From contig DAOWGI010000072.1 of the NCBI GenBank assembly GCA_030637655.1, positions 1 through 55,216 on the forward strand: a DNA stretch of 55,216 nt. Reading direction: 5' to 3'. Made by a program: the position numbers and the translations under genes. The notes under the pieces were generated by a model. That model did no database searches. It was given only the letters and a program-made list of their open reading frames with translations, and was not told the origin of the DNA. How positions within the stretch are numbered: position 1 is the stretch's first letter; each line of letters begins with the position of its first letter. Source of the stretch: a candidate division FCPU426 bacterium (lineage in GTDB: Bacteria > Oederibacteriota > JAAXVQ01 > JAUVAV01). This document shows positions 1-55,216 of the stretch, in pieces.

Positions 1-42
1 GATGAGCATGCGAAGTCTCCTTACCTGTTGATTTGAAACCAT
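1..42 (-). CDS. istA: IS21-family transposase IstA, N-terminal 14 codons (partial)
   Basis: GGAGG-N5-ATG at 42 gives MVSNQQVRRLRMLI, resembling the recalled IstA start MVTDQQVRRL. It is too short for the ORF track. Confidence 0.7.
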   Translation of the reverse strand, partial: MVSNQQVRRLRMLI

Positions 43-140
43 TTACGCCTCCTTTTCTTGACGTAAACAGTTTACTTTTCTTTACGACATTCCGGAAATT
101 CTAATTGTCGTTGACAGGTAATTTTGATTGTCGCTCATCA
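1..140 (-). mobile_element. Left end of an IS21-family insertion sequence (element continues beyond the window start)
   Basis: Minus strand from 140 begins 5'-TG (TGATGAGCGACAATCAAAATTACC) and is followed by a second copy (TGTCAACGACAATTAGAATTTCC, 116..94), the repeated-end layout typical of IS21. A GGAGG RBS and an IstA-like start follow. Confidence 0.75.
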
Positions 141-209
141 TTGTCCGGATAACCGGTTAACTTCCCCTGCCCTGCACCATACGGTGCAGGGGTTCCCTCC
201 TGCGGCATT

Positions 210-266
210 GGGCGTATGTAATACGCACCTACGTTATTATCGGGCGAACACAAGGTTCGCCCCTAC
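210..266 (-). repeat. Two GTAG-type REP-like palindromes
   Basis: Minus strand GTAGGGGCGAACCTTGTGTTCGCCC (266..242) and GTAGGTGCGTATTACATACGCCC (232..210). Confidence 0.7.
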
Positions 267-358
267 TTGTATTGACAACCAACGCGATTCCGGCTAGAAT
301 TACCATCCATTCAAAATTATTCCGTACATCCACAGATGTACCAGAAAGAGGTATACGC

Positions 359-1411
359 ATGCAGGTCGGTTTTCTCGGCGCTGAAGCCAGTGGTAAGACC
401 ACTTTATTTGAATTACTTAGCAATACTCAGGGAGCGTTTCTTTCTCCGGATAAGGCCAATACTGCGGCCGTAGATGTGCCGGATGAACGGGTGGATAAAT
501 TATCCGCTTTATATAAACCTAAAAAAACGATCTATGCCAAGATCACGTTTGTTGATATCAACCGCCTCTCCCCCGGTGACCGGGATAACAATAATAAATC
601 TTTGAATCATCTGAAACTTATGGATGCCCTGGCTATTGTTATTAATGGCTATACTCCAGGCCAGGATGAAAAGGCTATGACTAATGAACTGGATTTTTGT
701 CTCTCTGAATTAATACTTTCGGACTTGGATCAGGTAGAGCGAAAGCTGGAGCGCTTAAAAAAACCGCAAAAAGCCAACACCCTGGCCGGGGTGCCGGAAA
801 AAGAGGTTTTCGAAAAGTTAAGTGCGACTTTGGAAGAAAATACTTTTCTCTCAGCCTTGGAACTGACTCCGGATATTTGGAAAGAATTGAATTCGTACAG
901 TTTTTTAACCCGCCAACCCATGTTTGTGGTGGTGAATTTATCTGAAGAAGCCAGCGCTTCCCAGCCAACAGGCCTTCAGGCCCTGGAAGCCGCGGCTGCC
1001 AAACGCGGTCTGCCGGTGGTCCGGATGTATGCCAAACTGGAAAAAGATCTGCAGGAATTGCCGACGGATGAGCGGGAAGTCTTTGCTCAGGAATACAACC
1101 TTCCTTTGGATGGAAAAAATACCTTTGTCAAACAAGCTTATGCCACTGCCGGACTCATCAGTTTCTTAACTGTGGGCGAGGATGAGGTACGCGCCTGGAC
1201 TCTCAAAGCCGGTTCTCCGGTACGTGAGGCGGCCGGTGTAATCCATAATGATCTGATGGATCATTTTGTGCGCGCAGAAGTGATTCACTGCGACCGGTTA
1301 TTGGAATGCGGTTCTGAACAGGAAGCGACCAAGCGCGGCTGGATGCGGTCCGAAAAAAAAGAATATCCGGTGCAGGACGGTGATGTATTGCATATATTGT
1401 CATCAAAATAA
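359..1411 (+). CDS. YchF/Obg-like P-loop NTPase with C-terminal TGS-like (DUF933) domain
   Basis: GAEASGKTT P-loop, VDVPDERVDKLS, LISFLTVGEDEVRAWT, AAGVIHND and EYPVQDGDV are YchF hallmarks. Start taken at ATG 359 after GAGG. The G1/G3 motifs are divergent. Confidence 0.85.
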   Translation: MQVGFLGAEASGKTTLFELLSNTQGAFLSPDKANTAAVDVPDERVDKLSALYKPKKTIYAKITFVDINRLSPGDRDNNNKSLNHLKLMDALAIVINGYTPGQDEKAMTNELDFCLSELILSDLDQVERKLERLKKPQKANTLAGVPEKEVFEKLSATLEENTFLSALELTPDIWKELNSYSFLTRQPMFVVVNLSEEASASQPTGLQALEAAAAKRGLPVVRMYAKLEKDLQELPTDEREVFAQEYNLPLDGKNTFVKQAYATAGLISFLTVGEDEVRAWTLKAGSPVREAAGVIHNDLMDHFVRAEVIHCDRLLECGSEQEATKRGWMRSEKKEYPVQDGDVLHILSSK

Positions 1412-1413
1412 AT

Positions 1414-1443
1414 TGTAGGGAATGGTCGCGACCATTCCCTACA
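1414..1443. repeat. Perfect 30-bp GTAG-REP palindrome between convergent genes
   Basis: TGTAGGGAATGGTCGCGACCATTCCCTACA is self-complementary. Confidence 0.85.
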
Positions 1444-1486
1444 GGTATTGTTTGCGAACAAACACGCGAACGATGTCGCCGAATAA

Positions 1487-2515
1487 TTATCCGGCCAATT
1501 TCCGGCTAACTTCAATCCATTCCGCCAATTTCCGTTTGGCTTTTCCGGATGCAATAATCTCGCGAGCCTGTTCAACACCCTGTTTGAAATCCTTGGCTTT
1601 TTCTGCTGCCACCAGGATTGCCGCTGAATTCATGAGTACAGCATCCAGCTTGGCACCGGCCTCGTTATTAAATATTTTCTGCATGATTTCCGCGTTCTGC
1701 TGCGCGTCTCCGCCTTGAATATCTTGTAAGGACGCGGTCGCGAGTCCAAAATCTTCAGGCGTCACGGTATAAGTCTTTACTTTTCCATCAGCATTGACTT
1801 CACTGACCTGCGTTGGTCCGGTGATTGAGAATTCATCCAAATGATCATTGCCATGCACCACCAAGGCTTTACGCACACCCAGTTTTCCCAACACGTCAGC
1901 CAACACTTCAGTCAGTTCGGCGGCATACACTCCCAAAACCTGCACATTGGCCTGAGCCGGATTGCACAGTGGCCCCAAAATATTAAAAATAGTGCGAATG
2001 CCTATTTCCCGGCGCGGACCGCCGGCATGCTTCATAGCAGGATGAAAATTCGGAGCAAATAGAAAACCGATACCGGCTTGCTCAATACTCTGCTGTACTT
2101 TTTCCGCCGGCAAGGCAATCTGCACACCCAAGGTTTCCAATACATCCGCACTCCCGGATTTGGAAGAAACCGAGCGGTTGCCATGCTTGGCCACAGTCAA
2201 ACCGGCAGCCGCGGCTACGATTGCCACAGCAGATGAAATATTAAAGGTGTTGGAATGATCGCCTCCGGTCCCGCAGGTATCCACCACAATCCCATGATCT
2301 GCTCCCACCTGAATGGTGGCTGCTGCCGCGCGCATGGCTTGCGCGCAGCCGGTGATTTCTTCCACAGTCTCGCCTTTCATGCGCAAGGCTGTAATAAAAG
2401 CCGCAATTTGCGCTGAAGTGGCCGCGCCTTTCATGATGATTTCCATACTAAGGCGCGCTTCTTCCCGAGACAAATCCTGCTGCTCCACAATTTTATTCAT
2501 CATTTCCTTGATCAT
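1487..2515 (-). CDS. trpD: Anthranilate phosphoribosyltransferase
   Basis: DTCGTGGD, TFNISS, KHGNRSVSSKSGSADVLE, RTIFNILGPL. Confidence 0.97.
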   Translation of the reverse strand: MIKEMMNKIVEQQDLSREEARLSMEIIMKGAATSAQIAAFITALRMKGETVEEITGCAQAMRAAAATIQVGADHGIVVDTCGTGGDHSNTFNISSAVAIVAAAAGLTVAKHGNRSVSSKSGSADVLETLGVQIALPAEKVQQSIEQAGIGFLFAPNFHPAMKHAGGPRREIGIRTIFNILGPLCNPAQANVQVLGVYAAELTEVLADVLGKLGVRKALVVHGNDHLDEFSITGPTQVSEVNADGKVKTYTVTPEDFGLATASLQDIQGGDAQQNAEIMQKIFNNEAGAKLDAVLMNSAAILVAAEKAKDFKQGVEQAREIIASGKAKRKLAEWIEVSRKLAG

Positions 2516-2587
2516 TATCTCAACTCCTTATTTGTTTCGAATTTCGATATTCGTATTTCGAATTTGTTTTTTGATCTTTTGGTGTAG

Positions 2588-3991
2588 TTATTTTTTCTCA
2601 ATACCCAACCGCTTCATAGTCTGCCGTAAATAGGCATTTGCCATGCCCAAGGCTTGCGAGGTCTTTAAAACATTCCCTTTATTCTGTTCCAAATGATAGG
2701 TGTAATACTCTCTTTCCATGCCTTCTCTGGTCTTGTCCAAAAGCTGCTTGAAATCAGAATATTTGATTTCTTTATTGAATTCCGATCCCTGTACCACCTC
2801 TTGTTCATTCTCAATCTTCAACTCATCGGCAAATTTTTTCTCAAGATCTTTCAATTTTATTGTATCACCCTGGCAATTATCCACCGCGTTCTCAATATAA
2901 CTCTCCAAACGGCGTATATTACCTTTCCAGCTCATTTTTTTAAAACGTCCAATTATTTCATCGTCTACTTTTAATATATTTTTCTTCTTTTCGATGTTGC
3001 ATTTCCTCAAAAAATGCTCAACCAGTATGGGAATATCGTTTAAACGTTCCCGCAAAGCAGGGAGTTCCACTTTACTGGTTTCCAAACGGTAATATAAATC
3101 TTCTCTGAATTTGTTTTTTTGAACTTCCGTAATTAAATCACGGTTGGTGGCAAATATGAAAACAGCATCAACGTGCCTGGGTTCACTCGAACCAATTCTA
3201 TTAAAAGTCTTATGCTGAGTTAATCTTAATAATTTCGCCTGATGCGCCTCGGTTAATTCAGCAATCTCATCAAAAAATACAATCCCGCCTTGCGCTTCTT
3301 CCACCATCCCCTTTTTATTTTTCGCTTGCGGAAATGCTCCCGGCACCGTTCCAAAAACTTCTGTTTCAAAGAGATCACCCGGAAAAGCCGAACAAAGAAT
3401 CGTAACAAAAGGCCGGTCTTTTCTCGGACTGTTTCTCCGGTAGTACTGAGCAGCGACTTCTTTACCGGTCCCGGTTTTCCCTTGAATCAGCAGATTGCTC
3501 TCTGCTTTAGCGGCATTGCTGATATGCCACATTGCTTCTAAAAAAGCGGGCGCCTTCCCAATCATTTCACTTTCCGTGTCCTGAATGCCGGAAACGATAT
3601 TTTTAGAGGCTAATAGACAATCTTTGATTTTCTCCAATACTCTTTCATACCCACAATCATCTTTCAAAAAGTATCCTGTGATACCTAAAGCGGTCAGCTT
3701 TTCCAGGCGTGGCGCATCCATTGTTCCACTGATAACAAACACAGGCAATTCGGATGTATTCGGATAATTATCCCGAAGTTCTTTTAGAATATCTATTCCC
3801 ACAGTATCATTTTCATCGCTAAAGCTAATATCCAGGGTAATCAAATTCGGCGCGAATTTCTCTATCTTCTGCAACACACCTTCTTTCTGTAGGTGATACT
3901 CTACCGTATATCCTTCATCTTCGAATTTCCCTTTCAGGGCTTCCACTACATCAATGTTATCTTCAATAATTAATATTTTTGACACAGCCAC
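2588..3991 (-). CDS. NtrC/Fis-family response regulator (REC-AAA+-HTH) with atypical GAFTGA motif
   Basis: Receiver (ILIIEDN, LITLDI), Walker A GKTGTGKE, Walker B FFDEI, FREDLYYRL, WKGNIRRL and a C-terminal Fis HTH. GAFTGA reads GAFPQA. Confidence 0.92.
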   Translation of the reverse strand: MAVSKILIIEDNIDVVEALKGKFEDEGYTVEYHLQKEGVLQKIEKFAPNLITLDISFSDENDTVGIDILKELRDNYPNTSELPVFVISGTMDAPRLEKLTALGITGYFLKDDCGYERVLEKIKDCLLASKNIVSGIQDTESEMIGKAPAFLEAMWHISNAAKAESNLLIQGKTGTGKEVAAQYYRRNSPRKDRPFVTILCSAFPGDLFETEVFGTVPGAFPQAKNKKGMVEEAQGGIVFFDEIAELTEAHQAKLLRLTQHKTFNRIGSSEPRHVDAVFIFATNRDLITEVQKNKFREDLYYRLETSKVELPALRERLNDIPILVEHFLRKCNIEKKKNILKVDDEIIGRFKKMSWKGNIRRLESYIENAVDNCQGDTIKLKDLEKKFADELKIENEQEVVQGSEFNKEIKYSDFKQLLDKTREGMEREYYTYHLEQNKGNVLKTSQALGMANAYLRQTMKRLGIEKK

Positions 3992-4009
3992 ACTCCTTAT
4001 AAAAAATTC

Positions 4010-5257
4010 TCAAGCTGTTGGTATAGTCAAGAAAAATTCAGCGCCTTTACCCTGCACACTGTTTGAAACCCCCAAACTACCTTCCATAAGCTCTGCCAAT
4101 TTTCGCGAAGTAGCCAATCCAAGTCCCATACCTTCTTTATTGGGATTCAATTGCATATACGGTTGAAATATCTTTTCCCAATCTTTTTTATAAATCCCCG
4201 GACCTTGATCACTGATTAAGATCCTTACCATTTCCTCCTGTTTTTCAATACGTATGCCAATTTCCGTGTTAAAAGGCGAAAATTTCATGGCATTATGAAG
4301 CAGATTCTTTATTATTCTTTTTAATACTTGCGGATCCGCTTCGACATAAAAAGGCCCGGTATTTTTATTATATTTATAGCGCATTCCGCGTTTGGCCATA
4401 TGTTCTTCTATTGCTTGCATTACGGACACAACACTTTCAGTGATATCCATCGTTTCAATTCTAATCTCTGTTTTTCCTTCTTCCAGCTTCTGTTGATCAT
4501 TAAGATTATCCACAAAACGATAAATCGAATCCGTACTTTCTTTAGATATTTTCAAGTCCTTTTTCAAATCAACTATTTTTTTATTTTCATCCAGTTTTCC
4601 TAAAAGCGAAGATAATTTTGTATTAATGATAAACAAGTCCTGTTTCGCGTCATGAGTAATGCCATAGATCATATCTGCCTTGGTTTTCTCGGTTTTCTTT
4701 AATTTGTGATGGGTAGTATACAACCAAATTCCGAGACCGGCCAATATCAACAGTAGAAAACCAATCACAGCAAATGCCTGCAAAATACCATTTTTGGGAG
4801 CCTGGTATTCTGCCAGGGAAAATATGGTTTTTATACGTGCCTGATTTTCTTCATGATAATTCAAGTTCTGCTGCACATACAGTTTTTGTGTTTTGCGATT
4901 TAAAAAGGAGGATTGATCCTTAGCGTCCATTTGCGCCGGCCACGTGATTTTTTCGTCAGCAGAAGGCAGTACTTGTTTTCCATCTATAAAAACAGCAATT
5001 TCATCCAAAAAATTAATCTCTTTTAATAATTTTCTGGTCTTTGAAAAATCCACGTAATCTTTATTTGATAAAAAGTAGTCTGCTGTTTTAGAAATGTTTT
5101 TGGTAAAATTCTCATGCTCCGCGTGACGCAATTTTTCAAAGCGCTGGACATTAGACCAAATCGTGCCAATGGCAACAAAGGATAACAAAATTATAACCAC
5201 TCCAAGGATTAAAATCCAATACTCCTTGAATTCTCTTTTTTTCTTTGGTTTCCCCAT
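4010..5257 (-). CDS. Membrane sensor histidine kinase
   Basis: Two TM helices flank a periplasmic domain. H-box ITHDAKQDL, N-box NLLHNAMKF, G1 DQGPGI, G2 GMGLGL. Confidence 0.92.
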   Translation of the reverse strand: MGKPKKKREFKEYWILILGVVIILLSFVAIGTIWSNVQRFEKLRHAEHENFTKNISKTADYFLSNKDYVDFSKTRKLLKEINFLDEIAVFIDGKQVLPSADEKITWPAQMDAKDQSSFLNRKTQKLYVQQNLNYHEENQARIKTIFSLAEYQAPKNGILQAFAVIGFLLLILAGLGIWLYTTHHKLKKTEKTKADMIYGITHDAKQDLFIINTKLSSLLGKLDENKKIVDLKKDLKISKESTDSIYRFVDNLNDQQKLEEGKTEIRIETMDITESVVSVMQAIEEHMAKRGMRYKYNKNTGPFYVEADPQVLKRIIKNLLHNAMKFSPFNTEIGIRIEKQEEMVRILISDQGPGIYKKDWEKIFQPYMQLNPNKEGMGLGLATSRKLAELMEGSLGVSNSVQGKGAEFFLTIPTA

Positions 5258-5274
5258 GTTTTCCCTGTTTCCCC

Positions 5275-7407
5275 TTACTTACTTGGCACAAAACGCTCAA
5301 TCTTAAAAAACTCCAGAAATTCCTTGGCCTTGGGATCAGAATGAAACTTCAGCAAGGCTGCCATCAGCAAATCCATTTGCCCGTTCTTCGTCTTGTTTTG
5401 CGAAGATGTCACATATAAATACGTATTAGGCTTGGCTTGGGAACGGGCAATGATTTTAACTTTTGGCAAATCGGGTCCCTTTTTAATAACATCCAATATA
5501 TACTCATATTCAACCACAGCATCAACCACGTCCATTTGTAATGCTGTTAAGCTTCCCCGGACATGCTTGTGTTTTTCCAGGAACTTAAAATAAGTGTCTG
5601 TTGAAAAACCGTCAACGGTTTGATAAAAATCATCCTTTAACATTCTTTTCAGCCGTATATTCGAGTACCCAATCCGCTTACCGTGTAAATCTTCGGCTGC
5701 TTTAATTTCACTATCTGCCAATACCAACAAACAACACTGCTGACTGGTCTTGCCATGGGATTGAATGGTTACTTGGGGTTGAATCAGATCATCTTTTTCA
5801 AACTTGGCAAAATCCGATTCATACGAAACCAGGATATCTATCTCTCCTTGTCTCAAACCCAATTGCATTTCCGCCGGACTGACGTATTTCCACTCCACTT
5901 CCAGACCGCTGGTTTTTTCAATATGTTTTCTCAGATAATTGGTTATGCTGTTAATCTCCTTCAGATTTCCAAAATCCGTAAAAACCTTTTTTTCGATTCC
6001 CACCACTATTTTATTCGGATATTTGTCCTGAATCACCACTGCTTTTTCAGTATCCAGTTTTGAAATTTCCGCTGCTTTTAGTTCGAGAATCAGGGTTTCA
6101 TATAAGCTTTGCACTTTTTTGATTTCAATTTCAACTTTGACCACAGTTTCATTCGCTTCTGAGGCTATATTTAATATTTTTTCACTGCTCTCCTCAGCCT
6201 TTTCCAGGGCTATTTTGGCATTCAATTTGGCAGTAAAAATTTTATCGCTACAGCTCTCTATCGCCGCCTTAATCTTCTGCGCTTTGTTTGGATCCTCTGT
6301 TTTGGAAAGCTCAATCGCAGCCCGCAAAATCAGCGCTACTTCCTCTGCCAGCTTTTGCGCTGTACTGGATTTTTTTATTACCGCATTGGCTGTTGCCATG
6401 ACTTCCAGAGTTTTTCGCACTTTAGCATCTTGTTGTTTCTCCAGACTACCCCACCGTACGGTCATGCCCACCCGATGTGTGCCCAAAGAATCAGCCAACT
6501 GAAAAGGATAGGAAAATGCGTAATCCAGTTGAAGTCCCAAATCCGCTTCCAAACCGGCATAGCAAAAACTCAGACCACTGGTAAAACGCTCTGCATTCAC
6601 ACCGGCGCGCAGAGCAACCAAATAATTGAACCACCGGGACTCAACGCCAAACTTTGGGACATATACCCAATTGCGCGCGGATAATTCCGCTGTGACCATC
6701 AAAGAATCCAGCCATTCCTGCTTGGCAGGAAACGTATATGTATAGGCAGTACCAACACGATAAATAGCCGGCACAATTTCCTCCACAAACATACCGACAT
6801 TGGCTGGGATTACATTGTCCACACTCAAGCCAATATTGAAGCCTTCAAATAAAGAAGCCAGAATTCCCACATCAGCTGTAAAACCATACTTTTCCGTTCC
6901 CTTGGTGAAAATCTCAGGAGTTACATACTCCCCACCTTCCACCATCCAGTGCAAAAGTTTTACAGAAGCACCCACATCCAGAAATACACCGCTGTCCATA
7001 ATATAGGGTTCCCACAAGCGTTTGCCGTATGATAGCGTCACTGTATTTTCCTGGTAAAAAACAGTATTAAACTGCGTCCAACCGGCACCCAGCCCACCTC
7101 CTAAAAATCCAACCGGCACTCCCAAAGATATAAAATTATAGCCAAATCCATCATCAGCTTCATTGTAGAGTCGTACATTGAGGTTGGAGTACAGATCCGC
7201 GTACATACCGGTCAATTCCCAGGCATCCAAACGGGCATAACCGGCCGGATTAAAAAGCGCTGAATTGGCATCATCCGCCACTGCCACAAATGCCTCACCC
7301 ATACCGGACGGCCGGACACCATTGGCAAAATCCATAAAATAGGCTGAAATTGGGGAATTAAGAGAAATTATCAAAAAGAGAAAAATAAAAAGGCTTTTAA
7401 GTTTCAT
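5275..7407 (-). CDS. PorV-like beta-barrel fused via a helical/coiled-coil linker to a phosphonate-binding (PhnD-like) periplasmic binding domain
   Basis: Signal peptide. GVRPSGMGEAFVAVADDANSALFNPAG starts and LDYAFSYP..LGTHRVGMTVRW ends the barrel. An A/E/K-rich helical middle follows. The C-terminus has LVLADSEIKAAEDLHGKRIGY and ALQMDVVDAVV, typical of PBP2/PhnD folds. Confidence 0.7.
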   Translation of the reverse strand: MKLKSLFIFLFLIISLNSPISAYFMDFANGVRPSGMGEAFVAVADDANSALFNPAGYARLDAWELTGMYADLYSNLNVRLYNEADDGFGYNFISLGVPVGFLGGGLGAGWTQFNTVFYQENTVTLSYGKRLWEPYIMDSGVFLDVGASVKLLHWMVEGGEYVTPEIFTKGTEKYGFTADVGILASLFEGFNIGLSVDNVIPANVGMFVEEIVPAIYRVGTAYTYTFPAKQEWLDSLMVTAELSARNWVYVPKFGVESRWFNYLVALRAGVNAERFTSGLSFCYAGLEADLGLQLDYAFSYPFQLADSLGTHRVGMTVRWGSLEKQQDAKVRKTLEVMATANAVIKKSSTAQKLAEEVALILRAAIELSKTEDPNKAQKIKAAIESCSDKIFTAKLNAKIALEKAEESSEKILNIASEANETVVKVEIEIKKVQSLYETLILELKAAEISKLDTEKAVVIQDKYPNKIVVGIEKKVFTDFGNLKEINSITNYLRKHIEKTSGLEVEWKYVSPAEMQLGLRQGEIDILVSYESDFAKFEKDDLIQPQVTIQSHGKTSQQCCLLVLADSEIKAAEDLHGKRIGYSNIRLKRMLKDDFYQTVDGFSTDTYFKFLEKHKHVRGSLTALQMDVVDAVVEYEYILDVIKKGPDLPKVKIIARSQAKPNTYLYVTSSQNKTKNGQMDLLMAALLKFHSDPKAKEFLEFFKIERFVPSK

Positions 7408-7712
7408 TATTATTACCCTTTGTTGAATTTTTCGTGCATTGTATTTTGAGGGGAATTATACTTTGTCCCTTTCCATATGTCATGTTATTTTCACAGTTTT
7501 CTTATTTAAAATTAGGTACACTTTATAGATGCAAATCTCGTAAATTTATTTCAGATTATTTCTTAAGAAGAATGAATATTCATCCCAGACCAGATAACAA
7601 ACTCCGTATCTGAAATTGTTTCGAATTTCGTATTTAGAATTTGCCTTTTGCCTTTAACTTTGTTTCACATTTCGATATTCGAGCTTCGGATTTGCTTAAT
7701 ATTTTATTTAAA

Positions 7713-7736
7713 GGGCGACCCGCAGGTCGCCCCTAC
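7713..7736 (-). repeat. GTAG-type REP-like palindrome
   Basis: Minus strand GTAGGGGCGACCTGCGGGTCGCCC. Confidence 0.7.
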
Positions 7737-7768
7737 TTTATTAACACCACTTTTCCCGCTGAGCTGCG

Positions 7769-8695
7769 CTAGCGTTCGATTTGCACTAAAAACGCCTCAA
7801 TGGCTTTAATCACTTCGCCTTGACTGGTTTTGTAAAGGGTTAAAAGATGCCGGTTATGTTCCCAATTTGTCAGATCAAATTCTTTGGTCTGAATTACCTG
7901 GGATGAAACCTTATTGGCAATATAAGCCATATTCTCAAAAAGCGCGGATTTATCCCCTTTGGAATGCATAATAAGGATCGGCGCCTTTATTTGTAATAGT
8001 CTTTTCCGTGCCTGATACATGCCCATTTTCAAACTATAGACTTGTTTACAATAATTTTTGCCTTGATACCAAAAGTGTTCTGCTCCATCCTCATCCACTT
8101 CAGGTTTAATTTCATCAATCTCCGCTATTATCCATGAGATAAAACGTACCAAATAGACACGCCAATCATACAAAACACCCGCACCCAATACATTATTAAA
8201 AAAAGCCGGCGCTGCAATGGTAATAATACCATCAGGCGCTAAATCAGCATTGAATTCTTCAGCCAACGTAAGTGCAATCGTTCCTCCCATGGACAAACCG
8301 CATATATAGACCTTGTCATATTTCGTCCTCAAATCCAGATACGTATCGCGCGCACAAGCCTGCCATTGCGCAAAATATGTCTTTTTAAAATCCTTCGCTT
8401 TGGTTCCATGCCCGGGATAGAGCGGAATAACCACATTGTATTTTTCTAAAAAAGCTTCAGCCACTTTTTTAAAATCATTGGGAGAGGATTTATAACTGTG
8501 CAAAAAGAGAATAACGCCGGCTTTTTTAGGTTCAGTCAAAAACATTGGCGATACTTCGGACACAGCCCATTCCTCCGGTTTTGACACTTGATATTCTTTA
8601 GTCTCACTGTATAAAAACGGTGTTTCATTAAATAAAAAAATGATAAAACCCAGTACTATTATTACTCCAAGTATCCCCGGCAAATATTTGAACAT
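7769..8695 (-). CDS. Membrane-anchored alpha/beta hydrolase (carboxylesterase/monoacylglycerol lipase-like)
   Basis: N-terminal TM, LYPGHGT, nucleophile elbow GLSMGG, HSKGD, and a late His. Confidence 0.88.
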   Translation of the reverse strand: MFKYLPGILGVIIVLGFIIFLFNETPFLYSETKEYQVSKPEEWAVSEVSPMFLTEPKKAGVILFLHSYKSSPNDFKKVAEAFLEKYNVVIPLYPGHGTKAKDFKKTYFAQWQACARDTYLDLRTKYDKVYICGLSMGGTIALTLAEEFNADLAPDGIITIAAPAFFNNVLGAGVLYDWRVYLVRFISWIIAEIDEIKPEVDEDGAEHFWYQGKNYCKQVYSLKMGMYQARKRLLQIKAPILIMHSKGDKSALFENMAYIANKVSSQVIQTKEFDLTNWEHNRHLLTLYKTSQGEVIKAIEAFLVQIER

Positions 8696-8908
8696 TTCTC
8701 CAGCCTCCTATTTCTTATTTTATCCAATAGGCGAACATACCCAAAAGACGGGCACAGGCAAGGTTTGCCTCTGCACCATGGTAATTCCTAATCCTCTTCT
8801 GTAAAAACATTCATTTCATATTTATATAATATTCCAAAGCCTTCTTCCAGGGAAATACTTCAAACTCATCCGTGTTGATCCTCGTTCATCTGTAGTTCAC
8901 TTTTTTAA

Positions 8909-9829
8909 TTATGTATGTCTCCTGGAACTAATTAATCGTGCCATTCTCTCCCGGACAATTCGAAGCAGCCTGTCTTTTTCCTCTTCTGTCAATTTTGAAT
9001 CCAGAATCATTTCCTTAATGATTTTTTCCTGGTCTAAAAATTTGTTGGCTACGACTTTGGGCGGGATTCCAAGGTAATCAGCCAAGGCCTTAAAATCCTC
9101 GACTGTAATTTTATTCTTTTTGCCATTGATCGATAATGCCGAATCCTCTTCTCCGGGAATGAGCAATTTAGAAGAAACAATATCATACGCTGGGGCCAGA
9201 CGGATGTAATTCGGGGCGGTGTAATAAATCGAGAAATTTTTAAAATGAGCGTCGCCATTACCTATTATGAAATAAAACAATATTCTCTCAAAAAAGAGCT
9301 GTACATCCAAACCAGGAACGCTTGAAACCATTTTTAGCTTTTTCCCGATTTCCTCCACCGATCCCTGATACTTGTCTTGCTTTCCCAAAATCTGGAAAAA
9401 ATCTTCCTGGTGAATTTTTGTTTGTCCCATTCGGTCAAATCGCTTCACAAGATACGCCCAAGTTTGATCCTTTAGTCGTAACAGCATATGTGGTGGTATG
9501 TCGATTCCCAGATGAGCGGCAATGGTCATGCACAACTGTTCATTTTGAGGTAAATTCAGAAAGGTAATGACTTGCGGCTTCAATATAAATTCACCGTCGG
9601 TTGTCACAACTTCAAGCTCTTTAGTCTGCCGATTGAGGCGCATAGACAATTTAGGCTGAACCCCTGAAATAGATAGTTTCCCAGCCATTTTTTGGGCCTG
9701 AATAGAAACTTCAGCCAGCGATATATTTACTTGCGGCTGATAATTAACCTTGAAAATTTTCCGCAGACAAGCTTTGTGTATAGGTACTTCATCGGTTAAT
9801 GGTTTTCCGCAACTTAAACAACTTTCCAT
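8909..9829 (-). CDS. hipT: HipT/HipA-like serine/threonine kinase toxin (HipA C-terminal domain)
   Basis: KLSISGVQPKLS Gly-rich loop, KRFDR, HQEDF, GNGDAHFKNFS, LAPAYD. N-terminal CxxC...HxxC. Confidence 0.88.
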   Translation of the reverse strand: MESCLSCGKPLTDEVPIHKACLRKIFKVNYQPQVNISLAEVSIQAQKMAGKLSISGVQPKLSMRLNRQTKELEVVTTDGEFILKPQVITFLNLPQNEQLCMTIAAHLGIDIPPHMLLRLKDQTWAYLVKRFDRMGQTKIHQEDFFQILGKQDKYQGSVEEIGKKLKMVSSVPGLDVQLFFERILFYFIIGNGDAHFKNFSIYYTAPNYIRLAPAYDIVSSKLLIPGEEDSALSINGKKNKITVEDFKALADYLGIPPKVVANKFLDQEKIIKEMILDSKLTEEEKDRLLRIVRERMARLISSRRHT

Positions 9830-9831
9830 AT

Positions 9832-10158
9832 TTATTTCATCTCCCACACGCTCACCGCGCCAATAGTATCCTGGCAGGTCGCTAATAATAATCCAAACCT
9901 ATTGGTTTTATCGATTTTCAAGGTCGAACATACTGTATCCAGATACCAGCCTTCGGGTAATAAGCCGATAAAAAAAGGAAACAACTCTTCGTTTTCATGG
10001 ATAGATTGATTAAAAGGCATTGATACGGAAATGGAAATTTTTTTTTCTAAAAAATGCTTATCATAACTAAAACGATAACCGCCCTCGATTTCTTCCAAAA
10101 CCCCGGCACGCTCGTTTTGATAACGAATTTCCGCCCTTCTAAATTTACTCCCTTTCAT
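9832..10158 (-). CDS. hipS: HipS-like antitoxin (HipA N-terminal/couple_hipA domain)
   Basis: AGVLEE, YRFSYD, ISVSMP, FPFFIGLLPEGW, DTIGAVSV. Lies between the HTH gene and the kinase gene. Confidence 0.85.
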   Translation of the reverse strand: MKGSKFRRAEIRYQNERAGVLEEIEGGYRFSYDKHFLEKKISISVSMPFNQSIHENEELFPFFIGLLPEGWYLDTVCSTLKIDKTNRFGLLLATCQDTIGAVSVWEMK

Positions 10159-10345
10159 TTTGCACAACCTCTAAATGATATCCAAAAAATTCCAAAACCT
10201 GATTTACTTTGTCCAAACGAACCGTGGGCTTATCCCTTTCCAGCTCTCGCACAAATCTCAGACCGATTCCACAACGTAGAGCAAATTCCTCTTGCGTTAA
10301 TTTAGCCTGTTTACGTAATTCACGCACTTTTTTTGCAATATTCAC
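10145..10345 (-). CDS. hipB: HipB-like XRE-family HTH regulator
   Basis: RKQAKLTQEEFALRCGIGLRFVRELERDKPTVRLDKVNQVL. GTG start after GGAG. Confidence 0.88.
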   Translation of the reverse strand: MNIAKKVRELRKQAKLTQEEFALRCGIGLRFVRELERDKPTVRLDKVNQVLEFFGYHLEVVQNERE

Positions 10346-10376
10346 TGTGGTTCTCCAATATTTTTATTAAATAATA

Positions 10377-10503
10377 AACCCTATAGGGTACAATATCAAG
10401 ATGTTTTTTATATATTATACCCGAAGGGGTACTTCCGGAGTCTATATTTACCCTTTCGGGTACATTTTAGCAAATTAATAAACAAACAAAACCCTATCGG
10501 GTA
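10377..10503. promoter_or_regulatory. Four palindromic operators WACCC-N4-GGGTA upstream of hipB
   Basis: AACCCTATAGGGTA (10377), TACCCGAAGGGGTA (10418), TACCCTTTCGGGTA (10449), AACCCTATCGGGTA (10490). Confidence 0.8.
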
Positions 10504-10704
10504 TATTTGTACTTTCGCGGAATAATGTGAAGGGTCCTTTTATTCGATTTATAGTTGGACTATTTGTTGAAGTAAAAGTAGCTGTCGCCGCCCAACCCTG
10601 TGATACAAGTAGGGAAAGCAGATCGATAGTCAATAATGAGACTATCCAGCCCATCTTGCTTTCTTTACTTTAGCGAATATGTATAATTATTAATATTCTT
10701 TGGT

Positions 10705-12203
10705 TTATTTGATCAATACAACCTTGCCGGTCACTCTTTTATTTTCCGCCTCAATTTGATAAATATATACCCCACCCTCGCACAACCGCCCGTTTTCGCT
10801 CCGGCCGTCCCAGGTTTTTTCATTGCGAATGGTTCTCACTACCTGTCCCCGAATATTCATGATGCGTATGGTAATCCCGGCATTGGTATCATGCAGCTGA
10901 AAGTTAAAATACACGGTTTGCCCTGCAGCCGGTATAAACGGATTGGGTGTGGCATAGCCTCCCTTGTGAAATGGTTCTACTGTCGGAGTCGTGTCCCTAA
11001 AAACCAAGGTACGATGATTATATGTATCAGAAACATAAATCAAGTCACTATCTGCCACAACATCCGATGGATAGAAAAGCGTGGTGGCGTTTAATTGCCC
11101 GCCCTTATTGCTTTTTTTATAAGCTATGGTTTTTTTTTTTGCCCGATTACCATGTCCGCCTGGGCATTGTTTGTCTCTGGAATGGTATTATAGATCAGCA
11201 CCCGGTTATTGGCCTGGTCTGCGATAAAGAGCCGGGTGTCCTGAATACATAGTCCGGCAGGTAAACAGAGCGTACGGCTGGTTGGGGGATAGTTAAAATA
11301 ATCCCATTCTTTCTGATCTCCAGACTGCTGATTGGGAGCACAGGAGTACATATCCGGCTGCCCGATGACAATATCCGCGCCGGCAAAATTGTTATTGGGA
11401 ATCGAACTATAGATCAACACCCGGTTATTAAATGAATCAGAGATAAAAAGGCGCTGATTATGATAATAAACCACATGCGGTTGATGCAATCCTTTCGGTC
11501 CGACATCCCCGTTATAATTATACCTTTTCCCGGAAAAATCCGGCTGCCCGATCACCACATCCGCCTGTGCATCATGCGTTGTGGGGATGTTGTTGAAGAT
11601 CAGTACGCGGTTATTATACGCGTCCGCGATAAATAATTTCTTACCGTCTGAAGCCACACACATGGGATAATACAAGGTATGGCTATCCGGCTCATCCAGG
11701 CCTTGGTTGGGAGAATTCGATTGCATATCATTCTGACCGATCACAATATCCGCTGAAGCGCCATTTGTGGTGGGAAGGTTATTATAGATCAACACCCGGT
11801 TGTTTTGAGCGTCTACTACAACTAATTTGTTGTCAGCGATAATCATTTTAGTCGGTTTACTCAACCGGTTTGCTTTAGGCGGATCCGCAATGGGAGATAA
11901 AGCATAATCTTCCCAGCCGATGACAATATCAGCGGCCGGATAACTTGCATAAGGCACGAGACTGTATATTAATATCCGTTGCCAATCAGTATCTGCAACA
12001 AACAATTGGGTGTCTGTCTTGAACAAACCTGTGGGTACTTTCAAATGATAGGCATCAAGCTGGTCAAGGCTGCTGGTAAAATCAGGCTGACCAATGACAA
12101 AATCAGCAGATTGGTTGTCAAAATAGGCCAAGGCCTTTAACGCCAATATATGCGAAATTATACAAGCAATAACCAGCAAGTACGTTCTTCTCACAAGTCC
12201 CAC
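10705..12203 (-). pseudogene. Secreted NHL-repeat beta-propeller protein with FlgD/T9SS-like C-terminal domain, split by a frameshift in an A11 run
   Basis: ORF 12203..11124 has a signal peptide and repeats of LFIADxxNNRVLIYN...ADIVIGQPD. After the A11 tract (11130-11140) another frame continues the repeat (TIAYKKSNKGGQLNATTLFYPSDVVADSDLIYVSDTYNHRTLVF) into ORF 11058..10705 (PNPF...WDGR...GVYIYQI...GKVVLIK). Confidence 0.85.
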
Positions 12204-12493
12204 CTTTTATGCCCACTATTTAAGCAATATTATTTTTCCGCAATAACAATTAAAATTTAGGTCAGATTATATTCTTTTTCATTGAAATGCACAAGAAAGA
12301 TGTTGATTTTTTTGGGCAATTCATTGGATGAAGTTCGTGGATTCAAGGTCTCAATGAGTAAGTTGAAAAGTTTAGAAATCGACCGTCAGAAACAGTATAT
12401 CCGTTTATTTTAGTTGATGCATTATATGAAAAAGGACGGATGGAGATATCCTGCCAGTGCAGTAATGGTGGCGTTTGGCGTAAATGAATCCGT

Positions 12494-12532
12494 AAAAACG
12501 GGGCGGATTTCCTTTGCTCGAAAATCCGCCCC
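12494..12532 (-). terminator. Rho-independent terminator closing the 21.2-12.5 kb gene run
   Basis: Minus strand GGGGCGGATTT-loop-AAATCCGCCCC followed by GTTTTT, just after the stop at 12545. Confidence 0.75.
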
Positions 12533-12544
12533 TAGGCGCCAAGC

Positions 12545-14968
12545 TTATTTCACTACCGCAATTTTGTTCCGCTGCACAAAATCTTTGGCGCGGATTTCCA
12601 GAATGTAGATGCCGCTGCTCACTTCATGGCTTAGCTCATTGGTCCCGTTCCAGGTATAGGTGTAAAATCCAGGAGCCAGCACTTGGTCTTTGACAATAGT
12701 CTTGATCCTTTCCCCAACCAAATTATACAAACTGACATTTACCGTACCACTCTGGCTGATATCAAGGTAAATATCGCAGGTTGAATTGTTGCGGTTGATC
12801 AGATTTTTCCTGACCCGGCAATCCATGCTATCCGGCGGCGCAACTCCCAGGATTAATTTTCTGGTCAGACTATAACTGGACCTCATGTCCAATTCATCTA
12901 TACTGTATGCCCGCCAATAGTATATTCCCGGCGATAAGTCTGTGATCTCCACCGCGGTTTCTGCATTATTCCCTGTTAAAGCAGTACTATTATATTCAGC
13001 TAGCAAATGATTGAGTTCCGGATCAGTATAAAGTTGATAAACCACGCTCCCTTTATTCGGCGCTGTTTCCGGGTTTTCTTGATAGGTGGCTGTCAAACGT
13101 ACTACTTTAACCTTCAAACTTGCGTCTGCTGCCGGACTGACCAGTTGCGGCGGATTAGCGTATTCTGCAGATAGTGTAAACTTTCTTGAAGCGCTAAAGT
13201 CGGATTTTATACCTTCCTGGTCCACACTATAGGCCCGCCAATAATATCGGCCTGGCGGTAAACCGCCCACGCTCACTGATGATTCCAAACCATGATCTAC
13301 CATGGTTTGCCCAATGAATTCTTTGACTTGCACAAACTCAGGATGAGAAGACACTTGATATGCCACCTTGCCTGGTTGAGGCGAATCAGGATTTTCATGA
13401 TATTTGGCGGTTAGCTTGACCACCTTGACAGCCAATGTTTTGTCAGCATGCGGACTGATTAATTGAGGCGATTCAGCATAAACCAGTTCTACTTTGGCGG
13501 GAGTGGTTTTTTCTGATGACAAACCCAGACTATCCACGCACCAGGCACGCCAGTAATAGATGCCATAGCTTTGAAATCCCTGATTAAGTTCTGCCCAATT
13601 TTTTTTGGAGTTCAGTACTTCACTGTAGGAGCCGGCTTCTATATTTGAAAAGTCCATAGACTTGCTGATTTCAATATAGATGCGGCCACGGGTAAGGGTT
13701 GGCGGCAGTTTTACTGAAAACTTCACTGCCCGGGATGGATAGTACTCACCGGATTTGGGTTTAATAATCTCAGGTTGATCCGGCTTGGGTATTTCGGGTA
13801 TATGGAAATATTTGCCGGCTTGAATTAACACTGACGGTATCTCAGACCCAGGAGAAAATATTTTGACTGTGCCGCCATTTTTTGCGCTTGTTGAGGTAGT
13901 CCATCCACCGCCTTTGCTGTAAATAAACCCATTAAACCATTCTTCCTGAACTTGGGGACAAAAAAGTAGTACACCGCCGCCGGCGCCATGACCACCATCG
14001 CTCCCGCGGCCACCGCGACCGCCACTTCCACCTTTACCTCCGCCATAAGAATGCCAACCCCAGTAGTCCTTCCATCCTGCTTCTTTGTGCCCCCCGGCTC
14101 CGCCATATCCGCCACTGCCCTGGCTGCCGGATTGGCCGGAAACATCAATTATGCCATGCATGATTAATTTTTTTGTGGCAAATAATTTAACCAATGAACC
14201 GCCATTTCCGCCTTTGCCGCCTCTGCCACCACTGCCGCCTCTGCCGCCATGTCCACCTACCTTATAACCAGCACCAATTCCACCGCCGCCGCCACCGCCG
14301 CCGCCGGCTCCACCACCGCCGGCTCCACCGGCTGAACCTCTGTAAACAGTCAAGTCGTTATTTCGTTTCTCAGTATTATCAGCAATACCAACATAGCCGC
14401 CATTTTGTCCTGAGCGTCCTATACCATGACCACCCCTTCCTCCACTTCCTCCTGATGCCCAGGTTGATGAACGACCGCCACTTCCATTATTGCCTGAATA
14501 ACCCCAGCCTCCCTCACCACCATATAGCCCCTCGCCTCTGCGACCCTGTGTTGCAGCCCCGCCGCTTCCTCCGGAGTTACCATCCCAATGGCCTGCTCTT
14601 CCTCTCGTACCACCGCCACCGCCAGGGGCTCCACTCGCTCCATCAAATCCTCTATACGCTCTGCCAACACCATCAATTTTTCCTTCCAGTACTATCTCAT
14701 TAGCATAGAGTTCCAAAGTACCGGTTGCTGAGAAGGTATTACCATTGTAGGTCTGTACAAATAAAGTTGCATCCTGTGCGATATGCACTTTATCGTAAAA
14801 CCACTTGCCATACTTGGTTTCAGTCCCGGATTCAAGCCTGAGTTCGCCTTCATAGATGCCGTCTTGATTTCCCGAATCGATATTGTTTGCTGCTGCCGAG
14901 ACCTGCCAATTACCTGCCAATCCCAATAGAGCTATACATGTTATTATTGTTTTAATATATGTTCTCAT
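12545..14968 (-). CDS. Secreted glycine-rich protein with three Ig/FN3-like repeats and a FlgD/T9SS-like C-terminal domain
   Basis: Signal peptide, a long GGxGGxG-rich region, three ~100-aa repeats each with GxYYWRA, and C-terminal LYNLVGERIKT...WNGTN...SSGIYILEI...KIAVVK. Its ATG overlaps the upstream stop (ATGA). Confidence 0.8.
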   Translation of the reverse strand: MRTYIKTIITCIALLGLAGNWQVSAAANNIDSGNQDGIYEGELRLESGTETKYGKWFYDKVHIAQDATLFVQTYNGNTFSATGTLELYANEIVLEGKIDGVGRAYRGFDGASGAPGGGGGTRGRAGHWDGNSGGSGGAATQGRRGEGLYGGEGGWGYSGNNGSGGRSSTWASGGSGGRGGHGIGRSGQNGGYVGIADNTEKRNNDLTVYRGSAGGAGGGGAGGGGGGGGGIGAGYKVGGHGGRGGSGGRGGKGGNGGSLVKLFATKKLIMHGIIDVSGQSGSQGSGGYGGAGGHKEAGWKDYWGWHSYGGGKGGSGGRGGRGSDGGHGAGGGVLLFCPQVQEEWFNGFIYSKGGGWTTSTSAKNGGTVKIFSPGSEIPSVLIQAGKYFHIPEIPKPDQPEIIKPKSGEYYPSRAVKFSVKLPPTLTRGRIYIEISKSMDFSNIEAGSYSEVLNSKKNWAELNQGFQSYGIYYWRAWCVDSLGLSSEKTTPAKVELVYAESPQLISPHADKTLAVKVVKLTAKYHENPDSPQPGKVAYQVSSHPEFVQVKEFIGQTMVDHGLESSVSVGGLPPGRYYWRAYSVDQEGIKSDFSASRKFTLSAEYANPPQLVSPAADASLKVKVVRLTATYQENPETAPNKGSVVYQLYTDPELNHLLAEYNSTALTGNNAETAVEITDLSPGIYYWRAYSIDELDMRSSYSLTRKLILGVAPPDSMDCRVRKNLINRNNSTCDIYLDISQSGTVNVSLYNLVGERIKTIVKDQVLAPGFYTYTWNGTNELSHEVSSGIYILEIRAKDFVQRNKIAVVK

Positions 14969-16275
14969 AATTCCTCCTCATTATTCTCCGTTTTAGCGTG
15001 TTTATATATAACCGCGCTTGGTTTTTTACCCAAATCACGGCTAATGCTTAAAACTTCTGCAATAGATTGCGAGACATTGGCCTCCTGAATACGAATGCCT
15101 GCCACTGCCTGGCCGGCTGCATTGACAATCACACCCTTGTATCCCACTTGTATTCCCTGGCTATGCCCGGCATTGAGCAGTACGCCTGATACCCGGCCGC
15201 CGGTTTTCTCCACTTGCAGAATTTGGGCAGGGATTTTATTAATAGCTTGGTCCGGTTGCTGAACCTGCTTGTGATAATTGGAAATATCCAGCTCTTGTTT
15301 GCCTTGAGCTTGTTTTTTATCTTTGGTTGTTTGCTCAGGCAATTTATTGATCACATAAGTCAGGCCGGCCCTATGCGTGTGGTTCAAAGCACCTGTCAGG
15401 TTAAAAGCATAATCCAATTGCATACCTTCCAAGCGAAGACCAACACCTAAGGTGAGCCCCTGGACGTCATGCCCAAATTTATATCCGCCGCGTATGGCCA
15501 CCTGATCCATTATCATGAGCTCTGCTCCAACCTGCTGTTGCCAGTTTTCCTGTAGATCGCATTGCACATCAGCTGCCAGCAAAAGCCCGAGTTTATCCCC
15601 TTCCAGTACCTGACACGCCGCGCCGGCAGAAGCAGTCAGGGGTAGATCAAAGGGTTGTTCCACATATTTCATGGGCGTGCCGATGTTTTTGATCACAGCA
15701 CCAATTGCAAGATTGTCCAACATGCTGTCCAATTGCCACCGAAATCCTATGTCTCCGGCAACTGACACGGCAGAATATTGGTCCAATAAAGTGGAATGAA
15801 GTAATTTGAGATTAATTCCCACATCAATCGGTTCATTTAAAAATCCGGATTTATATGCCAAGGTTATATTCGCTAAAATATCGCGCTGGGCATTAAAGCT
15901 CGAAATCCGCCCATTGGCATCGATCAGGTCAAATTGCCCGGCATCGTAAATGAGCACAGAACCACCCACAGCAAAGGTTTGGCTGAGATTGGCGGAATAA
16001 TTAAATGCCCCATACATGTCTTCCACCAGACCGCGATAAGCTACTGCAGATAATGCTTGTTGTTTGCTGTCTACCAAACCAGCGGGATTGTAACTTAAGG
16101 CCCCGTCCTGATTGACAATGGCTGCTGTCTGAGCACCGGCCATGCCATCAGCTCGCGGGCTAAAGTGGTTTTTCAAAATAACTCCTGAACTACTGCCATA
16201 ATCACCAGCTTGTGCCAATGAAATGGTCAAGCTAAAACCTATAAGTACTGCTGCACAACAAATTCTTTTTTTCAT
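14965..16275 (-). CDS. PorV/PorQ-family outer-membrane beta-barrel with C-terminal FlgT-C-like domain
   Basis: Signal peptide, SPRADGMAGAQTA...YNPAGL, NIGTPMKY, AIRGGYKFG, LDYAF...THRAGLTY. Extra tail VLLNAGHSQGIQVG. GGAGG RBS before ATG 16275. Confidence 0.78.
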   Translation of the reverse strand: MKKRICCAAVLIGFSLTISLAQAGDYGSSSGVILKNHFSPRADGMAGAQTAAIVNQDGALSYNPAGLVDSKQQALSAVAYRGLVEDMYGAFNYSANLSQTFAVGGSVLIYDAGQFDLIDANGRISSFNAQRDILANITLAYKSGFLNEPIDVGINLKLLHSTLLDQYSAVSVAGDIGFRWQLDSMLDNLAIGAVIKNIGTPMKYVEQPFDLPLTASAGAACQVLEGDKLGLLLAADVQCDLQENWQQQVGAELMIMDQVAIRGGYKFGHDVQGLTLGVGLRLEGMQLDYAFNLTGALNHTHRAGLTYVINKLPEQTTKDKKQAQGKQELDISNYHKQVQQPDQAINKIPAQILQVEKTGGRVSGVLLNAGHSQGIQVGYKGVIVNAAGQAVAGIRIQEANVSQSIAEVLSISRDLGKKPSAVIYKHAKTENNEEEL

Positions 16276-16300
16276 GGTTAGCACCTCCTGTAAGTTTTGT

Positions 16301-17413
16301 TTAACTGCCTAAGCGCGCATTCATTTTCAGGCGCTGTTCCCGGGCCTGCGAGTTCAGCGGAATGTGAATGTAGATATATAAAAAGGCCGCAACATCGATT
16401 TTTTCCTGTTCGGAATCAAATTTCGGATAGACCTGCTGCAAGGTATGAATCGTGGAAGCATCCAGGCAACCATTGATTTCAAGCTGATATCCGTAGAGAT
16501 TCAACCATTCCTGAGCCATGGCAATGGTTTCCCCAGAGGTTAGATAGGAATAATAATCAGCCAGTGCATTGAGTACGATCCGGTCCGGAGCCGCCTTGTC
16601 TCCGAGCAACCGCCAATAGGGGAGCATCAAATGCTTTCCCACAATCTGAATCATGGAAATCTCAACCAACACTCTCACTGCCGCATGCCGGCCTTGGACT
16701 TTTTTCACCATACCTTTGGCGCCAAAACTCTGTCCAAACAGACTAATACCCAGTTCACTGTCACCCATAACCTTATGCACTGCCATGGTATTAGTGGTAT
16801 TCATTTTGGAGATACCGGTCATGGTGCTAAAATCCAGGAGATTAAAATCCAAGGTGATCCTGGCCATACCTCGTTTTTCCGCCCCGCCATAGCGCATATC
16901 AAATCCTTTGGACGGCAGGCTATCCGGCAGACCGGTAAATTCCGCTTCTGCGTTCAGATCCGTATTGGAGCCGCGGACTTCCAGACCACGGTCAAACTCA
17001 GTAATCCCTCCGGACAAGATAACATCCGGGATCTCAATGCTATTGAAGCTGGAATACCCGGTTACCACCTGACTTTGCATAAAACCGGGATCATAGGGAA
17101 TAAACACCACTTTCCCACCGATTGAATTGAGCGTGCTTTTCATAATCTCGGTGATGTCACGCTGGACTTCCCCTCCGGTGGAAACGGAAGTGCCGGTACG
17201 ATCACCAATCGGCTGGCTCTGGATTTTCAACAGAGGTGTATCATAGATCTCACTCATCATCCCAAGATCATTCAGAGCCGGTGTATAGTTGGTGGTTTTA
17301 ATCTCAGGCGCTGACTCCGGCAAACTGACATCCAGACGTCTGGGATCAAGTGTGGTACAGCCCGAAATTACACACATAAGCCATACTAGTGTTAATTTGA
17401 ATATGATCTTCAT
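16301..17413 (-). CDS. CsgG/HfaB-like outer-membrane lipoprotein with C-terminal peptidoglycan-binding-like domain
   Basis: Lipobox VISG|C. IGDRTG resembles the CsgG DxTG motif; also ILSGGITEFD, ITLDFNLLD, AAVRVLVE. Tail AQEWLNLYGYQLEINGCLDASTIHTLQ resembles PG_binding_1. GGAGG RBS before ATG 17413. Confidence 0.72.
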   Translation of the reverse strand: MKIIFKLTLVWLMCVISGCTTLDPRRLDVSLPESAPEIKTTNYTPALNDLGMMSEIYDTPLLKIQSQPIGDRTGTSVSTGGEVQRDITEIMKSTLNSIGGKVVFIPYDPGFMQSQVVTGYSSFNSIEIPDVILSGGITEFDRGLEVRGSNTDLNAEAEFTGLPDSLPSKGFDMRYGGAEKRGMARITLDFNLLDFSTMTGISKMNTTNTMAVHKVMGDSELGISLFGQSFGAKGMVKKVQGRHAAVRVLVEISMIQIVGKHLMLPYWRLLGDKAAPDRIVLNALADYYSYLTSGETIAMAQEWLNLYGYQLEINGCLDASTIHTLQQVYPKFDSEQEKIDVAAFLYIYIHIPLNSQAREQRLKMNARLGS

Positions 17414-17454
17414 GAGTACACCTCCTGTCCTGTTCGTCGTACTAGTGATCCTTT

Positions 17455-17871
17455 TCATTTGTCCACCACCACATTGATCACCGTGTCGATTTTGCTGCCA
17501 GGTTCGATTACAATGCTGTTCTCATTGTTGTCAACCTTGTCATCGCAATAATTGAGACGTAAATCTTTTTTAGCGTTTCGCGCATTTTTGTCTGCCTGGT
17601 TATCAGTTTTTTTATCTTCCTGATCAGTCTGCAAACCTTCTTTGATTTTGCGCATAGCTTGGTATCTTGAGGCTTTGGCTTTGCCAATAGCATATGTGAT
17701 GATGTAATTAATATTGGTATCTTTGTCCCCCAGTTTGTCGTCCGTCGCAATGGGCTCGTCTTTAAACTCTGAAATACCGTCCTTAAAATCATTGGCCCAA
17801 GCCGATGCTACTCCAATCAGAACTATCGCAATCATCATGGCCGGCATTTTATTACAACCTGATTTCAGCAT
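17455..17871 (-). CDS. Small secreted hypothetical protein, possible fibre assembly or adaptor factor
   Basis: Signal peptide ending AWA|ND, a charged middle, and a beta-prone tail NENSIVIEPGSKIDTVINVVVDK. Located between the repeat genes and the CsgG-like gene. Confidence 0.7.
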   Translation of the reverse strand: MLKSGCNKMPAMMIAIVLIGVASAWANDFKDGISEFKDEPIATDDKLGDKDTNINYIITYAIGKAKASRYQAMRKIKEGLQTDQEDKKTDNQADKNARNAKKDLRLNYCDDKVDNNENSIVIEPGSKIDTVINVVVDK

Positions 17872-17913
17872 GATTCACCTTCTTCTGGTTTTCTCAGCAC
17901 ATCCGGAACGGTT

Positions 17914-17938
17914 GATAACCGCCCCGGATGCGGTTATC
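17914..17938 (-). terminator. Stem-loop directly after the 167-aa repeat gene (partial terminator or mRNA stabiliser)
   Basis: GATAACCGC-7nt-GCGGTTATC, with no long U-tract. Confidence 0.5.
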
Positions 17939-17945
17939 CTAGTAT

Positions 17946-18449
17946 TTATTCGATGCAAATTGATCCCATGTTAGCCTCAGCGTCTTTCCCGATCGCTGCA
18001 TTGACTACTTCCTTGGCATTGACATCGTTGCTAATCAAACCCGTTACTTCAGCATTTACAATGTCAATAGAACCCATATTGGCTTTAGCATCCTTACCAA
18101 TTGCTGCATTGACTCCTTTTTCAATTTTGACCTTGTTCATCACAGTTCCTTTGATCTCGCTATTCTCCAAGCTGATGGAACCCATATTGGCCACAGCATC
18201 TTTACCAATCGCTGCATTTACCACTTCCTTCAACTGCACTTTGTTGCTGACCACACCTTCACTACCCACGCTGGTGTTCTTCAGCTTAACTGCCCCCATG
18301 TTGGCGATAGCATCTTTACCAATGGCCGCATTCACACCTTTCTCAATATCCGCTTTGTTGGTAATGTCACCTTTCAATTCCAATTTGGCCCAGCCGGCCC
18401 CGGCCATTCCCAAACTGATCATCATGGTGAGTAAAATTATTTTTTTCAT
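17946..18449 (-). CDS. Secreted 167-aa repeat protein (4 x ~36-aa NAAIGKDAxANMG repeats), putative beta-solenoid fibre subunit
   Basis: AAGGAG RBS and ATG 18449. Signal peptide ending GWA|K. Four copies of VNAAIGKDAxANMG(S/A) spaced 38/36/36 aa. The mature part lacks Pro and aromatic residues. Confidence 0.8.
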   Translation of the reverse strand: MKKIILLTMMISLGMAGAGWAKLELKGDITNKADIEKGVNAAIGKDAIANMGAVKLKNTSVGSEGVVSNKVQLKEVVNAAIGKDAVANMGSISLENSEIKGTVMNKVKIEKGVNAAIGKDAKANMGSIDIVNAEVTGLISNDVNAKEVVNAAIGKDAEANMGSICIE

Positions 18450-18517
18450 TTTGAAGCTCCTTGTATTATTTTTCTTTTCTACGGCATACGCCGCACTCAT
18501 GCTGTCTTACTTCGCAT

Positions 18518-20143
18518 TCATTTAAAAACCACTGAGTCTTTATTGGATTGACCACCTCCTGTCGAAATATTCACATTTTGTGCGCTGACATCCGCAAACG
18601 GCATTTTGATGCTGTTAATCACCACTCCGGTTGCAGAGGTATTCATCGCCGCACCCCCGCTGTTTGAATTTTTCATCACCACGGATCCCAAGTTGGCTGA
18701 GCTGCCGGATCCTACCGCTATGTTGGTCGCCGTGACTCCGGTGACAGCATTCATGATCATGCCGTTGTACTCACTGTCTTCCAGAACCACAGACGCCAAA
18801 TTGGCTTCCACGTCTGATCCCACGGCAATGTTGGTCAAGACCGCGCCGGCTGCCACGTTTATGACAGTTCCATTCAAAGTACTGTCTTCCATTTTGAGTG
18901 CTGTCAGATTGGCGGTTGCTCCCTGGCCGATCGCAATATTGGTCGAAAGTCCGGCAGCATTGGCATTGAGTACACAGCCCATAACCTGGCTGTCTTGCAT
19001 ACTGACCGCGGCCTGATTTGCCTCTACATCGCTGCCAATGGCAATATTGGTCAGCAAACCTGCAGCCTGGACATTGACCACATTACCAATCAATTCGCTG
19101 TCATACATAGAAACTACGGCCTGATTCGCTCTAACCTCATTGCCGATTCCTATATTGGTTACCAATCCCCCTGCCTGGGCATTGACCACATTACCAATCA
19201 ATTCACTCTCATTCATGGACACTGCAGCCTGATTCGCTCTAACCTCATTGCCGATTCCTATATTGGTTACCAATCCCCCTGCCTGGGCATTGACCACATT
19301 ACCAATCAATTCACTCTCATTCATGGACACTGCAGCCTGATTGGCTTTCACCTCATTGCCGATCCCAATATTGGTTAAAAGCCCGCCGGCTTGCGCATTC
19401 ACCACATTACCGGTAAGTGCGCTGTCATCACGCATTTCAACTGCAGCCTGAGCAGCTGACACTTCATTGCCTATACCGAGATTGGTCAAAAAACCGCCTG
19501 CCTGGACATTGACCACATTTCCCGTGATTTGACTGTCTTGAACAATGGTGGAATTCTGATTGGCAGCAATCGATTTTCCGATACCAATGTTTGTAATTAG
19601 ACCGCCAACCTGAGCGTTGATTACATTGCCCTGAACCCGGCTGTTTTGAAAATGCGAGGACGTCTGACGAGCCGATACTTCACTTCCGATTCCAATATTG
19701 GTGATGAGTTTTCCAGTAGAGCTGTTGACCACATTTTGAATTTCGCTGTCATCGAGCATAGTGCTGTTCTGGATGACCTCAATATCATTTCCGATACCAA
19801 CATTGAGCTGCAAATCACCTTGGGCTTGATTGACAATATTCCCCTTAACCTTACTTCCACCCGTTATACTGCTGTGCATAAAATGGGCTTTGGTTTTATT
19901 GCCTACCGCAACATTGATTTGGCTATTGGTCTGATTACTATGAACAATATTCTTTTCTATTTCGCTGTCTTGCACAACAATACTTTCCTTGGATGATTCT
20001 GAATCTTTACCGAGAGCAGCATTGATTTGTTTATCTCTAGAAAATGAATTGATCACATCACCTTTGATCTTGCTCTTAGCTGTCGTAAGTACGGGCATCC
20101 CGGTTATCATAATGATCAGTACAATGATCGTTTGAGTACGCAT
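18518..20143 (-). CDS. Secreted 541-aa repeat protein (13 full plus 1 partial ~36-aa repeats), putative beta-solenoid fibre subunit or nucleator
   Basis: Signal peptide, then repeats of consensus GNVVNAQAGGLxTNIGIGxEVxANQAAVSMxDSEL. N/Q/G/A/V/S-rich, with no Pro within the repeats. Confidence 0.82.
   Translation of the reverse strand: MRTQTIIVLIIMITGMPVLTTAKSKIKGDVINSFSRDKQINAALGKDSESSKESIVVQDSEIEKNIVHSNQTNSQINVAVGNKTKAHFMHSSITGGSKVKGNIVNQAQGDLQLNVGIGNDIEVIQNSTMLDDSEIQNVVNSSTGKLITNIGIGSEVSARQTSSHFQNSRVQGNVINAQVGGLITNIGIGKSIAANQNSTIVQDSQITGNVVNVQAGGFLTNLGIGNEVSAAQAAVEMRDDSALTGNVVNAQAGGLLTNIGIGNEVKANQAAVSMNESELIGNVVNAQAGGLVTNIGIGNEVRANQAAVSMNESELIGNVVNAQAGGLVTNIGIGNEVRANQAVVSMYDSELIGNVVNVQAAGLLTNIAIGSDVEANQAAVSMQDSQVMGCVLNANAAGLSTNIAIGQGATANLTALKMEDSTLNGTVINVAAGAVLTNIAVGSDVEANLASVVLEDSEYNGMIMNAVTGVTATNIAVGSGSSANLGSVVMKNSNSGGAAMNTSATGVVINSIKMPFADVSAQNVNISTGGGQSNKDSVVFK
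19119..19342. repeat. Exact in-frame 108-bp tandem duplication inside the 541-aa repeat gene
   Basis: 19119..19226 equals 19227..19334, and identity runs on to 19342. 108 bp is 36 codons. Confidence 0.9.
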
Positions 20144-20239
20144 GGCATATTCCTTTTTAAGTTTTTATCCTCTTCAAAACCGGTTTAGAAGCTTTACTCT
20201 CATCCACTCTCTTTTTGCTTTCACAGGTACTGATGAAGC

Positions 20240-20282
20240 ACAGAGAACTTTATTTCAGGGAACCTAAAATAAAGTTCTCTGT
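20240..20282 (-). other. 20-bp RNA hairpin between the ECF module and the repeat genes
   Basis: Minus strand ACAGAGAACTTTATTTTAGG-TTC-CCTGAAATAAAGTTCTCTGT. The single mismatch is a U-G wobble only on the minus-strand RNA. Confidence 0.7.
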
Positions 20283-20512
20283 TACAATGTTGCCACCATC
20301 AATCTTACTTGTTCCCATTTCTGTTCCGGATTCTGATCAGGTTTCTCCGAAATTTCAATCAGCTGACTCAGTACGGTATTTCGTTTGGCCATTGCGATCC
20401 ATTGCTTTCCGATTTCCGTCTTTTCCGTGGTTACCGCGTTTTTATAAACCAGTTTGGTAAACAGATGCCAGAATCCCAACAATTCTCTTTTTGCCTGTGA
20501 TTTATAGTTCAT
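20282..20512 (-). CDS. Small hypothetical protein downstream of the ECF sigma factor
   Basis: AAGGAG RBS before ATG 20512 gives 76 aa, helical-looking. No clear TM or HxxxCxxC anti-sigma motif. Confidence 0.5.
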   Translation of the reverse strand: MNYKSQAKRELLGFWHLFTKLVYKNAVTTEKTEIGKQWIAMAKRNTVLSQLIEISEKPDQNPEQKWEQVRLMVATL

Positions 20513-20556
20513 GGCCGCATCTCCTTGGGATAGTGTGTTCATTTCTTTCTCACCAA

Positions 20557-21207
20557 CTAACACGCAATTCTGTACCGCAAGTTCAGTTGACTCTTTGCAC
20601 CGGCAATCAACGCTTCCCGAGGACGGACAAATTGTTCCTGAATCATCCTGGCCATCATTTCTTTTGCGCGCATCAAATGCAGGCCAATGGCTCGCACGGG
20701 TCTGCGCAACAGGCCGGCGGTTTCTTTGTAGGTACGATCTTCCAGATAGGTTTTTTTCACTGCTTCATAATAAATTTCCGGCAACTGCTCAATGACTTCA
20801 TGTAATTGATCTTTTTCTTCATTAAGCACGACTTGTTCTTCCGGATTTGAACTCTTGCAAGGCAGGACTTCTTCTAAGGGCGTGTATTGCTCCGAATTCA
20901 CATAACTTAATTCGCGCAGCTTTTTACGTTTTCTGAACAATTCATTGCATTCATTGATCGCGACACGCTTGATCCACGACCACAATTTAGCTTCTCCGCG
21001 AAAATTAAATATTTTACCTTGTATAAGAATCTTCAAAAACACTTCCTGCGCCACGTCTTGTCCGTCTTCCGGCGAATGTAAATGCCGGCTGCACAAATTA
21101 ACAATGCTCTCGTGATAACGGCCATAAATCTCTTCTCCTGCTGCTGTGTTTCCCTGGCGTAAGTCATTAATTAATTCCTGGTCTGTAAGTTCTTTTAGAT
21201 CTTTCAT
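20557..21207 (-). CDS. ECF-type RNA polymerase sigma-70 factor
   Basis: TDQELI, DGQDVAQEVFLK, FRGEAKLWSWIKRVAIN (region 2) and IEQLPEIYYEAV...TYKETAGLL (region 4). Confidence 0.9.
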   Translation of the reverse strand: MKDLKELTDQELINDLRQGNTAAGEEIYGRYHESIVNLCSRHLHSPEDGQDVAQEVFLKILIQGKIFNFRGEAKLWSWIKRVAINECNELFRKRKKLRELSYVNSEQYTPLEEVLPCKSSNPEEQVVLNEEKDQLHEVIEQLPEIYYEAVKKTYLEDRTYKETAGLLRRPVRAIGLHLMRAKEMMARMIQEQFVRPREALIAGAKSQLNLRYRIAC

Positions 21208-21248
21208 GCTTCACCCCCGGCTTTTTTTAACTGCATGTCTAAGAGTAA

Positions 21249-21265
21249 AGCAAGCTACATGCCAA
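21249..21265 (-). promoter_or_regulatory. Sigma-54 (-24/-12) promoter of the ECF sigma gene
   Basis: Minus strand TTGGCATGTAGCTTGCT: GG and GC separated by exactly 10 nt, about 40 nt upstream of ATG 21207. Confidence 0.8.
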
Positions 21266-21336
21266 TTTCGGTGAACACGATAAGTCCTGTTTTTATTGGG
21301 TTTTCTAATTCAGGAGGTTTACAACGAGGCTTATTG

Positions 21337-21378
21337 TTGATAGGAAATACTATCAAAGTAATAGTAGGAACTAACAAT
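21337..21378. promoter_or_regulatory. Candidate tandem enhancer (bEBP upstream activating) sites
   Basis: Perfect TTGATAG-N6-CTATCAA (21337-21356) plus an adjacent imperfect TAATAG-N6-CTAACA, roughly 100-140 bp upstream of the predicted sigma-54 start. Confidence 0.6.
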
Positions 21379-21551
21379 ATAAAATAAAAGCAAATACGAA
21401 TATCGAAACAAATCAAAAATTTGAAATTCTAAACATCTTTGATCGGATATTTTTCAATTTGGTCTTTTATCACTGTTGTCCAAGTCAGCTGCGTACCGTG
21501 TTATAAGTTGGGGAATGTATCATGTCAGTAAACTGCAGTTAAACAGAGGTT

Positions 21552-21623
21552 GTCATTCCCGAGGGTTTAATCGGGAATCTGGTTTTTTAAACCGTATCCC
21601 CGATACAAGCATTCGGGGATGAC
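21552..21623. repeat. (C)GTC-type double-hairpin palindromic repeat
   Basis: GTCATTCCCGA..TCGGGAATCTGG...ATCCCCGA..TCGGGGATGAC. Same architecture at 45689, 51084 and 53172. Confidence 0.75.
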
Positions 21624-21912
21624 AGGGTGGGATCAGCATTCAGGGATGACAAACAAAAAAACGCATGACTGACCTGTTACAAAAAAACGTTTCAGTGACA
21701 TGATACCTACTAAGTCTGGACAATACCGTAATAATATAATATTCTGGTGAGTAATTATGGAGCCCCACGGGCAAGCCCGTGGTACCCAGAATACCCGGCT
21801 TCGCCGTGGTTATCCGCCCAAGTGGTGGGGGCGACATCACGCCATAGCGGCTTGCGCATTCATCTTAGGCCTTGGCCGGGGTCTTCTGCGAAGGCGGATA
21901 AAGGGTAGGTTT

Positions 21913-23706
21913 ATGAGAATAAAAAATGTTTTTCATCCTGAAATATGGATTCCAGTAGTGCTGTTAATTCTGGGTTCGCTTCCGTTTGTTTTTACCAACC
22001 TGGATTTAGATCTGCAAAAGCTCCTGTACCGCGACGGCTGGTTTCTAGGCAGCCGTCAGCCCTGGTTTGCCTTATACCAGGCTGGGACTTTTCCAGGTCT
22101 GATCCTCGCCGCTTTAGCTCTGGTCGTACTGATCGGCGCCTGGATCTGGCCCAAACTACAATTCCAACGTCGTGCTGCGGCACTGGTTGTGCTTACTCTG
22201 ATTATCGGTCCAGGACTCTTAGTCAACGCGCTCGGCAAAGAATACTGGGGCCGGCCACGGCCGCGCGACGTGGTTGAATTTAATGGTTCACAAAAATTCC
22301 ACCGCATCACTGAACCTGGAGTTCCAGGACGCGGGAAATCCTTTCCCTGCGGACATGCCTCCGTCGGTTTTTTATTTGTCAGCTTATACTTTATTACCAG
22401 AAATAAAAAACTTAAGTGGTCCCTGCTCGGATTGGGGCTGACCTATGGAACACTTATGGGCTTGGGACGTATGACCCAGGGCGCTCATTTTGCTTCGGAT
22501 GTGCTCTGGTCCGGAGGTTTGGTGTATTTAACTGCAGCAGTTTTGCATCATGTGGTGCTCCCTGAAACCAAACCAACGCGTACACTGGCCCAAGAAACAC
22601 CGGATCCCGGAAAAAAAACCATGGCCGGGATGCTCCTGGGTGGTGGATTATGCGCTCTAACTGCCTTCTTTTTACTGGCCACACCCTATTATAAGCAATG
22701 GTCGGATACCATCGCTGCGATTCCCAATATTAAAACCATCACCTTCCGATTCCCTCCCGGCAAGGAGGATATTCATATTATTCATGCTGAGCAGGATGTT
22801 CTGGTCATTGCCAAAGCGGAATTGCGGGGTTTTGGTTTCCCAAAATTGCATTTGTCCGGAGAATTACACAGCCAGGTGCAAGGCACCACCTGCACGGCTT
22901 CACTCTCACTCTCGTTTGACCGCATTACCACTGAACGTTTGGGTATTATTCAATTTTTCATTCGTAAGGATCTGAAACTTATACTACAGCAGGATAACGT
23001 GAATCGTCACATACGCATTGGTAAAAATTCATTGCCCGGACTCTACGGAAAGCTTCAACTTTCAGGTCAAAAAGCAGATTTTGTTTTCCGGCCAATGCGC
23101 GGTTCCCTAATTCAAGGGCCAATCCATTTATCCTCACAGCAAGGAGATATCCGGGTAGTCTGCGAAGAGCTGTATGATCCCGGACCTTTTCTCTGGGATC
23201 TCAAAACAGACTGTGGTACCATTTTAATAGAAACCACGCAACATCAAGCGCCAGTGCAACCTATGCGGCTGCGCGCGCATTCCGATACCGGCGAAGTGGC
23301 GTACCAGGGCATTATTAGTCCGGAATGTGGATTGCACCTGCAATGGGATGCCGGTGCCGGCCGCTCCAGCTTGCATGCCAAAGGACACTGGCAGCCGGAA
23401 GACAATCAGGTAATCGGACCCACCGGTACCGGCAAGCCACATATGAAAATATCGCTCTCAACCGTATCCGGTATCATTGGAATAAAAATCAAGCAAGGTA
23501 AAGGCGACCCGGTTGCTGCCATACCTGCACCCACAGCCGGACCAACGCGAGAATCTGCGTTTGAAATACCGCCTCCTGATCCTACACCCACACAGCCGCC
23601 TTTGGTATGGATTGAAAAAGAATTTATAGGGATACCCAAAAAGAAGCCGGCGCAACCGCGAAGTCCGTTTGAAGTAACGCCCGAAGTCAACCTCAAGACG
23701 AAATAG
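21913..23706 (+). CDS. PAP2-family membrane phosphatase fused to a large C-terminal soluble beta-rich (DUF4097-like) region
   Basis: KEYWGRPRP, SFPCGH and RMTQGAHFASDV motifs with multiple TMs. Start set at ATG 21913 because the upstream extension runs through repeat DNA. Confidence 0.82.
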   Translation: MRIKNVFHPEIWIPVVLLILGSLPFVFTNLDLDLQKLLYRDGWFLGSRQPWFALYQAGTFPGLILAALALVVLIGAWIWPKLQFQRRAAALVVLTLIIGPGLLVNALGKEYWGRPRPRDVVEFNGSQKFHRITEPGVPGRGKSFPCGHASVGFLFVSLYFITRNKKLKWSLLGLGLTYGTLMGLGRMTQGAHFASDVLWSGGLVYLTAAVLHHVVLPETKPTRTLAQETPDPGKKTMAGMLLGGGLCALTAFFLLATPYYKQWSDTIAAIPNIKTITFRFPPGKEDIHIIHAEQDVLVIAKAELRGFGFPKLHLSGELHSQVQGTTCTASLSLSFDRITTERLGIIQFFIRKDLKLILQQDNVNRHIRIGKNSLPGLYGKLQLSGQKADFVFRPMRGSLIQGPIHLSSQQGDIRVVCEELYDPGPFLWDLKTDCGTILIETTQHQAPVQPMRLRAHSDTGEVAYQGIISPECGLHLQWDAGAGRSSLHAKGHWQPEDNQVIGPTGTGKPHMKISLSTVSGIIGIKIKQGKGDPVAAIPAPTAGPTRESAFEIPPPDPTPTQPPLVWIEKEFIGIPKKKPAQPRSPFEVTPEVNLKTK

Positions 23707-23759
23707 TTTGTATCATGTCAGTTATGGTACAATAGTTTTAAACCTCAAAATTCTAATAA

Positions 23760-24665
23760 TCAGTATTGATCCTGCTCTTGTATTTCTTCGGGCAGGTTTG
23801 GTTCAATATGCACCACAATATTCACAAACGCACCAATTTGTTCCCGAATAACATTCTCCACCTGCTGCGCAATGCGATGTCCTTCCACTATGGTTAATTG
23901 CGGAGCAACTAAAATATGAATATCCATATTGATTTCCCGCCCCACTCGTCGCGCTCGTAAACGGTGCCAGGAAGCAACCCCCGGTTGAGCTCTCAGAATC
24001 CGCTCAATTTGTTCACGGGTCTTCTGATCAACACCGGCCTCTCCCAATTCATTCATGCTTTTGACGGCAATTTCACCACCAGTATACGCCACCATTAAAC
24101 CGACAACCATGCCGGCCGCCTGATCTCCATACGGCCAGCCCAGCATAATAGCCAAAGCGCCAAACAAGACGGCTAAGGAAGACAACGCATCTGTCCGATG
24201 ATGCCAGGCATTGGCCATCAACATCATGCTCCCTGTCTTTTTAGCAACCAATCGCGTCATTTGATAACTTCCTTCTTTTAGCAGAACAGAGAGCACAGCT
24301 ACCAATAGAATCCAAATTCCTGCCGGCGGACCGGATTCTGATTGAAATCGCAAGACGGCCTGCCAAATAATCCCCAGACCGGCTGCAATTAAAACACTCG
24401 CGATAAGCAAGGTCATAAGAGTCTCAAATTTACCATGACCAAAGGGATGGGAGGCATCCGCCGGCTTGGATCCGATTTTCACACCCAGCAAAACCAAACC
24501 ATCTGTGGCCAAATCGGATAACGAATGGATCGCATCAGCTACTAAAGCCAACGAGCCTACCAACCAGCCAACCATGAACTTGATACCGGCCAAACTGATA
24601 TTCACTATCATACCAATCCAGGTCACTTGATAAATGGATTTCTGTTCTTGAACAGGTGGTCTCAT
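23760..24665 (-). CDS. Cation diffusion facilitator (FieF-like)
   Basis: SLALVADAIHSLSD, HPFGHGKFE, AWHHRTD, VHIEP. Confidence 0.93.
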   Translation of the reverse strand: MRPPVQEQKSIYQVTWIGMIVNISLAGIKFMVGWLVGSLALVADAIHSLSDLATDGLVLLGVKIGSKPADASHPFGHGKFETLMTLLIASVLIAAGLGIIWQAVLRFQSESGPPAGIWILLVAVLSVLLKEGSYQMTRLVAKKTGSMMLMANAWHHRTDALSSLAVLFGALAIMLGWPYGDQAAGMVVGLMVAYTGGEIAVKSMNELGEAGVDQKTREQIERILRAQPGVASWHRLRARRVGREINMDIHILVAPQLTIVEGHRIAQQVENVIREQIGAFVNIVVHIEPNLPEEIQEQDQY

Positions 24666-24714
24666 GGCACATGCCCTTCTAACGTTTCAAGCTAATAGAG
24701 CCCCACGGTAATCT

Positions 24715-24742
24715 GTAGGGGTTCAAAATTTCTAACCCCTAC
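24715..24742. repeat. GTAG-type REP-like palindrome
   Basis: GTAGGGGTT...AACCCCTAC. Confidence 0.65.
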
Positions 24743-24827
24743 CTCTTCTGCGAAGGCGGATAAAAATATTATAGCAAACAGCGCTTGATTCTCCAAGGCC
24801 GGAGACCGTCAGCACAAAAACCAGATA

Positions 24828-26204
24828 TTATGTAAGCAAGGGTAATAGCTTGGTGGCTAGAGAGAGGATAATCAGAAAACCCATCAGATCAGTAACAGTG
24901 GTGAGTAAGGGGCCGGAGGCAATGGCCGGATCCAGTCGAAAGCGTTTTAAAATCAACGGCAAGACACTTCCCAAACAGACTGAAAGAATGGTATTGAGCC
25001 ATAAACTGATGGCAACCACAACACCAAAATACTGCAGTCCTTTCCATAAATATGCCACCAGACCGATTTCCGCGCCCAATATCAACCCATTAAAAAATCC
25101 AATCCTGGCTTCTTTCCACAGAACTTTCCAGAGATCCTTGTGACTGGTTCTCTCCAGGGCCAGATCACGAATCGAGACAGCCACTGCCTGCATGCCCGAA
25201 ACACCGCTCATATCCGAAATAATCGGCAGAAAAACCGCCAAGGCAATCACAGCTTTAATAGTGTCGGTATAAAACATGATCACCGAAGCAGCGATCAAAT
25301 TAAGGAAAATATTAATGGACAACCACGAGACACGGCGCCGTACTATTTTGAATACCGGCAAAGAACGGGTCTCGTCTGTGGACACACCTTGCAGTTTCAT
25401 CATTTCTTCCGTGGTAATTTCTTGTATCAGTTCCACCACATCATCACCGGTAATGACACCCACCAAACGTTTGGCATGATCCACCACCGGCAGAGCCAGA
25501 TAGCGATTACGGCGAAAGACCTGCGCTACCTCATACTTGTTGGTCGTCACCTCCAAGCTGGTAATATTGGTAATTTTAATATTCTGCAAAAGCTCCTGTG
25601 ATTGACGAGTAACCAGATCACGTAATTGCAAAACACCACTCAAACGTCCCTTGGCATCAAGGGTATAAACATAAGCGGCTCTTTCGTCTCCTACACGCGA
25701 ATATTTTTCACGCAGGGTTTTCACCCCCTGATTCACGGTCAGACTTTCCTTCAGCGCCACAAATTCAGTAGCCATGATTCCACCGGCTGTATCTTCAGGA
25801 TAGGCGATCAAACGCCGCGTCTGGGCCGCGCGCGTTCGCGGCATAGCCGCTAGAATCGCATCGGTTTTTTCTTTGGGCAAGTCCCCCAGTACATCAGCAG
25901 CATCATCGGAATCCATCTGTTCAATAATATCCGAAGCCACTTCCGGATGCAGGGCACTGACCACATCAACCTGCACATTGTCACTCATACGCTCAACAAT
26001 ATCCGCGGCCATGCCGCGGTTAAGCATCTGGAAAAGGGTCAGGCGCTCTTCCTCGCGCAACGAGGCGGTTATTTTCGCCGCGTCCACCGGATGCAAATCA
26101 GCTACCAATTGCTTGGCTGCCCGGGCATCCTCCCCCTTCAGCAACTGTGATAATTCGTAATGGATGGCTTCCATCTTTTTTTGATCCAGTTCAGACACGC
26201 CCAT
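24828..26204 (-). CDS. mgtE: Magnesium transporter MgtE
   Basis: MgtE_N (LHPVD, MDSDDAADVL), YPEDTAGGIM, a CBS pair, and TM region DPAIASGPLLTTVTD. Confidence 0.95.
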   Translation of the reverse strand: MGVSELDQKKMEAIHYELSQLLKGEDARAAKQLVADLHPVDAAKITASLREEERLTLFQMLNRGMAADIVERMSDNVQVDVVSALHPEVASDIIEQMDSDDAADVLGDLPKEKTDAILAAMPRTRAAQTRRLIAYPEDTAGGIMATEFVALKESLTVNQGVKTLREKYSRVGDERAAYVYTLDAKGRLSGVLQLRDLVTRQSQELLQNIKITNITSLEVTTNKYEVAQVFRRNRYLALPVVDHAKRLVGVITGDDVVELIQEITTEEMMKLQGVSTDETRSLPVFKIVRRRVSWLSINIFLNLIAASVIMFYTDTIKAVIALAVFLPIISDMSGVSGMQAVAVSIRDLALERTSHKDLWKVLWKEARIGFFNGLILGAEIGLVAYLWKGLQYFGVVVAISLWLNTILSVCLGSVLPLILKRFRLDPAIASGPLLTTVTDLMGFLIILSLATKLLPLLT

Positions 26205-26224
26205 GGGCTTCTCTCTATCTCATA

Positions 26225-26785
26225 TTAAAATAAGGTTAATTGCTCGCCTGAGGCAGGATAGGTCAATCTTTCTTTCTTAATTTCCAATCCAGGTGTTAAA
26301 ACATGCTCAGCTTTTTGATCCAGTTGGTAATGCACCACACGATACCCGCGAACCGTCAAGGCATCCGCTAAAAATTTCCGGTGGCAGCGTTCCCAACCGG
26401 CCTCAGCACAAAAAACAGCAACTTTTCCAATGGATACCAAAGCCAAGAGACGCATGAGGCCACGTTCGAAATCCTCGGACAACATATGATCCGCGTAAGC
26501 CTGCCAGGCTTTGGGTAAGCCACGATTGGGAGAACGCCGTATTGGTTTACGTCCTTTTCCGCCCAGCGCTTTGATATGATGGTAGGTAATCCCATAGGCC
26601 GGCAAACGTTCTTTAAGTTCATCCTGATTGAAATGCGGCACCTGCTTGGAACGGGGTGCCGTCCGGATATCTACCAGAATTTGAACGTCGGCTTTTCTGA
26701 GCATTTGCACGAACATTTCAAATGCCATATCACTATGCCCGACTGTGGCAATAGTCTGTTTGTTTCGTTTTCCGGATTCCGCCAT
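26225..26785 (-). CDS. DUF488 family protein
   Basis: TVGHS, LVDIRTAPRS, ALGG, CAEAGWERCHR. Confidence 0.88.
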   Translation of the reverse strand: MAESGKRNKQTIATVGHSDMAFEMFVQMLRKADVQILVDIRTAPRSKQVPHFNQDELKERLPAYGITYHHIKALGGKGRKPIRRSPNRGLPKAWQAYADHMLSEDFERGLMRLLALVSIGKVAVFCAEAGWERCHRKFLADALTVRGYRVVHYQLDQKAEHVLTPGLEIKKERLTYPASGEQLTLF

Positions 26786-26858
26786 ATCTTCACCTTAATT
26801 AAGAATTTATTAGTAGTACAGTATCAAATTATCGTGAAATTGAAAAATATAATTTTTC

Positions 26859-27122
26859 TCATTCAAAGCGGTATACTTTTTTTATCGTCTGTTTGACTTC
26901 CCAACGACAACGTAATCCTTTAGGAAACAAGACAATATCTCCGGCCTGTATTTCTACCGCGCCCTGATCTGTATGGACCACGACCTTCCCCGTTTTCACA
27001 TAGGCACGTTCGTCTTGCGGATATTCCCAATCAAAAGTTGAGGGTTCACACTCCCAAGCTGACCAGGAATCAACATCCAAAACCGCTAATTTTTCCGGTG
27101 TTGCTTTTTCGACAGTAATCAT
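26859..27122 (-). CDS. Small cupin (DUF861/Cupin_3)
   Basis: WECEPSTFDWEY...AGDIVLFPKGLRCRWEV. Confidence 0.9.
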   Translation of the reverse strand: MITVEKATPEKLAVLDVDSWSAWECEPSTFDWEYPQDERAYVKTGKVVVHTDQGAVEIQAGDIVLFPKGLRCRWEVKQTIKKVYRFE

Positions 27123-27175
27123 TTTGCACTCTCCTTTCCCGGTTTAAAGGTTTTCGGATCCATGCCATTGCTTGG

Positions 27176-27940
27176 TCAGGCAAATCTTTTCTGTTTTCGA
27201 CAGACCGGACATTTGGCTGAAGGCGAAAAATGTACTATGCGCATTTTCATTTGCTTCGCGTTATAGATCAGTAACCGATTGAGCAATAAGTCTCCGATAG
27301 CCAGAAGATATTTTATGGCTTCAGTGGCTTGAATGGTCCCCATGATTCCTGGCACTGTTCCCAAAACCGTACCGGTTGCTTTGTCCGGCATTTTTACCGG
27401 ATGAGGTGATTCGGGAAAAAGACAGCGAAAACAGCCACACGATTGTTTGGGCACATACGTAAACGCCTGCCCCTCATAACCTGTAATACCCGCATGGCAA
27501 AACGCTTTACCGCTTGTCACACAGGCATCAGAAATAGCGTACTTTGATGAAAAATTGTCAGTGGCTTCAATGACAAAATCATACTGTGGCAGGATATCCA
27601 AAAGCTGTTGCTTATCCATATGGCAATTATAAGTTTCCAAGGTTACTTCAGGATTCAATTGATTAATTTTTTCAGCCGCAGATTTTGTCTTCATTTTTTT
27701 AACATCCGGGGTAAAATGCAATATTTGCCTGTTAAGATTAGAGACTTCTACATAATCAGAATCAACCAGACCCAGCCGTCCAATTCCGGCTGCTGCCAGG
27801 TAATAAGCTGCCGGCGAACCCAGACCACCCAGACCAATAATCAGCACTGAGCTTTTCCCCAGCTTTTCCTGACCACCAGGCCCTACTTCCGGTAATAGCA
27901 TTTGTCTGGCATAGCGTGCCTTTGAATCCGATGTGAGCAA
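27176..27940 (-). CDS. HesA/MoeB/ThiF-family adenylyltransferase
   Basis: RYARQM, GLGGLG, SNLNRQ, ATDN, CFRC and CPVC zinc motifs. Confidence 0.93.
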   Translation of the reverse strand: MLTSDSKARYARQMLLPEVGPGGQEKLGKSSVLIIGLGGLGSPAAYYLAAAGIGRLGLVDSDYVEVSNLNRQILHFTPDVKKMKTKSAAEKINQLNPEVTLETYNCHMDKQQLLDILPQYDFVIEATDNFSSKYAISDACVTSGKAFCHAGITGYEGQAFTYVPKQSCGCFRCLFPESPHPVKMPDKATGTVLGTVPGIMGTIQATEAIKYLLAIGDLLLNRLLIYNAKQMKMRIVHFSPSAKCPVCRKQKRFA

Positions 27941-27971
27941 AATGACGTTTTCCTTCTATTCCTGTTTTTTA

Positions 27972-28526
27972 TTAAGAAACATCATCCCAGGTTATGGTCC
28001 ATTTCCATTGCTTCGGATTCAGCTCCTCTTTGTTAACCCGAATATTCTGCAGGCCTGTGAATTCCACAATACCTTGAATATACCCGCAGCCCACTTCACG
28101 CATAACCGGAGGCAACTCAGGAAAGCTTTCTACCATAAAATGGGCTTCATTCTTATCCTTGATTTTTTTCACCTTCGCAATTCCGACATTGTAAGAAACA
28201 CGCCACATTTTGGGAGCTTGACTGATTAAAAATGGAATTGTGGCAACTTTCAGTAGTGTCCGGTAAATACCGGTAAAATTGTATCTGGCCCGTTCTCTGC
28301 CCAGATGCTGCAAGCCCCGGACGTCTCCGGGATACAACAATTCCGCCGCCACAGTATATAATTCCGCGGCACTCTCAGCCGGAATCCAGTGTCTATTCTG
28401 AGCATGCTGATACACCTCCAACTGTTCCGGCGTGAGACTGACAAGCAGCTTTCTTTCAACGGTTTCGCCATGCGCTTGCACAATTTTTCTTAGAAAAACA
28501 ATACCAACGCCCTTATAGTTCTTCAT
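27972..28526 (-). CDS. Hypothetical protein (V4R/H-NOX-like, DUF2378-like)
   Basis: KG.G start, a WIP motif, LGRERA, PKMWRVSYNVG, GYIQG and a terminal ITWD, typical of this small ligand-binding-like family. Confidence 0.55.
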   Translation of the reverse strand: MKNYKGVGIVFLRKIVQAHGETVERKLLVSLTPEQLEVYQHAQNRHWIPAESAAELYTVAAELLYPGDVRGLQHLGRERARYNFTGIYRTLLKVATIPFLISQAPKMWRVSYNVGIAKVKKIKDKNEAHFMVESFPELPPVMREVGCGYIQGIVEFTGLQNIRVNKEELNPKQWKWTITWDDVS

Positions 28527-28938
28527 AATCAAACCTCTGAAAAATTATTATATTCAACTTTATGCCCGGTAATCAAATTGCCAAGCCTGTCTTAATTATG
28601 CACATCGCATTGTAACCCATTCCCCTTTATTTTAGCCTATTATTTTCAACCGTCTTTAAAATTATTTTTTTCAATGTATTTGCTGTTTGGCTATATCTCT
28701 TTTTATTTGAAGTTTTTTCCATAGTCATATCAGATTACCTTTAGCGGAAACACAAAAATTCGCTTTCTTACTTCAGGGAAGCAGTGGAAGTATCGATACT
28801 TCCACTACAGAAGCATACATCATGTAATGCCGGGCAAAAGTAGTACTCACAATTTTATCACCGTAACTATTATTTTTTATTTCCATACTGCGCGTACGGA
28901 TATTTACGCCATTCTTGTATAGGTAGGAAGGATGTATA

Positions 28939-31227
28939 ATGGGGTTTAAAAAAAAAGTTACCAAGAAGTCGTCTCTCAAATTCCCTTCCGACCAGAAACG
29001 TTACCTTGCCAAACCTCAAGCCGAGACAGGTAAAAAAACAGCTGTTCTTACTGATGATTTTTTACAGACCTACCAGGAACTCAACCATCTCTTGCTCCTG
29101 GGCAGCGATCCGGAAAAGCTGTTGTCCCAAGTATGTAAAATTTTAACCGGAAACAAAGCCTTTTTTTATGCTTGGATCGCGCTCTTCAACAACAACACCA
29201 GAACGTTTGACAGATTTGCTCAAGCCGGACTTGTCAAAACTTTTAATTTAATCATCCGGCAAATTCAAACTGACCATCTCCCCATATGTCTAAAAAAAAC
29301 ATTACAGCAGAATAAAATGCATACTATCCGCGATCCCCTTTACAGCTGCCCCCCATGCCCACTGGTATTGGATCAGAATTACCAGTCCTGGTGTTTGCCC
29401 TTGCTGTATCGTAACCATTACTATGGCACTTTGGTCCTGGCAGTTTCCAAAACATTTAATGCGAACAAAACAAAGCTTGCTCTGATACAGGAAATCGCCA
29501 CCTGTATTGCCGCTGCTTGCTATCGGTTGGCGCTGGAGCAATCACAAACCGAAAACAAAGCCGCTTTATCTTCCAGTCAGGAACAAACCCAAAACTTATT
29601 TGCTTCTATGCTGGATGGCCTGGCTATCTTTGATGTGGTCTATGATTATAATGGAAAGGCTATCGATTATGTGTTACGTGATGCCAATCCTGCCTTTGCT
29701 CAGTACATGAAAATATCCACCCGCGCTGCGATTGGTAAAAACTCCGGTTTTTTCTTATCCCGCGGAATCACTCCCCACTTATATACTTTTCTTAAGGTAG
29801 CTGAAACCGGAACTCCAGCCACTTTTGAAGATTATTATCAATACCTGGATCAACATTTCCGCATTTCCGTATTCGCTCCTCAAAAAGGAAGCTTCATTGC
29901 TATTTACAGTAACATCTCAGAGAAAAAAAAGCTGGAATTCGCGCTAAGTGAAAAAGAAGAACGTATTCGCTTGGCTTTGGAAGCCGCCAATCAAGGCTTT
30001 TGGGAGTGGCAATTAAAAAACCAACGCATTCAAATCAGCCCTTCTTTTTTTTCCATGCTTGGTTTTACCCAGCCGAAGGATGCTTGTTTGCCTTTTGAGC
30101 ATTTGGAAAAAATGATTTCCCTCAAAGATAAAGATGCTGCTTTTACCACCGTTATGAAGCACATCCAAAAAACATCTGAAAATTTTGAAGTCGAGGTCCG
30201 TATGCATAATCGAGTACATGTCTGGCAATGGTTTTTAATTCGCGGAAAAGTCATTGAACGCGATATGCAAAACAATCCCGTTCGGATCGCCGGCACGTAT
30301 TTAAATATCACTGCGCGGAAACAATCCGAAGAATTGCATTATTTTCAGCGTGAATTCGCTTTGGACTGTTACCGTCTTTCCGATCTGGATGAATTCTTAC
30401 ATCAATGCCTCACCAATATTTTAACCATCTCCATCATTGATTGCGTCGGCATCTATATATTGGACGAGAACAACGGGTTACAATTGGCAGCCCACAAAGG
30501 ATTCTCCCCGGAATTTGTCAAAGCGACCTCGCATTATGCCTTTGGTACACCTCAGGCCCAATTGGTCATGCAAGGCAAAGCGATTTACACGCACCATGCT
30601 CAGCTGAAGTTCCCGAAGAACTCGGTTCGTGAACAAAAACTTATAAAAGCTTTTGCCATGATTCCTATTGCTAATCAAAAAAAGGTATTTGGTTGTATCA
30701 ATCTGGCTTCTCATACTTTGAACGAAGTGCCTAAATACCTCAGACAGGAATTGGAGATTTTCTCTGCCTATATTGGGAATATTATCTTGCGCATTAAAAC
30801 ACAAATCGAATTGACTCTAAGCGAGGAACGGTATCGCAACATTTATGATCACTCCCCCATAGGCATTGTGTTGCATGCTGACAACGGTCAGGTGATCAAT
30901 GTGAATCAAGCCTGTTTGGATATTTTCGGAACTCCCTCCTCGGACCATATACAAATGATCAATCTATTTGAAAATCCATTACTCAGCAGCAAAGAAAAAG
31001 CAACACTACTCAACGGCGAACCCGTTCGAAAGAATACCACTTTTGATTTCAAGCAAGCCGGCGCTCTGGGCATAAAAAAAACCAGTAAATTCGGCAAACT
31101 TCATCTGGAGCTTCATATCATTCCTCTCGGCAAATCTGTTGATCATCCCCCGACCGGATTTTTATCTCAAATCCAGGATGTGACCAAGCGCAAAGAAGCC
31201 GGAATTGCGCCGCAGGCTGAGCAGTAA
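28939..31227 (+). CDS. GAF-PAS-PAS-GAF-PAS sensory protein with no output domain
   Basis: GAF (AWIAL...LPLLYRNHYYGTLVL), PAS (DANPAF; GFWEW...NITARK), GAF (IPI...FGCINL), PAS (VNQAC...QDVTKRK), then a stop. Confidence 0.85.
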   Translation: MGFKKKVTKKSSLKFPSDQKRYLAKPQAETGKKTAVLTDDFLQTYQELNHLLLLGSDPEKLLSQVCKILTGNKAFFYAWIALFNNNTRTFDRFAQAGLVKTFNLIIRQIQTDHLPICLKKTLQQNKMHTIRDPLYSCPPCPLVLDQNYQSWCLPLLYRNHYYGTLVLAVSKTFNANKTKLALIQEIATCIAAACYRLALEQSQTENKAALSSSQEQTQNLFASMLDGLAIFDVVYDYNGKAIDYVLRDANPAFAQYMKISTRAAIGKNSGFFLSRGITPHLYTFLKVAETGTPATFEDYYQYLDQHFRISVFAPQKGSFIAIYSNISEKKKLEFALSEKEERIRLALEAANQGFWEWQLKNQRIQISPSFFSMLGFTQPKDACLPFEHLEKMISLKDKDAAFTTVMKHIQKTSENFEVEVRMHNRVHVWQWFLIRGKVIERDMQNNPVRIAGTYLNITARKQSEELHYFQREFALDCYRLSDLDEFLHQCLTNILTISIIDCVGIYILDENNGLQLAAHKGFSPEFVKATSHYAFGTPQAQLVMQGKAIYTHHAQLKFPKNSVREQKLIKAFAMIPIANQKKVFGCINLASHTLNEVPKYLRQELEIFSAYIGNIILRIKTQIELTLSEERYRNIYDHSPIGIVLHADNGQVINVNQACLDIFGTPSSDHIQMINLFENPLLSSKEKATLLNGEPVRKNTTFDFKQAGALGIKKTSKFGKLHLELHIIPLGKSVDHPPTGFLSQIQDVTKRKEAGIAPQAEQ

Positions 31228-31271
31228 AAAGCAGAAATTTTTCTTACTGTCGCTGGGAGCAACGTGTCTGC

Positions 31272-31610
31272 TTACCAGTCAGCCTTCCGACAGGCATACA
31301 CACGTACCTTTTCTATGGTTACCATCCCCTCCTGAAGCATGTCATCCAGCTGAGGTAAAAAATTTTCGATTTTATCGGCTTGATCAACTATTTCAATGAT
31401 CAGAGGTAAATCCTCTGAAATCCGCAGTATTTTCGCTGAGTGCATATGGCTGTGCGCACCAAAACCCAATAACCCTTTCAGCACCGTGGCTCCGGCCAAC
31501 CCTGAAACTCTTGCTGCTTCTACCACAGCTTCAGCCAATGGTTTTCCCTGATACCGGTCCTTTTCTCCAAAAAATATTCTCAACAATTCAGCGTCTTGTG
31601 GTGATTTCAT
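31272..31610 (-). CDS. DUF190 (PII-like) protein
   Basis: LLRIFFGEKD, GLAGATVLKG..GFG, SEDLPLIIEIVD. Directly downstream of crcB, the usual pairing. Confidence 0.92.
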   Translation of the reverse strand: MKSPQDAELLRIFFGEKDRYQGKPLAEAVVEAARVSGLAGATVLKGLLGFGAHSHMHSAKILRISEDLPLIIEIVDQADKIENFLPQLDDMLQEGMVTIEKVRVYACRKADW

Positions 31611-31623
31611 GATGAGCTCCTTT

Positions 31624-32001
31624 TTAAACCAAACGTCCAATGGCCAAACCCATAAATAAAAAGGCAAAACCAATTAGGTTCTGTATTGCTAAATTCCCCA
31701 AAGCCGGCAGCCATTCGGAATCCTGTAAAAGCGCATTGGTTTCAAATATAAATGTGGAAAATGTAGTAAATGCTCCCATAAAACCAATAAACACAATCGC
31801 TCTTATTTCTCCGGTAATCGCCATGCGAGCTTCCAAAATGGTCCAGAGTAGCCCAAAAACAAAACATCCGATCACGTTGACCACAACGGTTCCCCAGGGA
31901 AATGCACTGCCGGCCAGACGTTGTACTAAACCGGACAACCCATAGCGGCTGAGCGTTCCCAAAGCGCCTGCCATAGCCAACCAGAGTAATTTTGGCAACA
32001 C
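31624..32001 (-). CDS. crcB: Fluoride channel Fluc/CrcB
   Basis: GALGTLSRY, FPWGTVVVN, GFMGAFTTFSTF. GTG start at 32001 after AGGAG. Confidence 0.95.
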   Translation of the reverse strand: MLPKLLWLAMAGALGTLSRYGLSGLVQRLAGSAFPWGTVVVNVIGCFVFGLLWTILEARMAITGEIRAIVFIGFMGAFTTFSTFIFETNALLQDSEWLPALGNLAIQNLIGFAFLFMGLAIGRLV

Positions 32002-32314
32002 CGATTTTCTCCTTCTCAGGTCAATTACCCTGCGGCAAGCCGCAGGGCATGTTAAGGTGACCCTCACCCTTTATCCCTCTCCCTGGAAGGGAGAGGGTAT
32101 GCGGTATCCCCGTGGCAAGCCACGGGGCATTGCCTGTATGTGGTAAAGTGTATTGATTATGCCAATATCAGTATCTTTCCGTCAAGTCAGTTCCAGTAAA
32201 GTTTTGAAATATTTTATTACCTAATCAGCGTTTATTTGATATGATAAATAGGACGTATTGGTATAAGTTGATTATCACTGTTTTATAGATTTTTAGTTTT
32301 TCTCCGAGGATTCT

Positions 32315-34153
32315 ATGCGTCCAAAAAAAGTATCCACTTCCGTTCGTACTCACAAAAAAAAAGCCGCCTCAAGCCGTGCTAAAAAAGCAACCAACACAAT
32401 TTCCCGCAACCTTTTGTTGCCGGATAAATTATTACCTGCCTTCTTCCAAAATATTCAGCAAGAAGATTTAGTAATTTTATTTTCCCGCACCATCGAGCAA
32501 AGTCCGATCGCGATTATCATCACAGACAAGTCCGGTAGTATCGAATATGTCAATCCCAGTTTTGTTAAAATCGGCAATTGTCTTCCGAATCGTGTGGTTG
32601 GCAAAAAACTCATCGATATTCGCCAATCCGGCGTTAGCGCGGAGCTATATGCTAAAATCTGGAAGCTTATTCAAAACCACCGGTTTCGTCAAATTGAGAT
32701 TAAAATCCAGAAGCAAACCGGCAAAATTTTTCAGGAATCCGCTCGCATCCAACTTGTGCTCAATCACCATGGTCTTCCTTCCCATTTCATCATCTTCTTA
32801 GAAAATACTGCCGGACGTAAATTGTCCGAAGCTCTGATCGAACACATGGAGCATTACGATTCACTTACCGACTTGCCCAATCGCCGGCTTTTTAACCAAC
32901 GCTTACTCCAACATATTCGTGATGCGAAACAGCATAAACATAAAATCGGCATCGCTTTATTAGGTCTCGACCGTTTCAAAAAAATCAACAATACCCTGGG
33001 GCATGAAACCGGAGACTTGCTTATTCAGCAAGCGGGAAAACGTCTGCATCAAAATCTGAATCAACCTGACACCATTGCTCGGATGGGCGGAGATGAGTTC
33101 ATTCTGCTGCTGCCAAATATTAATAGTTTTCGCGAAATTTCCGCCAAAGCCAATTCCATTATGGCCTGTTTTGCCAAGTCCTTTACTATCGACAAACGCG
33201 AACTCCACATCAAAGCCAGCATGGGAATCAGTCTTTTTCCGGAAGACGGACAGAATTCCCTCGCTCTGCTTAAAAATGCCAACGCCGCGCTCAATGAGGC
33301 CAAACAATCCGGACGAAATGTATTTAAATTTTACACGGCTAAATTGAATGCCCTGGCAACCGAACAATTATCCCTGGAAAACGATCTGCGTCGGGCACTG
33401 GAGAATAATGAGTTTTTACTTTTTTATCAGCCACAAGTTAATTTCAAGACAGGAAATATAGTAGGTATGGAAGCCTTAGTGCGCTGGCAGCATCCACATC
33501 TGGGTCTGCTACCTCCGGACAAATTCATCCCCTTAGCCGAAGAAACCGGCATGATCGTTGCCTTAGGTCATTGGGTGCTGCGTACTGCCTGCCAACAAAT
33601 CTTGCTTTGGCATCAAGCTGGATTTCCACATTTGCGTATGTCCGTCAATCTTTCGGCACGGCAATTCCAAGAACCGGAATTGGTCGAGAGTATTCTTGGC
33701 ATTTGCAGTGAAACCGGATTAGATCCCCGCTTTTTAGAATTGGAGATTACGGAAAGTATATTTACCAAAGACATACATATCACCAACATGATACTCCAGT
33801 GGTTGCACAAAAAGGGCATTACTATCGCAATCGACGATTTTGGGACCGGATATTCTTCGCTCACCTATCTCAAACGTTTTCCCATCAATACTTTAAAAAT
33901 AGACAAATCGTTTGTGCAGGATTGTTTGATCAACCAGGATGACGCTGCCATCGTATCCACTATCACCTCGATCGCACATAATTTAAAAATGCATATCACT
34001 GCCGAAGGCGTGGAACAACAAGCGCAATTGAATTTCCTGCGCAATCTGGGATGTCATAATTTTCAGGGGTTTCTTTTTTCCAAACCCGTGCCTTATACTG
34101 ATTTCACAATATTATTGGTTGAAGGCCGTTCGTTGGATAACCCCACAGCATGA
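32315..34153 (+). CDS. PAS-GGDEF-EAL diguanylate cyclase/phosphodiesterase
   Basis: PAS (IEYVNPSF), DSLTDLPNR, GGDEF, EALVRW, DDFGTGYSS, LKIDKSFV. Confidence 0.95.
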   Translation: MRPKKVSTSVRTHKKKAASSRAKKATNTISRNLLLPDKLLPAFFQNIQQEDLVILFSRTIEQSPIAIIITDKSGSIEYVNPSFVKIGNCLPNRVVGKKLIDIRQSGVSAELYAKIWKLIQNHRFRQIEIKIQKQTGKIFQESARIQLVLNHHGLPSHFIIFLENTAGRKLSEALIEHMEHYDSLTDLPNRRLFNQRLLQHIRDAKQHKHKIGIALLGLDRFKKINNTLGHETGDLLIQQAGKRLHQNLNQPDTIARMGGDEFILLLPNINSFREISAKANSIMACFAKSFTIDKRELHIKASMGISLFPEDGQNSLALLKNANAALNEAKQSGRNVFKFYTAKLNALATEQLSLENDLRRALENNEFLLFYQPQVNFKTGNIVGMEALVRWQHPHLGLLPPDKFIPLAEETGMIVALGHWVLRTACQQILLWHQAGFPHLRMSVNLSARQFQEPELVESILGICSETGLDPRFLELEITESIFTKDIHITNMILQWLHKKGITIAIDDFGTGYSSLTYLKRFPINTLKIDKSFVQDCLINQDDAAIVSTITSIAHNLKMHITAEGVEQQAQLNFLRNLGCHNFQGFLFSKPVPYTDFTILLVEGRSLDNPTA

Positions 34154-34184
34154 AACCTTTCGCTATTGCAGGACTCCCGGGACA

Positions 34185-34943
34185 ATGATGGATCGTCCCC
34201 CGAAACCATCCGCTCCCAAAGAACGACTATCAAAAATAATGGCTGCTCGAGGACTCTGTTCCCGCCGGGAAGCCGATCACTTGATTCAAGCCGGTTGGGT
34301 ATTGGTCGACGGACATAAAATAACAGTCTTGGGATCAAAAATATATGCTCAGCAAAACATCTCCTTGTTGCCTGCAGCCCAACGGCAATTGCACAAAAAC
34401 GTTACTATCCTGCTGAACAAACCCGTTGGTTACGTGTCCGGTCAACCGGAAAAAGGATATCTTCCGGCCGTGCAGCTTATTACTCCGGAAACACAGTTTC
34501 GTGCTCCCGCCTCGAATCTTAATTTTCACCCAACGCAGCTGCAGCATTTAGCTCCGGCTGGACGGTTGGATATCGATTCCCAAGGATTACTGGTATTAAC
34601 CCAAGACGGGCGTATCGCTCGTCAGTTGATCGGCGCCAATTCAAGGCTGGAAAAAGAATATATCGTCCGAGTCACAGGCAACATTACAGCAACGCGAATA
34701 CAGCAATTGACCCATGGTCTCGTTTTGGATGAAAAACGATTGCGGCCGGCCAAAATCAAACATTTATATCCTGATGTGTTGCAAATCATTCTAACCGAAG
34801 GACGCAAGCGGCAAATCCGGAGAATGTGTCATGGGGTGGGGTTGGAGGTAACCAAATTAAAACGGGTACGAATTGGAAGAGTCAAACTCGGGGCTTTACC
34901 TCCAGGCAAGTGGCGTTACTTGAGTAGTAACGAGTCATTCTAA
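34185..34943 (+). CDS. rRNA pseudouridine synthase (RsuA/RluB/RluF family) with S4 domain
   Basis: ERLSKIMAARGLCSRREAD, LLNKPVG, GRLD, EGRKRQIRRM. Confidence 0.93.
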   Translation: MMDRPPKPSAPKERLSKIMAARGLCSRREADHLIQAGWVLVDGHKITVLGSKIYAQQNISLLPAAQRQLHKNVTILLNKPVGYVSGQPEKGYLPAVQLITPETQFRAPASNLNFHPTQLQHLAPAGRLDIDSQGLLVLTQDGRIARQLIGANSRLEKEYIVRVTGNITATRIQQLTHGLVLDEKRLRPAKIKHLYPDVLQIILTEGRKRQIRRMCHGVGLEVTKLKRVRIGRVKLGALPPGKWRYLSSNESF

Positions 34944-34949
34944 ACACCA

Positions 34950-35780
34950 TCAATGTTTTATTATAATTTTCAAAACATCACTCATTTCAGTTTCATCCCC
35001 TTTACGGTCCAAGGCGGTAATGACATATCGATAGGTTCCTTTTTTTAATTTATCCAAATACATATATGTTTTTTTAGTAGATCGCTTATTCAGTTTCTTA
35101 AATCGACCACGCTTCCCGCGTGCTTCATAAACGTGATATCGCCGCCACAGTATTCCATCCAGCCAGTATATAATCACTCCCTCACCGGCGCGTTTATACC
35201 TTGGTTTATCCGGCCTATCTCCCATGGTTTCGAACAATTTATTCATTTGATTAAAACCGATTTGCAAATTTTGTAACTGCAAATAACTATCTTCCAGCTG
35301 ATCCGAAAGCACCTGTTTGTCTCTTTGCAATGATTTCACTTGTTGTTCCATGACAGCTAAGGTAATTTGCCGGCTCTGAAAATGACCATACCAATAATAC
35401 GCCACACTGCCACCAACCCCCAAACCAGCCACCAGCGCCCCTAAAAATGCCGGCAGAAACCAGGCCGGTATTTTCTTTCTGGCTTTGGGTTCTTTATTTT
35501 CACCGCGAGTCCCAGCCGGCTTTGCTTTCCCTACTGTAATCGGCTCAAAAATGCGGTCCGGGATACTGTCTGAAGCAGATAATCGGGTAGCCTGCTCTGT
35601 TTTCAAATCCGGAGTCTCCGGTGTACTGTCAGAAGTTTCCGGCGCCTTCACCGGTTCCGGTTGTTCCGCCGGTTTTCCTGAAGCACAAGGCAGCTTTCCG
35701 TTTTTATCTTCCGACACCTCATTGTCATCCGCTTTATTAAAAAGCGTAATCTGAATGCGTTTTTTGTTTTCCTTCTTCAT
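34950..35780 (-). CDS. Single-TM protein with coiled coil and C-terminal FN3-like domain
   Basis: Disordered N-terminus, one TM, a Q/L heptad segment, and YRYVITALDRKGDETEMS FN3-like end. Confidence 0.7.
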   Translation of the reverse strand: MKKENKKRIQITLFNKADDNEVSEDKNGKLPCASGKPAEQPEPVKAPETSDSTPETPDLKTEQATRLSASDSIPDRIFEPITVGKAKPAGTRGENKEPKARKKIPAWFLPAFLGALVAGLGVGGSVAYYWYGHFQSRQITLAVMEQQVKSLQRDKQVLSDQLEDSYLQLQNLQIGFNQMNKLFETMGDRPDKPRYKRAGEGVIIYWLDGILWRRYHVYEARGKRGRFKKLNKRSTKKTYMYLDKLKKGTYRYVITALDRKGDETEMSDVLKIIIKH

Positions 35781-36049
35781 CAGCTGGTAAATATTCCTTT
35801 CTTAAAACTACGCACAGGCTTTTCCACAACCAAACTGAATTCAATTTTATAATATTACGTGATTTTAAACAATATGTAATATTAAAATACCCCGCCCAAA
35901 GTGGCATTTTGCCCGATTATTCCTTTTCAGGCCGGCCGGCATTTTTTTTATACTTATGTATTTACTCCCAACACGGTTCAACCGTTACTATTGACAGTAT
36001 ATAAAAGCAGACAGCCGACCAGCCGGCCGGTACCAGTACCGAGGAACTC

Positions 36050-37903
36050 ATGCTAACACGCAAAAAAAAAGTGACCAAATCAGCAAAAAAACGGCAAACC
36101 AGGACCAGTAGTATTAAAAATGCTGTTCAAGGTAATAATAAAATACCGGCCCAAAGGGCCACAACCACTCCGAATTTGAAGAACCTACTTGCCGCCGGAG
36201 ATAAATTATCAGTTTTATCTCAAGTCGCGGCACTATGTCCCGTAGCCGTGATTATTATCACCCAGGAAGGTATCATAAAATACTGCAATCACGCTTTTTA
36301 TTCCCTAACCAAATTTACTGCCAAGGATCTTTTAGAAAAAACCATTTCAGCCTTGAGTAACACCTTTAGGACCACTGTGATTTTTTCCAATATGCAAAAA
36401 GCGCTGCTGGCCAAAACCAATTCGCACACCAAACAACAAACCCGAAATAAATCCGGGAAAATTTATTGGGAATCCGAAACCATCCACCCTTTGCATCCAC
36501 CTAAAAAAAATAAATACTACATTGGTTTTTTGCAGGACATAACACCTTATATCCATTCTAAAAAAATGATTTCACATATGGCCTTTTATGACCTTCTAAC
36601 AGATCTCCCCAACCGCATTCTGTTCAGCGGCGAGTTGGATGCCACTCTAAAACATGCCAAAACCACCGGACAAAAACTGGCCGTTGTGCTTTTGGACTTG
36701 GATCGTTTCAAAACCATAAATGACAACTTAGGGCATACGATCGGCGACCAACTCATCCTAAACGTAGCTACCCGCTTACGCGACAAATTGGATTCTCATG
36801 ACACCTTGGCTCGCAGGGGCGGCGATGAATTCATGCTACTCCTTCCGCATATCCATAATTTCCAAGAAGTTTTCACTAAAATCCAATTTATTCGCGAGAT
36901 TTTCAAACAACCCTTCGAATTCAATCATCAGCGATTGCACATTAGTGTCAGCATGGGAATCAGTCTGTATCCTGAAGATGGGGAAGATACACAATCATTA
37001 ATCAAACATGCGGATTCAGCATTGTACGAAGCGAAAAATTCCGGTCGCAATCATCATAAACTCTATTCACCCAAATCAGACAAAAATGCCATGCATGACC
37101 TCGCCATTGAAATGGCACTGCGTCAAGCCCTCGAGCAGCACCATTTTCAATTGTTTTATCAACCCCAAGTCAGTTTCAAAACCGGCCGGATTATCGGGGC
37201 CGAAGCGCTGATTCGTTTGCATGATCCTGAACTGGGTATCATCATGCCGGATCGTTTTATCCCACTGGCCGAAGAAACGGGATTAATTGTGCCTGTGGGT
37301 GAATGGGTGCTACGCGAAGCCTGTGCCCAGACTGTTCGGTGGCAAAATTTAGGTTTTTCTGATTTTAGAATGGCTGTCAATATCTCTGTGCGCCAATTTC
37401 AAGAATCGGACTTGGCAGAAACCATTTTGCGCATCTGCCAGGAAGCCAACTTACCCCCCCAGGTATTAGAGCTGGAAATTACCGAAAGTATCTTGATGAA
37501 AGATATCAATATCGCCAAAATGATTTTACAATGGCTGCATAAAAAAGGAACTACCATTACAATTGATGATTTCGGCACTGGTTATTCCGCTTTAAAATTC
37601 CTCAAATGTCTGCCCATCAGCACCATAAAAATCGACCGTTCTTTTATCCGTGACAGCATCAATAATCCGGATGATGCTGCTTTAGTCACCACCATCTGCT
37701 CCATTGCGAAAAACTTAAACGTTAAAGTAATTGCCGAAGGGATTGAAACTGAACAACAATTGCATTTTTTGTATAGCCTGGGCTGCGATGCTTTCCAAGG
37801 CTATTATTTTTCGCGTCCAATTCCTGCAAAAGATTTCGTGGTATTGCTCCAGGAAAATCGTAGTCTGCCTATGGACAAACTCCGGTCCACCAGCAGCAGT
37901 TAA
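36050..37903 (+). CDS. PAS-GGDEF-EAL diguanylate cyclase/phosphodiesterase (paralog of 32315..34153)
   Basis: YDLLTDLPNR, GGDEF, EALIRL, DDFGTGYSA, IKIDRSFI. Confidence 0.95.
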   Translation: MLTRKKKVTKSAKKRQTRTSSIKNAVQGNNKIPAQRATTTPNLKNLLAAGDKLSVLSQVAALCPVAVIIITQEGIIKYCNHAFYSLTKFTAKDLLEKTISALSNTFRTTVIFSNMQKALLAKTNSHTKQQTRNKSGKIYWESETIHPLHPPKKNKYYIGFLQDITPYIHSKKMISHMAFYDLLTDLPNRILFSGELDATLKHAKTTGQKLAVVLLDLDRFKTINDNLGHTIGDQLILNVATRLRDKLDSHDTLARRGGDEFMLLLPHIHNFQEVFTKIQFIREIFKQPFEFNHQRLHISVSMGISLYPEDGEDTQSLIKHADSALYEAKNSGRNHHKLYSPKSDKNAMHDLAIEMALRQALEQHHFQLFYQPQVSFKTGRIIGAEALIRLHDPELGIIMPDRFIPLAEETGLIVPVGEWVLREACAQTVRWQNLGFSDFRMAVNISVRQFQESDLAETILRICQEANLPPQVLELEITESILMKDINIAKMILQWLHKKGTTITIDDFGTGYSALKFLKCLPISTIKIDRSFIRDSINNPDDAALVTTICSIAKNLNVKVIAEGIETEQQLHFLYSLGCDAFQGYYFSRPIPAKDFVVLLQENRSLPMDKLRSTSSS

Positions 37904-38835
37904 GAACACTTTTGTCCTATTCCCGGCAACGCCGGCGCGACCATATTCCAAGCCGTTTCAAGGTCAGCCTGCTCTATCCAGTAAATCTTTACCCCTCGCC
38001 GTTCCATGCGCCGGAACCATGTTTCCTGACGTTTGGCAAATTTACAAATAGCGGAAAATAATTTTTCAAACAACTCCTCCTGCGACGAAACATTTCCCAG
38101 CAGATAGTTACTAACCCAGCGGTATTCCAGCCCTAGATTTTGGAGCCGCTCCCAGGACACACCTTGTTGGCGCAATTTTTCCACCTCTGCAATCATTCCT
38201 TGCTGTATCCGCTCCTGCAAACGTTTCGCAATACGCCGGCGCAACTCAGTCCGATCCCAATGCACACCCAGCACCAAAGTCGAAATGGCAGGTCGCGGTT
38301 CAGGAGCATGCCTGCGCTCATATTCTGCAATCTCAATAGCCCTAAGCAAACGTGCGCGCTCCAGTATATCAGTTGTGTTGTGCTGGTGTTTTACAGCAAT
38401 CAAGCGTTCTATTAAGGCTGGGTATGATAAGCCGGACAATTCCGCGCGCAACGCTGCATTCTCCGGAACCGGCTGCATGGCATACCCCAGCAAAACAGCT
38501 TCCAAATACAATCCCGTACCCCCAACCAGAACCGGCATCACCTGTCGTGCCTGACAATCTTGATAGACCCGGTAAAACTCCTTTTGAAAATGGTACGCAC
38601 TAAACTCCTGCTCCAGGGTGGCAATGTCGATCAGATGATACGGAATGTTTGTGTTGTGAATACTGTATTCGCGCAGATCTTTGCCGGCTCCAATATTCAA
38701 TCCTTTATATACCTGGCGGGAATCCGCTGAAAGGATTTCACCGCCTAAACGATCTGCCAGTTGTACTGCCAAACGAGTCTTTCCGGACGCTGTGGGACCG
38801 AGTACCACCAGCAGTTGTATGGGATTATGCGGCAT
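37900..38835 (-). CDS. miaA: tRNA dimethylallyltransferase
   Basis: GPTASGKT, SADSRQVYKGLNIG, VGGTGLY, FAKRQETWFR. Confidence 0.95.
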   Translation of the reverse strand: MPHNPIQLLVVLGPTASGKTRLAVQLADRLGGEILSADSRQVYKGLNIGAGKDLREYSIHNTNIPYHLIDIATLEQEFSAYHFQKEFYRVYQDCQARQVMPVLVGGTGLYLEAVLLGYAMQPVPENAALRAELSGLSYPALIERLIAVKHQHNTTDILERARLLRAIEIAEYERRHAPEPRPAISTLVLGVHWDRTELRRRIAKRLQERIQQGMIAEVEKLRQQGVSWERLQNLGLEYRWVSNYLLGNVSSQEELFEKLFSAICKFAKRQETWFRRMERRGVKIYWIEQADLETAWNMVAPALPGIGQKCS

Positions 38836-38870
38836 ACTGAAAATCCTTATCAGAAATTATGTAACGAGCC

Positions 38871-38899
38871 GTAAGGGCGGGTTTCGAACCCGCCCCTAC
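38871..38899. repeat. GTAG-type REP-like palindrome
   Basis: GTAAGGGCGGGTTTCGAACCCGCCCCTAC. Confidence 0.7.
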
Positions 38900-38915
38900 A
38901 ATTCATTCTTTCAAT

Positions 38916-40247
38916 TTAGCGTTCCAAATTCCTCAATTGCTTCAAGTAGCGCGCTACATTTTCACGCGGTTGCAGGGACTGCGCCAGGGTCAACAACTCA
39001 ATTGCCCGGGTGTAATTTCCCAGCTCCACTTCCACTTGCGCTTGCTTGGTAAGTGCTTCTGCCCGAAAGCGGGAAATGCGCGCAGCCCGCGCAAAAGCCA
39101 TAACCGCCTTTTCCTTTTCTCCGGCAGTTTGATACAACTCGCCCAGCGCAATAATGGCTTGTCCGTGCAGCGGATCTTTTTCAAGCAAAGAACGATAAAG
39201 ATGTAAAGCCTGTTTTGAATTACCGCTCTGCTGGACCGCACGAGCTTCCAACCACAGCAAGCGGGATCGCTCTGATTCAGAAAGTCTGCTTTGCTTGCGC
39301 AACGCACGTGCCTGTTTCAGCAATGATGCGGCACTTTCCGGTTCATGCGCCAGCAAGAAGCCCTCAATGGCACGAAAAAGTCTTCCCAGGGAGGGTTTAG
39401 CGCCGGCAAAGGCTTGCTGATACGCTCTAACTGCTTCCTGATACTGCCCTTGATTCAAATACAGATCACCCAGGGTTGCCAAAGCCTCCGGCATGCCAAC
39501 ACCCAAACGGCGTGCCGCTTCCAATGCCACGATGGCGGCCTTGGGATCATCCACACCCAACCGGGCATTGGCAAGCAAGGACCACAGTTCGCCGCGCTGA
39601 GGATGTTTTTGCAAAACATCCTCCAATATCTTACTTGCTTCTTTAAAACGTTCCTGCAGCAACAATGCTTTGGCCAAGCCCAAATAGGCATTACTATCAT
39701 CCGGTCTCAAGAGCAGCGCCTGGCGATAGGCTGATTCGGCAGGAATGGGCTGCTCCCGTAATAAATACGTGTATCCGGTCAAAGTGAGAACCGCTGGTTT
39801 AGGTACCCCGGTAATTAATATGCACTGCAGTTCCTTTAAGGCTGCTTCGGTTTTTTCTTGTTGCAGCAACAAACGCGCTAAATTGGCTCGCGCTCGATCA
39901 AAAGACGGCATTTTGCTTAAAGCTTTCCGATAGGCGATCTCAGCCTGAGTATATTGTTCCAGTTGAAAATATATATTGCCTAAAGAAAAATCCAAGGCCG
40001 AACTGGAACCCGTTTTAACATTAGACCGGAGCAAAGCCAACGCTTGTTTTATTTTTTCCTCACTCAGCTGGACGACCTGGCTCAGAATATCCGCTTCCTG
40101 TTTGGTTACTTTCGGTTCCCGCGCTTGTTCCTTCGCGTGCTTTTCTACTACGGCCCGGCTGGTGGCAGCTCCCACTGCCAGGACTGCCAAAACACACAGA
40201 CCTACTATACTGCGACGATATTTTCCTATCATTGCACCCCCACTCAT
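38916..40247 (-). CDS. Exported TPR-repeat protein (TtpD-like)
   Basis: Signal-like N-terminus, many TPR motifs, last gene of the TonB operon. Confidence 0.85.
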   Translation of the reverse strand: MSGGAMIGKYRRSIVGLCVLAVLAVGAATSRAVVEKHAKEQAREPKVTKQEADILSQVVQLSEEKIKQALALLRSNVKTGSSSALDFSLGNIYFQLEQYTQAEIAYRKALSKMPSFDRARANLARLLLQQEKTEAALKELQCILITGVPKPAVLTLTGYTYLLREQPIPAESAYRQALLLRPDDSNAYLGLAKALLLQERFKEASKILEDVLQKHPQRGELWSLLANARLGVDDPKAAIVALEAARRLGVGMPEALATLGDLYLNQGQYQEAVRAYQQAFAGAKPSLGRLFRAIEGFLLAHEPESAASLLKQARALRKQSRLSESERSRLLWLEARAVQQSGNSKQALHLYRSLLEKDPLHGQAIIALGELYQTAGEKEKAVMAFARAARISRFRAEALTKQAQVEVELGNYTRAIELLTLAQSLQPRENVARYLKQLRNLER

Positions 40248-40894
40248 TTCCGCAAAGAAAAAACAATAGGCCGCACTACCCGGGTAGCGACCGGTTTGCC
40301 ATTTCTAGTTCCAGGTTGAAATTTCCATTTTCGCAAAGCGCTTATTGCTGCCGGCACAAAAAGATATTCCGGTTCAGCTGATATTACCTTGATCTGATCC
40401 ACAAAACCATCTGCTTTCACCACAAAGGTCAACACTACTTTGCCCTCAATATTTTTCATCTTAGCTTTCAGCGGATACAAGGGAACAATCTCCGAAGTGG
40501 GCCGAGGCGGCTCATCCACTTCGGAGATTGCAAAAACCAAGGATTCACCCCGCAGATCTCCCTGCACATTAAAATACAAACTGTAATCAGCAAATCCCGG
40601 ATTAAGTTCCAAGGCTGCTTGAATATACAAGGGAGATAATTTTTTTCCGGTCTCTGTCAACTTGGGTTTGAGTGGTGCCGGCTTTTTTTTGACTTTCGGA
40701 GGCATCCTGGGCGGAGTCTTGACAATTTCCGAAGTTTCTATGTCCCGCAAGGAATATTTATTCTTTTGCTGGTACAACATTTCCGCAATCGGAAGCATGA
40801 GAAATATACCCAACGTAACCAGCAGACTTAGGCCCACGACCCGATAACTCCAACGGGATCCTGTGTCCGGTTGATAAAAATGCGTGCGACTCAT
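40244..40894 (-). CDS. tonB: Energy transducer TonB
   Basis: TM, a Pro/Lys-rich linker, and TonB C-domain PLYPLKAK...EGKVVLTFVV...WKFQPG..GKPV. Confidence 0.92.
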   Translation of the reverse strand: MSRTHFYQPDTGSRWSYRVVGLSLLVTLGIFLMLPIAEMLYQQKNKYSLRDIETSEIVKTPPRMPPKVKKKPAPLKPKLTETGKKLSPLYIQAALELNPGFADYSLYFNVQGDLRGESLVFAISEVDEPPRPTSEIVPLYPLKAKMKNIEGKVVLTFVVKADGFVDQIKVISAEPEYLFVPAAISALRKWKFQPGTRNGKPVATRVVRPIVFSLRK

Positions 40895-41292
40895 TCTACC
40901 TCCGTGGCGATGCTAACCTGCTTGGCGCCGGCCAATTTGCATTCATCAATAACATCCACCAAAATACCGCTGCGCGAGGCCTCGTCTGCCAGTATAATCA
41001 CCGGCCGTTCCTGTTCCCGCAACAAACGCGCAACCAAACCGCGAATACTTCCCAAATTCATCTCTTGACCGGCATAGATAATCTTTCCTTGCGAGGTCAC
41101 GCCAATCATAATACTCTGTTTTTCCAGATTTTGCGCACTGGAAGCTCTCGGTTTCTGGATGGGAATACCAACCTCTTGCACAAAAGCCGTGGTTACAATA
41201 AAAAAAATCAGCAGTAAAAACATCATGTCAATCAGAGGTGATATGTTAATATCCAAGTTTTCAGAATTTTTATCGTAACGACCACGCCTCAT
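40891..41292 (-). CDS. exbD: Biopolymer transporter ExbD
   Basis: INISPLIDMMFLLLIFFIVTT, IILAD. Confidence 0.93.
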   Translation of the reverse strand: MRRGRYDKNSENLDINISPLIDMMFLLLIFFIVTTAFVQEVGIPIQKPRASSAQNLEKQSIMIGVTSQGKIIYAGQEMNLGSIRGLVARLLREQERPVIILADEASRSGILVDVIDECKLAGAKQVSIATEVE

Positions 41293-41915
41293 TACTTTCT
41301 CCTTCGCATCCCCAAAACAAAGTGATTTTGTAATCCGGACAAGCGGACTTCAAGCTGCTGCTTTTTCTTTTTTAACAGCATTACCCCGAATATACCCGGG
41401 ATAGCTATAATCAAACCAAATTGGGTCGTGATTAAACCCTGACTAATTCCGGAAGCCATTAATTCCGTGGTTTCACAGCTTCTTTCCGCAATGGCCTGAA
41501 AGGTCCCAATCATGCCAAATACTGTGCCCAGCAGTCCCAACAAGGGCGCGGAAGTAACCAGGGCAGCCAGGATCAACAAATCCCTTTCCCAGGGGTGAAA
41601 TGTTTTTATCCGCACCTCATGAAACACTTCAAAAAGGTCAATCCCTTGCCGAATTTTTTGGATAATGTAAATCACCAAATCATGAAATGCGGAATCTTCT
41701 TTTTCCAGCTGCTTCACCACAGCTTTCCACTCAGCAACCTGCGTCAACTGATTTTCCAATTCAGCTTCCTTTTCCTGCGAAAGTGGCGCTAGGGCATCCA
41801 ATTGCCGGTTCAACTTCAATACATAGTACCAAATAAAAACACATACCATGGCAATCGGAATCAACAACCAACCGCCTTTGGCCCAGTACTCAAAACTTAC
41901 GAGAATCGCATCCAT
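41292..41915 (-). CDS. exbB: MotA/TolQ/ExbB proton channel protein
   Basis: APLLGLLGTVFGMI, GISQGLITTQFGLIIAIP. Confidence 0.9.
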   Translation of the reverse strand: MDAILVSFEYWAKGGWLLIPIAMVCVFIWYYVLKLNRQLDALAPLSQEKEAELENQLTQVAEWKAVVKQLEKEDSAFHDLVIYIIQKIRQGIDLFEVFHEVRIKTFHPWERDLLILAALVTSAPLLGLLGTVFGMIGTFQAIAERSCETTELMASGISQGLITTQFGLIIAIPGIFGVMLLKKKKQQLEVRLSGLQNHFVLGMRRRK

Positions 41916-41948
41916 ACGGCTAAATATTCCTTCCGAGCTATTCCCTGC

Positions 41949-43334
41949 TTATTTCTTTTTCTTTACCCGCAGTCCGTTTACAAAAGCAACTGTGGTTTGT
42001 TCTAAGGTATGAATGATCCGTTTCACGCGCCGTGAAAGAAACGCATGAATCAGTAAAGTCGGTATCGCGACGATTAGACCATATTCTGTGGTGACCAAAG
42101 CCTCACTAATACCACTTGAAAGAATATTCACTTTACCGGTACCAAAAACCGCTACCAAATCAAATGTATGCACCATACCGGTAACCGTTCCTAACAATCC
42201 AAGCAGAGGTGCCACGGCTGCCGAAACGGCCAGCAACGCTAAATATTTTTCCAAAAAGGGTATCTGAGCAAGAATCTGTTCATGCATAATCTCTTCAATT
42301 TGTTCGCGCGGGGCGCACGAATGCTCCACCCCTTCATACAAGACCGGAGCCACGGGTTGCCCCAAGGTCAGTGTCATCTTTTGTGCTTCCGAGTGCTGGC
42401 CTTGATTTACCAGACGCAAAACCTGCGTCAAAACCGGTTCGACATCCAACTGCAATTTCCGCAGGTTTATAAATTTCCAGATGGCAGTAAAAAAACAGAG
42501 TATCCCCAACCCCAGGATGGGGATCATCACAATTCCACCGCTGCGTATATGCTCAAACCAGCTCTTTTTCTGCCTGGCGATTTTGACCGCGCCACCCAAA
42601 GTGACATCAATCGGGACCTGAGTTTCTTCACCGCGCAGTAACTTTTTCAGGGCTGAAAGCGAAACTTCCGAAACCAAGGTAGGATTGGCACTCCCGAGCT
42701 TTAATCCAACCATACCTGCTAAAGTTTGCTCTTTATTCATAAAAAAATGAATCGGACCAATCTGTAAAAAATAACCGTCTTGCAGTTTTCCGTGCGAATC
42801 TATGGCTTGTCCCACATAAGACAAACCTGAAGCGTTTTCTTGATTCCGATATTCTATCAGGGTCAGCAAACGCTCTGCGCCGGATAATATTTCAACTGCT
42901 TGCCCGGAGTCCAAACTCTGATCGACCTTAGCCAGACGTGATGAGCGATATTGAATTTCCGCCAAGTTCATTCGGGTGGCCATTTCACGACGATACTCAA
43001 CCAGTAAGGAAGCGCAAAAATTCACTTCTTCCTGTAAATATCCTGTCTCTTGTTGGAGCTGTTGAAATCCGGATTCTTTCTGCCACACCAACTCTCTCAC
43101 TCGCCCCACCTTTTTTCGCAGCGGCAGCACCTGGTTTTCCAGGGTAGTAATGTCTTTACTCAACGCCAAGAGCTGCTTACTATGAGCCTGGCGTAGTGTA
43201 TTCAACTCAAGAACCGCTTTTTGAATGTCCTGGCGTGTGTTGGCAATCGCTTCCCGCAGTTCTTGCGCGAACGCCTGCCCGGAAAACAATAGCAGCCCAC
43301 CCAGTATAAGAGCTTTCAGACGTTTTTTTCTCAT
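41949..43334 (-). CDS. Long ExbB-like protein (TtpC type) with periplasmic coiled-coil N-domain
   Basis: Signal peptide AFA|Q from ATG 43334, a coiled coil, PIDVT, APLLGLLGTVTGM, GISEALVTTEYGL. Confidence 0.85.
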   Translation of the reverse strand: MRKKRLKALILGGLLLFSGQAFAQELREAIANTRQDIQKAVLELNTLRQAHSKQLLALSKDITTLENQVLPLRKKVGRVRELVWQKESGFQQLQQETGYLQEEVNFCASLLVEYRREMATRMNLAEIQYRSSRLAKVDQSLDSGQAVEILSGAERLLTLIEYRNQENASGLSYVGQAIDSHGKLQDGYFLQIGPIHFFMNKEQTLAGMVGLKLGSANPTLVSEVSLSALKKLLRGEETQVPIDVTLGGAVKIARQKKSWFEHIRSGGIVMIPILGLGILCFFTAIWKFINLRKLQLDVEPVLTQVLRLVNQGQHSEAQKMTLTLGQPVAPVLYEGVEHSCAPREQIEEIMHEQILAQIPFLEKYLALLAVSAAVAPLLGLLGTVTGMVHTFDLVAVFGTGKVNILSSGISEALVTTEYGLIVAIPTLLIHAFLSRRVKRIIHTLEQTTVAFVNGLRVKKKK

Positions 43335-44137
43335 AAAGCATCCTTTTTTATACGCACTGGCAAGGGCACAAACTCGGCGATTTTCTCGCGCGCCTGTAAG
43401 TTTAAGCACTGTTGGATTCGAACTGCCAATTCCGGCCGCCATTGCCATTCCCAGCCGGTCACTTCTAAAGTTCCAATCCCGGCATATTTCCCATCCTGCG
43501 AGACACAAAATCCTTGTGCCAAGCCCAAATATAATACATCAAATTCTAAGGAATGTTGCTCATCCCGGGCAATCACCTGCTTGCCAACATTAATGTTGCA
43601 CTGATAACTCTCGATTTGGGCATACAAAGCCAAAATGATCTGTAAACGTTGGGAAACGGATTTTTCGGAAGTATTTCTCAATTTGTTAAAATGCTTGATC
43701 AAGGGATGCAGCAAGGATGCAGGCAAACGCTTTTCCCACTGTTGCAAGGCGGCCTCAGCTTTGCGCAGCGCAGGCTCGCAAGCAGCCAAGGCAGCCTGAT
43801 CCTGCTGCTTTTTTTTCAGCAATTGCAGGCGTTGGGCATTTTTCGCCAGGGAATCGGAGTTGACTTGCTTCAATTCTTTCTGTAGAAGTTTTTTTTCTTG
43901 TCGCAGGAGTGTCCGTTCATTCTGCAATTGACAACGGTCTTCCTGCCAAGACTCTTTTTCCAAAGCAATCTGGCGCTTGAGTTCAACCCATTGACTGACA
44001 AGTTTCTCCAGCGTGGTTGTGGTCGCCAAAGTTTCCTGCGCCCCACTGGTTTGCGTCCAACAGAGAAAACACAGAACCAGGATCAGCGGCAGAAATCGTT
44101 TGCTCCATAGAATTCGAGCTTTTTTTCGTTTTCGCAT
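43331..44137 (-). CDS. DUF3450-family periplasmic coiled-coil protein (TtpB-like)
   Basis: Signal peptide, coiled coil, FDVLYLGL, WEW, FVPLPV. First gene of the TonB operon. Confidence 0.8.
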   Translation of the reverse strand: MRKRKKARILWSKRFLPLILVLCFLCWTQTSGAQETLATTTTLEKLVSQWVELKRQIALEKESWQEDRCQLQNERTLLRQEKKLLQKELKQVNSDSLAKNAQRLQLLKKKQQDQAALAACEPALRKAEAALQQWEKRLPASLLHPLIKHFNKLRNTSEKSVSQRLQIILALYAQIESYQCNINVGKQVIARDEQHSLEFDVLYLGLAQGFCVSQDGKYAGIGTLEVTGWEWQWRPELAVRIQQCLNLQAREKIAEFVPLPVRIKKDAL

Positions 44138-44444
44138 TATTTGTTCCTCTCTAAGCCGGCATATCCCATCTTAGACTCTATGACCGTACTTTGGTTCATA
44201 CACCCGGCTGACAAAAATAATCTCAAGAAATACTTGATGTATTTTGCCAGATACTATTTGTCGGCGCAATAGTTTTTAAATCAGATCCACCGGTAGGGGT
44301 ATAAATAATTTCATTTCTCCAATCCGGATGAGAGGTTAGAATAGACCCCGCGACCATCTTTTTTGGAGCCGTAGAGTCCGCATAGATAGTTGTCTGGTAA
44401 AATTATTCCCGCAACCTGCTGCAACTTCGGATTAAAAACACTCT

Positions 44445-45059
44445 TCAAGGTATCAGGCCCGCCCATTTAAGCGGCCGGCAAGAATCGGATCCTTCGCCTT
44501 TTGATACAAATCCATCAAGACAGCTAACGAATTCATTTAATTCACTGCGCTGCTTATCCGATAGTTCAGGCAATAGATTATCGGCTGCCTGGGCGGATCT
44601 ATATATTTGCAGAGCCCAGGCCAACTGTTTAGTTTGCATATCCTTGGTTTTACGAGCTGGATGCCAACTGCCAAAATCACGCAGTATGGCGTGCACATAA
44701 TCCATAAGGGCAAGTGGTGAAGGATTATATAAGGCACTCTCACCAAATGTTTTTGCTGCCGCACCCCAACCCCGTTTACCTTTCATGGTTTCTGCACGTA
44801 GCGCTATGCCTTGCTGATAAAAGGTATTTGCCGTCGCTTTATTTTCCTTACTCACACCTTTCTTCAGCACGGCAATAATTGCATCGGGATTTTCCAAGTC
44901 TTGCTGGGTTAAGACAGGACTCTCATTTCCGGTAGTAACACAACCCACTGATGTCATGAGTAAACTAGTTGCGAACAGTAATCGAACCCACCGTCTTGGC
45001 CTGGCTCCTCCTACAGAGAAGATGATAGCTGTTGGCGAGTAAACCGGTTTCTTAATCAT
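44445..45059 (-). CDS. Hypothetical lipoprotein
   Basis: Lipobox LMTSVG|C with a helical mature part. The ORF-track N-terminal extension derives from the adjacent intron remnant. Confidence 0.6.
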   Translation of the reverse strand: MIKKPVYSPTAIIFSVGGARPRRWVRLLFATSLLMTSVGCVTTGNESPVLTQQDLENPDAIIAVLKKGVSKENKATANTFYQQGIALRAETMKGKRGWGAAAKTFGESALYNPSPLALMDYVHAILRDFGSWHPARKTKDMQTKQLAWALQIYRSAQAADNLLPELSDKQRSELNEFVSCLDGFVSKGEGSDSCRPLKWAGLIP

Positions 45060-45079
45060 ACACCGGTTGGTTCCGACTC

Positions 45080-45400
45080 CTCTCTGCCGCTTAAAGCATT
45101 CATGCGGAATCTCCTTATTCATCAAGTGAAATAGACTTGTAAACCGAATTCGGGCATCTCTGCGGGCCTTTTCCGCTATACGCTGGTTTTTTTGTTTCCA
45201 CCGTTTCGCTATGACCAAGCATAGTCGGTGTATTCTTTCAACGTTGTTACTCATGTGGCTTCCTTTCCTCCGGCGGCATTACCCGCCTTCACTAGTACTA
45301 TGATGCCATCCGACTTCTTATGTCTTGCCTTTCTCCCTTTATTATCAGTTGTCCGGCATACTCACGTCCCTGTGAGAAGACATATTGTCTCCCGGATTCC
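45080..45400 (-). mobile_element. Degenerate group II intron fragment (domain II/III RNA plus frameshifted RT N-terminus)
   Basis: Minus strand GAAGTCGGATGGCATCATAGTACTAGTGAAGGCGGGTAATGCCGCCGGAGGAAAGG resembles intron DII/DIII. It is followed by GTG-ETK/QRIAEKARRDARIRFTSLFHLMN...ECFKR, the typical intron RT start. No YADD or domain V is present. Boundaries approximate. Confidence 0.75.
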
Positions 45401-45536
45401 CTTTGTCCAACCTTTTCCTGGCGCCCCCCTGACACGTGGTTTATGTTGCAAGGCATAAATCCACCAACTATTACTAAGTATAATATAATCTTATTTTAAC
45501 CACGATCCTAAAGTTCACTCATGGTATACTAATTTT

Positions 45537-45806
45537 ACTAGGAGCTTGAGCATTTAGTTGCTTTTTTAAATTCCTGAACAAAAGAGCAATAGAAAATAGA
45601 CCGCAATTGAGCTTTTTCTATTGCTCTTTTGTTCTATTCTCAATTGCTCTGGAGTATGAGCATTTAGTCGGTTTTTTTGTTATTTTGCCGTCATACCGGC
45701 GGAAGCCGGTATCCAGGAATCTGAATTTTAAAGCTTTTTCTGGACCCCGGTTTTCACCGGAGTGACGAACAATACCTAAAACGTACTAATTGCTCAAACT
45801 CCTAGT
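45537..45806. mobile_element. MITE-like element with 22-bp terminal inverted repeats containing CTAG, enclosing a hairpin and a CGTC repeat
   Basis: ACTAGGAGCTTGAGCATTTAGT (45537) versus ACTAATTGCTCAAACTCCTAGT (45785-45806), 20/22 inverted match. An internal second left-end copy lies near 45651, and the CGTC element at 45689-45767. Confidence 0.65.
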
Positions 45807-45832
45807 TTAGTTTTTATCCAGGGAGAACCATT

Positions 45833-46858
45833 GTGGCCGATCAAACCAAGCCTCTTCGCGTACATGTTGTTTCAGAAACCGAGTATATTATCAAAGGACA
45901 AGGCGTGCACACAGCCTATGTGGATTGTGTTGACCTGTTGAAAAGCCAACCGGACATTGAAGTTGTCAGCAACAATGAAGGTTGGGGCGATGTCATGCAT
46001 TCCCATACCTACGGTCCCTTTTATTTTTGGAAAGGACGCCGCTACCAAGGACGCCGCGTCTATACCGTACATGTCATTCCCGATTCCATCAAAGGATCGC
46101 TTCCCCTCTGGCGCTTCTGGATGCCTTTTGTCCGCTGGTATTTCCGCCGGGTCTATTCTTATGCTGATGTCTGCATTGCCATTTCTCCCATGGTGGAAGA
46201 AGCCATACTTGATTTGAAAGCCAAAACAAAAATTGTCCGTATTTTCAATCCCCTGCATGTGGATAAATACGCCCCGACTCCACAACGACGTGCCAAAGGA
46301 CGTAAATTACTTGGACTTGAAAAAGACGAATTCGTTGTCCTGGGGGTAGGCCAACTGGAGGGCCGTAAAGGAGTCGAAACTTTTCTGGATATCGCGGAAG
46401 CCATTCCCAATGCCACCTTTGTCTGGGTGGGTGGACGTCCATTTGGTGTTATGACTGAGGGTATTGCAAAAATCAACAAACGCATCGCAGCAGCCGGAAA
46501 ACACATACAATTCCCAGGCCTGTTTGATCTGGAAAACATGCCCTATCTTTACAACGCGGCAGACATGCTTCTTTTTCCGAGTTATCAAGAAAACTGCCCT
46601 TTGGTTCCCCTGGAAGCGGCAGCAGCCGGTCTGCCGGTTATATATCGAGATATTCGGGAGTATCATAAATTATATGAATATCCATATCTCAAAGCCAAAG
46701 ATACTCCTGAATTCATCAAAATGACAAATAAAATTATCTCAGATCCCGCCTGCCGGGAAAAAGCCAAAAAAATATCACAAACACTTTTAAAACAGTTCGA
46801 AAAAGAAGAAATACGTAAACACCTTATTACCCTTTATCGGGAATTAGCACGCGTTTAA
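45833..46858 (+). CDS. Glycosyltransferase family 4 (glycolipid synthase-like)
   Basis: GQGVHTAY, HVIPDS, VGQLEGRKG, FPSYQENCPLVPLEAAAAGLP (ExxxxxxxE). Confidence 0.9.
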   Translation: MADQTKPLRVHVVSETEYIIKGQGVHTAYVDCVDLLKSQPDIEVVSNNEGWGDVMHSHTYGPFYFWKGRRYQGRRVYTVHVIPDSIKGSLPLWRFWMPFVRWYFRRVYSYADVCIAISPMVEEAILDLKAKTKIVRIFNPLHVDKYAPTPQRRAKGRKLLGLEKDEFVVLGVGQLEGRKGVETFLDIAEAIPNATFVWVGGRPFGVMTEGIAKINKRIAAAGKHIQFPGLFDLENMPYLYNAADMLLFPSYQENCPLVPLEAAAAGLPVIYRDIREYHKLYEYPYLKAKDTPEFIKMTNKIISDPACREKAKKISQTLLKQFEKEEIRKHLITLYRELARV

Positions 46859-46953
46859 CGGTTAGCTGTTCAGCAATTTGTAATTTTGTCGTATCTGAGC
46901 CGGAAGTTAAATGATGTTCTTAGGGTCAAGTACAATGACAGGTCCATTCCGCC

Positions 46954-47397
46954 TTATTCATCAACCGCTGCCTTTGATTCCGGAATCTTATATTCTTCCA
47001 TAAAACTTTTCAAATACTCGCTATCCTCATTGGACATATTTAAAAATTCCACGCCAAAAATATATTTCTCATCCTCAAAGAAAGAAGACCACGCGATCTT
47101 GGATTGAATGGATACTTTTCGGCATTCCATTTCCGGACATGTGGCTAAAAACGCAAGATTTTGACGTTTATCTTCCGGCGGAAGAAACAGTTCCACGACA
47201 ATCAACTCACCCACCGGCATCTCCTGATCACTACGGATAACAATCCCGCCTATCCCTAAGTTCAAGGATTGACTTTTTTTATAATTACTATTTCCACTTT
47301 CAGCTACTTTGCGGTAATTCACAATTATTTTTAATGGTATTCTCGGATGACGCCGACGTTCAACAAACGTATCCGCCGTAAATATACAATCGTCCAT
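46954..47397 (-). CDS. PilZ-domain protein
   Basis: ERRRHPR (RxxxR), NLGIGG (variant of D/NxSxxG), GVEFLNM. Confidence 0.85.
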   Translation of the reverse strand: MDDCIFTADTFVERRRHPRIPLKIIVNYRKVAESGNSNYKKSQSLNLGIGGIVIRSDQEMPVGELIVVELFLPPEDKRQNLAFLATCPEMECRKVSIQSKIAWSSFFEDEKYIFGVEFLNMSNEDSEYLKSFMEEYKIPESKAAVDE

Positions 47398-47506
47398 GAG
47401 TTCACCTCCGGCATATGCTGATTGGCATTGTTTGCCATCTTATCCAAGAGCAAATCAATTAAGGCTACCTGTGGTTTGCCTGCGTCCGTAATAAATCATC
47501 CCCGCA

Positions 47507-47629
47507 CTATCCTTCTTTTCCATCTGCAGCTTCTATAAATTTATCTCCGCGACATCCTGGAATTTCCATACCTCGCCGCACAAACATACCGGCTATAGCG
47601 GGATCATCTGCGATAATAATGCGCCTAAT
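47507..47629 (-). pseudogene. Truncated CheY-like receiver fragment
   Basis: Translates IRRIIIADDPAIAGMFVRRGMEIPGCRGDKFIEAADGKEG*, only the first third of a receiver domain. No ATG start and no phospho-Asp. Confidence 0.7.
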
Positions 47630-47637
47630 GATTTTTC

Positions 47638-48498
47638 CTACTTGCCGGCAAACATGGCTGCCACGATTTTTTCATACTCGATTCCAGTATGATAATATAT
47701 TTTTCCCAAATCAACAAGGCTGATCGAAACATACTCTTTGTAATGTTCATCCAACGTATAAAGAAACGAATCTGAACCGGTTCCTGTCCCGCCCATCTTC
47801 GCCACAACATCCGCCAAATGAATCACATACACCAACGGCCGGTCAGCTTCCTGAGCTTTGCCGGGTTTATGATGATAGGCAATCACAGATCGCAAGGTAG
47901 CAGGCAAATTCCAATGCTCGGCCAAAAGTGCACCGACCTCAGCATGATCAGTTCCTATAACATCGCGTTCTGCCGCAACATAATCCTTTTTTTCTCCCGC
48001 TTCCGTTTCGGTAGGCGTCTTTTGGGTATTCCCCGACAAAAAAGAGGATATGGCCGCTTTACCAATATCATGCATGATACCGGCTGTATAGGCAGTCTCA
48101 GTATGTATTTTCTTGTCAGCATACTGAACAATTTCCCTCGCTGCAAGTGCAACGCGAATACCATGCTGACATAAAATACCGCGTTTTTCGGCATATTCTT
48201 CCAACAAATCATCGCAGACTTGTTTGGCACACAATCCCAAACAAAGACCGATAATCATCTTATCTCCAATATGGGATACCGCACACTCCACGGTCTTGAT
48301 TTTCACATTTAAACCCATAGTCTCACTGTTAACAATCCGCAAAATATTCCAGGTCAATTCAGTATCCCCTTCAACAATGCGAACAACATCATACACACTG
48401 TGCTCGGGTTTGCTCATAACCTCCAGCAAATGGAATGTACTCTCGCACAGAGGCTTGATATCCTTGATTTTTTTAAAAATCTCAGTTGGAACACTCAT
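47638..48498 (-). CDS. HDOD-domain protein
   Basis: ILRIVNS, AYTAGIMHDIGK, DHAEVGALLAEHWNLP, IAYHH, IHLAD. Confidence 0.92.
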   Translation of the reverse strand: MSVPTEIFKKIKDIKPLCESTFHLLEVMSKPEHSVYDVVRIVEGDTELTWNILRIVNSETMGLNVKIKTVECAVSHIGDKMIIGLCLGLCAKQVCDDLLEEYAEKRGILCQHGIRVALAAREIVQYADKKIHTETAYTAGIMHDIGKAAISSFLSGNTQKTPTETEAGEKKDYVAAERDVIGTDHAEVGALLAEHWNLPATLRSVIAYHHKPGKAQEADRPLVYVIHLADVVAKMGGTGTGSDSFLYTLDEHYKEYVSISLVDLGKIYYHTGIEYEKIVAAMFAGK

Positions 48499-48728
48499 TT
48501 TGTGTCTCCGTTTTCCAGCCTGCACTCCGCTGGAATAATACCTTCCAATTCATCCACCAACAGATCAATTCCGGATCAACACCACTCTCAATGTCGCTGG
48601 GAGCTTGGACTCTGCTTCATCCAGAAGATCATGCCATGGCATGAGTATAATTCTGCTGCCTCGGCAAAACCTTCCGGCCAATCCGGCTATAAACTTTGCC
48701 GCAATTTGATTCAATTCGCATGGTAAGC

Positions 48729-49196
48729 TTATTTCTCTTTTTGCTGAATCACTATCAGCGTTACAGGATTCCCCCCCCACAATTCACTATTGCTCATACT
48801 CTCCACTTTTCCTCTAAAGTGTATATTGCCTTTAAAGAAAAAAGGTTTGCCAATCTGTAAACCTTTCACTTTTTTTTGCATTTTTATTTTAGTCCGACCG
48901 GCAAGAATATTAATTATTTCTTTTAAGCTATCTGCTTCATCCTCTTCGGACATGGGCTCCATGCCTAATAAACCCTCGGTGATTTTTTGGCTCCCAACGC
49001 GATTAGTAAGCATGCCAATCGTGATTTTGTCCTGACCGGCAATAATTTCTATATACGATCCGCACTGTATTTCTTCGTCTATTATAACTTTTGGCAAGAC
49101 TTTAAAGTCTTTAAAACCCAAGGTGGTTTCCACCAATTCCTTCGCTGATTGAGCTGTTGCGGCCAGCCAATCAATCGTCGAAACCTCCAAACTCAT
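48729..49196 (-). CDS. cheX: CheX-like phosphatase
   Basis: DSLKEIINILAG (ExxN motif), IGKP. Coupled to the upstream cheY fragment by ATGA. Confidence 0.75.
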   Translation of the reverse strand: MSLEVSTIDWLAATAQSAKELVETTLGFKDFKVLPKVIIDEEIQCGSYIEIIAGQDKITIGMLTNRVGSQKITEGLLGMEPMSEEDEADSLKEIINILAGRTKIKMQKKVKGLQIGKPFFFKGNIHFRGKVESMSNSELWGGNPVTLIVIQQKEK

Positions 49197-49342
49197 GCTA
49201 CAATACCAGCCAGGGCATTCTGAAACGTTTTCACAGTAGTAGTAGCTTCCTCAATCGCAAAGTCATCGTAACCTGCTTGGCGTAAAGTCCGTTTTATAAT
49301 CATGCGCATCGCTTTGCTGTCATCAACAATTAGTATTTTCAT
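49193..49342 (-). pseudogene. Internally deleted CheY-like gene (49 aa)
   Basis: MKILIVDDSKAMRMIIKRTLRQAGYDDFAIEEA is joined directly to a C-terminal helix TTTVKTFQNALAGIVA. The central part with the phospho-Asp and KP motif is absent. GGAG RBS. Confidence 0.8.
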
Positions 49343-49668
49343 AGTCTCCCCGCTTTCAATTTATTGCCCCTTTTTTGTAACTACTCAAGTCTGCAAGGAG
49401 CAGGGCGGTTTGGTCTTTTTTCAAGCGTAGCAGCGGTAACTGCGAAGATGTGGTTTAGAAAAACATATCCCCCTATTGCCCGTTACCAGCCTGGACCTTG
49501 GTTTTCCGCTTTGCAATGCTTGAAAAAAGACCAAAGTGACCTGCCAGGCGTGAATATTTGAATACTTTTTTACCCACCTGGGTAGTTATCAAATTATCGT
49601 CATTTTTATGAAATTCTGAAATAGTTCTGATGAATTTACCAAAAAGTTAGATTTCGAACAACCGGACA

Positions 49669-50619
49669 CTAGTCAGTAAACGGGGTGGTTTGAGAAAAAT
49701 CCGGTTGAAGGCAGCCGGCACTTTCCAGAGCTTGAATCCAGCCATTGGTCATTCCCAAGCGATCCATCTCTTGTAAAACCATTTCATACTCTTCCGGTCG
49801 CAAAACGCGTCCCATTTCCGGATCCTGCTTAACAAGTGGTGTAGGCGCATACTGCGACATTAAGGAAATATGTATTTCCGGTGATAATTCCCGGGCAATA
49901 AAACGCAGACATTCCAAGGAATTCTCAATATGTCCCGGCAATACCAAGTGACGGATAATCATGCCTTTTTGCATGTTTCCTTTTTCATCCAACTTGATAC
50001 CCGGACCTTTTTGCGCAAACATTTCTTTAATAGCCGCTCCGGCAATTTCAGGATAATCAGCAGCTCCGGAATACTTGTAAGCCAATTCCGGTTCCGCATA
50101 TTTCAGATCAGGCAAATACACATCAATCAAATTTTCGAGTTCAGCAATCGCGCGTACTTTGTCATAGGCATTGGTATTAAAAACATACGTAGGTTGATGG
50201 CCTCGTTGCTGTAATTCCTTCATTATCCGCTTCATTTGCGGCAATTGGTGAGAAGGCGTTACAAAACCCACAGCAGTGATGCCTTGTGAAAGTATTGCGG
50301 CAATGTTCTCAACAACCTCTTGCCATTGGTCCAAATCCGGTTTTTTAGGTGCTTGCTTGGAGCTGATTTGATAATTTTGACAATAACTGCATTGCATATT
50401 GCAGTGGTTAAAAAAAACATTACAAATTCCCTTTTCACCGCTTATTACCGGTTCCTCGCCTTTATGAATACATATCGAGGCCACATTACATCCCGAATCA
50501 TTGCGGCAATATCCCAGAACTCCCCGCGTTCGATCCACACCACATTCCCGAGGACAGAGTGTGCAATGGGTTAACGCTTTTTGACAAGAATCCATAACAT
50601 TTTCATAATTTCCCAACAC
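49669..50619 (-). CDS. Radical SAM protein (PflX-like)
   Basis: CTLCPRECGVDR, HKGEEPVISG, CNMQCSYC (CxxxCxxC), VYLPDLKY, IIRHLVLPG, SLMSQYAP. Confidence 0.92.
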   Translation of the reverse strand: MLGNYENVMDSCQKALTHCTLCPRECGVDRTRGVLGYCRNDSGCNVASICIHKGEEPVISGEKGICNVFFNHCNMQCSYCQNYQISSKQAPKKPDLDQWQEVVENIAAILSQGITAVGFVTPSHQLPQMKRIMKELQQRGHQPTYVFNTNAYDKVRAIAELENLIDVYLPDLKYAEPELAYKYSGAADYPEIAGAAIKEMFAQKGPGIKLDEKGNMQKGMIIRHLVLPGHIENSLECLRFIARELSPEIHISLMSQYAPTPLVKQDPEMGRVLRPEEYEMVLQEMDRLGMTNGWIQALESAGCLQPDFSQTTPFTD

Positions 50620-50623
50620 TTAT

Positions 50624-51007
50624 TTAACCTTTAATTACTGCCAGCCCAATGAGTTCTTTTACCTTTTCAATCAACACTTCCGGATCAAATGGTTTTACAA
50701 TAAAATCATCGCCGCCAACAGCAAAACCTTTCCGCTCATCACCGGAACTCCCGCGCGCTGTTAAAAAGATTACCTTGATATTCTTGGTTTCCGGTTTATT
50801 CTTTATTTCCGCGCATACTTCATATCCGTCCATACCAGGCATCATAATATCCAATACCAGCAAATATGGTTTCCAATCAACAACTGACTCCATAGCCTCA
50901 AATCCATTGATCGCAGTCCGAGCATCATACCCTTCGTAAGACAGACTCATTTTAACCATCCGGCCAATTGCCGGTTCATCATCAACCACGAGTATTTTTT
51001 TATTCAT
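50624..51007 (-). CDS. Single-domain response regulator receiver
   Basis: ILVVDDE, LDIMMPGMDG, FLTA, KPF. AAGGAG RBS before ATG 51007. Confidence 0.92.
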   Translation of the reverse strand: MNKKILVVDDEPAIGRMVKMSLSYEGYDARTAINGFEAMESVVDWKPYLLVLDIMMPGMDGYEVCAEIKNKPETKNIKVIFLTARGSSGDERKGFAVGGDDFIVKPFDPEVLIEKVKELIGLAVIKG

Positions 51008-51039
51008 GACAAAAAACTCCTTGCTGCTTTTTATGCTGA

Positions 51040-51209
51040 TATATATCCGCACATAAATAAAGGGACATCGGCATTGTTTAAGCCGTCATACCGGCGAAAG
51101 CCGGTATCCAGAAAAGCGTTATAATATATAAACAACAATTCCTGGACCCCGGCTAAAATCATGCCGGGGTGACAGAATTAATGTCCCTTTATTTATGCGC
51201 GGATATATA
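51040..51209. mobile_element. MITE-like element with 29-bp terminal inverted repeats enclosing a CGTC repeat
   Basis: TATATATCCGCACATAAATAAAGGGACAT (51040-51068) versus ATGTCCCTTTATTTATGCGCGGATATATA (51181-51209), 28/29 match. CGTC core at 51084-51173. Confidence 0.7.
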
Positions 51210-51380
51210 GTCAAATAAATCATCCCCGCACTCTTTATCCCTCTCCCCATTTCTTCTCTGTAGTCTCGACCATTTGCATTTTTTTTCAAGTTTTCCAGCC
51301 ATTTTTATATTTCTTTTTACCTGGCACTAAGTATTTAATTAGTGGTATACTAATTAATATCACTATACTAGGAAATTAAC

Positions 51381-53087
51381 ATGAAATCATATTTTTCCTG
51401 TGCCTCACTACTTCTATTGACTCTTTTCCTTCTTTGCCAAAGTGCGCAGGCTGCCTGGTATGACTCAAATTTTACTTACAAGCGTTGTATTCAAATCCAA
51501 GCCGGCCAGGTCAGCGGCAGCAGCCATTCCGACTTCCCCGTGCTTATTACTGAAACCAACATTGATGCTTCATTCTTTACTAAAGTTCAAAAATCAACCA
51601 CCAGTAACATGGATATTATCTTTGTGGACAGTACGGAAACCACTGAATTAGACCGGGAAATTGTGCTTTATGATTCGGGCGATGAACTCCTGGAAGCATG
51701 GGTCCGAATCCCTGCCCTCTCCGGCAGTTCCAATACTATAATGTATATGTACTACGGCAATGCTTCAGCCAATAAACCCAACAGCACTGCCACCTGGTCC
51801 GGCAGTTTCCGCGGTGTCTGGCATATGCAGGAACAACCCGATGGCGCGGACAGTATTTTAGACAGTACCTCAAATGCAAATCATGGTACTGAGATGAATA
51901 TGGAACCCTCAGATCTGCACTCTTCCGGACGAATCCATGGTTGTCTTAATTTTAGCGGCACAAACGAATACATTGACTGCGGCACAGATACCAGTCTTGC
52001 CATAACCGGCCAAGCCACCATATCTGCCTGGATTGATCTGGCAAATGCAAATGAATTTGCCTATCGCACAATCTTGTCTAAAAAAAATACTTGGGACTCT
52101 CCCAAGGGTTATGGACTCGAGGTGTATCCTGGATTGGACTACGTCAACTTGCTTGCAGGAGGCAGCGACTACGCAGGCACGGACAGCGCTAACCATGATA
52201 CCAATTGGCATTATTTCGTCGGAACCATAGACAACACGACCGGACTTATTTACAAAGATGATGTCTCGCTTAGTTTAGCGGATGCCGGGGTCGGAGCCCT
52301 GGGTAGTGATACGCAAGCCCTGCATATTGCCCGGCACAGCGGCGGAGGTGGTTATTTCTATGGACGTCTGGATGAGATCCGCGTGCATAGTGTGGCGCGT
52401 GATTTGAATTGGATTACCACAGAATTCAATAATCAATCCAACCCTGGTTCTTTCTACCTGGTTCAAAGCGAGTCTAATAATTTCACACCCACAGCCACTC
52501 CGTCCGGCACTCCCTCAGCCACGCCGACACCATCTCGAACCGAATCAGCAACCGTGACTATCAGTGCCACCATAACCCCTACGGCAACCATTTCTTTCAC
52601 CCCGACCGTCTCTCCTACACCTACCCATTCCGCCACCTACACCGCAACTCCAACCGTAACCTTTACACCTACTCGTACCATAACTTTCACTGTCTCTCCC
52701 ACCTCAACCATCACGTTAACTTCAACCATTTCCGCCACCATCACTGTGACAGCAACCGCTACTATTTCTCCTACCAGCACCCATTCTCCTACTCCTGATT
52801 ATGCCGCACCGGATCTGTCTAATGTGATATGTTATCCCAATCCCTACCAGGCAGAGACCAAGGCCCGGCCGGAGATCACTTTCTTCAATTTGCCCAGGCG
52901 CGCTACCATTCGTTTGTACAGTATCAGCGGAAGTTTGGTGACTACCCTGGAAAAAGATTCTCCGGGTAACCGGCTTACTTGGAACTTAACCAATGACCAG
53001 GGATCCGCGGTCGCTTCCGGTGTGTATATTTATATTATCAAACGGGAAAACGAGAAAAAACGTGGTAAGGTCGTGTTAATTCGGTAG
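51381..53087 (+). CDS. Secreted DUF2341/LamG-like protein with Thr-Pro linker and FlgD/T9SS-like C-terminal domain
   Basis: Signal peptide AQA|A, DFPVLI...AWVRIP...YMYYGN (DUF2341), TISAWI...WHYFVG...GRLDEIR (LamG), a long T/P tract, and YPNPY...SGVYIYII...GKVVLIR. Confidence 0.85.
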   Translation: MKSYFSCASLLLLTLFLLCQSAQAAWYDSNFTYKRCIQIQAGQVSGSSHSDFPVLITETNIDASFFTKVQKSTTSNMDIIFVDSTETTELDREIVLYDSGDELLEAWVRIPALSGSSNTIMYMYYGNASANKPNSTATWSGSFRGVWHMQEQPDGADSILDSTSNANHGTEMNMEPSDLHSSGRIHGCLNFSGTNEYIDCGTDTSLAITGQATISAWIDLANANEFAYRTILSKKNTWDSPKGYGLEVYPGLDYVNLLAGGSDYAGTDSANHDTNWHYFVGTIDNTTGLIYKDDVSLSLADAGVGALGSDTQALHIARHSGGGGYFYGRLDEIRVHSVARDLNWITTEFNNQSNPGSFYLVQSESNNFTPTATPSGTPSATPTPSRTESATVTISATITPTATISFTPTVSPTPTHSATYTATPTVTFTPTRTITFTVSPTSTITLTSTISATITVTATATISPTSTHSPTPDYAAPDLSNVICYPNPYQAETKARPEITFFNLPRRATIRLYSISGSLVTTLEKDSPGNRLTWNLTNDQGSAVASGVYIYIIKRENEKKRGKVVLIR

Positions 53088-53171
53088 CATCATCATCACT
53101 ATTGTTCCCTGAGCCCTGTCAACGCCTGGAGAGAAACCAAAATCCACCACCTAATTCGGATCCTACCTCGC

Positions 53172-53256
53172 CGTCATCCCGGACTCGATCCGGGATCCAG
53201 AAAAGCCTTTGTTTACAAGAGTCCTGGATCCCAGCTACGACCATGCTGGGATGACG
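53172..53256. repeat. CGTC-type double-hairpin palindromic repeat
   Basis: CGTCATCCCGGA..TCCGGGATCCAG...CTGGATCCCAGC..GCTGGGATGACG. Confidence 0.78.
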
Positions 53257-53377
53257 AGTGGTTGTTTGGCAGTTATATACCTGCTGTAGCGTGATACCGT
53301 TTTTCTGGATTCTCCTTTTTATTAAAGGATATTATTTTTTTGACGGTGGATCCAGGAGAAAATAGTGCCAATCCAAA

Positions 53378-55216
53378 CTACAAAATTTCGCCAAGTTTTT
53401 GATAGAGTTCCATCCGTTTCTTAGTATCTTCTTCACATTCTTTAAAAAGCGCTTCCGCTTCTTCCGGTGCGGTTTTCTTAAGTGAAGAAAATCTCTTTTC
53501 ACCTCTGATGAACTCCTGGAAATCAAGCTTTGGTTCTCTGCTTTCCCAGGTTAATCGTTTACCTTTTTCCGCCATGGGATTGAAACGGAACAAAGGCCAA
53601 TAACCGGATTCCACAGCTCGTTTTTGTTCCAGCTGAGATTTGCTCATATCAATGCCATGAGCAATACACGGACTGTAGGCAATGATGATAGCAGGACCAT
53701 TATAGGCTTCCGCTTCCATAATGGCTTTCTGCGTCTGCATACGATTGGCACCCATTGAAACAGAAGCAACATAAACGTAACCATAACTCATACACATCAG
53801 CGCCAGGTTCTTTTTACCAAAGCGCATACCGGCATTGGCGAATTTCGCGACCGCGCCAATGGGTGTTGCTTTAGAAGCCTGTCCGCCGGTGTTTGAGTAC
53901 ACTTCAGTATCCAGGACAAGAATATTGACATTTTTACCGGACGCCACAACATGATCCAAACCGCCGTAGCCGATGTCATAAGCCCAGCCGTCACCACCTA
54001 TGATCCACACACTCTTATCGACAAAGTAATCTTTCAACTCAGCAATCTTCGCCAGAATAGGCTTTGCTTCCCCGGATGCATCCCGCACCGCCGGTTGCAA
54101 AAGCAAACCTGTCGCTGTTTGAGCCGCTACCGCTTCATCACTTTTGACTTCCCAGAATTCAAGATTTTTCTTGAGCGCCGCTTCCAGATCAGCGTTGGCG
54201 CCTAGAGCAAGTAACTTTTCTACATTGGTTTTAAGCAATGTTCTATTACTATCGACTGCAAGTCTCATTCCAAAGCCATACTCGGCGTTATCTTCAAAAA
54301 GCGAATTACCCCAAGCAGGACCCCTGCCTCTATCATCCTTACAAAAAGGAATGGTTGGAAAGGTTCCACCGTAAATGGATGAACACCCGGTCGCATTGGC
54401 AGCTACCATGTTTTCGCCATATAGCTGAGACACAAGTTTGACATAGGGTGTTTCACCGCAACCGGCGCACGCTCCGGAAAATTCGAACAAGGGTGTTTTG
54501 AACTGCGCGCCCTTGATCTGAGCCGGCGTGGTGCCGTCCAGCACATTATTTGGAAGTTTGTTAAAGAACTCGTAATTGGCTTGCTCGCCTTTTTCTCTTT
54601 CTGTTTCAACAGGACTCATATGCAGCGATTTAACCTTTGATGGGCAGATATCAACACAAACACCGCAGCCCTGGCAATCATCAGTATAAATCTGAATTTT
54701 AAACCGGAGCTCTTTTTCGTTCTTCGTAGTGGACTTAAGCGTTTTAAACATTTCAGGAGCATTTTCCAAATCTACCGGTGCAATCTGTTTCGCTCGAATG
54801 GCGGCATGCGGACAGGCCATGACACATTGGTTGCACTGAATACAATTTTCCGGCAGCCATGCTGCCACTGTTGACGCCACGCCGCGTTTTTCTAAAACAG
54901 CAGTGCCGAGTGGCAGCGTCCCATCAAAAGACATCTTTGATACTGGAATAGCATCACCTTTAAGACGCATAACAGGTTCAATAATATCTTTCGCAAAATT
55001 GCCAGCAGAATCAGAAATCAACTCCGGCGCTTCAAATGATTTGGTAATGGTTGCAGGAATTTCAACTTTTTCCAGCGCTGCTGCCGCTCTATCAACTGAA
55101 GCCCAATTCATTTTGACAACATCATCACCCTTGTTGGCAAAGGTTTTTTTGATCGCTTTTTTAATAAGTTCAATAGCTTCGCCTTCCGGAAGAATACCGG
55201 AAACCTTAAAGAAAGC
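53378..55216 (-). CDS. nifJ: Pyruvate:ferredoxin (flavodoxin) oxidoreductase, C-terminal part (5' end outside window)
   Basis: EKR domain, CIQCNQC...CP and CQGCGVCVDICP ferredoxin motifs, EFSGACAGCGETPY, ANATGCSSIYG, GGDGWAYDIG, EVYSNTGGQ. Confidence 0.97.
   Translation of the reverse strand, partial: AFFKVSGILPEGEAIELIKKAIKKTFANKGDDVVKMNWASVDRAAAALEKVEIPATITKSFEAPELISDSAGNFAKDIIEPVMRLKGDAIPVSKMSFDGTLPLGTAVLEKRGVASTVAAWLPENCIQCNQCVMACPHAAIRAKQIAPVDLENAPEMFKTLKSTTKNEKELRFKIQIYTDDCQGCGVCVDICPSKVKSLHMSPVETEREKGEQANYEFFNKLPNNVLDGTTPAQIKGAQFKTPLFEFSGACAGCGETPYVKLVSQLYGENMVAANATGCSSIYGGTFPTIPFCKDDRGRGPAWGNSLFEDNAEYGFGMRLAVDSNRTLLKTNVEKLLALGANADLEAALKKNLEFWEVKSDEAVAAQTATGLLLQPAVRDASGEAKPILAKIAELKDYFVDKSVWIIGGDGWAYDIGYGGLDHVVASGKNVNILVLDTEVYSNTGGQASKATPIGAVAKFANAGMRFGKKNLALMCMSYGYVYVASVSMGANRMQTQKAIMEAEAYNGPAIIIAYSPCIAHGIDMSKSQLEQKRAVESGYWPLFRFNPMAEKGKRLTWESREPKLDFQEFIRGEKRFSSLKKTAPEEAEALFKECEEDTKKRMELYQKLGEIL

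Follow-up and report, generated by a model that had tools for sequence, protein, structure and literature searches.

A few lipoproteins of proteobacteria, QseG, NlpE and RcsF, are known as accessories that inform inner-membrane kinases of the condition of the outer membrane. The three genes of the QseG-QseE-QseF system (GlrK/GlrR) of Escherichia coli and Salmonella form one operon; QseG, an outer-membrane lipoprotein in E. coli, reaches the periplasmic loop of the kinase from its anchor, and the length of the tether matters (PMC6075780, PMC12691602). QseF is a sigma-54 activator, and QseE/QseF have among their targets glmY and the ECF sigma gene rpoE, each with a sigma-54 promoter (PMC6075780). 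In AioX-AioS-AioR, as in ArxXSR and ArrXSR, a PhnD-fold protein that serves a kinase, and not a transporter, is encoded together with that kinase; the three genes of Aio-type systems are co-transcribed, the protein, once it has bound its ligand, is believed to act on the kinase, and Aio and Arx also have a sigma-54 AAA+ regulator (PMC5908839). Among outer-membrane barrels, the PorP/SprF-like and PorV barrels of the T9SS are genetically paired with sorting-domain proteins, and PorP binds the periplasmic protein PorE as well as a protein whose C-terminal domain (CTD) is of type B (PMC9143113). The FadL-like proteins of Treponema pallidum are 14-stranded barrels that carry at the C-terminus an alpha-helical extension, presumed to be periplasmic (PMC8407342), and in Borrelia burgdorferi the NtrC-type regulator Rrp2 acts with RpoN on the sigma-54 promoter of another sigma gene, that of RpoS.

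Here we describe a locus of three genes in a window of 55,216 nucleotides, the whole stretch of DNA that was analysed (contig DAOWGI010000072.1 of a candidate division FCPU426 bacterium). The first gene encodes a fusion protein made of a barrel, a linker and a PhnD-fold binding domain; the second and third encode a histidine kinase and an NtrC-type response regulator (Table 1). We consider it rather probable that these genes make up the core of a conserved signalling cassette spanning the envelope, in which the barrel-tethered domain would serve the kinase as an accessory sensor. The logic of the cassette appears to resemble that of the QseEGF type: there is an anchor in the outer membrane, a kinase with a sigma-54 regulator, and an ECF sigma gene preceded by a sigma-54 promoter. 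However, QseG is a lipoprotein with a helical domain of its own and comes from another phylum, and no homology of the fusion protein (P0001) to QseG was seen in a Pfam search at E ≤ 0.01. The locus shares with Aio and Arx a transporter-less PhnD-fold protein, a kinase and a sigma-54 AAA+ regulator, but AioX is a free periplasmic protein, whereas the present domain is covalently tied to an outer-membrane barrel; no arsenic genes lie nearby, and the output would be an ECF sigma gene. The barrel belongs to the same superfamily as the PorP/SprF-like and PorV barrels, and in most related loci a sorting-domain gene lies beside it; searches of the literature revealed no T9SS barrel with a binding domain or with a kinase as its regular neighbour. 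In T. pallidum the extension is helical/TPR only, with no binding domain, and no kinase neighbourhood is reported for it. The Rrp2 cascade differs in that its second sigma factor is RpoS, not an ECF factor, and in having no outer-membrane accessory sensor. An earlier note on this DNA knew of no described system with this architecture. That statement needs to be narrowed: we found no description of a barrel anchor for a kinase accessory sensor, but the logic is known from QseG-QseE-QseF and AioX-AioS-AioR.

Table 1. Positions of the cassette and associated features in the window
Feature	Position	Strand	Remarks
NtrC-type response regulator gene	2588..3991	-	467 aa; REC, sigma-54 AAA+, lid, C-terminal DNA-binding part
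Histidine kinase gene	4010..5257	-	415 aa; two TM, no HAMP, HATPase_c
Fusion gene	5275..7407	-	710 aa; signal peptide, barrel, linker and binding domain; stop codon 5275-5277
PhnD-fold binding domain	5278..6012	-	Residues 466-710; Pfam PF12974, profile, Foldseek
Linker	6013..6450	-	Residues 320-465 (146 residues); modelled as three helices
Barrel part	6451..7341	-	Residues 23-319; N-terminal plug, then 14 strands
Intergenic region 5' of fusion gene	7408..7768	-	Sequence read directly
NHL-repeat propeller gene	10705..12206	-	C-terminal end is a T9SS type-A-like domain; candidate cognate cargo gene
ECF sigma factor gene	20557..21207	-	216 aa; Pfam Sigma70_r2/r4_2/ECF
Sigma-54 -24/-12 element	21249..21264	-	TGGCATGTAGCTTGCT; ends 42 nt before the ECF ATG
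Two TTCCTA(C/T) boxes	21340..21370	-	24 nt apart; about 82 and about 106 nt upstream of the -24 element

The fusion protein begins with a single hydrophobic segment, a signal peptide. Its N-terminal domain is a barrel of the FadL/PorV superfamily with 14 strands and a plug that contains an NPA motif: two AlphaFold models place the strands in residues 63–319 after the plug, and the barrel-only model (pLDDT 85, pTM 0.81) matched FadL (3pgr, E 2e-11) and PorV (8gl6_F, TMq 0.69; 6h3i_F, 0.64) in Foldseek searches. The plug bears the conserved motif GVRPxGMGEAFVAVADD...NPAG, in which N53, A55 and G56 do not vary among 12 sequences and P54 is conserved in at least 90% of them. Assignment to PorV proper was rejected, the NCBIfam PorV/PorQ model NF033709 giving a weak match (residues 22–271, E 4e-9; 36.4 bits, cut-off 90) and NF033710 giving 16.3 bits against a cut-off of 250. 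As to PorP/SprF-like barrels, Pfam PF11751 scores above its cut-off in the relatives P0023 and P0026 and has no match in the fusion protein itself.

Both termini of a 14-stranded barrel lie on the periplasmic side, and therefore the C-terminal tether and the PhnD-fold domain are expected to hang into the periplasm. Barrel paralogues in the same genome, which match Pfam UPF0164 as do the FadL-like proteins of T. pallidum, carry an OmpA (five) or TPR (six) domain at the equivalent C-terminal position, and thus the C-terminal extensions of this barrel family are periplasmic modules. These paralogues resemble a PorP-PorE fusion in their domain content. FadL/PorV-type barrels in this poorly known phylum act as modular anchors for periplasmic domains, namely OmpA, TPR and the binding domain. 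The linker of the window protein is 58% A/E/K/Q/R/L and is modelled by AlphaFold with helices at residues 322–368, 375–404 and 409–447. The A/E/K-rich helical stalk of the earlier note therefore holds for this protein, but not as a conserved structure: across 12 family members the spacer varies from 57 to 149 residues, and is helical in about eight and proline-rich in three or four.

The C-terminal domain is a PhnD-type periplasmic binding protein (PF12974) with a two-lobed type II fold. PF12974 (Phosphonate-bd) matches residues 489–709 at E 2.4e-18 (66.8 bits, cut-off 27), and the only other Pfam matches of the fusion protein at E ≤ 0.01 are NMT1 and SBP_bac_3. By both profile and fold, the solved structures closest to it are those of the sensor proteins ArrX and AioX (profile against PDB, 1.4e-10 and 7.8e-9; Foldseek to ArrX 6x8w, 1.9e-14), and target-normalised TM-scores are 0.70–0.76 to ArrX, PtxB and AioX. 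The three assignments first made from the letters, a PorV-like barrel, a linker and a PhnD-like domain, are thus borne out by models, Foldseek and Pfam. An oxyanion binder like PhnD, PtxB or AioX was rejected as a description of this domain. The Ser-x-Ser oxyanion motif is absent from its alignment to AioX, and none of the six aligned pocket residues (Cys106, Tyr131, Ser161, Ser163, His192 and Asp210, named as in PMC5908839; Tyr88 of AioX falls outside the alignment) is kept, the corresponding positions being Tyr/variable, Gln/His, variable, variable, Ala/Val/Thr and Tyr/Phe/variable.

The binding domain also has among its best relatives 7t1m, a sterol-binding protein of Methylococcus (profile E 6e-9; Foldseek 1.8e-13), which indicates that PhnD-fold domains can hold hydrophobic ligands. 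This likeness would suit uptake-coupled sensing, where the barrel passes a hydrophobic compound to its own tethered domain, which shuttles it and reports to the kinase; so would the plug, which keeps the NPA motif of FadL-type transporters (role of NPA: PMC8407342). Such coupling seems very unlikely, because the plug motif is common to all the barrel paralogues, OmpA and TPR fusions included, and is therefore no mark of a transport role here; moreover, no inner-membrane transporter is encoded nearby, and the substrates of FadL exit sideways into the membrane and not into the periplasm (PMC8407342). Using tblastn, no ABC ATPase was found in positions 1–24000 of the window, or in any of 17 stretches from other loci up to about 7 kb from the match or to the contig end. 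As in AioXSR-type systems, a binding protein that lacks a transporter is thus encoded with a kinase and a regulator, and by analogy with AioX/AioS and QseG/QseE we infer that the domain is an accessory sensor of the neighbouring kinase.

The earlier note had placed, 17 nt from the fusion gene, a kinase with two transmembrane segments and an H-box containing HDAKQDL, together with its regulator, and the open reading frames agree: the gaps between fusion and kinase genes and between kinase and regulator genes are 17 and 18 nt. The two hydrophobic segments of the kinase lie within residues 9–38 and 153–183 and enclose a periplasmic domain of about 115–120 aa. Judged from its sequence, the protein is a HisKA-type kinase, with a His in the predicted dimerisation helix and N, G1, F and G2 boxes. 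The H-box, THDAKQDL, is of the HDA type, His202 is invariant in all eight orthologues compared, and N318/N322, D350-G352-G354 and G376-G378-G380 are also invariant among orthologues. Pfam recognises HATPase_c (E 1.6e-23) and gives no HisKA match at E ≤ 0.01. In the regulator, Pfam matches Sigma54_activat (E 1.8e-51) as well as REC and the lid; it has an LD acceptor motif and a Walker A sequence, GKTGTGKE, and GlrR is just one among the many NtrC-family matches of this protein (P0003). It is the only sigma-54 activator found on the 55-kb contig, and rpoN is present in the genome. The GAFTGA loop that contacts sigma-54 is nearly invariant in model activators. Here it reads GAFPQA, and it differs among the orthologues (GAHSMA, NAFNGA, GSYSSA and others), so that activation of sigma-54 by this regulator is uncertain.

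The barrel–binding-domain fusion is rare: a set of 1.84 billion representatives yielded at least 23 clusters of it at 50% identity. The binding domain was detected in no more than two families, which are related and belong to the same candidate phylum. A fusion protein that is 64% identical (P0004) and a kinase that is 66% identical (P0018) come from contigs of at most 4438 bp. We compared 16 barrel-fusion loci, namely the window, a paralogue in the same genome (C49) and 14 of 17 stretches fetched from eight related genomes. A kinase of this type adjoins the fusion gene in 15 of the 16 and a sigma-54 regulator in 14, in the order fusion-kinase-regulator or kinase-regulator-fusion; as these genomes share ancestry, the counts are not independent, and what can be taken as independent is the existence of two orders and the exchange of the N-terminal module. 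At L132 no kinase lies within about 7 kb, and at C49 the regulator is absent. In three further loci the binding domain is joined to a different secreted N-terminal module, without a barrel; of these, L122 keeps the kinase, the regulator and the ECF gene, and in L120 the kinase sensor is found where the contig ends. Since the domain stays with the kinase when its N-terminal module is exchanged, it is the constant partner of the kinase. The co-occurrence of the three genes, which the earlier note had named as a check, is thus found in other genomes, and such recurrence shows that the gene set is beyond chance. Because the fusion travels with the kinase, the sigma-54 regulator and an ECF gene in one uncultured bacterial group, the outer membrane is probably wired to gene control in a new way.

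The same data bear on the idea that there is no signalling link at all, the fusion being a structural or assembly factor for nearby surface proteins, co-regulated in one operon with a kinase that senses something else. The paralogous barrels with OmpA or TPR extensions do look structural. We nevertheless give this idea little credence, as the binding domain accompanies the kinase in both gene orders and even where it carries a different N-terminal module, and the closest solved members of its fold are kinase co-sensors.

The ECF gene of the window lies 13 kb upstream of the three genes, with other genes between, and its connection to them therefore rests on synteny in relatives. Its product is an orthologue of the ECF proteins encoded beside the three genes elsewhere (30–44% identity by tblastn), and of the 17 fetched stretches 10 contain a homologue, nine of them among the 14 with a barrel fusion. 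At 10 of 11 loci, a -24/-12 element with at most two mismatches is found 49–108 nt 5' of the start of the ECF tblastn match. These ten sites include all three perfect sites and six of the seven one-mismatch sites in the 365,636 nt scanned. We propose that the element may be the target of the regulator. The two TTCCTA(C/T) boxes, a pattern picked after inspection, are weak evidence for a candidate regulator binding site.

In the signalling cassette that we favour, the barrel would sit in the outer membrane, with the tether and the PhnD-fold domain reaching into the periplasm, and the linker would be a spacer long enough to bridge it. The transporter-less PhnD-fold domain would touch the periplasmic domain of the kinase in a ligand- or state-dependent manner, the kinase would phosphorylate the NtrC-type regulator, and the regulator would activate the sigma-54 promoter ahead of the ECF sigma gene. 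The ECF factor would in turn switch on cell-surface genes, in the window those of an operon at about 12.5–20.5 kb. The folds of the domains, the recurring set of genes, the missing transporter and the conserved sigma-54 promoter ahead of the ECF gene are seen in the data; that the binding domain touches the kinase, in which direction this acts, what the ligand is and which genes the ECF factor controls are inferred. The role of the proteobacterial lipoproteins appears to fall here to a domain that is part of an integral outer-membrane barrel protein. As a fixed 1:1 combination of barrel, measurable spacer and sensor domain, the fusion is a natural case in which to test how signalling depends on the length of the tether and the width of the periplasm, and the parts of the cassette are small enough for it to be rebuilt in a laboratory strain.

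A link of the secretion type exists: a gene for a T9SS-like CTD protein precedes most fusion orthologues. Of the 14 fetched barrel-fusion stretches, 12 have beside the three genes one that ends in a T9SS type-A-like domain; in the loci with listed open reading frames (C49, L024, L028 and L030) it lies immediately upstream of the fusion. With TIGR04183 (cut-off 23), CTD genes scored 33.5, 29.5 and 26.2 bits, and two fell just under (22.0 and 22.2). In the genome of the window, 28 of 47 barrel frames have a CTD gene directly upstream. These sorting-domain genes suggest that the barrel might, in the manner of PorP/SprF or PorV, hold the CTD of the upstream protein, with occupancy or strain passing through plug and tether to the binding domain and on to the kinase. 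The binding domain would then bind no small molecule and just switch the kinase contact, and the cascade would report whether the surface protein is in place, or what that protein binds outside. For type B CTD proteins, binding to their PorP-like barrels is documented (PMC9143113); the barrel shows the stronger conservation, with 38–57% tblastn identity to the window protein versus 21–38% for the binding domain, and the ligand pocket of AioX is not conserved here. Against such cargo sensing, the fusion gene in the window has no adjacent CTD gene; the nearest, the NHL-repeat propeller gene, is 3.3 kb upstream behind hipA-like and hydrolase genes, and is broken by a frameshift in an A-run near 11124–11190. 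Three loci have another module in place of the barrel and retain the binding domain, and we know of no mechanism by which a FadL-type barrel signals to a C-terminal extension. SprA (TIGR04189, PF14349) and GldM (TIGR03517) have no match in the 91.6%-complete genome, although these models were silent in control genomes too. On balance, we judge cargo sensing unlikely.

A decidedly unlikely extension of it would make the surface protein, its CTD held in the PorV/PorP-like barrel, an outside receptor whose signal runs through barrel, binding domain, kinase and sigma-54 to the ECF sigma factor. If true, this would be a new kind of cell-surface signalling pathway, with the first outer-membrane barrel covalently wired to a two-component system. 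It would parallel FecA-FecR-FecI with components of secretion systems, in a lineage where barrels and T9SS-like sorting domains occur without a recognisable T9SS translocon. For the accessory-sensor cassette, too, the neighbourhood would tie T9SS-like sorting domains to a two-component/sigma-54/ECF cascade in organisms without a recognisable T9SS.

In the intergenic region 5' of the fusion gene, reading by eye revealed a GC-rich hairpin with a T-run at about 7710–7735, 3' of the upstream hydrolase gene, and a TATAAT-like hexamer at about 7454–7459. The operon at about 12.5–20.5 kb of the window encodes one more PorV-like barrel and proteins with T9SS-like C-terminal domains.

The module's three ORFs, which encode the fusion protein P0001, the histidine kinase P0002 and the NtrC-type regulator P0003, are arranged in tandem on the minus strand with intergenic gaps of 17 and 18 nt. 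P0001 has one hydrophobic segment, at its N-terminus. Its similarity to the NCBIfam PorV/PorQ family is weak (E 4e-9; 36.4 bits, below the cut-off of 90), and Pfam PF12974 (Phosphonate-bd) is clearly recognized in residues 489-709 (66.8 bits; cut-off 27). With 12 family members as input, AlphaFold (mean pLDDT 80) predicts an N-terminal plug followed by 14 strands within residues 63-319, three helices (322-368, 375-404 and 409-447) and, at residues 467-708, an alpha/beta domain of two lobes; the arrangement of domains in this full model is unreliable (pTM 0.45). A model of the barrel by itself, from 22 sequences (pLDDT 85, pTM 0.81), resembles FadL (3pgr, E 2e-11) and the T9SS protein PorV (8gl6_F, TMq 0.69; 6h3i_F, 0.64). 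Because the ORF, domain-profile and model results agree with each item, the earlier note's description of a barrel, helices, a PhnD-like domain, a kinase with two transmembrane segments and a regulator was correct throughout. The start of trpD lies 72 nt past the P0003 stop codon on the same strand (window 1487-2587); inspection by eye revealed no obvious terminator in this gap, and the window module may be co-transcribed with the tryptophan biosynthesis genes. Positions of the features are given in the table.

Features of the window, of other contigs of its genome (G000) and of stretches from related genomes (L-numbers)
Feature	Position	Strand	Remark
P0001 gene, fusion protein	5275-7407	(-)	710 aa
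P0002 gene, histidine kinase	4010-5257	(-)	415 aa
P0003 gene, regulator	2588-3991	(-)	467 aa
Alpha/beta hydrolase gene	7769-8695		
HipA-like kinase, two overlapping ORFs	8909-10167	(-)	Couple_hipA N-domain 9832-10167; HipA_C 8909-9847
NHL-repeat beta-propeller gene	10705-12206	(-)	T9SS type-A-like sorting domain at end, TIGR04183 33.5 bits
Plain PorV-like barrel, second in window	14965-16284	(-)	439 aa; in ECF-headed operon
ECF sigma gene	20557-21207	(-)	orthologue of module-neighbouring ECF genes, 30-44% identity
-24/-12 element TGGCATGTAGCTTGCT	21249-21264	(-)	one mismatch; best sigma-54 site in 55 kb
12-mer CGAATATCGAAA copies	2531-2553, 7659-7681, 21397-21408; G000 C23:47, C85:9604		
Paralogous cascade	G000 C60:7678-10578		kinase core, sigma-54 activator, -24/-12 element, ECF sigma gene
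-24/-12 element CGGCACGCTACTTGCT of that cascade	G000 C60:9899-9914		
Perfect sigma-54 element TGGCACGCCCGTTGCA	L028:2646-2661		5' of cargo gene heading cargo-kinase-regulator-fusion operon
Alternative-module fusions	L120:224-2683, L121:2878-5292, L122:7023-8783	(-)	binding-domain subfamily same as P0001's

When 1.84 billion representative proteins were searched with a profile, 14,570 matched, mainly barrels without another domain. Among the highest-scoring matches, Pfam showed barrel and PF12974 together in at least 23 clusters (50% identity). Those relatives that bear a name are MAGs entitled Candidatus Firestonebacteria and Goldiibacteriota and one protein of 'candidate division FCPU426'. 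Within the phylum, the binding-domain query had matches at E<=1e-8 in 11 of 99 genomes, which belong either to the same family as the window (7 of 10, and in addition the window's genome) or to a sister family (3 of 4), and at the same threshold none was found in the 21 other families.

All binding-domain matches within long open frames, 17 stretches in total, were examined; five of these duplicate an earlier locus search, so the two sets are not summed. The open frame comprises barrel and binding domain in 14 stretches. In the remaining three (L120, L121 and L122) the binding domain stands behind another secreted N-terminal module, which is apparently duplicated internally and carries motifs like GWG(T/S)(I/V)(R/Q)S and (Y/F)RCxRI(F/Y). 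Genes for a kinase like P0002 and a regulator like P0003 adjoin the fusion in 13 of the 14 barrel-fusion stretches (the exception is L132), and these 14 also include an ECF sigma gene in nine cases and, in 12, a gene with a T9SS-like C-terminal domain (CTD), here termed cargo. Two kinds of gene order were found, cargo-fusion-kinase-regulator-ECF and cargo-kinase-regulator-fusion-ECF. When the window and the paralogous locus on contig C49 of its genome, which has the kinase and lacks the regulator, are added, the kinase adjoins the fusion at 15 of 16 loci and the regulator at 14 of 16, counts from related genomes that are not independent samples. L122 keeps the kinase core, the regulator and the ECF gene in spite of its other N-terminal module; in L120 the sensor part of the kinase falls at the contig edge. 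That the gene set survives both a change of gene order and a swap of the N-terminal module nevertheless argues for a functional unit, in which binding domain and kinase would be the constant pair. The 17 stretches and window positions 1-24000 yielded no ABC ATPase gene, and a role of the binding domain in delivery to a transporter is therefore rejected.

Across the window's genome, a 91.6% complete assembly of 3.28 Mb in 120 contigs, the barrel serves as a modular anchor: there are 29 tblastn matches to P0001 and 47 frames matching the barrel profile. The region past the barrel, scanned in 15 long paralogues, holds an OmpA peptidoglycan-binding domain in five, TPR repeats in six, a second case of Phosphonate-bd in one (contig C49) and other or no domains in three. 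OmpA domains work in the periplasm, and both ends of an even-stranded barrel are periplasmic; thus, the C-terminal extensions of this barrel family are periplasmic. FadL-like barrels with helical/TPR periplasmic tails have been described in Treponema pallidum (PMC8407342). The linker between barrel and binding domain proved to be a spacer of varying length and composition and not a conserved stalk: across 12 aligned family members it is 57-149 residues long without any conserved position, A/E/K/Q-rich and helical in about eight, and proline-rich (16-26% Pro) in three to four. As a rule of thumb, the rise per residue is 0.15 nm in a helix and about 0.3 nm in an extended proline-rich chain. When extended, both linker types could span roughly 17-22 nm, a distance of the same order as the width of a periplasm.

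The best matches of the binding-domain profile among all PDB sequences were ArrX (1.4e-10), an ancestral amino-acid binder, a Methylococcus sterol binder (7t1m, 6e-9) and AioX (7.8e-9), and the closest folds are those of ArrX, PtxB and AioX. AioX, ArxX and ArrX are described as binding proteins that serve a kinase and a regulator, not a transporter; the regulators AioR and ArxR belong to the sigma-54 AAA+ type, and all three genes share a transcript (PMC5908839). The present family has lost the AioX pocket: its residues differ at all six aligned positions and are mostly variable, and the Ser-x-Ser oxyanion motif is missing from its aligned binding domains. The unkept pocket rules out the reading as an arsenic- or phosphonate-binding domain; with this motif lost as well, the ligand, if any, is not an oxyanion of arsenic or phosphorus. 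Gln/His and Cys are fairly conserved (10 of 12 each) close to where the pocket tyrosine would lie. Among the candidate inputs to such a sensor, we place a small molecule of the periplasm first; sensing of a hydrophobic compound coupled to its uptake comes third, after the state of the barrel or its cargo considered below.

The kinase P0002 has two hydrophobic segments, inside residues 9-38 and 153-183, which enclose a periplasmic part of approximately 115-120 residues; it has no HAMP domain, and carries an invariant His202 in an HDA-type H-box and a full set of ATP-binding boxes. A homologue search with the sensor part returned a single relative, P0018, a result that says little on rarity because the search depends on shared words. 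The neighbours of this sensor part in the ESM Atlas are single-Cache and LapD/MoxY-like (0.92-0.94), a likeness that serves as a lead only. Complex predictions for kinase residues 36-160 and binding-domain residues 455-710, run without controls, scored 0.38, 0.01 and 0.00 and count neither for nor against a contact. P0003 comprises a REC domain, a sigma-54 AAA+ domain and a lid. Its sigma-54 contact loop (residues 218-223) reads GAFPQA, and the variants GAHSMA, NAFNGA, GSYSSA and YSFSDA occur alongside the canonical GAFTGA in its orthologues (L116-L131). Such variability is unusual, and a caveat for the proposed sigma-54 activation: this loop is nearly invariant in model activators, and the other sigma-54 activators of the window's genome mostly keep GAFTGA.

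The relatives have a sigma-54 -24/-12 element in the interval that separates module and ECF gene. Of 11 loci, 10 have such an element 49-108 nt ahead of the point where the ECF tblastn match starts, and these ten elements take in all three perfect and six of the seven one-mismatch sites in the 365,636 nt scanned. The window element, TGGCATGTAGCTTGCT, ends 42 nt 5' of the ATG of the ECF sigma gene; rpoN is present in the genome, and P0003 is the sole sigma-54 activator found on the contig. No such element (up to two mismatches) occurs in the window in the 360 nt 5' of the fusion gene or past the regulator gene, so the window module operon does not look sigma-54 dependent. It does look so in L028, where no ECF gene was found: the perfect element TGGCACGCCCGTTGCA precedes the cargo gene at the head of the operon, and the module may thus be autoregulated there. 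The closest relative, L116, has the order ECF, cargo, fusion, kinase, regulator, which is that of the window; the window has additional intervening genes, namely an operon at 12.5-20.5 kb, a frameshifted NHL-propeller gene, hipA-like genes and a hydrolase gene. Two short boxes, approximately 82 and 104-106 nt 5' of the -24 element, recur at matching distances and read TTCCTAY in the window and CCRKCCT in L116, L126 and L127; they are candidate activator binding sites, and only a lead since the patterns were picked after inspection. The cascade itself has a paralogue on contig C60 of the same genome, in which a sorting-domain protein and a plain barrel come next. The 12-mer CGAATATCGAAA, embedded in a longer CAAAT-CGAAAT-rich motif, has five copies in the 3.28-Mb genome, three of them in the window: past the regulator gene, 5' of the fusion gene and 5' of the ECF promoter. 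The other two occur within unrelated operons, in one case next to a MoxR gene, and CGAATATCGAAA was therefore set aside as a candidate site of the regulator; it may have a regulatory function or represent a small repeat dispersed in the genome.

In the best-supported and most likely reading, a two-component system is governed by an accessory sensor tethered to the outer membrane and feeds a sigma-54-to-ECF sigma cascade. The tethered binding domain would act as accessory sensor on the kinase, and the two-component output would then pass through the sigma-54 promoter to the ECF sigma factor. The closest described logic, with four steps in common, is that of enterobacterial QseG-QseE-QseF. The outer-membrane lipoprotein QseG is reported to bind QseE at its periplasmic loop and to be needed for phosphorylation of QseF, which in turn switches on glmY and rpoE from their sigma-54 promoters (PMC6075780). 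According to another report, QseG signals while anchored, and a tether shortened by 11-16 residues abolishes signalling unless the protein is released (PMC12691602). In contrast to the lipid anchor and the own fold of QseG, the present protein has a barrel anchor and an AioX-like domain. Our search of freely accessible main texts found nothing relevant on a fusion of barrel and binding protein, on PorV together with a kinase, or on the outer membrane of this phylum. Two-component signalling that depends on an accessory protein is known as such; the present system has a new architecture and a conserved cassette of five parts.

In C49, L024, L028 and L030, the products of the genes directly 5' of the module are secreted proteins 448-490 aa long, whose bodies are unrelated (LamG, other) and which have in common a CTD of about 85 aa. 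This domain reaches or comes close to the cut-offs for T9SS sorting domains: against TIGR04183 (cut-off 23) it scored 29.5 and 26.2, and 22.0 below the cut-off, and the picture for CHU_C and FlgD_ig is similar. The window's genome contains 68 frames with a T9SS-like C-terminal end and 47 PorV/FadL-like barrel frames; 28 of the 47 are directly preceded by a gene with such an end, and 28 of the 68 are followed by a barrel. This mirrors what is described for type B CTD proteins, which are paired with PorP/SprF-like barrels as their anchors (PMC9143113). SprA and GldM gave no match in this 91.6% complete genome; the controls were equally silent, so that absence is not proven. Together these results suggest a possible sorting and anchoring system that uses T9SS-like parts but lacks the known translocon. 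Second among the candidate inputs, behind the periplasmic small molecule, we rank the state of the barrel or of its cargo, the 'secretion-state' signal of the earlier note.

The window's fusion gene has no adjoining cargo gene. The NHL-propeller gene was rejected as an orthologue of the relatives' cargo proteins, since the likeness stops at the C-terminal domain. It consists of two frames split at an A-run (...GQKKKP* / AKKKT...), a split that may reflect a true frameshift, slippage or a fault in the assembly. The hipA-like and hydrolase genes separate the cargo-type and fusion genes, which are adjacent in the relatives, and they look like an insertion. The gene of the second, 439-aa barrel is followed by that of a glycine-rich protein of 807 aa whose C-terminus is of the sorting type, and homologues of this barrel (25-27% identity) are found next to the module in L123, L125, L126 and L127.

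Follow-up and report, generated by a model that had tools for sequence, protein, structure and literature searches.

The closest described systems share individual traits with the locus analyzed here. In curli of E. coli, a CsgG-fold outer-membrane lipoprotein is found beside Sec-dependent tandem-repeat proteins, which are rich in Asn, Gly, Ala and Ser, come as two subunit types and vary in repeat number. In the Fap system (FapB/FapC with FapF), secreted imperfect-repeat subunits form a nucleator/major pair and a dedicated outer-membrane exporter is present. The holdfast anchor of Caulobacter (HfaA/HfaB/HfaD) represents a non-curli use of a CsgG-family lipoprotein with small secreted partners. 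HfaB is a CsgG homologue, and this system is not known to include a 36-aa repeat protein. Autotransporter and TPS adhesins involve long right-handed parallel beta-helices, and type IX secretion of Bacteroidota combines a PorV/PorQ-family barrel with a protein carrying a T9SS-type sorting domain.

The window (the whole stretch of 55,216 nucleotides that was analyzed) carries eight co-oriented ORFs on the minus strand. A sigma-54-type site (21249-21264) precedes them, and a strong terminator (12500-12532) follows. An earlier note on this DNA had described eight co-oriented genes running from a sigma-54 promoter to a terminator, and all eight ORFs were recovered. Four of them form the core of the present analysis:

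18518..20143, minus strand: RepA, a secreted protein of 541 aa that contains about 14 units of the 36-aa repeat
17946..18449, minus strand: RepB, a secreted protein of 167 aa; its 4 units of the 36-aa repeat run flush to the ends, and its tail reads ...ANMGSICIE
17455..17871, minus strand: P138, a small acidic secreted protein of 138 aa, present in 74 of 80 related loci
16301..17458, minus strand: outer-membrane lipoprotein of predicted CsgG fold (AF2 model compared by Foldseek and VIA; the likely start gives 370 aa)

When related loci were collected with the lipoprotein as seed (n = 80), repeat proteins were present in 72 and P138 in 74 of them, and the order RepA-type, RepB-type, P138, lipoprotein was kept. 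Among the eight loci lacking repeats, the contig ends just upstream in five, and no repeat gene was found nearby in the other three (L060, L072, L078). The reverse comparison covered 47 repeat-seeded loci from metagenomes, each with 1800 nt or more of downstream flank. Here, the lipoprotein was found in 36 and P138 in 37 loci, so that the co-occurrence of repeat and lipoprotein subfamily, which had been suggested as a test, was observed in both directions (72/80 and 36/47). In the remaining 11 loci, no lipoprotein lies within 5 kb, and six of them carry repeats of a subfamily whose tail differs. The link between repeat and channel is therefore not strict. The eight genes had been proposed to act as one system, but the ECF sigma factor, the barrel and the CTD protein each occur in only a few of the 80 loci. 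The conserved unit is smaller and consists of RepA, RepB, P138 and the lipoprotein. A second module copy in this genome includes lipoprotein, domain protein, barrel and CTD protein. LPP20-family genes accompany some variants of the module. The gene set is widely conserved; no description of it was found in the literature, and it is apparently undescribed.

The 36-aa repeat that had been claimed to be common to the 541-aa and the 167-aa proteins was confirmed by their self-identity at offset 36 (0.39 for RepA, 0.30 for RepB), compared with 0.12-0.20 at offsets that are not multiples of this period. Across relatives, the repeat count varies between 2 and 33 per protein and the lengths reach 1698 aa. 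In this genome, the repeat profile matched four ORFs, all of them inside the two module copies. RepA ends with a conserved C-terminal cap (...SNKDSVVFK), and homologues that share this tail are encoded upstream of RepB-type genes in related loci. The complete ORF of RepB encodes 184 aa (17946-18500); counted from the MKKIIL start, which a signal peptide follows, the protein has 167 aa. In the related loci, the RepB-type tail is carried by the ORF directly upstream of P138, and in proteins of this type the repeat runs flush to both ends without caps.

A stretch of the locus repeat, N-x-G-x-G-N-x-V-x3-Q, is reminiscent of the curlin motif. Nevertheless, Curlin_rpt matched none of 17 RepA homologues, none of the locus proteins and nothing in the genome, which agrees with the proposal of a new repeat type. 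The curlin repeat measures about 20 aa (PMC12822426), compared with 36 aa in the locus. For Fap subunits, section 7 of the same source gives exactly three repeats in almost all cases, whereas relatives of the module carry 2-33 per protein. The exporter also differs, since Fap employs the FapF barrel and the locus a CsgG-type lipoprotein, and none of the eight locus proteins matched the Fap families in Pfam at an E-value of 0.01 or better. In these respects the locus differs from both curli and Fap, in line with the earlier note, which had matched it to neither.

Structure prediction of the subunits had been suggested with the expectation of a beta-solenoid, and the AF2 model of RepA (pLDDT 84.9, pTM 0.85) is all-beta. 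In VIA-wide comparison, it aligned to the Vag8 passenger (7akv_G) over 360 residues with a Z-score of 24.3 and an rmsd of 4.4 A, and further matches were pertactin (Z 20.0), EtpA (19.9), TibA (18.4) and Ag43 (17.4). According to this model, RepA is a three-sided right-handed parallel beta-helix of the autotransporter type and does not adopt the curlin fold. The similarity to autotransporter and TPS adhesins (Z 24.3 to 17.4, 260-360 residues) comes with only 8-11% sequence identity. Unlike these adhesins, RepA has neither a C-terminal translocator barrel nor a TPS domain, its export partner would be the CsgG-fold lipoprotein, and its repeat keeps a strict 36-aa period.

The 36-aa repeats of the proposed fibre were confirmed, but the predicted beta-helix makes an amyloid-like fibre just one of two readings. 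On the other reading, the repeat proteins are exported and remain single beta-helical adhesin rods instead of polymerizing. Structurally, RepA comes closest to monomeric passengers and TPS adhesins (Vag8, Z 24.3), such passengers do not polymerize, and RepA-type proteins carry the conserved C-terminal cap. Moreover, a single chain suffices for a long rod, since up to 1698 aa with 33 repeats were found. However, RepB-type proteins are uncapped with repeats flush at both ends, and curli subunits are likewise flush-ended and uncapped. Two subunit types in fixed order with an adjoining CsgG-like gene also follow the CsgB/CsgA logic. Taking both sides, we consider single rods somewhat unlikely.

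The lipoprotein belongs to a family for which 892 homologues were found; its database form has 370 aa and its lipobox (ISGC) contains a Cys that is invariant across 30 homologues. It had been described as CsgG-like, and this description holds for the predicted fold but not for the sequence. There was no match to Pfam CsgG or among PDB sequences, and the PF03783 (CsgG) search, which gave a match in the Caulobacter control genome, retrieved another gene of this genome and not the module lipoprotein. When the AF2 model (pLDDT 79.9) was searched with Foldseek, CsgG was the best match (6l7c_A, E 2.8e-10; CsgG chains 2.8e-10 to 1.6e-6), with PelC and FlgT well behind at about 5e-4. VIA aligned CsgG over 182-210 residues, long hairpins included, with Z-scores of 13.8 to 12.5, and other matches were FlgT (12.9), XCC0632/DUF330 (12.4), the LPHT ring (12.2) and PelC (11.8). 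Since FlgT, DUF330 and PelC, which are not channels, lie within about 2 Z of CsgG, the channel reading rests on the predicted hairpins, in which hydrophobic residues alternate. Compared with curli, the protein falls below Pfam CsgG detection and has an extra wall-binding-like domain. The wall anchor that had been claimed for the pore was weakly detected as a PG_binding_1-like C-terminal helical domain in 15 of 30 homologues.

The same model could also describe a wall-anchored component of the periplasm, a ring or scaffold akin to PelC, FlgT or LPP20, with the repeat proteins as a structural layer that stays in the periplasm or lines the outer membrane from the inside. The alpha/beta core aligns to FlgT, DUF330, LPHT and PelC nearly as well and with lower rmsd, and both the wall-binding-like domain and the LPP20-family genes beside some module variants fit such a ring. 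Against it, Foldseek sets CsgG (1e-10 to 1e-6) apart from PelC/FlgT (about 5e-4), alignments covering at least 200 residues including the long hairpins were obtained with CsgG only, and the hairpins show membrane-strand-like alternation. In addition, long uncapped beta-helices would be hazardous in the periplasm. We regard the ring as quite improbable.

In the 74 loci that carry it, P138 has the repeat gene on one side and the lipoprotein gene on the other. Its start is probably at 17847, which gives 130 aa, and the alignment of its homologues shows two conserved blocks. It is a member of no known family, and none of 22 P138 family members matched CsgE, CsgF or CsgC in Pfam. CsgE, CsgF and the curlin repeat were also searched for in the genome and none was found, which is in line with the absence of CsgE/F proposed before and separates the locus from curli.

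Based on gene content, the shared repeat, fold predictions and the co-occurrence counts, we infer that the four genes constitute a curli-like (type VIII) export module with its own cargo, and we favor this reading moderately. The probable outcome is a surface-exposed rod or fibre of a new, beta-helical kind. Sec would take the repeat proteins and P138, all of which carry signal peptides, across the inner membrane, and oligomers of the lipoprotein would form a beta-barrel channel in the outer membrane, held to the cell wall by the C-terminal helical domain. The repeat proteins would travel through this channel unfolded. Folding outside the cell would then turn them into rods, right-handed beta-helices that repeat every 36 residues. 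By analogy with autotransporters, it is plausible that extracellular folding drives export. RepB occurs universally and its ends are flush and uncapped, which suggests a basal or self-stacking unit; RepA is optional, long and C-terminally capped, which suggests the main rod or a distal piece. For stacking of the rods into fibres, we consider the chances about even. P138 would be a dedicated factor that assists at the pore or at the rod base, comparable to CsgF or CsgB.

Three elements would have been added to the module in this lineage. One is an ECF sigma gene preceded by a sigma-54 promoter. The other two, a PorV-like barrel whose periplasmic domain is specific to the module and a CTD protein that varies, are encoded downstream of the lipoprotein:

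14965..16284, minus strand: PorV/PorQ-family barrel with a module-specific C-terminal domain (NF033709, 126.5 bits)
12545..14968, minus strand: 807-aa secreted protein with a Gly-rich N-terminal part and three Fn3/PhoD_N-like modules; its C-terminal domain is of the T9SS type

Both had been named correctly in the earlier note. The barrel (residues 1 to about 310, followed by the C-terminal domain at about 314-427) exceeds the NF033709 cut-off of 90 bits, and the tail of the Gly-rich protein scored 8e-23 against a CTD profile made from this genome and just below the cut-off of TIGR04183 (22.2 vs 23 bits). This arrangement resembles type IX secretion, but the locus barrel stays far under the equivalog cut-offs for PorV (50.3/250 bits) and PorQ (81.1/220 bits) and bears the added domain. 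Moreover, the genome contains 32 such barrels, mostly one-to-one with CTD proteins. SprA and GldM gave no match in the genome, and PorU gave one through its CTD part only; as the controls gave no match either, these components may still be present.

The ECF sigma factor, the barrel and the Gly-rich protein are lineage-specific. A barrel follows the lipoprotein in 4 of the 80 loci and in both copies of this genome, the Gly-rich protein has a weak relative in one locus, and an ECF sigma gene lies directly upstream in one (L006), with any match in three. It is possible, though less likely than not, that the three are mere neighbors, a PorV/CTD cassette and an unrelated regulator that share the transcription unit by chance and have no role in the repeat-protein pathway. 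PorV/CTD cassettes are common in this genome, with 32 PorV-like ORFs, 60 CTD proteins and a same-strand CTD neighbor within 300 nt for 20 of the 32 barrels. The cargo at this position differs between relatives (FG-GAP, Kelch, unknown or Gly-rich), and the module of L001 and L003 has neither barrel nor cargo at its end. The C-terminal domain of the barrel argues otherwise. It is missing from the other 30 PorV-like ORFs, its sole further occurrence in the genome is in the ORF that directly follows the second copy of the lipoprotein, and in relatives it is found exclusively just downstream of the lipoprotein gene (after 9/9 tail-less short lipoproteins and 0/67 tailed ones). The second copy repeats the layout of lipoprotein, domain protein, barrel and CTD protein, and the gaps in the locus are short (16 nt between lipoprotein and barrel, -4 nt, a 4-nt overlap, between barrel and CTD protein). 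On sequence grounds, the barrel appears tied to the module via this domain, which is restricted to the lipoprotein neighborhood.

Upstream of RepA and behind the last gene, the following features were found:

21249..21264, minus strand: sigma-54-type promoter-like site TGGCATGTAGCTTGCT, 42 nt 5' of the sigma gene ATG
20557..21207, minus strand: ECF-type sigma factor, 216 aa (Sigma70_r2 1.4e-10, Sigma70_r4_2 7.6e-10, Sigma70_ECF)
20282..20563, minus strand: 93-aa ORF overlapping the sigma gene stop, a putative gene with no family match
20240..20282, minus strand: hairpin with 20-nt arms (95% complementary) and a 3-nt loop, between the 93-aa ORF and RepA
12500..12532, minus strand: terminator-like hairpin of the intrinsic type, 13 pairs (8 G-C) and a T run, 13 nt past the last stop codon

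The site TGGCATGTAGCTTGCT is the sole match to TGGCAYN5TTGCW in the window; 0.22 matches are expected in shuffled sequence and 19 of 100 shuffles gave at least one. Genome-wide there are 15 such sites, 10 of them followed at a distance of 10-250 nt by the start of an ORF on the same strand, and the genome encodes RpoN. The sigma factor scored 76 bits against TIGR02937 (cut-off 42.9). From these elements we infer a putative sigma-54 to ECF cascade over the locus, which is plausible. The ECF step is tentative, since a conserved promoter was looked for upstream of RepA and none was seen. The 93-aa ORF matched no family in Pfam or the curated profiles and has no homologue in the 80 related loci or the rest of the genome; as a candidate gene, it possibly encodes an anti-sigma factor or regulator. 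The hairpin in front of RepA has no T tract behind it and may act in attenuation, as a processing site or as an operator.

Eight co-oriented ORFs lie on the minus strand between a sigma-54-type site and a terminator with a 13-bp stem 3' of the last gene, and this arrangement, which the earlier note had read from the sequence, was confirmed. The features are as follows:

21249-21264: sigma-54-type site, TGGCATGTAGCTTGCT, 42 nt 5' of the ATG of the sigma gene
20557-21207, minus: ECF sigma gene (ORF and family profiles)
20282-20563, minus: 93-aa ORF
18518-20143, minus: RepA, secreted repeat protein of 541 aa (ORF)
17946-18449, minus: RepB, secreted repeat protein of 167 aa (184-aa ORF, in which the signal peptide begins at MKKIIL)
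17455-17871, minus: P138, secreted protein of 138 aa (ORF)
16301-17458, minus: lipoprotein (ORF)
14965-16284, minus: PorV/PorQ-family barrel (ORF and NF033709)
12545-14968, minus: Gly-rich protein of 807 aa (ORF)

The intergenic spacing is short, with 16 nt between the lipoprotein and barrel genes and an overlap of 4 nt between the genes of the barrel and the 807-aa protein. For RepA, RepB, P138, the lipoprotein and the 93-aa ORF, no significant family was found in Pfam or NCBIfam, and an Rfam search of 10000-22500 gave no match.

The lipoprotein carries the lipobox ISGC and its Cys19 is invariant across 30 homologues, which identifies a lipoprotein signal. Its family is large and strongly conserved: of 5188 candidates, 892 proteins reached E 0.001 or better, with an identity of 54-66% among the matches listed. 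When we searched Pfam including the CsgG family (PF03783), we obtained no match at E 0.01 or better, and neither the single sequence nor a profile of the 30 homologues matched any PDB sequence, CsgG chains included. Searching the whole genome with PF03783 yielded a sole match (C111:5051-5263), which is a gene other than that of the lipoprotein. Weak CsgG matches were observed for six of the 30 homologues (best E 0.002).

An AF2 model of the lipoprotein was calculated from 30 homologues (pLDDT 79.9). The earlier note had made its proposal depend on a CsgG fold of this protein, and in Foldseek the predicted model matched CsgG first. Here, the top matches were all CsgG (6l7c_A, E 2.8e-10; 4uv3_A, E 7.1e-9) and were followed by PelC (E 5e-4) and FlgT (E 6.6e-4). 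With VIA-align, CsgG aligned over 182-210 residues with Z 13.8 to 12.5 (rmsd 6.3-8.2 A), and the non-channel relatives FlgT (Z 12.9), DUF330 (Z 12.4) and PelC (Z 11.8) aligned over the core domain only. The predicted model has the fold of a CsgG protomer, which consists of an alpha/beta periplasmic domain and two long beta-hairpins, and along the long hairpins hydrophobic and polar residues alternate. On the basis of this model, we conclude that the lipoprotein has a CsgG-like fold, and a channel function is predicted.

The C-terminal part of the lipoprotein (about 100 residues) is confidently helical in the model (pLDDT >90). A PG_binding_1 domain (PF01471) was not found in the lipoprotein of the window, and 15 of the 30 homologues gave weak matches (best E 1.4e-4). 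In 67 of 82 homologues (e.g., P0041, P0022), the protein ends with a long Pro/Ala-rich linker and an acidic-aromatic tail G-R-x-L-S-D-E-E-W (general form G-R-x-L...[DE]-W). The lipoprotein of the window's lineage lacks this linker and tail, and a downstream domain protein is found in their place. The idea that the C-terminal domain of the barrel corresponds to a "DUF4384" domain fused to the long lipoprotein homologues was rejected, since the long forms end in the linker and the short tail and have no folded domain.

The repeat proteins were characterized by self-comparison. RepA had a self-identity of 0.39 at an offset of 36 residues, 0.32 at 72 and 0.27 at 108, and for RepB a value of 0.30 was obtained at 36. 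The period of 36 residues is clear, with about 14 units in register for RepA and four for RepB. Both ends of mature RepB are flush with the repeat, and the C-terminus of RepA-type proteins is formed by a conserved cap (about 45 residues), which was modeled with low confidence. Asn, Val, Gly, Ala and Ser are abundant in RepA and RepB, each of which contains one Cys and lacks Trp. A word-based homologue search with RepB gave only eight weak and short matches; the repeats have few exact words in common. The curlin repeat (PF07012) was found neither in RepA and RepB nor in any of 17 RepA homologues, and a genome-wide search was also negative, with a positive E. coli control. Pentapeptide matches in 8 of the 17 RepA homologues and a match to DUF5669 were judged to be low-complexity resemblance.

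Structure prediction of RepA, a check that the earlier note had named, gave an all-beta model (17 homologues, pLDDT 84.9, pTM 0.85) in which the pattern of strands repeats with a period of 36 residues. Foldseek of this model against the PDB returned no match at E 0.001 or better, and the RepA sequence found nothing meaningful among PDB chains. VIA-wide, the sole method giving solenoid matches, placed the model among right-handed parallel beta-helices. The best alignment was that with the Vag8 passenger (Z 24.3, rmsd 4.4 A, 360 residues aligned), and the next matches were pertactin (Z 20.0) and EtpA (Z 19.9), followed by TibA, Ag43 and a beta-helical antifreeze protein. As to the fibre that had been proposed, RepA is predicted to form a beta-helical rod, but a fibre is one of two readings of this predicted rod.

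A divergent subfamily of the repeat was observed in six metagenome loci (L127, L137, L139, L149, L153, L155). These proteins have 600-885 aa and the tail ...TSNSASVSSD, and P138 and the CsgG-like gene are absent within 5 kb.

The small, acidic P138 has two conserved blocks, of which the N-terminal one reads DLDDGIS...D..GKKD.NINFIV and the C-terminal one GDNNENSVV.GPGS.V..VINI. In our own reading, the C-terminal block appears to resemble a strand of the repeat. When 22 members of the P138 family were searched, none of them matched CsgC, and CsgE and CsgF were not matched at E 1 or better. The CsgE and CsgF profiles (PF10627, PF10614) were also silent in the genome searched (91.6% complete), with a positive E. 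coli control. In a protein atlas, P138 and the Gly-rich N-terminal part of the 807-aa protein retrieved unnamed clusters only. A complex prediction with three copies only of the lipoprotein core and mature P138 yielded scores of 0.39, 0.07 and 0.19, compared with a mark of 0.32. With the predicted fold matching CsgG and the curlin, CsgE and CsgF profiles silent, the core of the original proposal holds: RepA, RepB, P138 and the lipoprotein would constitute an undescribed CsgG-type export module, which carries a new repeat cargo and is without recognizable CsgE and CsgF.

When species-representative genomes were scanned with the lipoprotein, at least 189 were found to encode a relative, and these genomes belong to Desulfobacterota, Nitrospirota, Nitrospinota and other anaerobic sediment lineages. 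The best 80 loci of these were analyzed; their sources are Desulfobacterota, Nitrospirota, Nitrospinaceae, Elusimicrobia, Scalindua and Geomonas. We searched the window proteins against all ORFs of the 80 loci and found matches for the lipoprotein in 80/80 loci, for P138 in 74/80, for RepB in 72/80 and for RepA in 71/80. The corresponding numbers were 7/80 for the barrel, 3/80 for sigma and 1/80 for the 807-aa protein. Thus, the system described as having eight genes shrinks to a conserved extent of three to four. The co-occurrence of repeat and lipoprotein, which the earlier note had put forward as a check, was found: a repeat profile detected repeats in 72 of the 80 loci, in 112 proteins with 2-33 repeats each (median 7). 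Five of the eight repeat-less loci are truncated by a contig end just upstream and three (L060, L072, L078) have other neighbors.

The order of the genes is constant and begins with an optional long RepA-type gene (tail ...TSNKNSVVxK), after which come a RepB-type gene (tail ...ANMGSVxxE), P138 and the lipoprotein. In 64 of 72 loci, the repeat genes lie upstream of the lipoprotein gene; 35 loci carry a single repeat ORF, another 35 carry two and the remaining two carry more. In the reverse test, RepB-type seeds led to 78 loci in metagenome contigs, of which 47 had at least 1800 nt 3' of the last repeat ORF. Among these assessable loci, the lipoprotein was present in 36 and P138 in 37. The 11 misses include L115, which has the alternative gene order and is cut by the flank, and six with repeats of a subfamily that has a different tail, the partner being absent within 5 kb. 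L060, L072, L078 and L115 show a variant arrangement. Downstream of the lipoprotein, they carry the gene of an LPP20-family protein (about 250 aa) together with a small ORF (about 100 aa), and the repeat genes are missing or several kb off.

The repeat profile matched only four ORFs in the genome to which the window belongs; two of them lie in the window, and the other two are part of a second module copy:

C95:20120-27356, minus: RepA-type gene (truncated at the contig end), RepB-type gene, P138-like gene, lipoprotein, 201-aa domain protein, separate PorV-like barrel and 877-aa CTD protein

Within the window's phylum, the lipoprotein was detected in 6 of 99 species genomes, all of one order.

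The barrel scored 126.5 bits with NF033709 (cut-off 90, residues 36-310), which assigns it to the PorV/PorQ family, and remained far below the cut-offs of the PorV/PorQ equivalogs NF033710 (50.3 vs 250 bits) and NF033711 (81.1 vs 220 bits). The 807-aa protein scored 22.2 bits with TIGR04183, just below the cut-off of 23 (E 9.9e-5, residues 732-804), and matched a CTD profile built from proteins of this genome with E 8e-23. Its PDB sequence search yielded a marginal FlgD-like tail match only. PorV/CTD pairs are a general feature of the genome, which encodes 32 PorV-like ORFs along with 60 CTD proteins; for 20 of the 32 barrels, a CTD gene lies within 300 nt on the same strand (for instance at C7:29376-32377, C97:4288-8552, C99:709-4544 and C114:1693-5798). 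SprA/Sov and GldM (TIGR04189, TIGR03517) were not matched in the genome, which is 91.6% complete, and the control genomes were equally silent. The PorU profile (NF033707) matched 34 places, only over its last ~100 positions, which represent the CTD. The pairs look like a one-barrel-per-cargo display system outside the canonical T9SS.

The C-terminal domain of the barrel (residues ~314-427) links it to the module. Elsewhere in the genome, this domain is found only in the 201-aa ORF right after the second lipoprotein copy, and in relatives it occurs only directly 3' of the lipoprotein gene, either fused to a barrel (L006, L008, L010, L025) or as a stand-alone ORF of about 200 aa (L001, L003, L023). 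All nine short tail-less lipoproteins have the domain downstream, compared with none of the 67 that carry the Pro/Ala linker and tail, and six lipoproteins have neither. The CTD cargo behind the barrel varies across relatives (FG-GAP, Kelch or an unknown protein) and is Gly-rich in the window. The barrel is a lineage-specific yet genuinely linked addition to the module, and the CTD cargo and sigma are variable.

A further CTD gene in the window appears to be interrupted. At 10705-12203 (minus), a 359-aa NHL-repeat ORF and a 117-aa ORF (NHL remnant and CTD) are separated by 66 nt, as if a single NHL+CTD gene had been split. The genome contains full-length paralogues at C36:114267-117071 and C39:60704-63550.

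Curli and Fap operons across GTDB, including those of Desulfobacterota and Nitrospirota, are covered by a 2025 review, whose curli calls, according to the portion of its text consulted, required CsgA/B repeat homologues detected by curli HMMs (PMC12822426). Since it lacks the curlin repeat by Pfam, the module is probably not among the curli operons of that review, as far as this portion goes. NanoporeDB, as described in the part of the source consulted, is a structure-based catalogue of CsgG-like pores without operon context (PMC13397529). Our literature searches on CsgG-like proteins, on CsgG together with DUF4384 and on DUF4384, as well as broader ones, found no account of the module, and a search on PorV/CTD proteins outside Bacteroidetes returned no paper.

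A joint reading, to which we assign a low probability, would make the module a second widespread type VIII-like branch. In this case, the CsgG-fold channel would export self-templating beta-helices of 36-residue repeats, which would join end to end to form a non-curlin surface fibre, P138 would act as pore-coupled nucleator, and in the cold-seep lineage the channel would also be wired to the PorV-like barrel via a dedicated periplasmic domain. If true, fibre machinery and T9SS-independent CTD display would be combined in one hybrid surface apparatus.

CsgG-type channels are familiar chiefly through curli and nanopore sequencing. A lipoprotein family of 55-65% identity with its own cargo and helper protein would show that the CsgG export principle serves a different class of surface polymer, and it would offer new pore scaffolds and a strictly periodic beta-helix building block of 2-33 repeats. 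The product is a candidate matrix or adhesion structure of the organisms dominating biofilms in seeps and sediments. A separate question, raised by PorV/CTD pairs in a genome where no T9SS machinery is visible, is by which route CTD proteins reach the surface outside Bacteroidota.

As to regulation, the sigma gene scored 76 bits with TIGR02937 (cut-off 42.9) and matched both Sigma70_r2 and Sigma70_r4_2, which identifies an ECF sigma. The site upstream of it has the sequence features of a sigma-54 promoter (GG-N10-GC core, TGGCAC-N5-TTGCW) and a suitable placement, RpoN is encoded on contig C15, and an NtrC-type activator is present at 2588-3991 (activator and sensor kinase together span 2588-5257 in the window). 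A strict sigma-54 pattern occurs at 15 sites in the 3.28-Mb genome, and because 10 of these sit 10-250 nt 5' of a same-strand ORF start, the putative site upstream of the sigma gene is credible. Of 55 assessable loci from other lineages, 6 have a sigma-54-like site within 350 nt 5' of their first repeat gene, against a background of 13 such sites in 981,676 nt. The step from the ECF sigma to the structural genes is one that we infer, and an alignment of the regions upstream of RepA from five loci revealed no conserved promoter. A near-perfect hairpin with 20-nt arms (20240-20282) is located directly after the stop of the 93-aa ORF and before RepA. It lacks a T tract and could serve as an attenuator, as a processing site or as an operator.

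Direct repeats are present at 21550-21704, 290-450 nt 5' of the sigma-54 site, in a divergent intergenic region shared with a PAP2 gene. Here, AGCATTCGGGGATGACA occurs twice, 27 nt apart, together with an inverted partner, and ACAAAAAAACG... occurs twice, 26 nt apart; judged by their sequence, these repeats may be activator binding sites. On the operon's strand, the stretch 2588-7407 of the window encodes the NtrC-type sigma-54 activator, the histidine kinase and a 710-aa protein that has a periplasmic domain of the phosphonate-binding type, and two PAS-GGDEF-EAL proteins are encoded further on (32315-37903). The products of all these genes are candidate inputs for the control of a surface structure.

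Follow-up and report, generated by a model that had tools for sequence, protein, structure and literature searches.

The window analyzed here, a 55,216-nucleotide stretch of DNA from a candidate division FCPU426 bacterium, carries an operon on its minus strand, on which all of the genes and hairpins described below lie. In order of transcription, it encodes an ECF sigma factor, two repeat proteins (L and S), a small secreted accessory protein (p138), a lipoprotein, a PorV-like barrel, and a protein with a T9SS-like tail; a hairpin separates S from p138. The ECF-type sigma factor gene (20557..21207) comes first, with Pfam matches to Sigma70_r2 (1.4e-10), Sigma70_r4_2 (7.6e-10), and Sigma70_ECF (4.5e-5), and a sigma gene is also found directly upstream of L at loci L019 and L024. 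A small open reading frame between the sigma factor gene and L (20282..20563; 93 aa as listed, probable start at an ATG near 20541) has no Pfam or NCBIfam match and no homolog between sigma and L at other loci, and it may not be a gene. A terminator-like hairpin with a T-run at 12500..12532 (a 13-pair stem with 8 GC pairs, then GTTTTT) probably marks the end of the operon. The seven sequencing runs listed are of DNA type (the type being a guess) and come from cold-seep metagenomes.

The L (18518..20143) and S (17946..18449) genes encode neighboring exported proteins of 541 aa and 167 aa (precursor length), respectively, each consisting almost wholly of a 36-residue Asn/Gly repeat. A sequence-only reading of this DNA had proposed that the two proteins share such a repeat, and this is indeed the case: both are minus-strand open reading frames, Tandem Repeats Finder detects a period of 108 nt (36 aa) at 19044-19411 (3.4 copies, 89% matches), and S matches regions of L with E values of 1.6e-13 and 3.6e-13, so the sharing is not due to chance. 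Laid out in register, S comprises 4 repeats and L about 13. Neither protein has a match above cut-off in Pfam, NCBIfam, or PDB sequences; for L, the Pfam search returned only two subthreshold DUF matches, both unrelated. The same reading contrasted a K/E-rich S with an N/Q-rich L. The direction of this contrast holds, but its extent is modest: of 15 L/S pairs, S is the more charged member in 13, and L is the richer in N+Q in 11.

From 803 repeats in 104 open reading frames, we derived a profile with the consensus S1-x-V-x-G5-x-V-x-N9 ... T-N18-V-A20-I-G22-x3-x-A27-N28-(Q/M)-G30-S31-V-x-M-(K/E)-(N/D)36, and 561 of 699 steps from one repeat to the next measure 36 residues. Four Asn/Asp positions are conserved (9, 18, 28, and 36, spaced about 9 residues apart) rather than the three Asn positions first noted, and Gly occupies positions 5, 22, and 30. 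Pro is absent from every repeat, as claimed; the two Pro residues of L lie in its signal peptide and its tail, one in each. At the sequence level, the proposed beta-strand-like alternation is supported by hydropathy, which varies with a period of 2 to 2.4 residues, and by covariation, whose strongest pairs within the repeat are i,i+2; Asn and Gly are regularly spaced. The few longer-range covarying pairs (20-25-29 and 7-32) are too weak for deriving a topology. Within the repeat, Asn recurs with an inner sub-period of ~9 residues, and an 18-residue half-repeat is not favored over a 9-residue one. From these features, we infer that S and L may stack as beta-solenoids, in which a rung may be 36, 18, or 9 residues long. 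A single-repeat profile had no match among PDB sequences.

The S open reading frame as listed extends to 18500, and its most likely start is the ATG at 18449, since AAGGAG lies 8 nt before this codon and homologs begin there too. With this start, Y5 and F16 are not translated and W37 falls within the signal peptide, and mature S is therefore free of aromatic residues, as had been noted. The single Cys reported near the C terminus is present, but it is not a conserved feature, being absent at that column from the other 12 sequences of the S homolog alignment (A2, comprising S and these 12). The S precursor consists of a signal peptide ending in GWA and four 36-aa repeats (...ANMGSICIE), the last of which ends at repeat position 35, and of nothing else. 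The A2 profile had no match among PDB sequences.

To what extent this architecture is general can be read from 52 S-type proteins with at least 3 repeats. Their first repeat begins at a median residue of 23, that is, with repeat position 1 just past the signal peptide. At the other end, the repeat match reaches the final residue (model position 35) in 34 of the 52 proteins and in the other 18 stops 1 to 3 residues, and as many model positions, short. Mean scores are 39.2 bits for first, 42.1 for internal, and 41.8 for last repeats; because the terminal repeats are as good as the internal ones, these matches show S-type proteins, as far as sequence can tell, to be exact repeat stacks with neither an N-terminal nor a C-terminal cap. 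In a few S relatives (P0001, P0003, and P0006), a nonrepeat stretch of 40 to 70 aa precedes the first repeat. Open-ended beta-solenoids without caps polymerize, according to PMC10192328, which names this property as the one that lets curli subunits polymerize; uncapped S-type stacks would therefore have the same property.

L is built differently at both ends. Behind its signal peptide, the first three of its about 13 36-aa repeats are degenerate, and a nonrepeat tail of ~50 aa, ending in ...SNKDSVVFK, follows the last. This tail is conserved in 7 of 8 aligned homologs and recurs, with the motif ...GG.SNKNSVVFK, in 19 L-type proteins from several phyla. Among these 19 proteins, the first repeat is the weaker one (29.7 versus 37.6 bits), and a tail of 41 to 50 aa follows the last repeat in 18. 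L-type proteins reach 1515 to 1698 aa, with 23 to 32 repeats detected.

Between S and p138 lies a strong RNA stem-loop (17898..17932; MFE, -26.6 kcal/mol; z, -4.39) that none of 200 shuffled sequences matched in folding. No U-tract follows it at this locus. Of 14 other loci, 11 have a comparable hairpin (z of -3.5 or lower) after their last repeat gene, in some cases with a U-tract. Its position after S suggests that S is made in excess over the machinery.

The next gene, p138 (17455..17871), encodes a small secreted protein in which a linker rich in K, E, and D joins an acidic motif at the N terminus to a C-terminal motif (...NENSIVIEPGSKIDTVINVVVDK), and its open reading frame overlaps that of the lipoprotein by 4 nt. 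The loci compared contain 85 homologous open reading frames. The C-terminal motif, in the form ...NENSVV.E.GS.VDK..N..., resembles the start of a repeat. No Pfam family matched p138 above cut-off.

The lipoprotein gene (16301..17458; probable start at the ATG of MKIIF..., giving 370 aa) encodes a protein with a hydrophobic leader ahead of its lipobox Cys, a residue that every aligned homolog shares (8 of 8 and 120 of 120). Several lines of evidence connect this protein to CsgG. With E values up to 1, 30 of 92 homologs have subthreshold CsgG matches (best E, 1.2e-4), covering positions 91 to 180 of the 210 in the Pfam profile, a part that we take to include the membrane hairpins of the CsgG structure. 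Of four homologs rescanned singly, two match CsgG with 17.9 and 14.5 bits, below the cut-off of 20.8. Aligned with hhalign, the lipoprotein profile A3 pairs with E. coli CsgG over 183 columns in register from the lipobox (probability, 13%; E, 0.0022), and comparison with an 11-sequence CsgG alignment gave a probability of 3.1% and an E of 0.014. In the Protein Atlas, the feature look-alikes of homolog P0049 are clusters annotated CsgG+PG_binding (0.91, with 175 to 176 shared features) and, more weakly, a "CsgG/HfaB family" cluster (0.81). The window lipoprotein itself matches no Pfam family at E values up to 1 and stays below the CsgG (PF03783) gathering threshold, and a six-frame PF03783 search of its own genome at E values up to 10 did not pick it up. 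Searched against PDB sequences, the lipoprotein profiles A1 and A3 found no relative of the N-terminal domain; the only match was the peptidoglycan-binding protein 5tv7 (E, 0.43). PG_binding_1 matches occur in 56 of the 92 homologs. On these comparisons, the lipoprotein is a probable but unproven distant relative of CsgG with a C-terminal domain that appears peptidoglycan-binding-like.

The last two genes of the operon are less widely shared. A PorV/PorQ-family outer-membrane barrel (14965..16284; NCBIfam PorV_fam, 126.5 bits; cut-off, 90) carries an extra C-terminal domain of ~110 aa, which is a separate open reading frame at L021, L023, and L026 and which matches only its own orthologs, not the C-terminal extension of longer lipoproteins. 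Overlapping the barrel gene by 4 nt, the final gene (12545..14968) encodes an 807-aa secreted protein with a Gly-rich region, three repeats of ~100 aa, and a C-terminal tail resembling a T9SS-type sorting domain (TIGR04183, 22.2 bits; cut-off, 23; E, 9.9e-5). Only the last ~70 aa are common to this protein and the products of the same-position genes at L019, L020, and L025.

Using the lipoprotein to locate related gene clusters, we obtained 80 loci, 79 of which could be classified by their pattern of repeat genes. Repeat open reading frames cluster with the lipoprotein in 72 of the 80 loci, and p138 does so in 56, where its gene stands between those of S and the lipoprotein; an S-p138-lipoprotein core is thus found in most of the loci, across several phyla. 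Among the 79 classified loci, 32 have S only, 13 have L and S, 3 more have an L-type gene (patterns ?L?S, L?, and L), 1 has an unclear gene and S (?S), 18 have only an S-like or unclear gene, and in 12 no repeat gene was recognized upstream. The number of repeats varies widely among homologs. The PorV-like gene is labeled in 7 of the 80 loci, in 5 of them as a full-length barrel, and is also present at 7 related loci; it adjoins the lipoprotein gene only in the lineage of the window. Six of these 7 further loci (from 5 genomes) keep the order L-S-p138-lipoprotein-PorV-like; L025, the seventh, lacks L and has a single S-type gene. Of 41 related genomes, 6 encode S, and these same six are the ones that encode the lipoprotein among 99 genomes of the phylum. 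In other lineages, the cluster also includes LPP20-like proteins and an HtrA-like periplasmic protease.

These patterns bear on the roles proposed for the two repeat proteins. S always adjoins p138 and is the repeat gene at nearly every locus, and by this measure it is the universal subunit of the module; the suggestion that S is the major or core subunit fits this comparative genomics as well as the hairpin that follows S. The companion proposal of L as a nucleator is not supported if that role is to be obligatory: L-type genes are present at only 16 of the 79 classified loci, and many S-only loci have ample upstream DNA. On the same gene counts, L is an optional subunit, and its conserved nonrepeat tail would better fit a terminal, anchoring, or capping role.

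Nearly all of the records found carry MAG titles, and the module has therefore probably escaped experiment; one lipoprotein homolog bears the name of Desulfuromonas thiophila, which we take to be a cultured species. A full-text literature search found no description of the module.

Among known systems, the arrangement most resembles that of E. coli curli, which likewise has two paralogous Sec-exported subunits with imperfect Asn/Gly-rich repeats and no caps, the gene for the less regular subunit ahead of that for the regular one, an accessory gene for a small secreted protein beside an outer-membrane lipoprotein gene (here one weakly resembling CsgG), and a dedicated regulator upstream. The subunits, however, appear to be of a different family. 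The repeat described here has 36 residues and four Asn positions, whereas that of CsgA has ~20 residues according to a review (PMC12822426). At E values up to 1, S matches no Pfam family, and neither S nor L matches Curlin_rpt. Alignment of S homologs with E. coli CsgA and CsgB by hhalign gave probabilities of 2.6% and 2.9%, in the signal peptide only. A curlin subunit with a strand-arc-strand rung of 19 to 23 residues was rejected on the period of 36 in 561 of 699 steps and the inner Asn sub-period of ~9 residues. Further differences from curli are that p138 is unrelated to CsgE, CsgF, and CsgC (hhalign probability of 0.4% or less), that the lipoprotein has a peptidoglycan-binding-like domain and falls below the Pfam CsgG threshold, that L, the subunit encoded first, is not always present, can reach a huge size, and bears a unique tail, and that PorV-like and T9SS-tail genes are attached in the lineage of the window.

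The Fap system of Pseudomonas also has two repeat subunits, FapB and FapC, and an outer-membrane beta-barrel gene, for FapF, in its operon. As described in PMC12822426, Fap repeats are imperfect, with conserved Asn/Gln-rich positions, and each forms one Greek-key beta-solenoid layer; the repeats of S and L are similarly imperfect and rich in conserved Asn. FapC repeats are separated by long flexible linkers in that description, whereas those of S and L abut with an exact 36-residue spacing. No Pfam or NCBIfam family model matched S or L. The barrel of the window is PorV/FadL-like and specific to its lineage, and the conserved envelope protein is the lipoprotein. The holdfast anchor of Caulobacter (HfaA/HfaB/HfaD) presumably offers a similar arrangement, with a CsgG/HfaB-family lipoprotein beside small secreted curlin-like polymerizing proteins; we know of no 36-aa repeat in Hfa proteins.

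Other repeat families were also considered and rejected. S and L of the window do not match the pentapeptide repeat (PF00805), and 36 is not a multiple of 5; only the A-N-(L/M/Q)-G-S segment fits the pentapeptide motif. Of 7 L homologs compared with PF00805, the one at L046 scores 29.9 bits and exceeds the cut-off for the whole protein, although none of its individual stretches is significant; the one at L022 is subthreshold. A trimeric autotransporter head (Hep_Hag/YadA-like) had no Pfam match in S, L, or the 7 L homologs, and T9SS cargo status by sorting domain had no NCBIfam match in S or L, only the 807-aa neighbor coming near the threshold. S ends on a repeat boundary and L in its 50-aa tail, and neither therefore has a membrane-anchor domain. 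The Protein Atlas model of homolog P0129 is poor (pTM, 0.52; pLDDT, 0.59), and its structural neighbors all have TM scores below 0.5 (pentapeptide, 0.37; LRR, 0.39; an unnamed cluster, 0.49), which gives a weak hint of a solenoid fold and is not evidence for one.

Because the module is widespread and encodes a probable distant CsgG relative, S and L are probably the subunits of a bacterial surface fiber of a new kind. We give about an even chance to the interpretation that the module is a curli-like (type VIII-secretion-like) surface-fiber system with an unrelated subunit family, in which S polymerizes and L is terminal or anchoring. In such a system, the lipoprotein would be the outer-membrane conduit, seated on peptidoglycan through its C-terminal domain. 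S would cross this channel unfolded, fold outside the cell into beta-strand rungs held by Asn ladders, and add head to tail onto the open end of the previous subunit, with the hairpin permitting an excess of S over the machinery. p138 might act like CsgF or CsgE, with the conserved acidic motif at its N terminus binding the channel and its repeat-start-like C-terminal motif presenting or capping the first rung. L, in some lineages only, would form one end of the fiber as an anchor, tip, or long spacer, and the PorV-like barrel and T9SS-tail protein would have been added to the operon in the lineage of the window.

S and L could instead leave the cell through the same machinery and serve as single, nonpolymerizing beta-solenoid rods (adhesins, spacers, or a coat) whose length is set by repeat number, a reading that we consider unlikely. 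The longest L-type proteins, with their 23 to 32 repeats in chains of 1515 to 1698 aa, would already be fiber-like as one chain, the highly variable repeat number of the homologs is that of many repeat adhesins, and the NxAIG-x2-A-x-A core resembles the head repeats of trimeric autotransporter adhesins. S-type proteins, however, have no cap or anchor and start and end on repeat boundaries, and a protein of four repeats with two exposed edges would tend to aggregate unless meant to stack; the hairpin after S suggests a product in excess over the machinery, and no Pfam adhesin family matches. The peptidoglycan-binding-like domain raises a further, still less probable alternative, in which the lipoprotein, rather than forming a pore, is a scaffold bound to peptidoglycan, with the repeat proteins polymerizing within, or lining, the periplasm. 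The PG_binding_1 matches in 56 of 92 homologs and the profile match to 5tv7 (E, 0.43) would suit such an envelope-internal structure, as would the LPP20-like proteins and HtrA-like periplasmic protease in clusters of other lineages; the homology to CsgG is subthreshold only, and not every CsgG/LpoB-type lipoprotein is a channel. Yet the weak CsgG matches fall on the profile part (positions 91 to 180 of 210) that would include the membrane hairpins, the look-alikes of P0049 are clusters that combine CsgG with PG_binding, and in the lineage of the window an outer-membrane barrel gene is translationally coupled downstream.

That same barrel (126.5 bits), together with the T9SS-type tail of the 807-aa protein (22.2 bits, cut-off 23) in the same operon, could point to a PorV-dependent T9SS-like route with S and L as cargo and the lipoprotein unrelated to export. 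We regard this route as very improbable: S and L have no sorting-domain match, the PorV-like gene stands beside the module only in the lineage of the window, and the core everywhere else is S-p138-lipoprotein.

A broader version of the surface-fiber interpretation, which we put forward tentatively and hold to be somewhat less probable than not, is that the module represents a third broad class of fiber or functional amyloid beside curli and Fap. Its parts would be a universal uncapped S with 36-residue rungs and four Asn ladders, a CsgG-type channel anchored to peptidoglycan and served by an accessory protein of its own, and, in some lineages, a giant tail-bearing second subunit. Such a system may help anaerobic bacteria of sediments and seeps to build the matrix of aggregates or consortia. 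In PMC12822426, curli and Fap are the only paradigms given for dedicated export of Gram-negative functional amyloids. If the surface-fiber interpretation is true, a third system with an unrelated repeat and a related channel would make the CsgG-type route a general export platform for stackable repeat proteins, and a 36-residue rung with four Asn positions would be a new geometry for structural biology. The fibers would then also be an unstudied matrix component in the sulfate- and metal-reducing and nitrite-oxidizing lineages that dominate anoxic sediments.

The window encodes on its minus strand two exported proteins built of a common 36-residue repeat, the short S (17946-18500; 184 aa as an ORF) and the long L (18518-20143; 541 aa). 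An AAGGAG lies 8 nt upstream of an ATG at 18449, and homologues start there with MKK..., which makes 167 aa the most likely length of the S precursor. Both proteins carry a Sec-type signal peptide at the N terminus. Set in register past this peptide, S has four 36-aa repeats and no other part, and L has about 13 repeats (the first 3 degenerate) followed by a tail of about 50 aa. Tandem Repeats Finder gave a period of 108 nt for L, and S matches L at an E value of 1.6e-13, so the shared repeat proposed in the sequence-only reading is real. The plus-strand open frames antisense to these genes (17953-18525, 18606-19016, and 18995-19378) are most likely not genes.

A repeat profile iterated over all homologous loci collected 803 repeats from 104 ORFs, with a spacing between successive repeats of 36 residues in 561 of 699 cases and of 37 to 39 in most of the remainder. 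Conserved positions are S1, G5, N9, N18, A20, G22, A27, N28, G30, S31, and N/D36; positions 3, 7, 19, 21, 32, and 34 are hydrophobic, in alternation with polar positions. The spacing of Asn is about 9 residues, and internal self-similarity is highest at shifts of 9 to 10, not 18. Among 470 unique repeats (effective number, 231), covariation falls mostly on i,i+2 pairs (19-21, 17-19, 6-8, and 10-12), as expected for β-strands, with weaker longer-range pairs at 20-25-29 and 7-32. These data are consistent with strands joined by turns that carry the Asn residues, and with either one or two rungs per repeat. The one hint from a structural model is that of a homologue stored in the Atlas, a collection of protein clusters; it is of low confidence, with solenoid-type neighbors at TM < 0.5.

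The ends of the proteins were compared across loci. S has no caps, since in the 52 S-type proteins that have three repeats or more the first repeat begins immediately past the signal peptide (median start, residue 23), the match reaches the final residue, at model position 35, in 34 and stops one to three residues and model positions short in the other 18, and the scores of the first and last repeats are close to those of internal ones (means of 39.2, 41.8, and 42.1 bits, respectively). In L-type proteins (n = 19) the first repeat is weaker than the others (29.7 versus 37.6 bits), and 18 of 19 have a nonrepeat tail of 41 to 50 residues, alike in distant taxa (...GG.SNKNSVV(F/Y)K).

Repeat genes were classified at 79 loci: 32 have S only, 13 have L plus S, and 1 has an unclear gene plus S; three more include an L-type gene (patterns ?L?S, L?, and L), 18 have only S-like or unclear genes, and 12 have no repeat gene called. 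At the 15 loci where an L-type gene has a second repeat gene beside it, that second gene always adjoins the gene for the small secreted protein p138 and is S-type in 14. From these classes and this position, S is the universal subunit and L an addition in particular lineages, which argues against L as an obligatory nucleator. The chemical contrast drawn between the two subunits holds in its direction: in 13 of 15 L/S pairs S carries more charge, and in 11 of 15 the N+Q content is higher in L. The single Cys near the C terminus is present in the window's S and is not conserved among homologues.

The repeat family is rare in sequence space. S had 0 matches in Pfam and NCBIfam, where L had only two unrelated subthreshold DUF matches; neither the S profile nor a profile of one repeat found any PDB sequence, and the hhalign alignments to E. 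coli CsgA and CsgB covered only the signal peptide. Only 6 matches came from a word-indexed search across 5.8 billion clusters, and HMMER, run in full against 1.84 billion representatives, returned 225 at E ≤ 0.001, 83 at ≤ 1e-10, and 15 at ≤ 1e-30, many of them fragments; relatives named by their source are called "hypothetical protein." Of seven L homologues searched for Pentapeptide, one passed the whole-protein cutoff without a significant single stretch, and one was subthreshold. The one that passed, a 972-aa L-type protein (L046:3236-6154, plus strand), scores 29.9 bits (E = 4e-7) with Pfam Pentapeptide through many weak A-N-x-G-S matches. The Pentapeptide motif agrees with the 36-aa repeat only in the A-N-(L/M/Q)-G-S segment, and 36 is no multiple of 5. 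A search of the literature in full text found no description of the module.

The minus-strand series begins with an ECF sigma factor gene (20557-21207), followed by a small ORF of doubtful status, L, and S. After a hairpin come p138 (17455-17871), a lipoprotein (16301-17458), and a barrel of the PorV/PorQ family extended by an additional C-terminal domain (14965-16284); the last gene (12545-14968) encodes an 807-aa protein whose tail resembles a T9SS-type sorting domain, and a terminator-like hairpin closes the series. The p138/lipoprotein and barrel/807-aa protein ORFs overlap by 4 nt. The stem-loop between S and p138 has a predicted energy of −26.6 kcal/mol (z = −4.39); in the 80 nt past the last repeat gene, z is ≤ −3.5 at 11 of 14 other loci (not at L025, L038, and L067), with U-tracts at several. 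In pilin-type operons, a hairpin after the subunit gene gives subunit in excess over machinery, and the hairpin after S would by analogy do the same.

The p138 family (85 homologous ORFs) shares four parts: a signal peptide, an acidic motif (D-L-D-D-G-I-S...D-E-x-I...D-x-N-I-x-F-I), a variable K/E/D-rich linker, and a C-terminal motif (N-E-N-S-V-V-x-E-x-G-S-x-V-D-K-x-x-N-I-x-I-E-K) similar to the repeat start, (K/E)-N-S-x-V-x-G-x-V-x-N. With hhalign, p138 showed no detectable similarity to CsgE, CsgF, or CsgC. We infer a CsgF-like role in which the N-terminal motif might bind the channel and the C-terminal motif present or cap a rung.

The 807-aa protein is secreted, has a long Gly-rich region (residues ~100 to 360) and three ~100-aa repeats, each with YYWRA(W/Y), and gave a near-threshold match to the T9SS type A sorting domain (22.2 bits versus a cutoff of 23) and no Pfam family at E ≤ 1e-5; its gene is translationally coupled to the PorV-like gene. 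Just past the operon terminator lies a 359-aa secreted NHL-repeat protein (11124-12203, minus strand) with a striking recurrent A-D-(I/V)-V-I-G-Q-x-D motif. The product of 8909-9847 (minus strand) has a HipA-like C-terminal domain (Pfam, 4.7e-47) and is possibly a toxin-antitoxin kinase. Two neighboring PAS-GGDEF-EAL proteins (32315-34153 and 36050-37903, plus strand) place c-di-GMP signaling genes near the putative fiber operon.

A search with the lipoprotein alignment against one genome per species confirmed 118 relatives, of which 80 were kept. All but one are titled as MAGs, and the titles name Nitrospirota, many Desulfobacterota, Nitrospinaceae, Myxococcales, Chromatiaceae, and other Gammaproteobacteria. 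ORF clustering found repeat proteins at 72 of the 80 loci and p138 at 56, most commonly in the order repeat gene(s), p138, lipoprotein. In most lineages other genes lie downstream, encoding a protein of ~120 aa, one that resembles LPP20 (weak match), one of ~100 aa, a DUF2807 (GIN-domain) protein, and a PDZ-containing protease of HtrA-like type. This set occurs at L028, L037, L038, L041, and many other loci outside the window's lineage; its DUF2807 domain is a β-helix, Desulfobulbus-like loci have a VWA protein, and two further ORF clusters there look, by sequence alone, like a sigma-54 activator and a Ser/Thr kinase. The distribution of the module within the window's phylum is patchy. Of 41 related genomes, 6 carry S; among 99 genomes from the phylum the lipoprotein is found in 6, which are those with S, and every one belongs to the window's order. 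Because these six are kin, the co-occurrence counts as one observation. The window's genome holds a second, paralogous module (L023 = G000:C95:15000-27356, locus coordinates 7810-12328), with an L-type gene interrupted by the contig end, a 165-aa S (48% identical), p138, a lipoprotein 60% identical to the window's, and then the extra domain (201 aa) and PorV-like barrel (317 aa) as separate genes.

The lipoprotein has 892 relatives at E ≤ 0.001, named "hypothetical" or, in longer forms, "DUF4384 domain-containing," and its lipobox Cys is invariant among homologues. The window's copy has no Pfam match; among 92 homologues, 30 give subthreshold CsgG matches (best E, 1.2e-4; profile positions 91 to 180) and 56 give PG_binding_1 matches (best, 5.9e-5). 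The language-model look-alikes of one homologous protein (P0049) include clusters that are 96 to 99% CsgG plus PG_binding_1, at 0.91. By hhalign, the probability is only 13% against E. coli CsgG, with 183 columns in register from the lipobox, and 3% against an 11-sequence CsgG alignment. We take the lipoprotein to be a distant relative of CsgG, which is probable but not proven, with a peptidoglycan-binding-like domain fused to it; a rival explanation is an envelope-internal structure in which the lipoprotein is not a pore. Another is export by a PorV/T9SS-like route. The order S, p138, lipoprotein, PorV-like gene is kept at seven further loci in five genomes, one of these loci being the second copy on contig C95 of the window's genome and six of the seven having an L-type gene, and among the 80 loci a PorV-like gene accompanies the module in the window's lineage only.

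The repeats could also form a surface rod that does not polymerize. Open-ended β-solenoids without capping domains are reported to polymerize (PMC10192328). In the mechanism that we propose, S would be exported by Sec and then through the CsgG-like lipoprotein, and outside the cell it would fold and stack head-to-tail; L would form one end of the fiber, and p138 would link the channel to the fiber.
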